A stretch of 64,000 nucleotides of DNA from positions 43,152,001 through 43,216,000 of the forward strand of contig OZ024747.1 of NCBI GenBank assembly GCA_964016885.1. Reading direction: 5' to 3'. This DNA comes from Eledone cirrhosa (Eukaryota). A program made the translations under genes and the position numbers. This document shows, one piece after another, positions 1 through 64,000 of the stretch. Under the pieces are notes generated by a model. It ran no database searches. It was given only the letters and a program-made list of their open reading frames with translations, and had not been told where the DNA came from. Position 1 is the stretch's first letter. Each line of letters opens with the position of its first letter.

Positions 1-240
1 ACCACCACCACCACCAACGACACCAACGACACCACAAGCAATACCGCCACCACAACCACCACCAACGACACCAACGACACCAACACAACCACCACCAATG
101 ACACCAACGACACCATAAGCAACACCACCACCACCACAACCACCACCAACGACACCACAAGCGACACCACCACCACCACCAACGACACCAACGACACCAC
201 AAGCAACACCACCACCACCACCAACGACACCACAACGACC
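1..240. repeat. Degenerate (CCA/CAA/CGA)n trinucleotide low-complexity tract
   Basis: accaccaccaccaacgacaccaacgac... is repeated throughout. Confidence 0.9.
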
Positions 241-594
241 CATACACAACACAAGACCAATTCTTCAGTCAACACGGTTTTTTCCCTTCTTTTTTTTGTC
301 GTTATTATTCTTTACCATGACTCAAAGTTATCCTCAAAGGGATGATCATTCCTAACTCTAACTTCTTCCTACCATCAATTCTACATTTATAGCTTTGCAC
401 TTTTCAGTTCAATATTGTCGACAAATAAAAGCACTAACAATTAGGTCAGGCAAGAATGTTATAATGGATGACATCGCTATAATGGTGCAAAATGTCTTTG
501 AATAAAAACCTTGCGCTACTCTCCCCCATCTCTGCTTTGCTCCATATAAAAGCACATGAATAACTAATGGGATATGCATCTGTATGCATGTAAC

Positions 595-915
595 ATACAT
601 ACAACCACAGCGAATACACTGACATGCACTTACACATATGCACACATATATATATATCCTTACATGTATACACACACATACATGCCATACATGTAAACAT
701 ACATACAACCACAGCGAATACACTGACATGCACTTACACGTATGCACACATATATATATATCCTTACATGTATACACACACATACATGCCATACATGCAA
801 ACATACATACAACCACAGCGAATACACTGACATGCACTTACACATATGCACACAAACATATATATATATCCTTACATGTATACACACATACATGCAAACA
901 TATATACAACCACAT
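595..915. repeat. 104-bp tandem repeat, ~3 copies
   Basis: ACAACCACAGCGAATACACTGACATGCACTTACAC starts at 601, 705 and 809. Confidence 0.85.
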
Positions 916-933
916 ATAAATTCACACATTTGG

Positions 934-985
<52 letters not shown>

Positions 986-1339
986 TTGCAAACAAATATA
1001 ACCATAGTTATATATATCATGTGCCTTCACACAAAACACTCATACACATAGATACATGTATACACACATACATGCATACATATATATACAATCACAGTTA
1101 TGCACTCACATGCCCTCACATAAAAGTACATACACATACACAGGGGTATATAAATACACATACACACATACATACAGCTGCAGTTATGTACTCACATGCC
1201 CTCACACAAAAAAAGACACACACACACTCAGGGTTACATGAGTACATGTATACATGCATGTATACATGCATGTATACATGTATACATGTATACATGTATA
1301 CATGCATGTATACATGTAACTACAGTTCTACACTCATAT

Positions 1340-3245
1340 ACCCCTGCATATACACACACACACACACACATGGACATATGCATACACACACACATGGACA
1401 TATGCATATACACACACACACACATGGACATATGCATATATACACACACACATGGGCATATGCATATACACATACACACACATGGACATATGCATATATA
1501 CACATACAGGCAAACACACATGGACATATGCATATATACACACACACAAACACACATGCAACCACAGCAATGCACTCTGTGCCATTACACAAAAACAGAC
1601 ACATGTACATACATGCAAACACACATACAACCACAGTTATGCACTCACATGCCCTTGCACAAACACACACACACACACGGACAAATGCACACACACACAC
1701 AGAGGGACAAATGCACACACACACACACAGGGACAAATGCACACACACACACAGGGACAAATGCACACACAGGGAGACATGCACACACACACACACAGGG
1801 ACAAATGCACACACACACACACAGGGACAAATGCACACACACACACACAGGGACAAATGCACACACACACACAGGGACAAATGCACACACACACACAGGG
1901 ACAAATGCACACACAGGGAGACATGCACACACACACACACAGGGACACATGCAAACACACACACACACAGGGACACATGCACACACACACACACATGTAC
2001 ACACACACATATACATACAAACACACACAATTGTGCATAGCCAAAAATTGCCAAATAAATTCAGGAATTCATAGATAGCTACATAGTCACACACACACAT
2101 ACACATATACATATACATACATAGTCACACACACACATACACATATACATACATAGTCACACACACATACACATATACATACATAGTCACACACACACAT
2201 ACACATATACATACACATGTACTGGCATACACATACATAGTCACACACACACATACACATATACATACACATGTACTGGCATACACATACATAGTCACAC
2301 ACACACATACACATATACATACATAGTCACACACACACATACACATACACATACATAGTCACACACACACATACACATATACATACACATGTACTGGCAT
2401 ACACATACATAGTTACACACACACATACACATACATAGTCACACACACACATACACATATACATACACATGTACTGGCATACACATAGTCACACACACAC
2501 ATACACATATACATACATAGTCACACACACACACATACACATATACATACACATGTACTGGCATACACATACATAGTCACACACACACATACACATACAT
2601 AGTCACACACACACATACACATAACTACATAGTCACACACACATACACATATACATACACATGTACTGGCATACACATACATAGTCACACACACACATAC
2701 ACAAACATAGTCACACACACACATACACATATACATACATAGTCACACACACACATATACATACACATGTACTGGCATACACATATGTAGTCACACACAC
2801 ACACACACATACACATATACATACATAGTCACACACACACATACACATACACATACATAGTCACACACACACATACACATATACATACACATGTACTGGC
2901 ATACACATAGTCACACACACACATACACATATACATACACATGTACTGGCATACACATACATAGTCACACACACACATACACATACATAGTCACACACAC
3001 ACCCATGCTCACATACATACACATGTACTGGCATACACATACACAGACACACACACATGTTCACATACATACACATGTACTGGCATACACAGACACACAT
3101 ACACACATACACACACACACACACTCACAGCACCACATGCTTACATTCACATACATACACATGTACAGCCATACACACATACACATACACATACACACAC
3201 ACACCACATGCTCACATTCACATACATACACATGTACAGCCATAC

Positions 3246-3281
<36 letters not shown>

Positions 3282-4130
3282 CACCACAGTCTTACATTCA
3301 CATACATACACATGTACATGTAGCCACACATAGCCACAAAGAAACATATATTCACATACTAAAACACACGTAGATACACACATACATAACCACACCGAAG
3401 CACACACAAACATACTCACATGCTCACTTACACACACACACACTGTCATACATATATATTCACATACACATAATGTACATAGACACATATACTTACATGC
3501 TCACATACACACACTCACATATACATATACACACACATACACTCACACATACACATATACTCACACATACATACACACACACACACATACACTCACACAT
3601 ACACTCACACATACACACATTCACACACATACTCACACATACACACACACTCACACATGCACATACACACACTCACACACACAATCACACACCATCACAC
3701 GCACACACACACACAGACACTCACATACACACAAGCACACACCATCACAGGCTCAAACACACATACACACACACAAGTACACATCGTCACTCACACATAC
3801 ACTCACACATCCACACAAACACACGTACACCTATATCCACGCAAACATACATACATACATACAAACACATACACACAAATTATAGCTTTCCATACAAATA
3901 CATACACATACATAAATGTACACACACACACACACACACACACATGCATTCTAACATACAGACACACAAATATATAAAGTACTTATATACATATCACACA
4001 CTCACACACACACACAAACATACACCACAAACAAACCACCATACACAAACACACAAATTGGCATAGACGCATACACAAAGAATCAAAGATACTTATATAT
4101 ACACACACGAGCACAAATGCATAGCACATG
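1340..4130. repeat. Compound (CA)n-based minisatellites
   Basis: Units include GGACATATGCATATA(CA)n, GGGACAAATG(CA)n (1680-1980) and CATAGT(CA)n...CATGTACTGGCATA (2080-3100). Confidence 0.9.
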
Positions 4131-4161
4131 CATACAACACATTGCTGTACACACCACACCA

Positions 4162-4228
<67 letters not shown>

Positions 4229-4233
<5 letters not shown>

Positions 4234-4304
4234 GATGTCCTAAAAATTGTATACACACCTTGATTAGAGTGCTGTTGAAGTGTGTATACATTTTTGGGGG
4301 ACAC

Positions 4305-4310
<6 letters not shown>
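4229..4310. mobile_element. ~80-bp Tc1/mariner-type mini-MITE inside (TA)n
   Basis: TACAGGATGTCCTAAAAATTGTATACACA ... TGTGTATACATTTTTGGGGGACACTCTGTA forms imperfect terminal inverted repeats with TA-CAG termini. Confidence 0.65.
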
Positions 4311-4334
<24 letters not shown>

Positions 4335-4335
<1 letters not shown>

Positions 4336-4482
4336 GGAAGAGGAAGACCGAGGTTAACGTATGTTGATGCCCTAAGGACAGACACTGGTCTGTTGGAGAC
4401 ACAGGGCATGGCAGCGATAATGAGGGACAGAGACCGCTGGAGAGAACTCGTCCATCGATCTCGGTAATTTTACCCACCCTAG
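4335..4482 (+). mobile_element. RTE-clade LINE 3'-end fragment
   Basis: Translates to [18 protein letters not shown]...[11 protein letters not shown], the GRP...DR..WR C-terminal signature of RTE ORFs. A near-identical copy lies at 29212-29335. Confidence 0.7.
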
Positions 4483-4487
4483 ATATA

Positions 4488-4770
4488 TCATCATCATCAT
4501 CATCATCATCATCACCGTTTTACGTCCGTTCTTCCACGCTAGCATGGGTTAGACGGGTTGTCCTGTTGTGGGCAGTGTCCGATCGGCTGACCATGCCTTG
4601 CTCATACAGGAACTGATTCTGGCTTGATTTCTACAGCTGAATGCCCTTCCTAACACCAACCTCATTTACAGTGAGTGCTGGGTGCTTTTTTTCCGTGGCG
4701 CCTACATGTCCACTTTACAGTGAGTGCTGGGTGCTTTTTTGCCGTGGCACCTCCACGATCACTTTGTAGT
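4488..4770 (-). mobile_element. RTE/SINE 3'-tail module with (GAT)n tail and 2 internal ~48-bp units
   Basis: Contains (CAT)n, CGTTTTACGTCC..., CCCTTCCTAACACCAACC and TTTACAGTGAGTGCTGGGTGCTTTTT x2. 4510-4615 is nearly identical to the reverse complement of 43320-43425. Confidence 0.8.
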
Positions 4771-4954
4771 GGGAGGGTGTGGGGAATATTGTCTATATGC
4801 TTCAGCTTCGGCTTGTACCATGGGGGGTTGGGGGGGGGGGGCTCTTCTGTATTACTGCGTGACGCCAGAGGTCACGGTCGTGTGTCATCGCCTTTGCACA
4901 TCACATGTCGCCTCTCCTGCACACAGATAGATATATAAACAATCTAAAGTCTGT

Positions 4955-5222
4955 TTTAAGCCAGAAGGTTCATTTGGCCGGTGCTTATCTGATTTTATGG
5001 CGTGAAGCGACTGAAAGTACTACACGACTGCCCCCTGGAGAGGACGTCAGTCCATCACAAAGTTAAACCCCCAGCTATTGCTGGTACTCATTTTCAGCTG
5101 AGTATACTGGAGCAATGTGAAATGAAGAGTTTTGCTCAAGAACACAACACGCAACTCAGGAATTGAACCCACAACATTATGATTGTCAGTCCAACACCCT
5201 TACCACTAAGCCACATGTCTCC
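4955..5222 (-). mobile_element. tRNA-derived SINE, sister subfamily with a different 3' half
   Basis: The minus strand begins GGAGACATGTGGCTTAGTGGTAAGG (A box) ... GGTTCAATTCC (B box) and continues GTGTTCTTGAGCAAAAC...TTCACATTGCTCCAG, as in the 5273 family. Confidence 0.75.
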
Positions 5223-5272
5223 ACATATACATGTATAAACATGTATATATATATATATATAAATATATATAT

Positions 5273-5620
5273 GGAGGCACATGGCTTAGTGGTTAGAGCA
5301 TTGGCCTTGCAATCGAAAGGTTGTGAGTTCAATTCTCAGACCGGCTGATGTGTTGTTCCCTTGAGCAAGACACTTTATTTCACATTGCTCCACTTTACTC
5401 AGCTGTAGAAATGAGATGAGAGGGACTGCGGTCCCTATCATTCCACTGCAAAGTGGTCGTGGAGGTGCCATGGCGAAAAAAGCACCCAGCACTCACTGTA
5501 AATGAGGTTGGTGTTAGGAAGGGCATCCCGCTGTAGAGAATCAAGCCAGAATCAGTTCCCGTCCCACCCTTGCAAGCAGGGAAAAGCAGACGTAAAATTG
5601 ATGATGATGATGATGATGAT
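5273..5620 (+). mobile_element. tRNA-derived SINE (family A), full length
   Basis: A box TGGCTTAGTGG, B box GTTCAATTC, CORE-like CCTTGAGCAAGACAC segment, RTE-like tail and (GAT)n end. Near-identical copies at 18372, 20442 and 41633. Confidence 0.9.
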
Positions 5621-5676
5621 ATAAATATATATACATGTATATAAATGTATATATATATATTTATATATATATATAC

Positions 5677-5967
5677 CAGTGGCAAAGGGTAACCTGGAAA
5701 GCAGGTCATGCAGTCCAATCGCCATGGCGGAAAGTACGCCTGTGCAGCTTTACCCCCCCCCCCCCCAATTCCCTCTAAATGACCCTCCCGGTCAAAGCTG
5801 CATGTAGTGTTATCTAGTGTATGTGTGTGCGTGTGTGTTATCTTTTTATGTGTCTACGATTAAGTAAGCAGCCAAAATTCTGCTTGCTTCAACCGACGCA
5901 ATTGATCTACTCAAGATTCTATAATGCATGCACTGCATGTGTTGCATGCACGGACGCTTCGCCCCTG
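5677..5967. mobile_element. Probable hAT-type MITE
   Basis: Termini are CAGTGGCAAAG / CTTCGCCCCTG. The 8-mer ATATATAC flanks both sides, but in a microsatellite context, so the TSD evidence is weak. Confidence 0.5.
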
Positions 5968-6199
5968 ATATATACATGTATATACATGTATATATATATT
6001 TATATACATATACACACACACACATACATACATACACATGCACAATGATACAAGGCTACATACATATGCATGACAATATTTATACATCGACATACACATA
6101 CACACACACACACACCCACACACACACACATACACACCATTACACACATACTCACACACACACACGCACACACACACACACATAAACGCATGAACTCTG

Positions 6200-6315
6200 A
6201 TAGACAGATAAAGAGATATTTAGGCAGACAGACTAAGATTCAGACGGATCGATTAATACTTGGACAGACAGGCAGATATAGAGACAGACAGGCATACAGA
6301 CAGACAGGCAGATAT

Positions 6316-6346
<31 letters not shown>

Positions 6347-6370
6347 GGCAGATATAGAGACAGACAGACA
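6200..6370. repeat. (GACA)n-type repeat abutting the LINE 3' end
   Basis: gacagacaggcagatatagagacagacagaca... Confidence 0.85.
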
Positions 6371-6594
6371 AATTTCTGTTTATTTGCCACGAGGGCACAA
6401 AAGAAAGGGACATGTACATGGGTGGGGGGAGTTTACATAAAAATTGAGTAAGAAAAATATAACAAACAAAATAGTAACAAGAAGGTCCTCAATAGGGAGG
6501 GATCGTTTTGGGGTCACACACACCCCCGAAAAAAAGTGTGCGACCCTTCTCCACGGGAGCACAAAGAGAGGGTGCTCCCTTCTTCCTGTTCCAC

Positions 6595-9500
6595 CTACAG
6601 GCTGAGGTAGAGAGAAGGCCCATTCACACGGGCCATTCTCGCAACTTTCACCCACCTTTCATAAAACTGGCTGGAGTGGAGCACCTCTCTCTCCATCCTG
6701 ATCCTTCTTCCCAAATGGTATCGGAAGAAAAGGACCAGTTGTTGGCCGGAGAGAAAGGTGTCCGACCTCAGCCCTTTCAGACGCGTCCACCATATAGCCT
6801 CTTTTACCATGGCTATTACACAGAGGAAAACCGCCTCTCCTTCATTTTTGAAGGGGGGAGGCGGCTTGATCGTTACAATGGACTCGGTGGTCAACCTAAT
6901 TGGTCCCACCCGTGACAGCAGTTGTTCGACATAGCCCCACAGATCGGTAACGCCCGGGCAGTGTACCAATGTGTGCGCGACGGTTTCCTCGTCGCGCACG
7001 CATCTGGGACAGATCTTTTTCGAGGGGTCCCTACCCGGGCGCCCGTGTCTGTAGAGCTTATCCCGAACGGGCAGAGCCCCTCGGTAGCACTGCCAGGCCA
7101 AGGACTTCTGGAAGTTGTCCATAGGTCCCGGGCTGAAAGTCCTACCGAATAGGCTGGCCAGTTCGTCCTCCTCCATGCCAAGGGTTTCTCCCAGGGCGTC
7201 GTCGCACCTGCTAACCACCAGCCCTTTATAGAATGACGAGGTGGAGTCTCCACCGATAGCCGGGTCCGCCTGCCAGAGAGCCGTGAGCGCCTGGGCACAC
7301 TTGGTGTGCCAGTCGCCCAGTTTTCTCGGTCTTTGCTTCACCCAGGACTGCAGCTCGGTGAGCGAGACGAGCCTCGGGAAGGCTCGCCTCACAAACGGGG
7401 CCCACACCGGTTGACCGGTGAGGAATACCTGGAGGTGCCGTAGCCTCAATGCGTGTTTACGCATTTTTAGCCACGGCATCCCCAGCCCTCCTTTCAAAGG
7501 GTGTTGACAGCAGATGGATCTCCTCACCAGGGGAGACCCCTTCTTCCAAAGGAAGTGAAAGAGAGCGCGCTCCATTTTGGCGAGGATCTCACCCGGGCAA
7601 GGCACGACAGTCAAGCGGTAATAGATGACGGACGCTATGTAAGCGTTCGCCACCTCCGCCCGACCTTTCAGGGATAGTTTGCACTCGGCCCACTTCTGGG
7701 TCAGTGCAAGCACCCTATTCGTCACCTCACCCCAGTTTTTCTCCACCTGGAGGTCCGGTCTGAACCAGACTCCAAGCAACTTTATCGGGCAATCCGTCCA
7801 ACGATATCGTTGGACGACATCGGTTTGCCCCTCCACTCGCCGAGTTGCAAAGCGACTCACTTGTCCCGGTTCAGCTTAGCCCCTGTCAACCTTTCCTACT
7901 CTTCCAGTAAGGTGCCGATTGCCTCGATTACCGCGGTGGTCGACACCATTACTGTTACGTCATCGGCGTAGGCCGACACCGCTTTGCGCAATCCCGGTTC
8001 CAAAGGGATGCCCTGCAACAACTCCAACTTCCGCAGTAGTGGCTCGAGAGCCAATACATACAGAAGGGAGGAGAGAGGGCACCCCTGTCGGATGGAGCGG
8101 GTGATTTCGAACGGCTCCGAGAGGTAGCCGTTCACCTTGACTCTAGAGCAGATGTGGCTGCTGTGCATGGCAGTGATCCAGCCCCTGAAAACGGGTCCGA
8201 AACCAGCCGCCGCTAGCATCGCATCCAGATAACCATGGTCCACCCTATCGAAAGCTTTAGACTGATCTAAATTTATCAGGGCCCCACCAAAGCCGGCTTC
8301 GTTCCCAACCCTCTCTATGATGTATCGCATGAGGTGGAGGTTGTCGTGGATGGACCTGGACGGGATAGCACATGTCTGCGCATCTCCCACCAGGCCTCCC
8401 ACGACAAGCGCCAACCTCTTCGCGAACACCTTGGCCAAAATCTTTAACTCTGCATTTAGCAGAGTTATGGGCCTAAAATTACTAATGTCATCCCCCTTGT
8501 TCTCGTCCATCCTCAATAGCGAGACTACGCCTTTGGTCACAGAACAGGGAATTCTCCTGTTCTGTTGCCAGTTGCAGTGGACCGCCTCGAGGAGATCGGA
8601 GAACAAGTCCGGCATATTAATATATAGTTCGTAGGGCAGACCATCGAGCCCTGGAGATTTGCGTTTGCCGCATAGGCTCAGCATGTCCCCTATTTCAGCA
8701 GCTGAGATCGGCCCGTCGAAGGACCTCGCCTCCTTGTCTGAAAGACGCAGCAGGCCGTTGAGGTATGGACTGAAATCCACATCTCCAACCGGCCCCCCGC
8801 CCCTCCCGAACAATCGGGAAAAGTGCCTTTGAAAGGCCTTGCACATTTGCTTAGGTTCAAGGATCACCCATCCATCCTGGTCTCGCAAAGACCGGATAGT
8901 AGATCTAATCCCACTTTTGGCTTCTGTCACACGGGCCCAGCTAACAGCTTTGGTCCCCTCGTTTCCCAGAGCACGTATTTTGCTTCGGACAACGCAGCCT
9001 TCGTGTTTCGCGTCGAAGATCTGGCTCCAGGCCGTTCTCGACGCTTGCACTCTGGCCACGTTGCCGCTTCTCATTGCCTCTTCAACATTAACTACCAACT
9101 CCCTTTCCTTCCTATTTCTATCTGAGGCTAACTCCTTACTAACTCCTATTGAAACTACTCTAATCTCTCTTTTCAGAGAGCCCCACCACCTGCTGTTGAC
9201 GATGGCGCCCGTCAACCGCTCCTTAACTAAGTTTCTAATCCGGTCCCTGTAAGCTCTACTTGCCGGTAAGGACAAGTTGAGCTTCCAGTAACCGGGTCTC
9301 TGCCTATGCGTTCTATCAAGGTGGACTACGCAGGTCACTAACTTGTGGTCTGAATAGCCCACCATGAGCATTTCTGGACAACTTAAAAAATCCCTAACCT
9401 TAATTCTAACTAAGAACCTATCTAGGTACGATCTAGATTGACCGCTATGGTTTGTCCAAGTCCAGGTTGGCACAGTCGGAAAATCTAGTCGATATCTATC

Positions 9501-10024
9501 GGCCAGGTCAAATCGGCCGATTAACCCCTTGAGGTTATTACACCCCCCTCTATCGGGACATGCCCCTACATAGTCCCAACGTGCATCTAGGATACCATTC
9601 CAGTCCCCCACTAAAAGCAAGGAGCGGGACGTCCCTAGAAAAGTCTCCAGACGATGGAAGAAGTTCGACCGCATTGCCCCAAAAGGGGCGTAAACGGCGA
9701 CCAGTCTAAAAGCTTCGCCTTCACCACTGCCAAGGTCCAGAACCACTAGTCGACCTCCGGGTCCAAGTGTACCGTCTGTGTAGTGAGGCCCAGATGTTTT
9801 GGCAGCAGAACGACAACCCCACCCCCACCTCCGGGCTGACAGAGAGATGCGTGCATCTCAAAGTCATCAAAGGTGGGGGCTAGTTGTTGCACGCTGCTGA
9901 TCCGGGCCTCGCAAATAACCATCACATTTATACCTCGTGACCTGAGGTCATTTAGAAGTTTAGCTTGCTTCCAAGGTGAGCCCAAGCCACGCGCATTTAG
10001 ACAACCTACTCTTAACACAGCCAT
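6595..10024 (-). pseudogene. ORF2 (APE endonuclease + reverse transcriptase + CCHC), disrupted
   Basis: Motifs: LNARGL, VYAP, GDWN, SYLDRFL, SDH, KSPGLDGL, FRPITLLN, DQSKAFDRV, RQGCPLS, YADD, CPRC-x8-H-x4-C. Lesions: 1-nt frameshift near 9755 (restores DPEGRLVVLD), TAG at 7896-7898, TGA near 7858, and a frameshift near 7805. Confidence 0.92.
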
Positions 10025-10059
10025 GTTGGTGGTAAAGAAAGAGGCACTTACCTCTCTGC

Positions 10060-11070
10060 GTCCCGGGGTCCGGGCTGTTCAGTTAGTTTCCATGGGGGTG
10101 GTGGTTGGTGGTGGGGTGGGGGTATTAGTGTGTGGAGGGGTTGGGGTGTTTGGAATTGTGTGGGTGTTTGAGGAGAGGAGGGGAAAACCTTTCAGGAGGA
10201 CACGGTTGAGTGGCCTGGTGCAGGGAAAATGTTTTTCAATGTTTTTAAAATGTCAAGTGGGACCTTCAACATTTTCAGGTTAGGGAGTCCCGTTGCCATT
10301 GTAAAATTCGGCCCTTCGGTTTGCACCGAAGGGTTATTGTTTATTTTGTCTACTAAGTTTTTATTGTTTTTGTTTATGTATGTGTACAGTTTTGTGTTGT
10401 TGTGTTTGTTTTTGTTTGTTGTTCTTGAGTGTGCTTGCATTTTGTTGTATGTGTTGTGGTGTCAGGTGGGGTTATTTTTGTTTGAGTGGTGTGTGTACGT
10501 TTTTTACTTTTTACTTTTTGGAAGGGAGCCCCCTCGTCTTCCGAGGATATGAGCTCCTCTTCCGTATTTGAGGTGAGGGGTATATTACCAGGTTGTGTTT
10601 GCACTGCGTATGTTTTTGTATTTGTGTTCTGTGGGGAGGAGCTGGGTGGGACCGTGTTTTGGGTTGTTTTCTTGAGCTGTTGTTGATGTTGTTGTGGTGG
10701 TGTTGGTGGTGTTATTGTTTGTGGTGTTTGTAATAATGGTTTCTTTTTTATCAGTTGAGGGCATGCAACCCCCAGGTGACCTATGCTTGCGCAGTGGTAA
10801 CACACGGGTCGCCTACCCTCAACTGAAATATTTATGTAGGTCTCTCCATCTAAATGAATTCTCTGTTGGATCTTCACTATCCTTTCTGGGCTCATCTGCA
10901 CCAGAAGTTCTACGCTGGTCCCACTAAAGACCTCTCTGGGGGACTTTCCAATCGAGATTACAATGTCTTGGTCAAGGTCTAAAACGCCACAAAGTAACCA
11001 CCAAGTGTCTTATGCAGTGGAATTTTATTTTTTGAGACCTTCTTCCCATGTAAGACGGGAAAAAGCTGAA
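10060..11070 (-). pseudogene. ORF1 (gag-like) C-terminal remnant
   Basis: VEGRRPVCYHCASIGHLGVACP is a CCHC zinc knuckle, followed by a low-complexity T/P/Q linker. The frame is broken and the N-terminus is missing. Confidence 0.8.
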
Positions 11071-11392
11071 GTGAGACAGACAGAGAGACAGACAGTCAGA
11101 CAGTGAGACAATGTGGGACAGACAGACAGACAGTGAGACAGAATGTGGGACAGACAGACAGACAGTGAGACAGAAAGTGGGACAGACAGACAGACAGTGA
11201 GACAGAAAGTGGGACAGACAGACAGTGAGACAGAAAGTGGGACAGACAGACAGTGAGACAGAATGTGGGACAGACAGACAGACAGTGAGACAGAAAGTGG
11301 GACAGACAGACAGACAATGAGATAGAAAGTGGGACAGACAGACAGACAATGAGACAGAATGTGGGACAGACAGACAGTGAGAGAGAGAGAGA
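11071..11392. repeat. (GACA)n-derived 28-32 bp minisatellite abutting the LINE 5' truncation
   Basis: GACAGACAGACAGTGAGACAGAAAGTGG is repeated ~9 times. Confidence 0.9.
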
Positions 11393-11899
11393 GTTGGTTG
11401 TATTTTGGAAGATGTCTCAATATACAGTAGTCTTTTATCACCAACACCACCACCACTAACAACAGCAGTACCCCACCACCACCACCACTAACAACAGCAG
11501 TACCCCACCACCGCCACCACTTTTACTACTACTAACAACAACAACAACAACAACTGGAAGATCTATAGAAAGCAATCCATGAAGTCCGTCTGAAATATTA
11601 TTATAGTAAAGGCCTAGATCAATAAGAGAGACTGTGTGTTTCTAACTTTAGATTTGACCTACACTGCTACCCCTCTACCATGGCCACACCCATCACCAAC
11701 CCTACCACACACCCAAATATTACACACACATACACACATCTACACACACACATACACCTACACACACACACACAGACACATCTACACACACACACACACA
11801 TCTACACACATACACACATCTACACACACACACACATACATCTACACACAGACACATCCCATCACATCGAATAATTATGCACCATCACACTAGCATGTA

Positions 11900-13040
11900 G
11901 ATGAAACTACCATACCATCAGACCACCATGACACCACCACACCACCATACCACCACCACACCACACCCCCACACCACCACCACACCACACCACCATACCA
12001 GCAGGCCACCACACAAACACACCACCCCCACACCACACCCCACACCACCACCACACCACACCACCATACCAGCAGGCCACCACACAAACACACCACCCCC
12101 ACACCACACCCCACACCACCACCACACCACACCACCATACCAGCAGGCCACCATGACACCACCACACCAAACTACCAGCAGGCCACCACACCACCACACC
12201 ACCACATCACCACACGACCATACCACCACCACCACCACACCACCACACCACCATAACACCACCACCACCACACCACCACACCACTATACCACCACACCAC
12301 CACACCACCACACCGCCACCACATCACCATACCACCACAACACCACCACCACCACCACACCACCACACCTCTACACCACCACCACACCACCATGCCACCA
12401 CACCAACACACCACCACCACCACCACCACCACCACCACACCACCATACCACTACCCCCCCACACACACACCACCACCACCACACCACCATATCACTACCC
12501 CCCCATACACACACACCACCACCACCATACCACCACACCGCCCCCACACCACCACCACCATACCACCACACCAACACACCACCACCACCACCATCACCAC
12601 CACCACACCACCATACCACTACCCCCCACACACACACCACCACCACCACCACACCACCATACCACTACCCCCCATACACACACACACCACCACCACCATA
12701 CCCCCCCCCCCCCCCGCCCCCACACTACCCCCACCATACCCCCACCCCCACACCACCACCACCATCCCCCACACCCCCACACCACCACACCACACCCCCA
12801 CATCACCCCCACACCACACCACCACACCACCACACCACATCACCACACCACACCATCACCACACCACCACCACACCGCCACCAACACACCACCACCACCA
12901 CACCACCACCACACCACACCACCACCACACTACCACCACACCACACCACCACACCACACCACACCACCACCACACTACCACACCACCACCACACCACCAC
13001 ACCACCACACCACCACACCACAACCACACCACCACACCTA
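11900..13040. repeat. (CCA/CACCA)n C-rich low-complexity tract
   Basis: Direct inspection; this tract yields the spurious H/T/P-rich ORFs. Confidence 0.9.
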
Positions 13041-14369
13041 AACATATATCAGCTCATCATATTTCTTAAATGAGAAGATTTTTGAGAGTAAAAATAGGAA
13101 CTTTTACTGGACTCAGTCTGGTGTGTAATATTTTGTCAGGACAAGCATTTATTGACATACATATACACATTTTAAGCATGTATGTATACATATACACACA
13201 TATATGTATGTAAATATATATATATATATATATGTGTGTTTATATCTATATATATCTATATATCTCTCTCTAACTTTATATATGTATCATCATCATCATC
13301 ATCATCATGTTATGTCCACTTTTCCCTGCTTGCAATATATATATATATATGTAGGAGGTGAGTTTTATTGTAGCACAATAAAGCAATGCAAATATCGGAT
13401 AAGTAGCACTCCACAGTTTATAGGACTGGAGTATAAATAATATAAGATCAAAAGATGGTTAAAAGAGCTCCATGTATTTTATTATTCAAAAACAAATATC
13501 ATCATGGGATGATATTTGCTTTCTCATCAGATAAAATAGGGAGACATCCATATGAAGCTTAAAAAATACTTGCGAGCAGTGAAGTGTTAAATCAACATAT
13601 GAAAAATAAAGTAAGATGGATGTATGAGATTGGGAAAAAAAGATTGGGAAAAACCCTAACTAATTCCTCAAAGTTCATAATTCATTTAATCTCTCCTTCA
13701 TTCACATTATATCCTTAATATTTTTATTTTAATAATACATATTAATAAATTCTTTTTTCGCACATATTATTAAACCCTTCAATATATAAACCTTAAATAA
13801 ATACTATTCTTAATTCCTTTTTCTTTAATCATAAACATCACCATTCATAAACCTCATTAACTTTTAATTTCAAAATCTTTTTAAATTATCTATTATCTTA
13901 CAACAGTTTTTAAAATTTCTCTCTGTGAGACAGTGTTTCTCAGTTTTAAAGGCTATCTCTCTCTCTCTCACTCATTTCTCCTCCTCTCTCATCCTTCCTT
14001 CTTATACTCCTCCCCGTCATCCTTTATTTTCTTTCTTTCCCAATCTCATATATCATCTTACTTTATTTTTCACATGTTGATTTAACACTTCACTGCTCGG
14101 AACAGACATATATACACATAATATATACATATATACATACATAATATATAGATATATGCATACACAAATAGTATACACGTAAATACATATATATATATAT
14201 AATCTATACATATATACACACATAATATATACATAAATACATATATATATATATGTGTGTGTGTCTGTATTTATATATATACATACATATGTATATATGT
14301 ATGTGAGTATATATACACCCACATATGTATAAATATACAACATAGACATATATATACATACACATACAT

Positions 14370-14380
14370 ATATACATGAA

Positions 14381-14415
<35 letters not shown>

Positions 14416-14469
14416 CATGAATGAATATATATATATATATACATACATATATATATATCACATGAATGA

Positions 14470-14503
<34 letters not shown>

Positions 14504-14521
14504 TACATGAATGAATATATT

Positions 14522-14554
<33 letters not shown>

Positions 14555-14619
14555 TACATGAATGAATATATTTATATATATATACATATATATATATATA
14601 TTACATGAATGAATATATT

Positions 14620-14652
<33 letters not shown>

Positions 14653-14670
14653 TACATGAATGAATATATT

Positions 14671-14703
<33 letters not shown>

Positions 14704-14730
14704 TACATGAATGAATATATTTATATATAT
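14370..14730. repeat. AT-rich ~45-50 bp minisatellite
   Basis: TTACATGAATGAATATATT(TA)n is repeated ~8 times. Confidence 0.85.
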
Positions 14731-15260
14731 AGGGCAATAAAGATAGACGGTAGCCACGGAATAGGCAGACCCAGAAAAACCTGGGACGAGCTGATAAACA
14801 CCGACCTCACACACTTACACCTCACCAAGACAATGTCACTGGACCGAGACCTTTGGCGGTACTCAGTAATAGAGAAGACCCGCCTTGCCAGTAGGCATCT
14901 CTAACAAAATACACCCCGTCCCACCACCACAACCCCCACCCCATCCACACCACCCCGTTCTATGTAAAGTTATGTTGGTGCCGCGCCATCCAGGCCGAAA
15001 CAAATGAGATCGTGTAGGTGTCACGACAAAAAAACACACAGTCCACGCTGTAATGTGGCCGTGTAGGCAACACGGTAAAAACCTCCCAGACCCACACTGT
15101 AAATGTGGTTGGTGTTAGGAAGGGCATCCAACTGTAGAAAACCTGCCAGACAGTCCTATGCGAGCAAGAAAATCACTCTTGCCTCAAGTGGGACTACCCC
15201 CGTCCAAACCCATGCAAGCGTGGAACACGGATGTTAAACGTTGATGATGATGATGATGAT
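14731..15260 (+). mobile_element. RTE-clade LINE 3' end (ORF terminus + 3' UTR + (GAT)n tail)
   Basis: [17 protein letters not shown]...DRDLWRYSVIEKTR, then a UTR containing ~48-bp CACTGTAA units and GGTGTTAGGAAGGGCATCC, ending GTTAAACGTTGATGATGAT. Confidence 0.85.
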
Positions 15261-15454
15261 GCTCGCAAGTGTTTTTTAAGCTTCATATCATGTTTCCCTA
15301 TTTTATCTGATGAGAACGCAAATATCATCCCATGATGATATTTGTTTTTGAAATGCGCATAATAAAATACATGGAACTCTTTTAACCATCTTTTGATCTT
15401 ATATTATATATATATATATTTATATATATATATTTTTTTAGTTATGTAATAAAC

Positions 15455-15790
15455 AACATAAGATAATTATTTCATTTACCAGTGGTTTCTTGAAAGCAAC
15501 CAAAATTGCTTTCATTCATCAGAATGAAAAAATCCTGGTGTATTTACTGACAGTAGATTTGAAAAACAAAAATATAACAGATATGAAAGTGAGGCTGGAG
15601 GAAATAAAAGGGAGGGGGGAGAATAATAAATAATAAAAAGCCTCCAGCCTCACTTTCATATCTGTTATATTTTTGTTTTTCAAATCCACTATCAATAAAG
15701 ACTAGGATTTTTTTCATTCTGATGAATGAAAGCAATTTTGGTTGCTTTCAAGAAACCACTGGTAAATGAAATAATTATCTTATGTTGTAT
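15455..15790. repeat. Long hairpin (~145-bp arms, ~40-bp loop)
   Basis: ACAACATAAGATAATTATTTCATTTACCAGTGG...GTGAGGCTGGAGG is mirrored by CCTCCAGCCTCAC...CCACTGGTAAATGAAATAATTATCTTATGTTGT. Confidence 0.9.
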
Positions 15791-15898
15791 TAAACGCATG
15801 CGCAAAGAAGACAAAATAAAATAAACAAATAAATAAATATATAAACAGACTAAATAAAGATGGCGTAGAAAATACAATGCAACGGGAGGAAACAATAG

Positions 15899-15942
15899 CA
15901 CCACTGACGATGTTGCAGATGTGCAACGAAAGAACTTTGATA
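15899..15942 (+). ncRNA. Minimal type I hammerhead ribozyme motif (stem I degenerate)
   Basis: CACCA-CTGACGA-T-GTTGCA gatg TGCAAC-GAAA-G aa C-TT-TGATA. Confidence 0.65.
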
Positions 15943-16143
15943 AACTATATATATGTGTTTGTGTCTATATTGTAGCTGTATTTTTTACCGTTGGTCAGTC
16001 AATGGCAACATTGAGGACCGAATAAATTAGATTACCGATATAGAAGACACAGAAGTGAAAAGCGAAAACCAACCAAACAGTGAATGTGTTCTGTTATTAA
16101 TTCTGGCAATATTACACAAATATGATCCTCCCCAAGTATAACA

Positions 16144-16174
<31 letters not shown>

Positions 16175-16242
16175 TATACATATATATATACATACCAACA
16201 TACCACCACCTAAGATGCATGCTGCCACTTCTCTTGTTCATA

Positions 16243-16430
16243 CGGTAGATTGGCAGTATTGGTAGAGGGTTGGGCGCCATGCTTTGCAGCAAAGAGTTAC
16301 GGCCCTTTATGGTCTGAGTTCAAATCCCACCAAGGTTAACTTTGCCTTTCATCCTTATGGGGTCGATAAAATAAAGTACCAGTAATGTACTGGTTAATTG
16401 CTGGCCTTGTGCCAAAAGTAGAAACAATTA
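16243..16430 (+). mobile_element. tRNA-derived SINE (family B)
   Basis: TGGCAGTATTGGTAGAG...GAGTTCAAATCCC, then a conserved central AACTTTGCCTTTCATCCTTATGGGGTCGATAAAATAAAGTACCAG resembling Meta/Nin-type SINE domains. At least 6 other copies occur in the window. Confidence 0.8.
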
Positions 16431-16439
16431 TTTACATGT

Positions 16440-17450
16440 ACAGGATTTGACATGCGCGGCTGGGTTGGAAGTGGTATCATGACTGGCAGGTGTAAAATCA
16501 GTTGGCTGGCATTTGCAGACGACATTATGTTACTTAACTCTACAGAAGATGATCTTCAACTTGCACTAAATAGGTTTGATACCGAGTGCTGCATGGCTAG
16601 AATGAAAATCAGTGCTGTAAAAACTGAGACACTCATTCCCTGAAGGAACCCTATGCAGTTCACTCTACATGTGAATGGAGTTCCACCGTAGCAGGTAGAG
16701 AATTTCAGGTATTTTGGAACGGTGTTCCCTAGTCATGGAAGGCATGATGCTGAATTAAGTGCAAGAATTGTAGGAGTTAGTGCAGTAATCTGCCAGCTTC
16801 CACATTCAGCAGTCAGAAGAAGGGAGGTACAGGGCCGTCTTAACGCATGGGCATGCTGGGCAGTTGCCCGGGGCCCCCACAAGGATAGGGGGCCCATTTG
16901 TGTTTTTATTCCTGTGAGTGGTTGTGTAGGTAGGGGCCCCAGGTCTCTGCTTTGCCCAGGGGCCTATAATGTTGTTAAGACGGCCCTGGGGAGGTAGGCG
17001 TAAAAGGCAAACTCGCTATCTTCAATTCGATATTCTTATCTATGGTCATGAATCTTGGGTAATGACCAAAAGAATAAGATCACAAGTACAAGTGACCAAA
17101 ATAGGATTCCACCGAAGGATCTTTGGATTAACGTTACTCGATAAAGTGTGTAACTCGGAGATCAGGGAGTCACTCCAGGTAGAGCCACTACTTGTCTGAA
17201 TTGAGAGATCACAGCTCTGTTATTATGGGCATGGGGTTATAATGTCTCAGGAAAGAATCACTGGGCAGATGATTTTATGGGGAAAACCAACTGGCAGGAG
17301 ATCCAGGGGTAGACACTGAGCAAGGTGATTGGATAACATCCATGAGCTTGGCTGGGATGCTTGGTGATTTAGCCGGATCAGTTGGAGACAGTGTTTTGAG
17401 GACTCTGCCCCAATGAACCTCTCAGGAAGAAGTGGGCGAAGAAGAAGAAA
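16440..17450 (+). pseudogene. RTE-like LINE reverse-transcriptase remnant with (GAA)n tail
   Basis: LAFADDIMLL...LQLALNRF...MKISAVKTE and ILIYGHESW...RRIFGLTLLDKV.NSEIRE.L.VEPL. Multiple stop codons. Confidence 0.85.
16830..16988. mobile_element. hAT-type MITE (159 bp) inserted in the RTE remnant
   Basis: Perfect 15-bp TIR CAGGGCCGTCTTAAC/GTTAAGACGGCCCTG and an 8-bp TSD GGGAGGTA at 16822-16829 and 16989-16996. Confidence 0.92.
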
Positions 17451-17453
17451 GTG

Positions 17454-17525
<72 letters not shown>

Positions 17526-17531
17526 TACATA

Positions 17532-17571
<40 letters not shown>

Positions 17572-17650
17572 CATATATATACATATATATATACATATAT
17601 ATATACATATATATATACATATATACACACATATATACACACACACATAT

Positions 17651-17697
<47 letters not shown>

Positions 17698-17698
17698 C

Positions 17699-17741
<43 letters not shown>

Positions 17742-18327
17742 TATATACATTTATACATATACATATATATATACATATATATACATATATATACATACAT
17801 ATACCCATACTGACACACACACTTTTATCCATTTATTCATTTATAACTCAGATTCATAGAAATGGACAGAAATACAGAATACAAAGAATTGTACACACAT
17901 ACATACACACACACACACACATACCCATACACATGCACACACAGAAGTGCAGTAATTCCCATTTCACCTATTCCACACTTAGCCATCTTGCCACCAAGCC
18001 ATTCATCAACCCCATCCCACCCACCAGAAATCAATAAATAGCCTGTTTTCTAATGACAATTGATGATCAGTATGCTTCTCTCTCAGCAATCTATCAGAGG
18101 GCACTGTCAAATATTTAATGCTAAGCCTGATATAAGAATAGCTCTGACAAACAAATAAATAAATAAGCATCGGTATGGCTATGTTGTTAAGGTGTTTCCT
18201 TTGCAACTAGTATGGTCTGAGTTCAGTCCTGCTGTGCTGCAGCTTGGACAAGAGTCTGCTACTATAGCCTCAGTTTTACAAACACCTTGTGAGTGGAATT
18301 TGATGGATGGAGATTGCTGAAGCCTGT

Positions 18328-18358
<31 letters not shown>

Positions 18359-18371
18359 ACACATATATAAT

Positions 18372-18752
18372 ATCATCATCATGATCATCATTTTACGTCT
18401 GCTTTTCCCTGCTTGCAAGGGTGGGATGGGAACTGATTCTGGCTTGATTTCTACAGCTGGATGCCCTTCCTAACACCAACCTCATTTACAGTGAGTACTG
18501 GGTGCTTTTTTGCCGTGGCACCTCCACTTCCACTTTACAGTGTGGGATGGGTGCTTTTTTGCCGTGGCACCTCTACGGCCATGTTACAGTAGAATGATAG
18601 GGACCCCAGGCCTATCATCTCATTTCTACAGCTGAGTAAACTGGAGCAATGTGAAATAAAGTGTCTTGACAAGGAAACAACACATCACCCGGTCTGAGAA
18701 TTGAAATCACAACCTTTTGATTGCAAGGCCAATGCTCTAACCACTAAGCCAT
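18372..18752 (-). mobile_element. tRNA-derived SINE family A
   Basis: Reverse complement of the 5273 element, with one additional internal ~48-bp unit. Confidence 0.9.
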
Positions 18753-18766
18753 AATTTCTCATTCTT

Positions 18767-18802
18767 TCTTCTGAAGAAGGACTAGCATCCGAAACGTTAA
18801 GA
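18767..18802 (+). ncRNA. Minimal type I hammerhead ribozyme motif with palindromic stem III
   Basis: TCTT-CTGAAGA-A-GGA ctagca TCC-GAAA-C-GT-T-AAGA. A related copy lies at 34792-34827. Confidence 0.7.
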
Positions 18803-18970
18803 TCCTCTTCTTGTTATTTCAAACATTAAACTAATATATTCTTTCCATATACTGTACCGAATGTGTTGTTATTTCTGTTTACTTTTTGTACACACACACA
18901 TTTATACAGACGAAAAAGCCACATATTCTCGCCTGTTTTCAAAGTCCAGCCATTGTAAGAGTGGGAGGGG

Positions 18971-19016
18971 GTCGTGCTGATGAAAACCAGTTCAGTTTGA
19001 AATGACCATCCACTAT
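18971..19016 (+). ncRNA. Candidate hammerhead motif
   Basis: GTG-CTGATGA-AAAC cagttca GTTT-GAAA-T gacc A-TC-CAC. All stems are short. Confidence 0.45.
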
Positions 19017-19187
19017 TGTCCCCCTTGCTTCTGCTAGACACTGCCAGACAACGTTAGTCGCTGGTGTTTTGACATAGCTACGGCTCTCTAAATATTTATT
19101 TCAAACATACCATATTTCTTCAGAAATATGAAATTCCATTACATATCTGTCTACAACTATGCCTGAAGCTAAATTGTATTCTCTCTC

Positions 19188-19242
<55 letters not shown>

Positions 19243-19246
<4 letters not shown>

Positions 19247-19412
19247 ACTGTAAATGTGGTTGGTGTTAGGAAGTGCATCCAGCCGTAGAAAACCTTGCAG
19301 ATAGTCCTATAAGAGCGAGACACGGTCACCCGACCAGCCTTGCCTCAAGTGGGACAACTCCCGTCTAACCCATGCTAGCGTGGAAAATGGACGTTAAACG
19401 AAGATGATGATG
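19243..19412 (+). mobile_element. RTE/SINE 3'-tail fragment
   Basis: CACTGTAAATGTGGTTGGTGTTAGGAAG...GGACGTTAAACGAAGATGATG. Confidence 0.8.
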
Positions 19413-19939
19413 ATAAACACATATATATATATATATATATATGTAGCAAAATCTCTTTGCACATACTGATCTATGAATGACATCTGGTGGCTATTTCTCT
19501 TTATCTCGATTAGCGTCGGTAGTCTGGAGTGGCTGGCCCACTTGAGGTGAAGTGAGATAAGTTTTTCTTTGGGTCATTTGACTCTGGTTCCTTGGAAAAA
19601 AAGCATCACTTCGACCTGCTCAAGCAAGTAGTCTGATGTAGCACTTAGCAAAAATCTCTGGCCCTTTCCAGATGGGCCTGACAGCAATTCTTCTATTAAC
19701 ACTTCAACTACACAGTCATCTGCCTCTTCATATAAACAACACAGCTCACTTGCCACTCTGAGCTTACTACTATCGCAGTAACACTGTCTAACTACAACTT
19801 GTCACTTTGTGAACATATTAAACAAAGATCCACCAGCACAACACCAAAAATACTTCACTACATATATATATATATACCGATTGTGTTGTTATTTCTGTTT
19901 ACCTTTTACATACATCTATATATATATATATATATATAT

Positions 19940-20051
19940 AGGAACAAGTAGGACCCCGACGGCTGAGCTCAAGCCGTTTCGACGGCTAATTCTGGACTGA
20001 ATTAGCCGTTGAAACGGCTTGAGCTCAGCCGTCGGGGTCCTACTGGTTCCT
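19940..20051. repeat. Near-perfect palindrome (~53-bp arms)
   Basis: AGGAACAAGTAGGACCCCGACGGCTGAGCTCAAGCCGTTTCGACGGCTAATTC and its reverse complement. Related to 33750-33860. Confidence 0.9.
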
Positions 20052-20090
20052 TACCATATTTCCTTCGTTATATATATATATATATATATA

Positions 20091-20429
20091 TAGTGGAGCC
20101 TCGGTTCAAGAACGCCTCTCATCATGAACAAATCGCTTTACAAACAATTTATCTGACCATAAAATGTCTCAGTTCATGAACAGTGTCTGTAGTAATGAAC
20201 ATGCAAGCCGGCAACAATGGTAAGCAGCAAGCTTGGAGTTTCAGTGGGAAAGCATCACTTGCTGTGTAGTTAGTTGCTATGGTGATATCTATCTGTCTTT
20301 CATACACAGTCTCTCCCTTTTGCTGTATTTCTCTCTCAACATTTTGTATGGGAAATGGTTTACAAACATTTTAGGTGACGAACAGCCTTCAGGAACAAAT
20401 TAACTTAACGGACTGAGGTTCCATTGTAT
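20091..20429. mobile_element. Tigger/pogo-type MITE
   Basis: Termini are TAGTGGAGCCTCGGTTC ... GGACTGAGGTTCCATTG, embedded in (TA)n. Confidence 0.7.
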
Positions 20430-20441
20430 ATATATATATAT

Positions 20442-20786
20442 GGAGGCACATGGCTTAGTGGTTAGAGCATTGGCCTTGCAATCGAAAGGTTGTGAGTTCA
20501 ATTCTCAGACTGGGTGATGTGTTGTTTCCTTGAGCAAGACACTTTATTTCACATTGCTCCAGTTTACTCAGCTGTAGAAATGAGATGATAGGGACTGGGG
20601 TCTCTATCATTCCACTGTAAAGTAGTCGTGGAGGTGCCACGGCAAAAAAGCACCCAGCACTCACTGTAAATGAGGTTGGTGTTAGGAAGGGCATCCAGCT
20701 GTAGAAATCAAGCCAGAATCAGTTCCCGTCCCACCCTTGCAAGCAGGGAAAAGCGGACGTAACATGATGATGATGATGATGATGAT
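20442..20786 (+). mobile_element. tRNA-derived SINE family A
   Basis: Near-identical to 5273-5620. Confidence 0.9.
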
Positions 20787-21059
20787 ATATACATATCAAC
20801 ACTAATTCTACACACACATATATATATTTCTTTTATATATATATGGATAGATGAATATGAGTGTATATGTATTTATGTATATGTATGAATGTGTGTGTGT
20901 GCCTCTATTTACATTTGTGTCAGTGTTTATATGCTGTAACTTAGCAGTTCAACAAAAAGTGATTGATAAAATAAGTACTAGATTTGAAAAATATGTATTG
21001 AGGGTGATATGATTGACTAAATGAAGGTGATGCCACAGTCTAGACCATAGTCTAGTGTC

Positions 21060-22265
21060 TAAGACCAGTAAAAGAATAAAAGAATGTGGTGCTCCAGCAT
21101 GGCTGCAGTCAACTGACTGGAATCAATAAAAGAATAAAAGAATATGGTGCCCTAGCATGGCCACCATCTAATGTCTGAAACCAGTAAAAATAATTCTTTC
21201 TACCCTTGGCACAAGGCCAGCAATTATCCCAGTACATTATTGATGCTTTATTTTATTGACTCCATAAGGATGGAAGGGAAAGTTAACCTTGGCGGGGTTT
21301 GAACTCAGAATGTAAAGGGCCGTAACTCGATGCTGCAAAGGATGGCGTCCGATCCTCTATCGATTCTGCCAATGCACTGCCTTGAAACCAGTAAAAATAA
21401 TAGAAGAATGTAGTGCTCCAGCATGGCCACTCTCTAGTGACTGAAACCAGTAAACGACATAAAAGAATAAGGTGCCCCAGCATGTCCATAGTTTAATAAA
21501 TGAAACCAGTAAAAGAATATAAGAATGTGGAGCCTTAACATGGCCACAGTCTAATAATGGAAATAAAAGACTGTGGGGCCCCAGCATGGCCACAGTCTAA
21601 TGATGGAAATAAAAGACTGTGGGGCCCCAGCATGGCCACAGTCTAATGACTGAAATAAAAGACTGTGGTGCCCCAGCATGGCCACAGTCTAATGACTGAA
21701 ATAAAAGACTGTGGGGCCCCGGCATGGCCACAGTCTAATGATGGAAATAAAAGACTGTGGTGCCCCAGCATGGCCACAGTCTAATGATGGAAATAAAAGA
21801 ATGTGGTGCCCCAGCATGGCCACAGTCTAATGACTGAAATAAAAGAATGTGGTGCCCCAGCATGGCCACAGTCTAATGACTGAAATAAAAGAATGTGGTG
21901 AACCCAGCATGGCGACAGTCTAATGACTGAAATAAAAGAATGTGGTGCCCCAGCATGGCCACAGTCTAATGACTGAAATAAAAGAATGTGGTGCCCCAGC
22001 ATGGCCACAGTCTAATGACTGAAATAAAAGAATGTGGTGCCCCAGCATGGCCACAGTCTAATGACTGAAATAAAAGAATGTGGTGCCCCAGCATGGCAAC
22101 AGTCTAATGACTGAAATAAAAGAATGTGGTGCCCCATCATGGCCACAGTCTAATGACTGAAATAAAAGAATGTGGTGCCCCAGCATGGCCACAGTCTAAT
22201 GACTGAAATAAAAGACTGTGGTGCCCCAGCATGGCCACAGTCTAATGACTGAAACTAGTAAAAGA
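21060..22265. repeat. 46-bp minisatellite (homogeneous from ~21560; ~15 copies plus diverged leading copies)
   Basis: Unit GAAATAAAAGAATGTGGTGCCCCAGCATGGCCACAGTCTAATGACT. Confidence 0.95.
21192..21383 (-). mobile_element. SINE family B inserted within the 46-bp array
   Basis: Reverse complement of the 16243 family; it splits the GAAACCAGTAAAAATAAT unit. Confidence 0.75.
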
Positions 22266-22279
22266 GTAAAAATAAATAA

Positions 22280-22440
22280 TAATTGTTTCTACTTTTGGCA
22301 CAAGGCCAGTAATTACCCAGTGCATTACGGGTTCTTTGTTTTATCGACCCCGTAAGGATGAAAGGCAAAATTAACTTCGGCAGGATTTGAACTCATACCG
22401 TAAAGGGGCGTAACTCTATGCTGCAAAGCATAGCGTCTGA
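22280..22440 (-). mobile_element. SINE family B (5'-truncated)
   Basis: TTTATCGACCCCGTAAGGATGAAAGGCAAAATTAAC...GGATTTGAACTCA. Confidence 0.75.
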
Positions 22441-22694
22441 CTGCAATAAAATAAATAATAATGAAACTAATAATAAGAATCAGCTAAATTTCTTCCTATT
22501 TCATAGAAGTACTTCCACCACAGCAATTTGTACTGAGTAACCTTGAGACATAATCAGAGGCTTGATGGTGGGTTTGTGAGAGGAAAAATGTCTTTCTGTG
22601 AATCCAAAGGGAGACCACATGATCAGTTGTCTATGATTACAGTGTGACAAATAAGCTCTCCCGCCCACTCTCTGCTCCCAACACACACACACAC

Positions 22695-23170
22695 ACTCTC
22701 CGCTCTCTCTCCCACCCACTCTCCGCGCTCTCTCCCACCCACTCTCCGCGCTCTCTCCCACCCACTCTCCGCTCTCTCTCCCACCCACTCTCCGCTCACT
22801 CTCCCACCCACTCTCCGCTCTCTCTCCCACCCACTCTCCGCTCACTCTCCCACCCACTCTCCTCCGCTCTCTCTCCCACCCACTCTCCGCTCTCTCTCCC
22901 ACCCACTCTCCGCTCACTCTCCCACCCACTCTCCGCTCTCTCTCCCACCCACTCTCCGCTCTCTCTCCCACCCACTCTCCGCTCTCTCTCCCACCCACTC
23001 TCCCACCCACTCTCCGCTCTCTCTCCCACCCACTCTCCGCTCCCTCTCCCACCCACTCTCCGCTCTCTCTCCCACCCACTCTCTGCTCCCTCTCCCACCC
23101 ACTCTCCGCTCTCTCTCCCACCCACTCTCCGCTCCCTCTCCCACCCACTCTCCGCTCCCTCTCCCACCCC
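22695..23170. repeat. 24-bp pyrimidine-rich minisatellite
   Basis: CTCTCCCACCCACTCTCCGCTCTC is repeated ~19 times. Confidence 0.92.
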
Positions 23171-23374
23171 CTGCACCCACCCCCTGCACCCACCTCTCTT
23201 GTAATATTTCTCTACCTTTGTACTTCTTCAATCAATAGTGTTCTCTATAGCTTTAACTGGTGTTTAAAGTAAATGGCCGAAGCAGTGATAAAAACACGCC
23301 TGCTTCATTTGCTTGCTGCTTACAAACCACCATTATATGTGTACCTCCGAGACCTCTCCTCTCTCTACCCCACA

Positions 23375-23409
<35 letters not shown>

Positions 23410-23482
23410 CTCTTTTTCTCTCTCTCCCTCTCTATCTACTTACTTACCTACCTCCCTACTTACCTATCTACCTATCTGTCTA

Positions 23483-23516
<34 letters not shown>

Positions 23517-24276
23517 ACAACCATTCATTCATGCCTTCTTTTTCTTCACATATATGCATGTATCATCATCATCATCATCACTGTCATCATCATCATCATC
23601 AGCAGCACCATCATCATCATCATCATCATCAGCACCATCACCATCATCATCATCATCATCACCATCACCATCATCATCATCATCACCATCGCCATCATCA
23701 TCATTTAACGAACATTTTCCTTGCCATAAAAGAATGGATGGGTCTTCACAGACTGAGTCCGTTCTCAGGCATACCTATTGACTGCTAAGAAGGACTGAGA
23801 GCCTGTACCTCACCTACATATTGTGCTGCCCTCTACAGAGTGCAATTTATTGTGGTACCAATATTAAGGAGTTTGTCATGTCTGTGATACAACTGAAGGG
23901 GGCCCCCACCCAACCCTTGGTTAGGCAAGCTTTCTATGGCTGGAAGCCCTTCGTATCATCAACACTTTACAGTGAGTATTCAGTGGATTTATTGCATAGA
24001 TCAACAATACTAGAGAGGGTGTCATACCATTGGACACTACTGAGAGGTCCTCTTCACCCAGTTTCCCCAACAGAGCACCCTTTCTATCCCCTTACAGTGT
24101 GTGCTGCCTACACTGTAAGGTGGTCTTGTAGGTATCATGATAAAAAGCACCCAGTACACACTGTAAATGTGGTTGGCATGATAAAGGGCATCCAACTGTA
24201 GAAACCAAGCCAAAATGAGTTGTGAGTAAAACACAGTTCCTTAGCCTGATTGTCTAAACCAAAGTTGACATCAAAC

Positions 24277-26371
<2,095 letters not shown>

Positions 26372-26375
<4 letters not shown>

Positions 26376-26655
26376 CAGGTCACCAGTTGGTGCTACTGGT
26401 AACATGTATCCCAGTACAACCTGTCTCATGGTCGGGTCGTTGGCGACTAAACTGGCAACCCCACCAAGGTTTCTTGGTGAGGAGGGTGACTTTGGACATC
26501 CTGCAGGACTAAAAACAAAACCTGTCAAAGGGCAAAGGAGCTCTTAAGAGTCAATGGCCATCCAGAATCACCGGGAGAGATGACCCCTTAGCCTTTGTCA
26601 AGGCAGAATTCTAGGAGAAGGAAAACTCTGATATAACACCTGCAACCCTGATGGT
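26372..26655 (+). mobile_element. Probable LINE 5'-UTR fragment
   Basis: GC-richer segment with GGCAACC...AAACCTGTC and GGAGAAGGAAAACTCTGA motifs, recalled from RTE-type 5' UTRs. No ORF follows. Confidence 0.35.
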
Positions 26656-27304
26656 ATCCAATGATGTTGACTTGTTCTTCTTTTTGGTAAATATCATCTT
26701 GGTTAAGAGAGTGGGACTGGCTTTGTGCAGTGCCTTTGCTCACTATAAAAGCTTCACGGCACAGGCATTGCTTTATATCTGGAGATCTCTCTGCACTTGT
26801 CCTCACATGGTACCATGGGCCCAGCACTATGTGTCAATAATTGTCACAAGTGTAGTGTTTGTACCAGAGTTTTCAAGTCGCTGGCTGGACTAAAAAGTCA
26901 CACTCGTTCAGCGCTTCGGTAGGGGTTCTCCTACATGGATATAAAGTAGTGGCCGTACTCGAAAACGAGTTGGCAGCCACCATATATGTTTGTGTAAGTA
27001 TATATATATATATATATATATACTTACACACACATATATATATACATATACAAACACACACACACATATATATATACACACACACACACATATATATATA
27101 CATATATACACACACATATATATATATATATATATATGTACACACACACATATATATATATATATATACACCAACACATATATAGACACACATACACACA
27201 CATATATATATACACACATATATATATAGACACACTCACACACATAGATACATACAGACACACTCACACACATATAGATACACACACACACACACATGTA
27301 TAGT

Positions 27305-27336
<32 letters not shown>

Positions 27337-28478
27337 GACACACTCACACACATATACATACACACACACACATGTATAGTCACACACACACCTACTTCTC
27401 TCTTCCCCACCCCCAGAAACAGCAAAAAAATATGTGTCGAATACAAATATAAATAAATATATCAATCAATCAATCAAGCTATCAACTGATCAATTAATCA
27501 ATCAAATCAAAACAAGCCATTTTCATGAAGAAAAGATGGGAGTATAAGATGGGCGGGGCGGGGGTGGGGGATTAAAAAAAATTTTATTTATTTATTTTTT
27601 TACTACTAAAAAGGGGATCATCTCTTGAGATGTCAAGATTTTCTCATTTTCAGTTGTTCTTTTTTTGGTGAATAGGGTCCTGTCCCTTCACTTATTATCA
27701 TGAAATAAATTATAATGTTGTCAAATGCTAATACCCAAAGGAATGTTACCAACAACATTCAGCATTCTTCCTCCGACCCTCATCTATATCATCCCTTACC
27801 GATTTCAAATTTAATTCAATCTGTCGTAACACTTGTTCACTTTATGTCTATTTTCCATCAAATCAATTCCCCCCTCTCTCCCACCTGTCTTCTATCCATG
27901 TTCATCATTCAAGTTTTACTCCATTCTCTCCCCCACACCCATATGTTATATACATCTTATCTGGATTTGTTTTATTTTACCTGAATTATCATTTTTACTC
28001 TTCTATTTCTGTTGTTATTAATTCTTGTAATGATTTAGCAGAAAATATAATATCTAAAATATCTTTGTAAATTCGAATGTTTACATTATCTTTACTAGTA
28101 GAAAGATTGTAAAAATTTGCAATAAACTAATTGGTGAAAAGTTCAAGTGTCTGACACAAGCCAAAATGGTGTTCGGTGGAGTAAAGGACAAGATAAAACA
28201 ATATAGCAATTAAGCTATGATATGTACACATGGAATTTTATGTGATACCAGGGAGAAGGTATTGTATTTATATATATATATATATATATATAAATACAAT
28301 ACCTTCTCCCTGGTATCCTTTACTCCACCGAACACCGAACAGACATGATATGTCCCATGATATGTCCCAACATCATAAACACAGAGCTGATGAGGTCATA
28401 GCCATTCAATGGCTATCATAAAAATATATATAGCAGTAAATAAAGGATTATAAGTTCATGCAATTGACTTCTGTTTCG

Positions 28479-28517
<39 letters not shown>

Positions 28518-28578
28518 ATATATATATATATATATATATAGCATGGAAGATAGACATTAATCGATGATGATGATGATG

Positions 28579-28630
<52 letters not shown>

Positions 28631-28991
28631 TATATATATATATATATATAGCACTGTACTGTTCTTCTATGTTGCTTTTCCTTATTGACTCTTCATAAAG
28701 GAAAGATTCCTCTATATAAATATATCTTCTTCATTTGATGTCTGTTTTTCCATGCTGCCATGGGTTGGACAGGTCTCAGAGAATCTCCCCACCTGTCTTA
28801 GTCTTCATCATTTGGTATATACACCAGCAAAGAACAATGACAATTTTTGTGCATATACAAATGTACAAAAGAAGAATATAATATATACACATACATTTAT
28901 ATACACACTCTTACATTTACATATATAGGAATATATGTATGCATGTATATATATATGTACACACACACACACATATATATATGTGTGTGTG

Positions 28992-29335
28992 TCTTCCCAC
29001 CTACATTAGTGATCCCCTCTGGCTTCTTAATATTCTCTACCAGATACTTTGTCTTAATCTCATTCATTCTCAGCCCCACACTCATCGACACAGTCTCAAC
29101 CTCCTGCATCAAATCCTCTGCCTCCTTCACAGTGTATGTCGTCGGCAAATTCAGCATCCGATATCTTTTTTCGCCTTAACTCTTCTGCTCTGAGCCCTTG
29201 CATGGACTCACTGGAAGAGGAAGACCGAGGTTAACATATGTAGGAGATGCATGACATGGCAGCGATAATGAGGGACAGAGACCGCTGGAGAGAACTCGTC
29301 TATGGATCTCGGGAATTTTACCCGCCCTAGATAGA
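28992..29335. mobile_element. RTE LINE fragment with internal inversion
   Basis: A minus-strand RT piece (EAEDLMQEVETVSMSVGLRMNEIKTKY) is joined at ~29211 to a plus-strand 3' end (GRGRPRLTY...RDRDRWREL) with a TAGA tail. Confidence 0.7.
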
Positions 29336-29622
29336 TAAATAGATCTGTGTATGTGTTTGTGTGTGTGTGGGTGTGTGGGTGTGCAGATATGATTGCCCTA
29401 ACGAATAAACAAAACACTCCCAAAACATTGAAAACCTGCACTTGTATCTCCTGTTAAACCAACCCCCACCTGGAAACCCAATTCTGTATTCCCAACCATG
29501 GCCCACACCAGCCACCAAATGGGGAAGTGAGGAAGACACATGCTATGAAGTTGCAGCTGTCATATTATGTAGTTTCTGTATAATAAAACTATATATACAC
29601 ATACACACACATACACACAGAC

Positions 29623-29654
<32 letters not shown>

Positions 29655-29669
29655 GCATATATGAATATA

Positions 29670-29723
<54 letters not shown>

Positions 29724-30289
29724 AATATATATATATATATGTATATAGACATGTGTTCATATTCATGTATAATTATAGTATACATACACAGACAAAAACA
29801 CATATTAATGGCAATGTTTGTATTTGAGTATCTTTATTTGTGCTTATGTCCGTGTGTATATATACTAAGGCTAATATATATTTAGATCTGTGTGCATCTA
29901 TTTACAGCTAAGTAGCTGCAGGGGCTATTGAATGTTTAATGTCTCGTCCTTGTATCCAAGCATAACACTGGTGATGGAACACAAAATCTTGAACCTGCGG
30001 TCGATAATCCATCCTTTATCTACCCAGACAATCATGACACCCTTCCTTGTAACAATAGTTTAGTCTTATATGACTATAGAATTATGTCAGCTGAAAGCAA
30101 AGACATACCCCTAGCAGAGCAAAGATACTCACAGTAAAGATACATCACGTTTAACCCAGCATACATTCATAATTTATAAACTTAGATATTAACACAACCT
30201 TAACTGTTAACACTGTACCACATGAAACTATATCAGTAAGACATTCATACAAAGTACAAACCAGCATGATGACTGTCATCACCATTCTT

Positions 30290-31148
30290 ATCACTGTTTA
30301 TCGTCCATTTTCTCATGCTATCATGGGTTAGATGAGTTGTCCCATTGTGAAACAAGCCAGATCAGATAACTGGCTTGATTTCTACGGCTGGATGCCCTCC
30401 CTAATGCCAACCGCATTTACAGTGTGGACTGGGTGCTGTTTGTCGTGGCACCTACACAACCACATTACAGTGAGTGTGGACAGGGTGCTGTTTGTTGTGG
30501 CACCCACACAACCACTTTACAGTGTGGACAGGGTGTTTTTGTCGTGACACCCACACAACCACTTTACAGTGTGGACAGGGTGTTTTTGTCGTGACACCCA
30601 CACAACCATATTTACAGTGTAGACTGGGTGTTTTTGTCATGACACCCACGCAACCACATTACAATGTGGATTGGGTGCTGTTTGTCATGGCACCAAAACA
30701 ACCACATTACAGTGTGGACTGAGTGCTATTTGTCGTGACACCCACACAACCACTTTACAGTGTGGACTGGGTGCTGTTTGTCGTGACACCAACACAACCA
30801 CATTACAGTGTGGATTGAGTGCTGTTTGTCGTGACACCAACACAACCACTTAACAGTGTGGACTGGGTGCTGTTTGTCGTGGTACCAACACAACCACTTT
30901 ACAGTGTGGACTGAGTGCTGTTTGTCGTGACACCAACACAACCACTTTACAGTGTGGACTGAGTGCTGTTTGTCGTGACACCAAAACAACCACATTACAG
31001 TGTGGACTGGGTGCTGTTTGTCATGACACCAACACAACCACATTACAGTGTGGACTGGGTGTTTTTGTCATGACACCCACACAACCACTTTACAGTGTGG
31101 ACTGGGTGTTTTTGTCATGACACCCACACAACCACTTTACAGTGTGGA
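30290..31148 (-). repeat. RTE/SINE tail followed by ~15 tandem 47-48 bp units
   Basis: Tail at 30290-30415, then TTACAGTGTGGACTGGGTGCTGTTTGTCGTGACACCAACACAACCAC(A/T) repeated. Confidence 0.93.
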
Positions 31149-31477
31149 TTGGTGGTAGTAGTGCTGGCAAACTGGTTGATGGATTAAATCTATCACTTAG
31201 GTAAGCCACATTGGAATATGAACAGAAAATTGAAAGAGCCAGAACAAACACTACAATGTATGTCACCCTTTCTTCTAACAATTTCCCCCAACCCCTGCCC
31301 TGGACTGCTACTTTATTTTATCAATGTTGAAATATCACTGGAGTCAAATACCACCAACAACAACCATCAATATGATTTCTATTGCAGTTGCTGGAGCTGA
31401 TCAAAATAGCAGCCAAAATTCTCACAAGTCACACTCCTACTGGCAGGATAGGTGAACCTAGAGTATTATGAACCTAG

Positions 31478-31658
31478 GGCGGTGAATGGCAGTATAGGTA
31501 GAGGGGCGGACATGCTTTCCAACATAGTTACGTCCCTTTACAACCTGAGTTCAAATCCAGCCAAGGTTAACTTTGCCTTTCATCCTTACGGGGTCAATAA
31601 AATAAAGTACCAGTAATGTACTGGGTAATTGCTGGCCTTGTGTCTAAAATAGAAACAA
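31478..31658 (+). mobile_element. SINE family B with a 12-bp TSD
   Basis: TTATGAACCTAG occurs at 31466-31477 and 31659-31670. Confidence 0.82.
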
Positions 31659-32454
31659 TTATGAACCTAGAGTATCTGCTTAGTCAAGACTGACTTAGGG
31701 ATGAAACATAAACAACAACAACATACTATTAACCTAACCTCTGCAGAGAGCAAAGGTAACAAAATCTGCAAGAAATAGCAGCCAAATCTAGCTTCGATTC
31801 TATCCCTACCACCACCACCACCACCACCACCAACAACAGCAGTAACACTATAAAAATAGCTCAACCAGCCCATTCTGTAGTATCTTGGTACCTCTCTCAT
31901 CCCCACCACCAACACCACCACCACTACCATCAAACCTGCCTCTACCACCACCAACTGCCATCATCACTAACACCACTAACTACTACCACCATCACTATCA
32001 CCACTACTACCACCCCAACCACCACCACAACCATTACTACCACCCCAACTACCACCAACACCTCACCTCAACTCTATTTCTTCCTTCCCTGCCAACATAA
32101 CCACCTTTGACATCTCAAATTATTGCTGTACGAAATTTTTCTTCAATCAAGACATTTTTCTCCGTTTCGTTTCCCCTATTTTTTTTTTCTTTTGATTATT
32201 ATTATTATTATTATTATGATATTATATTCTGGTCATGTTGTTCAATGTCTTTTGTCATACCTAACAGTTATAGTATCAAAATTCTATTTTTTCTATCTGT
32301 TCAACCAACTTCCCATTCTATACATTGTAATTTCCTTTCAAATGCCAATTCATTATAAAATCTAATATCCTTTTCTACATTTCAGTTTTACTCAAACTAA
32401 AAACTTTCTTCTTCTTCTTCTTCTTCTCCTCCTCCTCCTCGGCCCACTTATTCA

Positions 32455-32720
32455 ACAATTTTGTACCACCCTGTACTGTTCTTAATGTTTTCCTTTATGT
32501 AAACCCTTGTGGTTAATAAAGAAATCATTATGTCCCTCGGAAGTCTCCCCCGTATTGGGGAATTTTTGATTGTTATTTTTTTGTTACATCCTCTGTTTTT
32601 GTTTTTTACACGCAGAAATGCCCATTTGTACCATCCTGTATTGTCCTGTACTGTCCTTAATGTCTACTCTACTTTATGTAAACCCTTGTGGTTAATAAAG
32701 AAATCATTATTATTATTATA
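32455..32720 (+). mobile_element. Two tandem Tx1-like 3'-UTR ends before (ATT)n
   Basis: TTTATGTAAACCCTTGTGGTTAATAAAGAAATCATTAT occurs twice and resembles the 3' end of the 6371 element (CCCTCGTGGCAAATAAACAGAAAT). Confidence 0.5.
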
Positions 32721-33035
32721 TATTTTATATATATTCCTTTTTCTTCCTCCTTGACTCTCTTTCTCGACATTTTATTTTATTTTTTTTGTGTGTTTTATTA
32801 TTTGTTATTTTATTTTATTTTTCACTTATTTAATGTCTGGCTTAATTTTCTGTTTATTTCCAGACACAATAAGTCAAAATGTAATTGATGTTTCATACCT
32901 CAAACACACACACACACACATGTAAACATTGTACAGAGACACACTAACACATTTATATATACACTACATAGAGACAAAGGCATGTAAAAGCTTATATGTA
33001 TAATTATATATGTATATGTAAGTATTCACACATAT

Positions 33036-33106
<71 letters not shown>

Positions 33107-33117
33107 TATATACACAT

Positions 33118-33500
33118 ATACGTATGGGTTATATCGAACATTAATAATAATGTTCGATTCGTTTGTAAGCAAACAGCCCAATTTCAAGCTGTGCCATGCT
33201 GGTAACCGATCGTCACCTGTTTGTTCAACACTGGCTCTGAGGAACAATCAACATGTTTCTGGGTAATGAGGCTACTCAGCCGCTGTGTACTTAAAAATAC
33301 TATATGTTTTCAACTGTTCAACAGACTGGCTGAGGTTTACAGTACTGATGAAGGGTAATGGCCCAGAAACATGTTGATTGTTCCTCAAAGCCAGTGTTGA
33401 ACAAACAGGTCAATTACCAGCACAGCACAGCTTCAAATTGGGCCATTTGTTTACAAACGAATTGAACATTATTATTAATGTTTGATATAACCCATACATA
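33118..33500. mobile_element. Inverted-repeat remnant (~140-bp arms) containing a hammerhead core
   Basis: Arms at 33118-33263 and 33362-33500; CTGATGA-A-GGG taatgg CCC-A-GAAACATGTT at 33345-33375. Confidence 0.75.
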
Positions 33501-33591
33501 TGTATATGTATATATGTGTGTGTGTAAGTATATATATATATGTATGTGTGTACGTGTGCATACTTACATTTATATATCAGCTGTGCTGGGG

Positions 33592-34012
33592 TGAGAAATA
33601 AAATTCTAATTTTATTTTTTTATGTATGTATATGTATTCATATGTCTATATATGTATATATATATATAACGAAGGAGTTGTGGTAAGGAATCAGATTGAC
33701 CATAACGCACCAGAGTACTCAATACTTAAGGTAGAAATATTGCGTCCAGAAATAGCCGTCGAAACGGCTTGAGCTCTGCCGTTGGGGGTCATACATTTTC
33801 CTATATATATATATATATATATACGGCAGAGCTCAAGCCGTTTCGACGGCTATTTCTGGATGCAAGTATTTCTACCGTAAGTATTGAGTACTCTGGTGCG
33901 TTATGGTCCATCTGATTCCTTACCACAACTCCTTCATTATATATATATACATATATAGACATATGAATACATATACATACATAAAAAAATAAAATTAGAA
34001 TTTTATTTCTCA
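33592..34012. repeat. Near-perfect inverted duplication (~190-bp arms)
   Basis: 33592-33782 is mirrored at 33823-34012, including the microsatellite and unique AT-rich flank. Confidence 0.92.
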
Positions 34013-34114
34013 GGGCATCCAGCAGTAGAAATCATGCCAGAATCAGTTCCCGTCCCACCCTTGCAAGCAGGGAAAAGCGGACGTAAAATGATGATGATGA
34101 TGATATGATGATAT

Positions 34115-34313
34115 ATATAGAAGAGCTTCTACAGGACTAGAACTGTTTCATTCGCGAGAAATCATCAGGATGCTCATCAGGGCTTCTTGATGATTTCTCA
34201 CGAATGAAACAGTTCTAGTCCTGTAGAAGCTCTTCTATATTAAAACTTTTATACTTTGCTATGTATTGAGTACCTTACTTACTGTGGTTACCTCCGATTC
34301 AACCCGGAATAAC
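34115..34313. mobile_element. Second copy of the 25466 palindromic element
   Basis: TTCTACAGGACTAGAACTGTTTCATTC...GAATGAAACAGTTCTAGTCCTGTAGAA plus a near-identical 3' extension. Confidence 0.75.
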
Positions 34314-34379
34314 TTATATATATATATATATAAAAGGCACATATATATAAAAGGCACAGAAACGAAGAAAGGAATCCCC

Positions 34380-34424
34380 AGTCACTGAAGAGGTCACAGA
34401 GTGTGTGACGAAAGGACTATGACT
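34380..34424 (+). ncRNA. Minimal type I hammerhead ribozyme motif, intact
   Basis: AGTCA-CTGAAGA-G-GTCAC agagtgt GTGAC-GAAA-G ga C-TA-TGACT. Stems I and II are perfect 5-bp helices; predicted cleavage after CUA (34419). Confidence 0.8.
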
Positions 34425-34791
34425 ATATATATAAACAACTATCTGGTTGTGGAACCAACGAACCAACCAGAAATTTATAATTTATAAGTTTGTAGATTTG
34501 TAAATTTATGAATTTATAAATATATAATAAATTGAAGTGAAAGCAACTGGTGCGTGTGTTTCTTATTGGCAACATGACCCTCCCAAAGTATAACAATATC
34601 GGTTTCAACACACGATTTCAGATAAAGAATCTTGCTAAACAAATTCAGAAACGAAATATATATATATACATATGTGTATATATATATATCTAAGATGGTC
34701 CACTGAATATGCTCATGCGTTTTTTTCTTCTCACTTTTTTTCCTCATTTTTCCCCTGTTCCTTCACCTCATCACTTTTTAGTTTCTATCTA

Positions 34792-34827
34792 TCTTCTAAT
34801 GAAGGACTAACGTCTGAAACGTTAAGA
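34792..34827 (+). ncRNA. Mutated hammerhead motif (core CTAATGA)
   Basis: Paralogue of 18767-18802 with shared downstream sequence; the conserved G5 is changed to A. Confidence 0.55.
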
Positions 34828-35317
34828 CTCTCTTCCTGCTATTTCAAGTGTTAAACTAATGTATTTCTTCCATGTACTGTGCCATTTCTCTTTACCTTTT
34901 ACATATATATATATATATATATATATATCAAGTAAGTATGTTTTGAAACAGTGAGCGAGTTTGAAATTAGAAAATATATATCTTTCACCGTATTTTTAAC
35001 TAAAGGAATTTTAGCTTGATAACAGGGTTTAGAACCCTCAGATAAATGGAAAAAGATGAGTATTGACATACATGGGAGTCGAACCCACATCTGTGGTTAT
35101 ATATAATATATAATATATACCTTTATGTTTCGGTTGGTTCACCAACTTGAGCATTCGATGTTTGTGGGTCTGCACACACACACAAACACACATATACATA
35201 TATATATATATATACACACACGTGCATATATATATATGTGTGTGTGTATATATATGTATATGTGCATATATATATATATATACACACACATGCATATATA
35301 TATATATATATATATAT

Positions 35318-35319
<2 letters not shown>

Positions 35320-35354
<35 letters not shown>

Positions 35355-35642
35355 CCGTTTAACGTCCGTGTTCCACGCTTGCATGGGTTTGGACGGGGGT
35401 AGTCCCACTTGAGGCAAGAGTGATTGTCTTGCTCGCATAGGACTGTCTGGCAGGTTTTCTACAGTTGGATGCCCTTCCTAACACCAACCACATTTACAGT
35501 GTGGGTCTGGGAGGTTTTTACCGTGTTGCCTACACGGCCACATTACAGCATGGACTGTGTGTTTTTTTGTCGTGACACCTACACGATCTCATTTGTTTCG
35601 GCCTGGATGGTGTGGCACCAACACAACTTTACATAGAACGGG
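35320..35642 (-). mobile_element. RTE LINE 3'-UTR copy
   Basis: Nearly identical to the reverse complement of 14955-15260. Confidence 0.88.
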
Positions 35643-35715
35643 ATATATATATATAATATATAGCTTTATGTTTCTGTTGGTTCACCAACTTGAGCATTCG
35701 ATGTGTGTGGGTCTG

Positions 35716-35781
<66 letters not shown>

Positions 35782-35863
35782 TGTGCATATATATATATAT
35801 GTATATGAGTGTTTGTGTGTGTGTGCAGACACACACATGTGCATATATATATATATGTGTGTG

Positions 35864-35901
<38 letters not shown>

Positions 35902-36444
35902 TACACGTGCATATATATATATATATATATTCACACACATGCATATATATATATATACACACACACATATATATATGCACATGTGTGTATATATATACAT
36001 CTTTCTATGTGGCTGTGTGATTGTGAATCTGTATGAGATAATTGTGACATATTTATATAAATGTATGCATATTAATTCATATTAAAATATATATATGCAT
36101 AGATAAATACCCAAATTATCACAATATAATACGTACGCACATATCTATATGCTTTCCTACCTTTATATATACACATACACAAACATATATGCATACTTAT
36201 GAACTTACACACACACATATAGATATATATATATGTGTGTTTTGATTGTTCTTAATTGTTCATGTGTCAGTGTGTGAGTGTGTGTGTATATATATAACCA
36301 AATAAAGAGATATAATGTATATACAGTGAGAGAAAGAGCCATATATCGCACAAGAAAGATGGTATGGTTCTAGATAAAGTCTATTGAGCTTGCTTATTGA
36401 GAAACACAAAATTCTAAATATATTTGATGTTTTGATTCATTATT

Positions 36445-36521
<77 letters not shown>

Positions 36522-38325
36522 ACATATGTATCTCTGTGTGTGTGTACATATTAATGTGTATATATGTGTATACATGTATCTCTGTGTGTGATTAGATATG
36601 CAATGTATGTGTCTCTATGAATGACTATACATCTATATTTATGCAAATAAAATTTATGAGTGCAAATGCACACGCCATTATATATGCTTACACTAATATA
36701 TGTACATATATTCATAAAGCTACAGATATACACACCTGTATTCAATTATATACATATATACAGGCATACATACATATATACATACGTACACTCACATAAT
36801 ATATAAATTCATATATAATCATAGACACATACATATATAAGTATTCAAGCAAAAATGCATATATGCATATATAATAACAAATTTTAATCAGAATTAAATA
36901 CATCAGCTTTGATTTATTATTAGTTTATTAACATTAACTTTATCACTTGTGTATTTCAGTATGTTATAGTTATAGATCTCTATATAATTGCCTTTTCGCA
37001 GCTCGTCTTTGAGAGAACTCTGCAGTACAGGGTCAAACAAGAACTAAGATCAACAATATTTTGAAAAGACCAAATACACCAGCATTTTCTGTTCTGAATC
37101 ACAGATGCTTATTATCCTGGGGGAGATTGCAAAAGACATGCATGCATGCTCCTGTATCTCCTGAGGGAGTTGTTGGGGTGCTGTATTGACATACGGTATT
37201 TCTAGGGCATTTTTTTAAAACCTGGCAGAGTCCATCTCTTCTCCAAGAGGCATATATTGCCAAATTTAATGAGGATGAAGAAGTGCCAAGCCATCGCAGT
37301 GGAAGAAAGCTGCAATAGATGACCAAAGAAGACCTGAACCTAAGAAATGGCAACCAAATCTCCCTCAAATAACATCTTACTGGTTTAAATGTGCTGACAC
37401 AGGGCTAAGAAGAAACAACAACAAATTGTTGACCTGAATTTCGGTAAGAAGTTCATTGAAACGTTCAACAGCTATCATCTGTATTTTCCAAAAGTTTTGA
37501 TTGGACGATATTATTAGAGTTATCTTCCTTGATTTTTGTTAGATTTTAATAACACTTAGAGACAAGTCTACTAGTTGCATGGACAATCTCAGTCAAATGA
37601 AGTTTTTCAGCTCTTTCTATTATATGTGTGATCTTACTGTATGTATATGTGTATATGTGCATATGTTTTAGTGAGAAATAAACTATAGAATGCCATAGAG
37701 ACAATAACAACATAACTGGGTGTAAATTATGTGAGATCCTACAGTATGTATAGCTCTGTGTAGTTTATGATAAGGTGACACAAACTATGGTAGGCCATAG
37801 ACACAATAACATCGTAACTGGGTGTAAATTAGAAAGAATTCACTAATTTGTTCATATAGTCTTGAGAAAAATCAATTAGTCTTACACCACTGATTGTGTT
37901 GCTGTCTAGATAATTTGATATTTGTGTGTGTGTATGTGCATGTGTTTCAGTTTGACCATGAGATACAGGGCTACATGCATCTATTAACTCTCCTCTCCTT
38001 CCTCTCGCCATTCTTACTACCTCCTCTTCATCTTCTGTCTTCCCTGAACTGATGAACATAACAACATTACCTAAGCTATTTTTAATAAATATATGTATGT
38101 TTGTGTGTGTATATATATATTTATGTATCTATCTATCTATCTATATATATATACATATATATTTATGCATCTATATATATATATATTTATCTATATATAT
38201 GTATATATACTTTACACACACACATATACTTATATATTATATATAATTTACACACACATATATACTTATGTATATATTTATGTATCTATCTATATATATA
38301 TATATAATTTACACACACACATATA

Positions 38326-38378
<53 letters not shown>

Positions 38379-38704
38379 GTATCTATCTATATATAATTTA
38401 TACACACACACACATATACTTATATATATATAATTTACATATATACTATTGTGTATTTGGTGCGATGCTTGCCAAAAGAATGTGCAGCAAATAAGCTTCT
38501 TGTTTTATGACTGGAATAATTTCAAAATTAGTTGCTATTAATATTATCATTATTATTGTTATTAATGCTTCATGGCATAGAGTTAAGGCTCTTTACGTTC
38601 TGAGTTCAAATCGACTTTCCCCTATCGATTGAATCGACTTTCCCCTCCCCTTCAAATTACTGGCCTTGTGCCTAAAGTAGAACACTTATTATTATCATTA
38701 TTTT

Positions 38705-39262
38705 TGACTATCGACCAACTCCATTGTGAAGATCACCCTGCCGCCTTCTTTTGGCCGAGAAGGGCAGCCAGTTTTCCTCTGTCTGGTGGGTGGTATTGAA
38801 AGAGGTTGTATAGTGGACCAGGTGAAAGGACTGAAGACAGACACCTTTCTCTTTGGCCAATCCCTTCTCAAATTTTTTCAAGTTTCACTTGGAAAAGTGA
38901 GTGAGGGTGGAGAGAGAAGTGCTGCCTCCCAGTAGATTCTCTAAAAGGTGGGTGAATGTGACAAGAATGGCCTATGTGAATGGGCCTACTCTGAGCATGC
39001 ACCTGTAGGCTGGTTAATTTGAAGACGAGAGGGATGTTCTTCCTGAGTGCCCTCAAAGTGTCGGGTGGTTCAGGATTTGTGGGGTAGCTCAGTCGCCCAT
39101 GGATGGTTATCCATCCTGTTGGGGAATTTTATTAAAATTTTTATTGCTAATTGTTTTGTTAATTTGTTTTTACTCAATGTTTTTTTTTTGTAAACCTCCA
39201 CAAGCATCATCTATTGTATTGTCCCCTATATGTCGGTCCTTGTAGCCAATAAATGAAGCAAT
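38705..39262 (+). mobile_element. Diverged Tx1-clade 3' fragment
   Basis: SIVKITLPPSFGREGQPVFLCLV...KGLKTDTFLFGQSL aligns with the ORF2 C-terminus (SIVTIKPPPPFKNEGEAVFLCVI...KGLRSDTFLSGQQL). Ends with AATAAA then (ATT)n. Confidence 0.85.
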
Positions 39263-39277
39263 TATTATTATTATTAA

Positions 39278-39495
39278 GGGCAGCGGATTGGCAGTATTGG
39301 TAGAGCCTCAGACACCATGCTTTGCAGCATAGAGTTATGGCCATTTACGTTCTGAGATGAAATCCCAACAAGGTTAGCTTTGCCTTTCATCCTTATGGGA
39401 TTAATAAAATAAAGTACCAGTAGTGCACTAGGGTCAGGTTAATTGACTTTCCCCTCCCTTCACATTGCTGGCCTTGTGCCTAAAGTAGAACAATT
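39278..39495 (+). mobile_element. SINE family B, full length
   Basis: Same head and central domain as 16243. Confidence 0.82.
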
Positions 39496-39614
39496 ATTAT
39501 TATTGTTGTTGATGTTGTTGTTACTTGTTTGTCTATATAATCATTTATTTATTCCTGCATAGCAACCTAACATAGTACTGTATGCTGCACCAGGAGCACC
39601 ACTGGCTGTGCATA

Positions 39615-40770
39615 CTTGTGGTGGTGTTGGTGGTGGTGATGTTGGTGGTGGTGGTGTTGGTGGTGGTGATGTTGGTGGTGGTGATGATGGTGGTGGTGAT
39701 GATGGTGGTGGTGATGATGGTGGTGGTGATGATGGTGGTGGTGATGATGGTGGTAGTGGTGATGTTGGTGGTGGTGGTGTTGGTAGTGGTGATGATGGTG
39801 GTAGCGGTGATGTTGGTGGTGGTGGTGTTGGTAGTGGTGATGATGATGGTGGTGGTGTTGGTAGTGGTGATGATGGTGGTGATGTTGGTAGTGGTGATGA
39901 TGGTGGTGGTGGTGATGTTGGTGGTGGTGATGATGGTAGTGGTGATGATGATGGTGGTGGTGTTGGTAGTGGTGATGATGGTGGTGATGTTGGTAGTGGT
40001 GATGATGGTGGTGGTGGTGATGTTGGTGGTGGTGATGATGGTAGTAGTGATGTTGGTGGTGTTGGTAGTGGTGATGATGGTGGTAGTGGTGATGGTGGTA
40101 GTGGTGATGGTGGTGGTGGTGATGATGGTGGTGGTGGTGATGGTGGTAGTGGTGATGTTGTTGGTGGTGATGTTGGTAGTGTTGATGATGGTGATGGTGG
40201 TGATGTTGTTGGTGGTGATGTTGGTGGTGGTGATGATGGTGGTGGTGGTGATGGTGGTGGTGGTGATGTTGGTGGTGGTGATGATGGTGGTGGTGATGTT
40301 GGTGGTGGTGATGATGGTAGTAGTGATGTTGGTGGTGTTGGTAGTGGTGATGATGGTGGTGGTGGTGATGGTGGTAGTGGTGATGTTGGTGGTGGTGATG
40401 ATGGTAGTGGTGATGTTGGTGGTGGTGGTGATGTTGGTGGTGGTGATGATGGTGGTGGTGGTGATGGTGGTGGTGGTGATGTTGGTGGTGGTGATGATGG
40501 TGGTGGTGATGATGGTAGTGGTGATGTTGGTGGTGATGATGATGATGGTGGTGGTGGTGGTGATGATGGTGGTGGTGGTGTTGGTAGTGGTGATGATGGT
40601 GGTAGTGGTGATGTTGGTGGTGGTGGTGGTGGTGATGATGGTGGTGGTGGTGATGATGGTAGTAGTTTTGTTGGTAGTGGTGGTACAGCTGCTGTTGCTT
40701 GTGACAGATTATCGAAGCAGCAACAACTGCAGCAGCAGTTGCTGTTGCTGATCCTGCTGTGGCTGTTGTT

Positions 40771-40823
<53 letters not shown>

Positions 40824-40825
40824 AG
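39615..40825. repeat. (GGT/GAT/GTT)n trinucleotide tract followed by (GTT)n
   Basis: Direct inspection; source of the poly-H, poly-V and poly-G ORFs. Confidence 0.92.
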
Positions 40826-41632
40826 CATTATAGGTCATTGCAGTATTTTTTTAATTCCATTTTTTTTTAAATGACTCATACATAGGAATATATATAAAAA
40901 ATAATTTACTCTCGTTAAAAACAAAATAAATAAAAAAAACAACAACAAAAATTGTTTTATAAAAAATAAGATGCAAACAAAAAAAAAGAATAAAGAAAGA
41001 CAAAAAGAAAGAAGCTGCATGATAATAAATAAATTATTTGTAAAAAAAAAAAAGAAAAAATATAAACTAACAAGCACTAAATAGCATCACTGTCTGTGTT
41101 AAAGATGTCTGGAAGCAATTTCTATTGCAAAAAATAACATCAACAACAAGAACAACACTATCATCATCAACAGCAGCAATAATATCAATAATATTAATAT
41201 TATTATCTATGTGTGTATGCATGTGTGTGAATATATATATGTGTGTGTGAATATATATATACATATACATATATATATGTATATATATATATATATAAAT
41301 GTATGCATATTATACACACACAAACAAAAATATATATACTATGTATATAGTTTTGAAGGTGTATGGCTTAGTAGTTAGAGGAGATGGATTAACAATCATG
41401 AGGTTGTGAGTTTGATTCCCAGACTGGGCGATACATTGTGTCCTTGAGCAAAACACTTCATTTCACGTTGGTCTAGTTCATTCAGCTCTAGAAATTAGCT
41501 GCCAAATCATATCCCCCCCCCCAAAAAAAAAACACGTTGCCCTTGCTTGTCCTTCTGAGGCTGTCTTTCTAGGTGCAAAACTCATGGTCATTTGTGACCA
41601 AAGGGGGTCTTTACTTATATATATATATATAT

Positions 41633-42015
41633 GGAGGCACATGGCTTAGTGGTTAGAGCATTGGCCTTGCAATCGAAAGGTTGTGAGTTCAATTCTCAGA
41701 CAGGGTGATGTGTTGTTTCCTTGAGCAAGACACTTTATTTCACATTGCTCCAGTTTACTCAGCTGTAGAAATGAGATGATAGGACTGGGGTCCCTATCAT
41801 TCCACTGGAAAGTGGTAGTGGAGGTACCATGGCAAAAAAGCACCCATCACTCACTGTAAAGTGGACGTGTAGGCACCACGGAAGAACAGCACCCATCACT
41901 CACTGTAAATGAGGTTGGTGTTAGGAAGGGCATCCAGCTGTAGAAATCAAGCCAGAATCAATTCCCGTCCCATCCTTCCAAGCAGGCAAAAGCTGACGTA
42001 AAATGATGATGATGA

Positions 42016-42018
<3 letters not shown>
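41633..42018 (+). mobile_element. tRNA-derived SINE family A with a duplicated internal unit
   Basis: AGCACCCATCACTCACTGTAAA occurs twice. An older diverged head lies at 41356-41490. Confidence 0.9.
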
Positions 42019-42063
<45 letters not shown>

Positions 42064-42254
42064 AAAAATGGATGTTAAAAGGTGATGATGATGATGTTTG
42101 GGAGCTAGATTGGTTTCAGATAGTTACCTCTCTGAAATTGCTGATGGTTCACAGTCAATCCTCTATTTTTACTAATATGCTCAAACCATTTAGCAAGTAC
42201 TTCTCTGATTTATGGTCTTCCCGGCCCCATGCTGCAGTCTATCCACACATATAT

Positions 42255-42740
42255 AAAAAAACACACACAGTCCACGCTGTAATGTGGCCGTGTAGGTAAC
42301 ACGGTAAAAACCTCCCAGTCCACACTGTAAACGTGGTTGGTGTTAGGAAGGGCATCCAGCCATAGAAAACCTGCCAGACAGTCCTATACAAGCAAGACAA
42401 CCAATCTTGCCTCACGTGGGACAATTCCTGTCTAAACCCATGCTAGCGTGGAAGATAGACGTTAAACGATGATGATGATGATGATATATATATATATATA
42501 TATATTGTGTTGGTACCATAAAACATCCAGCCCACACTGTAAAATGGTCATGTAAAATCACGGCAAAAGCACCCAGCACTCTCTGTAAATGTGGCTGCCG
42601 TTAGGAAGGGCATCCAGTCAGAAACAGTTCTATATGAGTGAGACACGGTCACCTGACCCAACTTGCCTCTAAATGGGACAAACCCCCGTCTAACCCATGC
42701 TAGCGTGAAAGATAGACGTTAAACGATGATGATGATGATG
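42255..42740 (+). mobile_element. Two consecutive RTE/SINE 3'-tail fragments
   Basis: Each has two CACTGTAA-type units, TTAGGAAGGGCATCCAG and GACGTTAAACGATGATGATG. Confidence 0.82.
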
Positions 42741-43999
42741 ATATATATAAGAATGAAGAATAAGGCGGTATTCTGGAATCTGTCTTATTTTTCGTTCTTA
42801 TACAAAAACTCTAAGGTAATCAAATGGCAGAGTCATTAGAATGTTGGATAGAATGCTTTGCTGCATTCATGTTGGCTCACTAATTGCTAAGTTCAAATCT
42901 TGTCCAGGTCAACATTGCCTTTCTTCCATTCGAGGCTGATAAAAAAAGTACCAGTTTAGTACTGGGTCAATTCTTCCTCTGTATCTCTTTTTCACTTCCC
43001 ATTCTCTCACTTTCTATCCTTCTCTGGAAGAAATATGCCGTATCCAGATCTATAGAGGAGATGGGCTCTGCCAGGTTTAAACATACCCTAGAAATGTTGT
43101 ATGTCAATAGAGCACCCCTACAACTCCCTCACGAGTTATGACACAATGCATGAGCACAAAAACTCAGTTGTACATAAACCTTTGTGATTATATCACAGTC
43201 TGGAAACTATATGACGTTGAATGCTAAATCCTGTGTACTCAAGAGTTAATTGAGTGACAAGTACAATTGGGAAACAATAACTGATTAACAATCACAGACG
43301 GACCAATCACATATATATATCAGTTCTTGTATGAGCAAGGCATGGTCAGCCGACCAGACACTGCCCACAACAGGACAACCCGTCTAACCCATGCTAGCGT
43401 GGAAGAACGGACGTAAAACGGTGATGATGATGATGATGATGTGTGTAAGCATGAGCTTGTTTCTCTTTCTGTATTTGTATTTGTCTGTGTGTGTGTGTGT
43501 GGAAGCATAAAAGACAAGATAAAATATATTGTTAATAGGTTCACACTCAGAGAAGTAAAAGTATTTTTATGTTTCAGACACAAGTCCTTTAACAGGAAAC
43601 AGTAGGAGAATAGGAGAGAAAATACAAAATGTGAAAAAAGTATATAGAAGATAGTTGTATCATATATGTATGTGTATTATATATTTGTGTGTATATATTT
43701 ATACATACACACAAGCATACATACATGTTGCTACTTTTTGTCAGAAGAGTGCCATCTCTTCATTAAACCTTTAGCATTCACATTATTTTATATATACTAT
43801 TATATTTTAATGGTAAAAGCTTTACCTCACATAATATCTCACATAATATCGAATCTATGAGATTTTGAAAGTATTTATTTTGAGAACAATACTTTAACAA
43901 CAGTTTGAGTGACAGTTCAGCTAGTTTCAACAGAAAGAGGTAGAGAATTCTGGTCGGTTTGAACACTAAAGGGTTAAACATTGCACAATCATGGGCATG

Positions 44000-44375
44000 C
44001 TGGTAACATTTCAGACCCATTTTTATTTGTCAAGCTGGGGTGTGTCTTCATGCATTCTACCATGTTTGGTGACTCCACCAGCTTGCAAATTACTCATTGC
44101 AAATGTACTGTAGAGGGCATGGCAGTAGAACCATCTCACAAGTGACTCAATTTCTCTCTGGCTCATGTGTCTTCAGATGGTTGACAAATCCAGCTCTTGA
44201 TAGAAGAAATTGGCCACATACATTGCACCTCAATTCCTGCTTGCTTTTTGCCGCCACTGCACTTGGGTCCCACTTACGGAGTGAACACTTCAAAGCAGCA
44301 TACTTCATTCACTTCATGAAAGACATCACATATAGACTTGATGATCATTCTCCATGTTATTTGGCCATCATCCTA
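44000..44375 (-). mobile_element. Degenerate RTE/BovB-like LINE C-terminus with a C2H2 finger
   Basis: The minus strand reads WRMIIKSICDVFHE ... CNVCGQFLLSRAGFVNHLKTH with intervening stops (hand translation). Confidence 0.6.
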
Positions 44376-44513
44376 CAACAACAAAATTTAAGGACTAGTA
44401 GATGCCAATACATTTATAACAATTATAAATGTGCTCCACATGGATATAAAATTTCAGTTATAAATTCCTTCTTTAAGAAAGGTCTTTAGAATAAAACTTA
44501 GAGAAGCGAAAAA

Positions 44514-44556
<43 letters not shown>

Positions 44557-44979
44557 TATATCATCGTCATTCTACGTCCGCTTTTCCCTGCTTTATAGGA
44601 TAAAACATGGTTTAGTTTATAACAGACTTTCAAATGAATTAGTACACTAAATTATATAACAACAGAGAAACACATATAATAGAATAAATCACAGACACAT
44701 ATAACATATGATACATTCTGTCTATAGAATAAATTATGTCATCCTACCGTAAACTAACATTTAATATGCTATAAGAAAATGAAAATTAAAAATCTTCTCG
44801 TCCATAACAAATCACATATCATCCAGCCTGTGAATAATGACTAATGTAATTTAGAATTTCATTTGTAAAAACAGAATTTCTAAACTTTTATGATTCTCAC
44901 AATTATATTAGATACATTTTTAATGCAGAAAGACAATCCTGGTAAAATTTTCCCAGACATTATTGTTATACATATATAT

Positions 44980-45145
44980 CATCATCATCTTCATCATCAC
45001 TGTTTAATGTTCATTTTTCCATGCTAGCGCAGGTTAGAAAGGTTGTCCCATTGTGAGACAAGTCAGATCAGATGACTGTTTTGCACATACAGAATTTTTC
45101 TGGCTTGGTTTCTATGGCTAGATACCCTTCCTAATGCCAACCACA
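44980..45145 (-). mobile_element. RTE/SINE 3' tail anchoring the 48-bp satellite
   Basis: (CAT)n, GTTTAATGTTC...CCATGCTAGC and CCCTTCCTAATGCCAACCACA run directly into the first TTTACAGTGTGG. Confidence 0.88.
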
Positions 45146-48100
45146 TTTACAGTGTGGACTTGGCAGTTTTTGTAGCACCAAAACGACTGCTTTACAGTGT
45201 GGGCTGGGCAGTTTTTGTTGTAGCACCAAAACGACTGCTTTACAGTGTGGACTGGGCAGTTTTTGTTGTAGCACCAAAACGACTGCTTTACAGTGTGGAC
45301 TTGGCGGTTTTTGTTGTAGCACCAAAACGACTGCTTTACAGTGTGGGCTGGGCAGTTTTTGTTGTAGCACCAAAACGACTGCTTTACAGTGTGGACTTGG
45401 CAGTTTTTGTTGTAGCACAAAAATGACTGCTTTACAGTGTGAACTTGGCAGTTTTTGTTGTAGCACCAAAACGAATGCTTTACAGTGTGGACTTGGCAGT
45501 TTTTGTTGTAGCACCAAAACGACTGCTTTACAGTGTGGGCTGGGCAGTTTTTGTTGTAGCACCAAAACGACTGCTTTACAGTGTGGGCTGGGCAGTTTTT
45601 GTTGTAGCACCAAAACGACAGCTTTACAGTGTGGGCTGGGCAGTTTTTGTTGTAGCACCAAAACGACAGCTTTACAGTGTGGGCTGGGCAGTTTTTGTTG
45701 TAGCACCAAAACGACTGCTTTACAGTGTGGGCTGGGCACTTTTTGTTGTAGCACCAAAACGACTGCTTTACAGTGTGGACTTGGCACTTTTTGTTGTAGC
45801 ACCAAAACGACTGCTTTACAGTGTGGGCTGGGCAGTTTTTGTTGTAGCACCAAAACGACTGCTTTACAGTGTGGACTTGGCACTTTTTGTTGTAGCACCA
45901 AAACGACTGCTTTACAGTGTGGACTTGGCAGTTTTTGTTGTAGCACTAAAACGACTGCTTTACAGTGTGGGCTGGGCAGTTTTGTTGTAGCACCAAAACG
46001 ACTGCTTTTCAGTGTGGACTTGGCAGTTTTTGTTGTAGCACCAAAACGACTGCTTTACAGTGTGGACTTGGCACTTTTTGTTGTTGCACCAAAACAACTG
46101 CTTTACAGTGTGGGCTGGGAAGTTTTTGTTGTAGCACCAAAACGACTGCTTTACAGTGTGGGCTGGGCAGTTTTTGTTGTAGCACCAAAACGACTGCTTT
46201 ACAGTGTGTGCTGGGCGGTTCTTGTTGTAGCACCAAAACGACTACTTTACAGTGTGGACTTGGCAGTTTTTGTTGTAGCACCAAAACGACTGCTTTACAG
46301 TGTGGACTTGGCACTTTTTGTTGTAGCACCAAAACGACTGCTTTACAGTGTGGGCTGGGCAGTTTTTGTTGTAGCACCAAAACGACTGCTTTACAGTGTG
46401 GACTTGGCACTTTTTGTTGTAGCACCAAAACGACTGCTTTACAGTGTGGGCTGGGCAGTTTTTGTTGTAGCACCAAAACGACTGCTTCACAGTGTGGACT
46501 TGGCACTTTTTGTTGTAGCACCAAAACGACTGCTTTACAGTGTGGACTTGGCAGTTTTTGTTGTAGCACTAAAACGACTGCTTTACAGTGTGGGCTGGGC
46601 AGTTTTGTTGTAGCACGAAAACGACTGCTTTTCAGTGTGGACTTGGCAGTTTTTGTTGTAGCACCAAAACGACTGCTTTACAGTGTGGACTTGGCACTTT
46701 TTGTTGTTGCACCAAAACAACTGCTTTACAGTGTGGGCTGGGAAGTTTTTGTTGTAGCACCAAAACGACTGCTTTACAGTGTGGGCTGGGCAGTTTTTGT
46801 TGTAGCACCAAAACGACTGCTTTACAGTGTGTGCTGGGCGGTTCTTGTTGTAGCACCAAAACGACTACTTTACAGTGTGGACTTGGCAGTTTTTGTTGTA
46901 GCACCAAAACGACTGCTTTACAGTGTGGACTTGGCACTTTTTGTTGTAGCACCAAAACGACTGCTTTACAGTGTGGGCTGGGCAGTTTTTGTTGTAGCAC
47001 AAAAACGACTGCTTTACACTGTGGACTTGGCACTTTTTGTTGTAACACCAAAACGACTGCTTTACAGTGTGGGCTGGGCAGTTTTTGTTGTAGCACCAAA
47101 ACGACTGCTTTACAGTGTGGGCTGGGCAGTTTTTGTTGTAGCACCAAAACGACTGCTTTACAGTGTGGACTTGGCAGTTCTTGTTGTAGCACCAAAACGA
47201 CTACTTTACAGTGTGGACTTGGCACTTTTTGTTGTAGCACCAAAACGACTGCTTTACAGTGTGGACTTGGCAGTTTTTGTTGTAGCACCAAAACGACTGC
47301 TTTACAGTGTGGACTTGGCAGTTCTTGTTGTAGCACCAAAACGACTACTTTACAGTGTGGACTTGGCACTTTTTGTTGTAACACCAAAACGACTGCTTTA
47401 CAGTGTGGGCTGGGCAGTTTTTGTTGTAGCACCAAAACGACTGCTTTACAGTGTGGGCTGGGCAGTTTTTGTTGTAGCACCAAAACGACTGCTTTACAGT
47501 GTGGACTTGGCAGTTCTTGTTGTAGCACCAAAACGACTACTTTACAGTGTGGACTTGGCACTTTTTGTTGTAGCACCAAAACGACTGCTTTACAGTGTGG
47601 ACTTGGCAGTTTTTGTTGTAGCACCAAAACGACTGCTTTACAGTGTGGACTTGGCAGTTCTTGTTGTAGCACCAAAACGACTACTTTACAGTGTGGACTT
47701 GGCACTTTTTGTTGTAGCACCAAAACGACTGCTTTACAGTGTGGACTTGGCACTTTTTGTTGTAGCACCAAAACGACTGCTTTACAGTGTGGACTTGGCA
47801 GTTTTTGTTGTAGCACCAAACCGACTGCTTTACAGTGTGGGCTGGGCAGTTTTTGTTGTAGCACCAAAACGACTGCTTTACAGTGTGGGCTGGGCAGTTT
47901 TTGTTGTAGCACCAAAACGACTGCTTTACAGTGTGCACTTGGCACATTTTGTTGTAGCACCAAAACGACTGCTTTACAGTGTGGGCTGGGCAGTTTTTGT
48001 TGTAGCACCAAAACGACTGCTTTACAGTGTGGACTTGGCACTTTTTGTTGTAGCACCAAAACGACTGCTTTACAGTGTGGACTTGGCAGTTTTTGTTGTA

Positions 48101-51100
48101 GCACCAAACCGACTGCTTTACAGTGTGGGCTGGGCAGTTTTTGTTGTAGCACCAAAACGACTGCTTTACAGTGTGGGCTGGGCAGTTTTTGTTGTAGCAC
48201 CAAAACGACTGCTTTACAGTGTGCACTTGGCACTTTTTGTTGTAGCACCAAAACGACTGCTTTACAGTGTGGGCTGGGCAGTTTTTGTTGTAGCACCAAA
48301 ACGACTGCTTTACAGTGTGGGCTGGGCAGTTTTTGTTGTAGCACCAAAACGACTGCTTTACAGTGTGGACTTGGCGCTTTTTGTTGTAGCACCAAAACGA
48401 CTGCTTTACAGTGTGGGCTGGGCAGTTTTTGTTGTAGCACCAAAACGACTGCTTTACAGTGTGGGCTGGGCAGTTTTTGTTGTAGCACCAAAACGACTGC
48501 TTTACAGTGTGGGCTGGGCAGTTTTTGTTGTAGTACCAAAACGACTGCTCTACAGTGTGGGCTGGGCAGTTTTTGTTGTAGCACCAAAACGACTGCTTTA
48601 CAGTGTGGACTTGGCAGTTTTTGTTGTAGCACAAAAATGACTGCTTTACAGTGTGGACTTGGCAGTTTTTGTTGTAGCACCAAAACGACTGCTTTACAGT
48701 GTGGACTTGGCACTTTTTGTTGTAGCACCAAAACGACTGCTTTACAGTGTGGGCTGGGCAGTTTTTGTTGTAGCACCAAAACGACTGCTTTACAGTGTGG
48801 GCTGGGCAGTTTTTGTTGTAGCACCAAAACGACTGCTTTACAGTGTGGGCTGGGCAGTTTTTGTTGTAGCACCAAAACGACTGCTTTACAGTGTGGGCTG
48901 GGCACATTTTGTTGTAACACCAAAACGACTGCTTTACAGTGTGGACTGGGCAGTTTTTGTTGTAGCACCAAAACGACTGCTTTACAGTGTGGGCTGGGCA
49001 GTTTTTGTTGTAGCACCAAAACGACTGCTTTACAGTGTGGACTTGGCAGTTTTTGTTGTAGCACCAAAACGACTGCTTTACAGTGTGGGCTGGGCAGTTT
49101 TTGTTGTAGCACCAAAACGACTGCTTTACAGTGTAGGCTGGGCAGTTTTTGTTGTAGCACCAAAACGACTGCTTTACAGTGTGGACTTGGCAGTTTTTGT
49201 TGTAGCACCAAAACGACTGCTTTACAGTGTGGGCTGGGCAGTTTTTGTTGTAGCACCAAAACGACTGCTTTACAGTGTGGACTTGGCAGTTTTTGTTGTA
49301 GCCCAAAAATGACTGATTTACAGTGTGGACTTGGCAGTTTTTGTTGTAGCACCAAAACGACTGCTTTACAGTGTGGGCTGGGCAGTTTTTGTTGTAGCAC
49401 CAAAACGACTGCTTTACAGTGTGGACTTGGCAGTTTTTGTTGTAGCACCAAAACGACTGCTTTACAGTGTGGGCTGGGCAGTTTTTGTTGTAGCACCGAA
49501 ACGACTGCTTTACAGTGTGGGCTGGGCAGTTTTTGTTGTAGCACCAAAACGACTGCTTTACAGTGTGGACTTGGCACTTTTTGTTGTAGCACCAAAACGA
49601 CTGCTTTACAGTGTGGGCTGGGCAGTTTTTGTTGTAGCACCAAAACGACTGCTTTACAGTGTGGGCTGGGCAGTTTTTGTTGTAGCACCAAAACGACTGC
49701 TTTACAGTGTGGGCTGGTCACTTTTTGTTGTAACACCAAAACGACTGCTTTACAGTGTGGACTTTGCAGTTCTTGTTGTAGCACCAAAACGACTGCGTTA
49801 CAGTGTGGACTTGGCACTTTTTGTTGTAGCACCAAAACGACTGCTTTACAGTGTGGACTTGGCGCTTTTTGTTGTAGCACCAAAACGACTGCTTTACAGT
49901 GTGGACTTGGCACTTTTTGTTGTAGCACCAAAACGACTGCTTTACAGTGTGGGCTGGGCAGTTTTTGTTGTAGCACAAAAATGACTGCTTTACAGTGTGG
50001 ACTTGGCAGTTTTTGTTGTAGCACCAAAACGACTGCTTTACAGTGTGGGCTGGTCACTTTTTGTTGTAACACCAAAACGACTGCTTTACAGTGTGGACTT
50101 TGCAGTTCTTGTTGTAGCACCAAAACGACTGCGTTACAGTGTGGGCTGGGCAGTTTTTGTTGTAGCACCAAAACGACTGCTTTACAGTGTGGACTTGGCG
50201 CTTTTTGTTGTAGCACCAAAACAACTGCTTTACAGTGTGGACTTGGCAGTTTTTGTTGTAGCACAAAAATGACTGCTTTACAGTGTGGACTTGGCAGTTT
50301 TTGTTGTAGCACCAAAACGACTGCTTTACAGTGTGGACTTGGCAGTTTTTGTTGTAGCACCAAAACGACTGCGTTACAGTGTGGGCTGGGCAGTTTTTGT
50401 TGTAGCACCAAAACGACTGCTTTACAGTGTGGGCTGGGCAGTTTTTGTTGTAGCACCAAAACGACTGCTTCACAGTGTGGGCTGGGCAGTTTTTGTTGTA
50501 GCACCAAAACGACTGCTTTACAGTGTGGGCTGGGCACTTTTTGTTGTAGCACCAAAACGACTGCTTTACAGTGTGGACTTGGCAGTTTTTGTTGTAGCAC
50601 CAAAACGACTGCTTTACAGTGTGGGCTGGGCAGTTTTTGTTGTAGCACCAAAACGACTGCTTTACAGTGTGGGCTGGGCAGTTTTTGTTGTAGCACCAAA
50701 ACGATTGCTTTACAGTGTGGACTTGGCGCTTTTTGTTGTAGCACCAAACGACTGCTTTACAGTGTGGGCTGGGCAGTTTTTGTTGTAGCACCAAAACGAC
50801 TGCTTTACAGTGTGGACTTGGCGCTTTTTGTTGTAGCACCAAAACGACTGCTTTACAGTGTGGGCTGGGCAGTTTTTGTTGTAGCACCAAAACGACTGCT
50901 TTACAGTGTGGACTTGGCAGTTTTTGTTGTAGCACCAAAACGACTTCTTTACAGTGTGGACTTGGCAGTTTTTGTTGTAGCACCAAAACGACTGCTTTAC
51001 AGTGTGGGCTGGGCAGTTTTGTTGTAGCACCAAAACGACTGCTTTACAATGTGGACTTGGCAGTTTTTGTTGTAGCACCAAAACGACTGCTTTACAGTGT

Positions 51101-54100
51101 GTGCTGGGCGGTTCTTGTTGTAGCACCAAAACGACTATTTTACAGTGTGGACTTGACAGTTTTTGTTGTAGCACCAAAACGACTGCTTTACAGTGTGGAC
51201 TTGGCACTTTTTGTTGTAGCACCAAAACGACTGCATTACAGTGTGGGCTGGGCAGTTTTTGTTGTAGCACCAAAACGACTGCTTTACACTGTGGACTTGG
51301 CACTTTTTGTTGTAGCACCAAAACGACTGCTTTACAGTGTGGGCTGGGAAGTTTTTGTTGTAGCACCAAAACGACTGCTTTACAGTGTGGGCTGGGCAGT
51401 TTTTGTTGTAGCACCAAAACGACTGCTTTACAGTGTGTGCTGGGCGGTTCTTGTTGTAGCACCAAAACGACTATTTTACAGTGTGGACTTGACAGTTTTT
51501 GTTGTAGCACCAAAACGACTGCTTTACAGTGTGGACTTGGCACTTTTTGTTGTAGCACCAAAACGACTGCATTACAGTGTGGGCTGGGCAGTTTTTGTTG
51601 TAGCACCAAAACGACTGCTTTACACTGTGGACTTGGCACTTTTTGTTGTAGCACCAAAACGACTGCTTTACAGTGTGGGCTGGGCAGTTTTTGTTGTAGC
51701 ACCAAAACGACTGCTTTACAGTGTGGGCTGGGCAGTTTTTGTTGTAGCACCAAAACGACTGCTTTACAGTGTGGACTTGGCAGTTCTTGTTGTAGCACCA
51801 AAACGACTACTTTACAGTGTGGACTTGGCACTTTTTGTTGTAGCACCAAAACGATTGCTTTACAGTGTGGACTTGGCAGTTTTTGTTGTAGCACCAAAAC
51901 GACTGCTTTACAGTGTGGACTTGGCAGTTTTTGTTGTAGCCCAAAAATGACTGATTTACAGTGTGGACTTGGCAGTTTTTGTTGTAGCACCAAAACGACT
52001 GCTTTACAGTGTGGACTTGGCAGTTTTTGTTGTAGCACCAAAACGACTGCTTTACAGTGTGGGCTGGGCAGTTTTTGTTGTAGCACCAAAACGACTGCTT
52101 TACAGTGTGGGCTGGGCAGTTTTTGTTGTAGCACCAAAACGACTGCTTTACAGTGTGGACTTGGCAGTTTTTGTTGTAGCACCAAAACGACTGCTTTACA
52201 GTGTGGACTTGGCGCTTTTTGTTGTAGCACCAAAACGACTGCTTTACAGTGTGGACTTGGCACTTTTTGTTGTAGCACCAAAACGACTGCTTTACAGTGT
52301 GGGCTGGGCAGTTTTTGTTGTAGCACAAAAATGACTGCTTTACAGTGTGGACTTGGCAGTTTTTGTTGTAGCACCAAAACGACTGCTTTACAGTGTGGGC
52401 TGGTCACTTTTTGTTGTAACACCAAAACGACTGCTTTACAGTGTGGACTTTGCAGTTCTTGTTGTAGCACCAAAACGACTGCGTTACAGTGTGGGCTGGG
52501 CAGTTTTTGTTGTAGCACCAAAACGACTGCTTTACAGTGTGGACTTGGCGCTTTTTGTTGTAGCACCAAAACAACTGCTTTACAGTGTGGACTTGGCAGT
52601 TTTTGTTGTAGCACCAAAACGACTGCGTTACAGTGTGGGCTGGGCAGTTTTTGTTGTAGCACCAAAACGACTGCTTTACAGTGTGGGCTGGGCAGTTTTT
52701 GTTGTAGCACCAAAACGACTGCTTCACAGTGTGGGCTGGGCAGTTTTTGTTGTAGCACCAAAACGACTGCTTTACAGTGTGGGCTGGGCAGTTTTTGTTG
52801 TAGCACCAAAACGACTGCTTTACAGTGTGGACTTGGCACTTTTTGTTGTAGCACCAAAACGACTGCTTTACAGTGTGGACTTGGCAGTTTTTGTTGTAGC
52901 ACCAAACCGACTGCTTTACAGTGTGGGCTGGGCAGTTTTTGTTGTAGCACCAAAACGACTGCTTTACAGTGTGGGCTGGGCAGTTTTTGTTGTAGCACCA
53001 AAACGACTGCTTTACAGTGTGCACTTGGCACTTTTTGTTGTAGCACCAAAACGACTGCTTTACAGTGTGGGCTGGGCAGTTTTTGTTGTAGCACCAAAAC
53101 GACTGCTTTACAGTGTGGGCTGGGTAGTTTTTGTTGTAGCACCAAAACGACTGCTTTACAGTGTGGACTTGGCGCTTTTTGTTGTAGCACCAAAACGACT
53201 GCTTTACAGTGTGGGCTGGGCAGTTTTTGTTGTAGCACCAAAACGACTGCTTTACAGTGTGGGCTGGGCAGTTTTTGTTGTAGCACCAAAACGACTGCTT
53301 TACAGTGTGGGCTGGGCAGTTTTTGTTGTAGCACCAAAACGACTGCTTTACAGTGTGGGCTGGTCACTTTTTGTTGTAACACCAAAACGACTGCTTTACA
53401 GTGTGGACTTTGCAGTTCTTGTTGTAGCACCAAAACGACTGCGTTACAGTGTGGACTTGGCACTTTTTGTTGTAGCACCAAAACGACTGCTTTACAGTGT
53501 GGGCTGGGCAGTTTTTGTTGTAGCACCAAAACGACTGCTTTACAGTGTGGGCTGGGCAGTTTTTGTTGTAGCACCAAAACGACTGCTTTACAGTGTGGGC
53601 TGGGCAGTTTTTGTTGTAGCACCAAAACGACTGCTTTACAGTGTGGGCTGGGCAGTTTTTGTTGTAGCACCAAAACGACTGCTTTACAGTGTGGGCTGGG
53701 CACATTTTGTTGTAACACCAAAACGACTGCTTTACAGTGTGGACTGGGCAGTTTTTGTTGTAGCACCAAAACGACTGCTTTACAGTGTGGGCTGGGCAGT
53801 TTTTGTTGTAGCACCAAAACGACTGCTTTACAGTGTGGACTTGGCAGTTTTTGTTGTAGCACCAAAACGACTGCTTTACAGTGTGGGCTGGGCAGTTTTT
53901 GTTGTAGCACCAAAACGACTGCTTTACAGTGTAGGCTGGGCAGTTTTTGTTGTAGCACCAAAACGACTGCTTTACAGTGTGGGCTTGGCAGTTTTTGTTG
54001 TAGCACCAAAACGACTGCTTTACAGTGTGGGCTGGGCAGTTTTTGTTGTAGCACCAAAACGACTGCTTTACAGTGTGGACTTGGCAGTTTTTGTTGTAGC

Positions 54101-57100
54101 CCAAAAATGACTGATTTACAGTGTGGACTTGGCAGTTTTTGTTGTAGCACCAAAACGACTGCTTTACAGTGTGGACTTGGCAGTTTTTGTTGTAGCACCA
54201 AAACAACTGCTTTACAGTGTGGGCTGGGCAGTTTTTGTTGTAGCACCAAAACGACTGCTTTACAGTGTGGACTTGGCAGTTTTTGTTGTAGCACCAAAAC
54301 GACTGCTTTACAGTGTGGGCTGGGCAGTTTTTGTTGTAGCACCAAAACGACTGCTTTACAGTGTGGGCTGGGCAGTTTTTGTTGTAGCACCAAAACGACT
54401 GCTTTACAGTGTGGACTTGGCACTTTTTGTTGTAGCACCAAAACGACTGCTTTACAGTGTGGGCTGGGCAGTTTTTGTTGTAGCACCAAAACGACTGCTT
54501 TACAGTGTGGGCTGGGCAGTTTTTGTTGTAGCACCAAAACGACTGCTTTACAGTGTGGGCTGGTCACTTTTTGTTGTAACACCAAAACGACTGCTTTACA
54601 GTGTGGACTTTGCAGTTCTTGTTGTAGCACCAAAACGACTGCGTTACAGTGTGGACTTGGCACTTTTTGTTGTAGCACCAAAACGACTGCTTTACAGTGT
54701 GGACTTGGCGCTTTTTGTTGTAGCACCAAAACGACTGCTTTACAGTGTGGACTTGGCACTTTTTGTTGTAGCACCAAAACGACTGCTTTACAGTGTGGGC
54801 TGGGCAGTTTTTGTTGTAGCACAAAAATGACTGCTTTACAGTGTGGACTTGGCAGTTTTTGTTGTAGCACCAAAACGACTGCTTTACAGTGTGGGCTGGT
54901 CACTTTTTGTTGTAACACCAAAACGACTGCTTTACAGTGTGGACTTTGCAGTTCTTGTTGTAGCACCAAAACGACTGCGTTACAGTGTGGGCTGGGCAGT
55001 TTTTGTTGTAGCACCAAAACGACTGCTTTACAGTGTGGACTTGGCGCTTTTTGTTGTAGCACCAAAACAACTGCTTTACAGTGTGGACTTGGCAGTTTTT
55101 GTTGTAGCACAAAAATGACTGCTTTACAGTGTGGACTTGGCAGTTTTTGTTGTAGCACCAAAACGACTGCTTTACAGTGTGGACTTGGCAGTTTTTGTTG
55201 TAGCACCAAAACGACTGCGTTACAGTGTGGGCTGGGCAGTTTTTGTTGTAGCACCAAAACGACTGCTTTACAGTGTGGGCTGGGCAGTTTTTGTTGTAGC
55301 ACCAAAACGACTGCTTCACAGTGTGGGCTGGGCAGTTTTTGTTGTAGCACCAAAACGACTGCTTTACAGTGTGGGCTGGGCACTTTTTGTTGTAGCACCA
55401 AAACGACTGCTTTACAGTGTGGACTTGGCAGTTTTTGTTGTAGCACCAAAACGACTGCTTTACAGTGTGGGCTGGGCAGTTTTTGTTGTAGCACCAAAAC
55501 GACTGCTTTACAGTGTGGGCTGGGCAGTTTTTGTTGTAGCACCAAAACGATTGCTTTACAGTGTGGACTTGGCGCTTTTTGTTGTAGCACCAAACGACTG
55601 CTTTACAGTGTGGGCTGGGCAGTTTTTGTTGTAGCACCAAAACGACTGCTTTACAGTGTGGACTTGGCGCTTTTTGTTGTAGCACCAAAACGACTGCTTT
55701 ACAGTGTGGGCTGGGCAGTTTTTGTTGTAGCACCAAAACGACTGCTTTACAGTGTGGACTTGGCAGTTTTTGTTGTAGCACCAAAACGACTGCTTTACAG
55801 TGTGGACTTGGCAGTTTTTGTTGTAGCACCAAAACGACTGCTTTACAGTGTGGGCTGGGCAGTTTTGTTGTAGCACCAAAACGACTGCTTTACAGTGTGG
55901 ACTTGGCAGTTTTTGTTGTAGCACCAAAACGACTGCTTTACAGTGTGTGCTGGGCGGTTCTTGTTGTAGCACCAAAACGACTATTTTACAGTGTGGACTT
56001 GACAGTTTTTGTTGTAGCACCAAAACGACTGCTTTACAGTGTGGACTTGGCACTTTTTGTTGTAGCACCAAAACGACTGCATTACAGTGTGGGCTGGGCA
56101 GTTTTTGTTGTAGCACCAAAACGACTGCTTTACACTGTGGACTTGGCACTTTTTGTTGTAGCACCAAAACGACTGCTTTACAGTGTGGGCTGGGAAGTTT
56201 TTGTTGTAGCACCAAAACGACTGCTTTACAGTGTGGGCTGGGCAGTTTTTGTTGTAGCACCAAAACGACTGCTTTACAGTGTGTGCTGGGCGGTTCTTGT
56301 TGTAGCACCAAAACGACTATTTTACAGTGTGGACTTGACAGTTTTTGTTGTAGCACCAAAACGACTGCTTTACAGTGTGGACTTGGCACTTTTTGTTGTA
56401 GCACCAAAACGACTGCATTACAGTGTGGCCTGGGCAGTTTTTGTTGTAGCACCAAAACGACTGCTTTACACTGTGGACTTGGCACTTTTTGTTGTAGCAC
56501 CAAAACGACTGCTTTACAGTGTGGGCTGGGCAGTTTTTGTTGTAGCACCAAAACGACTGCTTTACAGTGTGGGCTGGGCAGTTTTTGTTGTAGCACCAAA
56601 ACGACTGCTTTACAGTGTGGACTTGGCAGTTCTTGTTGTAGCACCAAAACGACTACTTTACAGTGTGGACTTGGCACTTTTTGTTGTAGCACCAAAACGA
56701 TTGCTTTACAGTGTGGACTTGGCAGTTTTTGTTGTAGCACCAAAACGACTGCTTTACAGTGTGGACTTGGCAGTTTTTGTTGTAGCCCAAAAATGACTGA
56801 TTTACAGTGTGGACTTGGCAGTTTTTGTTGTAGCACCAAAACGACTGCTTTACAGTGTGGACTTGGCAGTTTTTGTTGTAGCACCAAAACGACTGCTTTA
56901 CAGTGTGGGCTGGGCAGTTTTTGTTGTAGCACCAAAACGACTGCTTTACAGTGTGGACTTGGCAGTTTTTGTTGTAGCACCAAAACGACTGCTTTACAGT
57001 GTGGGCTGGGCAGTTCTTGTTGTAGCACCAAAACGACTGCTTTACAGTGTGGGCTGGGCAGTTTTTGTTGTAGCACCAAAACGACTGCTTTACAGTGTGG

Positions 57101-60100
57101 ACTTGGCAGTTTTTGTTGTAGCACCAAAACGACTGCTTTACAGTGTGGACTTGGCGCTTTTTGTTGTAGCACCAAAACGACTGCTTTACAGTGTGGACTT
57201 GGCACTTTTTGTTGTAGCACCAAAACGACTGCTTTACAGTGTGGGCTGGGCAGTTTTTGTTGTAGCACAAAAATGACTGCTTTACAGTGTGGACCTGGCA
57301 GTTTTTGTTGTAGCACCAAAACGACTGCTTTACAGTGTGGGCTGGTCACTTTTTGTTGTAACACCAAAACGACTGCTTTACATTGTGGACTTTGCAGTTC
57401 TTGTTGTAGCACCAAAACGACTGCGTTACAGTGTGGGCTGGGCAGTTTTTGTTGTAGCACCAAAACGACTGCTTTACAGGGTGGACTTGGCGCTTTTTGT
57501 TGTAGCACCAAAACAACTGCTTTACAGTGTGGACTTGGCAGTTTTTGTTGTAGCACAAAAATGACTGCTTTACAGTGTGGACTTGGCAGTTTTTGTTGTA
57601 GCACCAAAACGACTGCTTTACAGTGTGGACTTGGCAGTTTTTGTTGTAGCACCAAAACGACTGCGTTACAGTGTGGGCTGGGCAGTTTTTGTTGTAGCAC
57701 CAAAACGACTGCTTTACAGTGTGGGCTGGGCAGTTTTTGTTGTAGCACCAAAACGACTGCTTCACAGTGTGGGCTGGGCAGTTTTTGTTGTAGCACCAAA
57801 ACGACTGCTTTACAGTGTGGGCTGGGCACTTTTTGTTGTAGCACCAAAACGACTGCTTTACAGTGTGGACTTGGCAGTTTTTGTTGTAGCACCAAAACGA
57901 CTGCTTTACAGTGTGGACTTGGCAGTTTTTGTTGTAGCACCAAAACGACTGCTTTACAGTGTGGGCTGGGCAGTTTTTGTTGTAGCACCAAAACGACTGC
58001 TTTACAGTGTGGACTTGGCAGTTTTTGTTGTAGCACCAAAACGACTGCTTTACAGTGTGGGCTGGGCAGTTTTTGTTGTAGCACCAAAACGACTGCTTTA
58101 CAGTGTGGGCTGGGCAGTTTTTGTTGTAGCACCAAAACGACTGCTTTACAGTGTGGACTTGGCAGTTTTTGTTGTAGCACCAAAACGACTGCTTTACAGT
58201 GTGGACTTGGCGCTTTTTGTTGTAGCACCAAAACGACTGCTTTACAGTGTGGACTTGGCACTTTTTGTTGTAGCACCAAAACGACTGCTTTACAGTGTGG
58301 GCTGGGCAGTTTTTGTTGTAGCACAAAAATGACTGCTTTACAGTGTGGACTTGGCAGTTTTTGTTGTAGCACCAAAACGACTGCTTTACAGTGTGGGCTG
58401 GTCACTTTTTGTTGTAACACCAAAACGACTGCTTTACAGTGTGGACTTTGCAGTTCTTGTTGTAGCACCAAAACGACTGCGTTACAGTGTGGGCTGGGCA
58501 GTTTTTGTTGTAGCACCAAAACGACTGCTTTACAGTGTGGACTTGGCGCTTTTTGTTGTAGCACCAAAACAACTGCTTTACAGTGTGGACTTGGCAGTTT
58601 TTGTTGTAGCACCAAAACGACTGCGTTACAGTGTGGGCTGGGCAGTTTTTGTTGTAGCACCAAAACGACTGCTTTACAGTGTGGGCTGGGCAGTTTTTGT
58701 TGTAGCACCAAAACGACTGCTTCACAGTGTGGGCTGGGCAGTTTTTGTTGTAGCACCAAAACGACTGCTTTACAGTGTGGGCTGGGCAGTTTTTGTTGTA
58801 GCACCAAAACGACTGCTTTACAGTGTGGACTTGGCACTTTTTGTTGTAGCACCAAAACGACTGCTTTACAGTGTGGACTTGGCAGTTTTTGTTGTAGCAC
58901 CAAACCGACTGCTTTACAGTGTGGGCTGGGCAGTTTTTGTTGTAGCACCAAAACGACTGCTTTACAGTGTGGGCTGGGCAGTTTTTGTTGTAGCACCAAA
59001 ACGACTGCTTTACAGTGTGCACTTGGCACTTTTTGTTGTAGCACCAAAACGACTGCTTTACAGTGTGGGCTGGGCAGTTTTTGTTGTAGCACCAAAACGA
59101 CTGCTTTACAGTGTGGGCTGGGTAGTTTTTGTTGTAGCACCAAAACGACTGCTTTACAGTGTGGACTTGGCGCTTTTTGTTGTAGCACCAAAACGACTGC
59201 TTTACAGTGTGGGCTGGGCAGTTTTTGTTGTAGCACCAAAACGACTGCTTTACAGTGTGGGCTGGGCAGTTTTTGTTGTAGCACCAAAACGACTGCTTTA
59301 CAGTGTGGGCTGGGCAGTTTTTGTTGTAGTACCAAAACGACTGCTTTACAGTGTGGGCTGGGCAGTTTTTGTTGTAGCACCAAAACGACTGCTTTACAGT
59401 GTGGACTTGGCAGTTTTTGTTGTAGCACAAAAATGACTGCTTTACAGTGTGGACTTGGCAGTTTTTGTTGTAGCACCAAAACGACTGCTTTACAGTGTGG
59501 ACTTGGCACTTTTTGTTGTAGCACCAAAACGACTGCTTTACAGTGTGGGCTGGGCAGTTTTTGTTGTAGCACCAAAACGACTGCTTTACAGTGTGGGCTG
59601 GGCAGTTTTTGTTGTAGCACCAAAACGACTGCTTTACAGTGTGGGCTGGGCAGTTTTTGTTGTAGCACCAAAACGACTGCTTTACAGTGTGGGCTGGGCA
59701 CATTTTGTTGTAACACCAAAACGACTGCTTTACAGTGTGGACTGGGCAGTTTTTGTTGTAGCACCAAAACGACTGCTTTACAGTGTGGGCTGGGCAGTTT
59801 TTGTTGTAGCACCAAAACGAGTGCTTTACAGTGTGGACTTGGCAGTTTTTGTTGTAGCACCAAAACGACTGCTTTACAGTGTGGGCTGGGCAGTTTTTGT
59901 TGTAGCACCAAAACGACTGCTTTACAGTGTGGACTTGGCAGTTTTTGTTGTAGCCCAAAAATGACTGATTTACAGTGTGGACTTGGCAGTTTTTGTTGTA
60001 GCACCAAAACGACTGCTTTACAGTGTGGACTTGGCAGTTTTTGTTGTAGCACCAAAACAACTGCTTTACAGTGTGGGCTGGGCAGTTTTTGTTGTAGCAC

Positions 60101-63100
60101 CAAAACGACTGCTTTACAGTGTGGACTTGGCAGTTTTTGTTGTAGCACCAAAACGACTGCTTTACAGTGTGGGCTGGGCAGTTTTTGTTGTAGCACCAAA
60201 ACGACTGCTTTACAGTGTGGGCTGGGCAGTTTTTGTTGTAGCACCAAAACGACTGCTTTACAGTGTGGACTTGGCACTTTTTGTTGTAGCACCAAAACGA
60301 CTGCTTTACAGTGTGGGCTGGGCAGTTTTTGTTGTAGCACCAAAACGACTGCTTTACAGTGTGGGCTGGGCAGTTTTTGTTGTAGCACCAAAACGACTGC
60401 TTTACAGTGTGGGCTGGTCACTTTTTGTTGTAACACCAAAACGACTGCTTTACAGTGTGGACTTTGCAGTTCTTGTTGTAGCACCAAAACGACTGCGTTA
60501 CAGTGTGGACTTGGCACTTTTTGTTGTAGCACCAAAACGACTGCTTTACAGTGTGGACTTGGCGCTTTTTGTTGTAGCACCAAAACGACTGCTTTACAGT
60601 GTGGACTTGGCACTTTTTGTTGTAGCACCAAAACGACTGCTTTACAGTGTGGGCTGGGCAGTTTTTGTTGTAGCACCAAAACGACTGCTTTACAGTGTGG
60701 ACTTGGCACTTTTTGTTGTAGCACCAAAACGACTGCATTACAGTGTGGGCTGGGCAGTTTTTGTTGTAGCACCAAAACGACTGCTTTACACTGTGGACTT
60801 GGCACTTTTTGTTGTAGCACCAAAACGACTGCTTTACAGTGTGGGCTGGGAAGTTTTTGTTGTAGCACCAAAACGACTGCTTTACAGTGTGGGCTGGGCA
60901 GCTTTTGTTGTAGCACCAAAACGACTGCTTTACAGTGTGTGCTGGGCGGTTCTTGTTGTAGCACCAAAACGACTATTTTACAGTGTGGACTTGACAGTTT
61001 TTGTTGTAGCACCAAAACGACTGCTTTACAGTGTGGACTTGGCACTTTTTGTTGTAGCACCAAAACGACTGCATTACAGTGTGGGCTGGGCAGTTTTTGT
61101 TGTAGCACCAAAACGACTGCTTTACACTGTGGACTTGGCACTTTTTGTTGTAGCACCAAAACGACTGCTTTACAGTGTGGGCTGGGCAGTTTTTGTTGTA
61201 GCACCAAAACGACTGCTTTACAGTGTGGGCTGGGCAGTTTTTGTTGTAGCACCAAAACGACTGCTTTACAGTGTGGACTTGGCAGTTTTTGTTGTAGCAC
61301 CAAAACAACTGCTTTACAGTGTGGGCTGGGCAGTTTTTGTTGTAGCACCAAAACGACTGCTTTACAGTGTGGACTTGGCAGTTTTTGTTGTAGCACCAAA
61401 ACGACTGCTTTACAGTGTGGGCTGGGCAGTTTTTGTTGTAGCACCAAAACGACTGCTTTACAGTGTGGGCTGGGCAGTTTTTGTTGTAGCACCAAAACGA
61501 CTGCTTTACAGTGTGGACTTGGCACTTTTTGTTGTAGCACCAAAACGACTGCTTTACAGTGTGGGCTGGGCAGTTTTTGTTGTAGCACCAAAACGACTGC
61601 TTTACAGTGTGGGCTGGGCAGTTTTTGTTGTAGCACCAAAACGACTGCTTTACAGTGTGGGCTGGTCACTTTTTGTTGTAACACCAAAACGACTGCTTTA
61701 CAGTGTGGACTTTGCAGTTCTTGTTGTAGCACCAAAACGACTGCGTTACAGTGTGGACTTGGCACTTTTTGTTGTAGCACCAAAACGACTGCTTTACAGT
61801 GTGGACTTGGCGCTTTTTGTTGTAGCACCAAAACGACTGCTTTACAGTGTGGACTTGGCACTTTTTGTTGTAGCACCAAAACGACTGCTTTACAGTGTGG
61901 GCTGGGCAGTTTTTGTTGTAGCACAAAAATGACTGCTTTACAGTGTGGACTTGGCAGTTTTTGTTGTAGCACCAAAACGACTGCTTTACAGTGTGGGCTG
62001 GTCACTTTTTGTTGTAACACCAAAACGACTGCTTTACAGTGTGGACTTTGCAGTTCTTGTTGTAGCACCAAAACGACTGCGTTACCGTGTGGGCTGGGCA
62101 GTTTTTGTTGTAGCACCAAAACGACTGCTTTACAGTGTGGACTTGGCGCTTTTTGTTGTAGCACCAAAACAACTGCTTTACAGTGTGGACTTGGCAGTTT
62201 TTGTTGTAGCACAAAAATGACTGCTTTACAGTGTGGACTTGGCAGTTTTTGTTGTAGCACCAAAACGACTGCTTTACAGTGTGGACTTGGCAGTTTTTGT
62301 TGTAGCACCAAAACGACTGCGTTACAGTGTGGGCTGGGCAGTTTTTGTTGTAGCACCAAAACGACTGCTTTACAGTGTGGGCTGGGCAGTTTTTGTTGTA
62401 GCACCAAAACGACTGCTTCACAGTGTGGGCTGGGCAGTTTTTGTTGTAGCACCAAAACGACTGCTTTACAGTGTGGGCTGGGCACTTTTTGTTGTAGCAC
62501 CAAAACGACTGCTTTACAGTGTGGACTTGGCAGTTTTTGTTGTAGCACCAAAACGACTGCTTTACAGTGTGGGCTGGGCAGTTTTTGTTGTAGCACCAAA
62601 ACGACTGCTTTACAGTGTGGGCTGGGCAGTTTTTGTTGTAGCACCAAAACGATTGCTTTACAGTGTGGACTTGGCGCTTTTTGTTGTAGCACCAAACGAC
62701 TGCTTTACAGTGTGGGCTGGGCAGTTTTTGTTGTAGCACCAAAACGACTGCTTTACAGTGTGGACTTGGCGCTTTTTGTTGTAGCACCAAAACGACTGCT
62801 TTACAGTGTGTGCTGGGCGGTTCTTGTTGTAGCACCAAAACGACTGCTTTACAGTGTAGGCTGGGCAGTTTTGTTGTAGCACCAAAACGACTGCTTTACA
62901 GTGTGGACTTGGCAGTTTTTGTTGTAGCACCAAAACGACTGCTTTACAGTGTGTGCTGGGCGGTTCTTGTTGTAGCACCAAAACGACTATTTTACAGTGT
63001 GGACTTGACAGTTTTTGTTGTAGCACCAAAACGACTGCTTTACAGTGTGGACTTGGCACTTTTTGTTGTAGCACCAAAACGACTGCATTACAGTGTGGGC

Positions 63101-64000
63101 TGGGCAGTTTTTGTTGTAGCACCAAAACGACTGCTTTACACTGTGGACTTGGCACTTTTTGTTGTAGCACCAAAACGACTGCTTTACAGTGTGGGCTGGG
63201 AAGTTTTTGTTGTAGCACCAAAACGACTGCTTTACAGTGTGGGCTGGGCAGTTTTTGTTGTAGCACCAAAACGACTGCTTTACAGTGTGTGCTGGGCGGT
63301 TCTTGTTGTAGCACCAAAACGACTATTTTACAGTGTGGACTTGACAGTTTTTGTTGTAGCACCAAAACGACTGCTTTACAGTGTGGACTTGGCACTTTTT
63401 GTTGTAGCACCAAAACGACTGCATTACAGTGTGGGCTGGGCAGTTTTTGTTGTAGCACCAAAACGACTGCTTTACACTGTGGACTTGGCACTTTTTGTTG
63501 TAGCACCAAAACGACTGCTTTACAGTGTGGGCTGGGCAGTTTTTGTTGTAGCACCAAAACGACTGCTTTACAGTGTGGACTTGGCAGTTCTTGTTGTAGC
63601 ACCAAAACGACTACTTTACAGTGTGGACTTGGCACTTTTTGTTGTAGCACCAAAACGATTGCTTTACAGTGTGGACTTGGCAGTTTTTGTTGTAGCACCA
63701 AAACGACTGCTTTACAGTGTGGACTTGGCAGTTTTTGTTGTAGCCCAAAAATGACTGATTTACAGTGTGGACTTGGCAGTTTTTGTTGTAGCACCAAAAC
63801 GACTGCTTTACAGTGTGGACTTGGCAGTTTTTGTTGTAGCACCAAAACGACTGCTTTACAGTGTGGGCTGGGCAGTTTTTGTTGTAGCACCAAAACGACT
63901 GCTTTACAGTGTGGACTTGGCAGTTTTTGTTGTAGCACCAAAACGACTGCTTTACAGTGTGGGCTGGGCAGTTTTTGTTGTAGCACCAAAACGACTGCTT
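45146..64000. repeat. 48-bp satellite DNA, ~390 monomers, continuing past the window end
   Basis: Consensus GCTTTACAGTGTGG(ACTT/GCTG)GGCAGTTTTTGTTGTAGCACCAAAACGACT. Very homogeneous, with a few 47-bp units. Confidence 0.99.

What the first reader, a model, noticed from the sequence alone, without database searches (positions are those of the whole stretch)
44980..64000. A 19-kb+ satellite derived from an internal unit of a retrotransposon 3' tail, with intermediate stages in the same window
Seen: the array starts exactly where the minus-strand RTE/SINE tail carries its ~48-bp internal unit (…CCCTTCCTAATGCCAACCACA|TTTACAGTGTGG…). The homologous unit occurs 1-3 times in dispersed copies (4665-4770, 5445-5502, 15020-15105, 18485-18590, 41805-41910, 42255-42330), ~15 times at 30415-31148 behind the same tail, and ~390 times here. 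The two arrays have different consensus sequences, so they are independent expansions. Inference: this retroposon tail seeds tandem arrays, so each insertion can nucleate a locus-specific mini- or macrosatellite.
Basis: partly seen in the sequence, partly recalled or inferred. Interest (0 to 1): 0.85.

Follow-up and report, generated by a model that had tools for sequence, protein, structure and literature searches.

The report
Retrotransposon tail grown into local satellite
A 48-base unit that sits once or twice in the tail of a common jumping gene, in what is likely an octopus genome, is repeated at least 393 times behind one old copy, likely by recent unequal DNA exchange at that one spot; this route to satellite DNA is known from reptiles and plants.

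Summary
An array of 393 monomers (45146-64000, open-ended) abuts a minus-strand retroposon 3' tail. A profile built only from dispersed units hits 392 of 393 monomers. The unit lies in the 3' UTR of an RTE-like LINE and in a tRNA-headed SINE. Of 12 copies with a full unit, 10 hold 1-2 units, one holds 15 and one 393+. The two arrays are separate amplifications (77% identical consensus, unrelated flanks).

Refinements: both arrays sit behind old, long LINE-type tails, not the young SINE. Near-identical 0.6-2.7 kb block duplications point to recent growth at the DNA level. Roughly calibrated contig depth suggests about 200-800 monomers in this organism and about 20 in a relative that shares the insertion. 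That fits a locus-scale, recent expansion, not a major centromeric satellite. No listed record bridges the tail/array junction.

'Each insertion can nucleate' is overstated (2 of 12), and an unrelated 46-bp array nearby suggests the region also matters. This is a new member of a known kind (squamate SINE-derived satellites; Ogre 3'UTR satellites).

The parts
45146..64000 (-). Large array: 393 head-to-tail 48-bp monomers, running off the window; nested 0.6-2.7 kb block duplications, no fixed higher-order period (strand = element sense)
44980..45145 (-). Old long (LINE-type) 3' tail ending in degenerate (GAT)n next to a short (TA)n; 72-78% identical to 13 dispersed tails, 81% to the tail at 30276; its 3'-most 90 bp and flank are present in a relative
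30416..31152 (-). Small array: 15 monomers of 47-52 bp plus a partial one, 16% mean pairwise difference among the ten 48-mers; no resumption into a 5' part, no TSD
30276..30415 (-). Old LINE-type 3' tail in front of the small array (about 20-nt internal deletion relative to the 44980 tail)
14734..15261 (+). 5'-truncated RTE-like LINE end: ORF C-terminus 14734-14904, then a 3' UTR with one degenerate and two full units (15005-15103), tail and (GAT)n
4495..4930 (-). Second 5'-truncated LINE end with a decayed ORF remnant (4841-4894) and two units (4665-4762)
5273..5618 (+). Full SINE copy: tRNA-like head, body, one unit (5453-5502), short tail, (GAT)n, set in (TA)n
18372..18758 (-). SINE copy with two units (18485-18582); head hits Rfam tRNA
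20442..20784 (+). SINE copy with one unit (20622-20670); head hits Rfam tRNA
41633..42019 (+). SINE copy with two units (41812-41909)
35318..35645 (-). Truncated LINE-type copy, tail 98% identical to that of the 14734-15261 copy, two full units (35493-35589) plus a degenerate one
42258..42742 (+). Two adjacent LINE-type tail copies truncated within their second unit (units 42258-42331 and 42507-42589)
24111..24307 (+). Old tail copy with one 48-bp unit (24120-24167), the dispersed unit closest to the small array (83%)

Best explanation
The array is a 48-bp unit from the 3' UTR of an RTE-like LINE, repeated at least 393 times behind one old, likely 5'-truncated insertion, and it likely grew there recently by DNA-level slippage followed by unequal exchange, with no function implied. 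Step 1 (shown): LINE and SINE copies carry one or two units plus the start of another, so each insertion delivers a ready-made direct repeat. Step 2 (shown for part of the tail): the insertion at 44980 is old; it is 19-28% diverged from nearly all other tails and is shared with a relative about 5% diverged in the flank. Step 3 (inferred): the repeat grew to a short array like the 15-unit one, and one locus-specific variant took over. Step 4 (pattern shown, mechanism inferred): multi-kilobase blocks of already-diverged monomers were copied at 0-0.26% difference, which needs unequal crossing-over, gene conversion or break-induced copying rather than reverse transcription. Step 5 (rough estimate): the result is one locus-scale array of some hundreds of monomers, 20-70 times more than in the relative.
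For: Unit homology. Unit lies between the ORF stop and the tail. The ORF end matches C-termini of endonuclease+RT proteins (62 hits at E<=0.001; RVT_1 in 4 of 11 hits scanned, Exo_endo_phos as well in 1) and ends in register with an Octopus vulgaris protein, CAI9729969.1. Series 1, 2, 15, 393+ units. Block duplications: 9 segments of 13-57 monomers, 0-4 differences each, scoring >=12 against at most 6 in 10 order shuffles. Longer array is more homogeneous (6% vs 16% pairwise). Orthologous contig in organism B covers 44595-45069 with 25 substitutions and 7 gaps. Array-specific G at 45237: summed depth 22,564 in X1 (single-copy 4.24 and 4.95), 1,049 in X4 (single-copy 15.4). Simulation gives 2,660-3,940 per unit depth for 393 monomers and 59-79 for 20, against 4,560-5,320 (X1) and 68 (X4) observed.
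Against: None of the 24 records listed (of about 43,000 laid) bridges the tail/array junction; the X4 contig ends at 45069. The tool warns that summed depth is no copy number; my calibration rests on two flank contigs in X1 and one in X4, and the tail bin differs 3-fold per single-copy depth between them, so the estimate spans about 200-800 monomers. The relative's low count could reflect sequence drift rather than a short array. RAD run X9 shows the array letter in 0 of 319 reads at 45237, but it also has no depth over 44618-44995, so it does not sample this locus. Organism C (X6) holds an exact 64-bp monomer piece, unexplained. The array is only 58-73% identical to in-window dispersed units, so its direct ancestor was not seen. 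The far end is outside the window and no genome is held.
Confidence: 0.72

Rival explanations
1. The region, not the tail, drives expansion: this is a low-recombination, subtelomeric or heterochromatic zone where any small direct repeat inflates, and the RTE unit is just one common substrate. This modifies rather than replaces the best explanation.
For: An unrelated 46-bp x16 array grew from a 58/59-bp unit at 21051-22254; other minisatellites lie at 587-895, 11070-11377, 14384-14731 and 22690-23169. Vondrak 2019 (PMC7004042) and Vassetzky 2023 (PMC10702118) report regional bias of such expansions.
Against: 10 of 12 unit-bearing copies in the same region stayed at 1-2 units. No chromosomal position is available.
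Confidence: 0.4
2. An older master element already carried a multi-unit VNTR (as SVA does, recalled), so both arrays were inserted pre-expanded and the large one only grew further.
For: The two array tails are mutual best matches (81%); both units are 48 bp while most young dispersed units are 49-50 bp; the large-array consensus is closer to the small-array consensus (77%) than to any dispersed unit (58-73%). Loose ends in X1 show dispersed units whose 3' half resembles the array's (table 7).
Against: The node joining the two arrays has only 30% support. The 48-bp dispersed copy at 24120 has one unit. Kilobase block duplications post-date any insertion.
Confidence: 0.2
3. The monomer belongs to a widespread satellite family (for instance centromeric) that came from the element long ago, and this window merely shows one edge of it.
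For: The array runs off the window; X1 holds 1.15-2.0 times the depth expected from the in-window monomers; organism C holds exact monomer pieces.
Against: Calibrated depth gives hundreds of monomers, not the tens of thousands expected of a megabase satellite, and about 20 in the relative. The junction is exactly in register with the element's own unit position.
Confidence: 0.07
4. The array length is inflated by misassembly of a shorter repeat.
For: Exact internal duplicates up to 1,437 bp; several blocks have 0 differences; no listed record spans the junction.
Against: 62 monomer variants in mosaic order with several different lags (26 to 249); the longest block pair differs at 4 sites; read-derived depth matches or exceeds 393 monomers unless single-copy depth is underestimated about 3-fold.
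Confidence: 0.06

Closest known systems
SINE-derived satellites (sSat1-3) of squamates, Vassetzky et al. 2023, PMC10702118 (read parts 1-4 of 5)
   Same: Tandem unit is a sub-part of a retroposon; one terminal unit continues to the element's end; loci range from a few to 320, about 950 or over 1200 units; longer loci are more homogeneous; locus-specific subvariants alternate; orthologous loci differ in unit number.
   Different: Here the unit (48 bp) is shorter than sSat units (about 70-290 nt), is already duplicated in ordinary copies, lies in the LINE-derived part, and the arrays sit behind LINE-type rather than SINE tails; the host is likely a cephalopod; each array has its own consensus, unlike the uniform snake sSat3.
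Satellites from 3'UTR tandem repeats of Ogre LTR-retrotransposons, Vondrak et al. 2019, PMC7004042 (read abstract and Discussion)
   Same: Short tandem repeats in the 3' UTR of an autonomous retroelement are dispersed as seeds and occasionally expand; intermediate array lengths coexist.
   Different: Ogre is an LTR element of plants; here it is a non-LTR RTE-like LINE and its SINE. Ogre-derived arrays build abundant pericentromeric satellites; this one looks single-locus scale, location unknown.
Minisatellites and satDNA from Alu, B1, MaLR, L1 and CR1, reviewed in Paco et al. 2019, PMC6947457 (read passages and Table 1)
   Same: First duplication from short direct repeats inside the element, then slippage, gene conversion or unequal crossing-over.
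   Different: No RTE-derived or cephalopod case appeared in the part of that table that I saw; the array here is far longer than typical minisatellites.
Octopus RTE LINEs (RTE-2_OV, PMC9115989; read passages, searched 1 of 8 readable supplements) and octopus CORE-SINEs OR1/OR2 (mentions in PMC4824008, PMC4758252; read passages)
   Same: RTE LINEs with microsatellite ends and tRNA/CORE SINEs are described in octopus; one MELT row seen lists an (AT)n target duplication.
   Different: RTE-2_OV is described with a microsatellite starting at the ORF end and making up most of its 3' UTR, unlike this unit-bearing UTR; identity of these elements with any named family was not tested.

Membership tests
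Retroposon-derived satellite (sSat pattern) | Monomer is homologous to an internal part of a dispersed retroposon | tested here: met
Retroposon-derived satellite (sSat pattern) | Terminal unit continues into the element up to its terminus | tested here: met
   44980-45145 and 30276-30415 run in register to (GAT)n
Retroposon-derived satellite (sSat pattern) | At least four middle monomers; longer arrays more homogeneous | tested here: met
   393 at 6% vs 15 at 16% pairwise difference (two arrays only)
SINE-derived satellite in the strict sense | Source copy is a SINE | tested here: not met
   Both array tails keep sequence that the four SINE copies lack and LINE ends have; an unseen long-tailed SINE cannot be excluded, so filed only as retroposon-derived
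SINE-derived satellite in the strict sense | Subtelomeric enrichment | not testable with these tools
   No genome held
Ogre-type 3'UTR-derived satellite | Short tandem repeat in the 3' UTR of an autonomous retroelement, with intermediate array lengths | tested here: met
   Units between stop codon 14904 and tail; 1, 2, 15, 393+ units
Ogre-type 3'UTR-derived satellite | Source is an LTR (Tat/Ogre) element | tested here: not met
   Ends in (GAT)n, copies are 5'-truncated, ORF end matches endonuclease+RT proteins: works like it, is not a member
RTE-clade LINE | ORF C-terminus like that of endonuclease+RT non-LTR proteins, ending without a zinc knuckle | tested here: met
   that this C-terminal type marks the RTE clade is recalled knowledge
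RTE-clade LINE | 3' end of short tandem repeats rather than poly(A) | tested here: met
   (GAT)n ends
RTE-clade LINE | RT-domain phylogeny within RTE | not testable with these tools
   Only 56 C-terminal residues of this family were found in the window
tRNA-derived SINE (CORE type) | tRNA-derived head | tested here: met
   Rfam RF00005 at gathering score in 2 of 4 copies; heads of all four align; ARAGORN finds no tRNA gene
tRNA-derived SINE (CORE type) | CORE central domain | not tested
   Resemblance recalled only; no CORE consensus was available from a call
Major (centromeric-type) satellite | High genomic abundance (megabase scale) | tested here: not met
   Rough calibrated depth gives about 200-800 monomers
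Major (centromeric-type) satellite | CENP-A binding or centromeric location | not testable with these tools
   No ChIP or chromosome data

The most novel reading that the evidence does not exclude
One of the commonest retroposon tails in this cephalopod genome carries a pre-duplicated, self-complementary 48-bp unit and so scatters thousands of VNTR seeds. Template-switch mutations that rebuild the unit's terminal stem (two double-sided compensatory pairs separate the large array from the small one) pick which seed explodes, producing species-specific macrosatellites within about 5% sequence divergence.
Probability: 0.15. Interest if true: 0.7.

Novelty: new member of a known kind. Interest (0 to 1): 0.4.

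Why it matters
The route from retroelement to satellite is established, so a specialist would not be very surprised. The value is as a clean case. The seed (1-2 units), an intermediate (15) and a macrosatellite (393+) lie in one 64-kb window, the source is a non-LTR RTE-like UTR in a likely cephalopod, and a relative seems to hold the same insertion with a far smaller array. With many seeds of datable age, a genome-wide census could test directly whether seed sequence, age or chromosomal position decides which repeats become satellites. Such arrays could also serve as species or population markers.

Tried and rejected
Whole-genome census: no genome is held. A 27-nt tail/unit junction pattern gave 0 matches in each of the metagenome, viral and prokaryote collections, so no further loci could be counted. 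The search for homologous proteins with the 56-aa ORF end: 6 candidates, none significant; Pfam on it: 0 families. Stronger-hairpin idea: folding energies of doubled monomers do not beat shuffles (large-array variants z from -1.1 to +2.2; dispersed units -2.1 to +1.9), so it was rejected as a general explanation. Only the compensatory-pair pattern remains as a post hoc lead (19 and 31 of 3000 random placements against two ancestors, but 362 of 3000 against a third; only 246 of 383 monomers keep the outer stem). Local segmental duplication of the two array loci: no flank homology except a dispersed SINE. Fixed higher-order repeat: autocorrelation peaks only at 0.25 (lag 101) and 0.20 (lag 7) over a background near 0.1. 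Resumption and TSD for the small array: none (best E 0.26; longest shared word 5 nt). No RNA holder listed, which says nothing on expression. Motif look-ups in supplement 1 of PMC9115989 and in full texts found nothing relevant; its other 7 readable and 2 oversized supplements were not read and may hold the octopus RTE sequences. Earlier findings: one unrelated bacterial note by sequence, none by place or words.
Full report
Observation. TRF finds a 48-bp array at 45146-64000 (393 copies, running off the window) and another at 30415-31152 (15.4 copies). The large array splits into 393 monomers, 383 of them 48 bp, with 62 variants and 4.2% mean divergence from the majority sequence. Mean pairwise difference is 6% in the large array and 16% among the ten 48-mers of the small one; the two majority sequences match at 37 of 48 positions. 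Both arrays begin immediately after a minus-strand tail that ends in degenerate (GAT)n.

The unit is the element's own. The large-array unit is 58-73% identical to each of 15 dispersed units, and at most 2 of 2000 shuffles reach those scores. Without the 12-nt phasing anchor the signal persists for 12 of 15 units (0-4 of 2000) and weakens for three (15-51 of 2000). An HMM built from 12 dispersed units alone hits 392 of 393 large-array monomers and 15 of 15 small-array monomers; the reversed window yields one hit at E 0.49. I aligned 16 tail copies; four more short stubs seen were left out. Twelve of the 16 reach a full unit: ten have 1-2 units, one has 15, one 393+. Two others hold only the unit's first bases and two are cut before it.

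What the elements are. Four copies are SINEs with a tRNA-like head (Rfam tRNA at gathering score in 2 of 4; no ARAGORN gene), a body, one or two units and a short tail; their tails are 94-97% alike. Two copies are LINE ends. At 14734-14904 an ORF end of 56 residues matches 62 proteins at E<=0.001. Four of 11 scanned carry RVT_1 and one also an endonuclease domain. Named hits among the 20 looked up are six plant proteins, one Octopus vulgaris protein and one 'hypothetical protein'; the octopus protein ends in register with the window's ORF. The units lie between the stop codon and the tail, that is in the 3' UTR. The RTE label rests on this C-terminus and the (GAT)n end, read with recalled knowledge; no RT domain of this family was found in the window. 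The octopus assignment rests on that one hit and on my recall of octopus repeats, so it is likely, not shown. Even one-unit copies carry the start of a second unit, so each copy holds a direct repeat at 48-50 bp spacing.

Which copies expanded. The SINE tail lacks a segment of about 50 nt that LINE tails have. The large-array tail keeps it and the small-array tail keeps part of it, so the seeds were LINE-type tails. They are old: the 44980 tail is 72-78% identical to 13 other tails and 60% to one very decayed copy. The two array tails are each other's best match at 81%. Their adjacent flanks are unrelated, apart from one dispersed SINE, so they are two insertions, possibly of one older subfamily. 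In a monomer tree the large array (its 14 commonest variants plus the first monomer, 15 of 62) and the small array form separate clades (UFBoot 100 and 84); the node joining them has 30. The small array does not resume into a SINE or LINE 5' part and shows no TSD, which fits a 5'-truncated insertion.

How it grew. The large array has no fixed higher-order period. It contains nine duplicated blocks of 13-57 monomers (0.6-2.7 kb) at lags of 26-249 monomers, differing by 0-0.26%; shuffled monomer orders score at most 6 against a cut-off of 12. Copying blocks of already-diverged monomers needs DNA-level events, and their near identity makes them recent. Which event (unequal crossing-over, gene conversion, break-induced copying) is inferred, not shown. 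Twelve variants occur only in the first 45 monomers, so the junction end is the least homogenised.

Outside evidence. Eleven runs were listed and four laid on 43700-45290. X1 (organism A) has flank contigs with no differences at depth 4.24 and 4.95. X4 (organism B) has a 485-bp contig over 44595-45069 at depth 15.4 with 25 substitutions and 7 gaps, covering flank plus the last 90 bp of the tail: the insertion is shared. At 45237 the array has G where dispersed units have A; G depth sums to 22,564 in X1, 1,049 in X4 and 83 in X6. The tool warns that such sums are no copy number, so I simulated k=31 unitigs from the window's own monomers. 393 monomers give 2,660-3,940 per unit of single-copy depth under four tie rules, and 20 monomers give 59-79. 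X1 shows 4,560-5,320 and X4 shows 68. Taken at face value that is 450-800 monomers in X1; allowing for a 3-fold error in single-copy depth (the tail bin differs 3-fold between X1 and X4), about 200-800. The relative has roughly 20, a 20- to 70-fold difference depending on normalisation. This argues against both assembly inflation and a megabase satellite. Limits: X1 may be the assembly's own source; none of the 24 listed records (of about 43,000) bridges the tail/array junction; drift could hide the relative's array. RAD run X9 has the array letter in 0 of 319 reads at 45237 but no depth over 44618-44995, so it does not sample the locus. X6 (organism C) holds an exact 64-bp monomer piece at depth 8, which may be a shared array or trace carry-over.

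Why this copy? Folding energies give no support for a stronger hairpin. Five of the 11 differences between the two arrays fall in one 5-bp stem (positions 18-22 with 44-48), with two pairs changed on both sides; random placement reaches this in 19 of 3000 trials, 31 of 3000 from a second ancestor, but 362 of 3000 from a third. On 18 hand-picked units 86% of cells pair against 20-46% for slid controls, but the structure was derived from these sequences and three rows are the same array. Only 246 of 383 monomers keep the stem. It is a post hoc lead; template switching between short inverted motifs would explain it without selection. A regional effect is at least as plausible: an unrelated 46-bp x16 array grew from a 58/59-bp unit at 21051-22254.

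Comparison. Vassetzky et al. 2023 (PMC10702118; parts 1-4 of 5 read) describe the same anatomy in squamates: a tandem sub-part of a SINE with a terminal unit running to the element's end, up to over 1200 units, more homogeneous when longer, biased to subtelomeres. Vondrak et al. 2019 (PMC7004042; abstract and Discussion) show that 9 of 11 major Lathyrus satellites arose from short tandem arrays in LTR elements, which the Discussion places in Ogre 3' UTRs. Paco et al. 2019 (PMC6947457; passages) list Alu, B1, MaLR, L1 and CR1 cases. This locus works like both systems but is neither a strict SINE-derived nor an LTR-derived case. Passages of PMC9115989, PMC5786205, PMC4758252 and PMC4824008 confirm octopus RTE LINEs and CORE-SINEs but did not let me name these families. 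Nine literature searches (listings only unless named above) showed no report of this cephalopod case; the library lacks most subscription papers and Repbase, and unread supplements of PMC9115989 may hold the element sequences.

Verdict. Real feature, correctly seen. It is a retroposon-UTR-derived, locus-scale and probably recent macrosatellite: a new member of a known kind. Interest 0.4.

Noticed in passing
window 21051-22450: A 58/59-bp unit (2-3 copies, twice) shortened to a 46-bp unit repeated 16 times, interleaved with two inverted copies of a second dispersed SINE-like family (21190-21381, 22279-22431). A third repeat-derived array, unrelated to the 48-bp unit; the 46-bp unit has no match elsewhere in the window.
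   Followed up: partly
window 16243-16431, 31471-31670, 39286-39497, 42887-42972, 38655-38689: Second dispersed SINE-like family, 78-91% identical pieces; it resembles Meta-domain SINEs from recall only.
   Followed up: partly
window 6595-11009 (-): Near-complete L1/Tx1-like LINE (label recalled): zinc-knuckle ORF (10374-11009), endonuclease+RT frame (7896-9857) and zf-RVT frame (6595-7875) broken by a frameshift near 7880.
   Followed up: partly
window 4333-4467 (+) and 29213-29312 (+): C-terminal remnants of a second RTE-like LINE family; the first ends tail to tail with the unit-bearing LINE end at 4495.
   Followed up: partly
window-wide, e.g. 5260-5630, 19188-19254, 42019-42510, 44968-44980: Most copies of this tail sit in (TA)n microsatellites and several are stacked in one another's (TA)n, suggesting a target preference; five LINE-type copies are 5'-truncated in or just beyond the unit region.
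   Followed up: no
window 45163-45167 with 45186-45190 and equivalent monomer positions 18-22/44-48: Array-specific substitutions form two double-sided compensatory pairs relative to the small array; possibly template-switch mutations.
   Followed up: partly
window 45173-45289: Run X6 of a different organism label holds 56-64 bp contigs with 0-2 differences to the large-array monomer, while its unique-flank depth is near zero: shared satellite or trace carry-over.
   Followed up: no
window 43754-43969: An unnamed very high-copy repeat: summed depth up to 2.0 million in X1 and 1.6 million in X4, about 1,400 in X6; one joint changes strand, so it may be palindromic.
   Followed up: no
window 5440-5415 region and equivalents in the four SINEs (e.g. 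20585-20612): A strong 12-bp hairpin lies between the SINE body and the first unit.
   Followed up: no
window 587-895, 11070-11377, 14384-14731, 22690-23169: Further minisatellites (104, 32, 51 and 23 bp units) built from microsatellite-like sequence.
   Followed up: no
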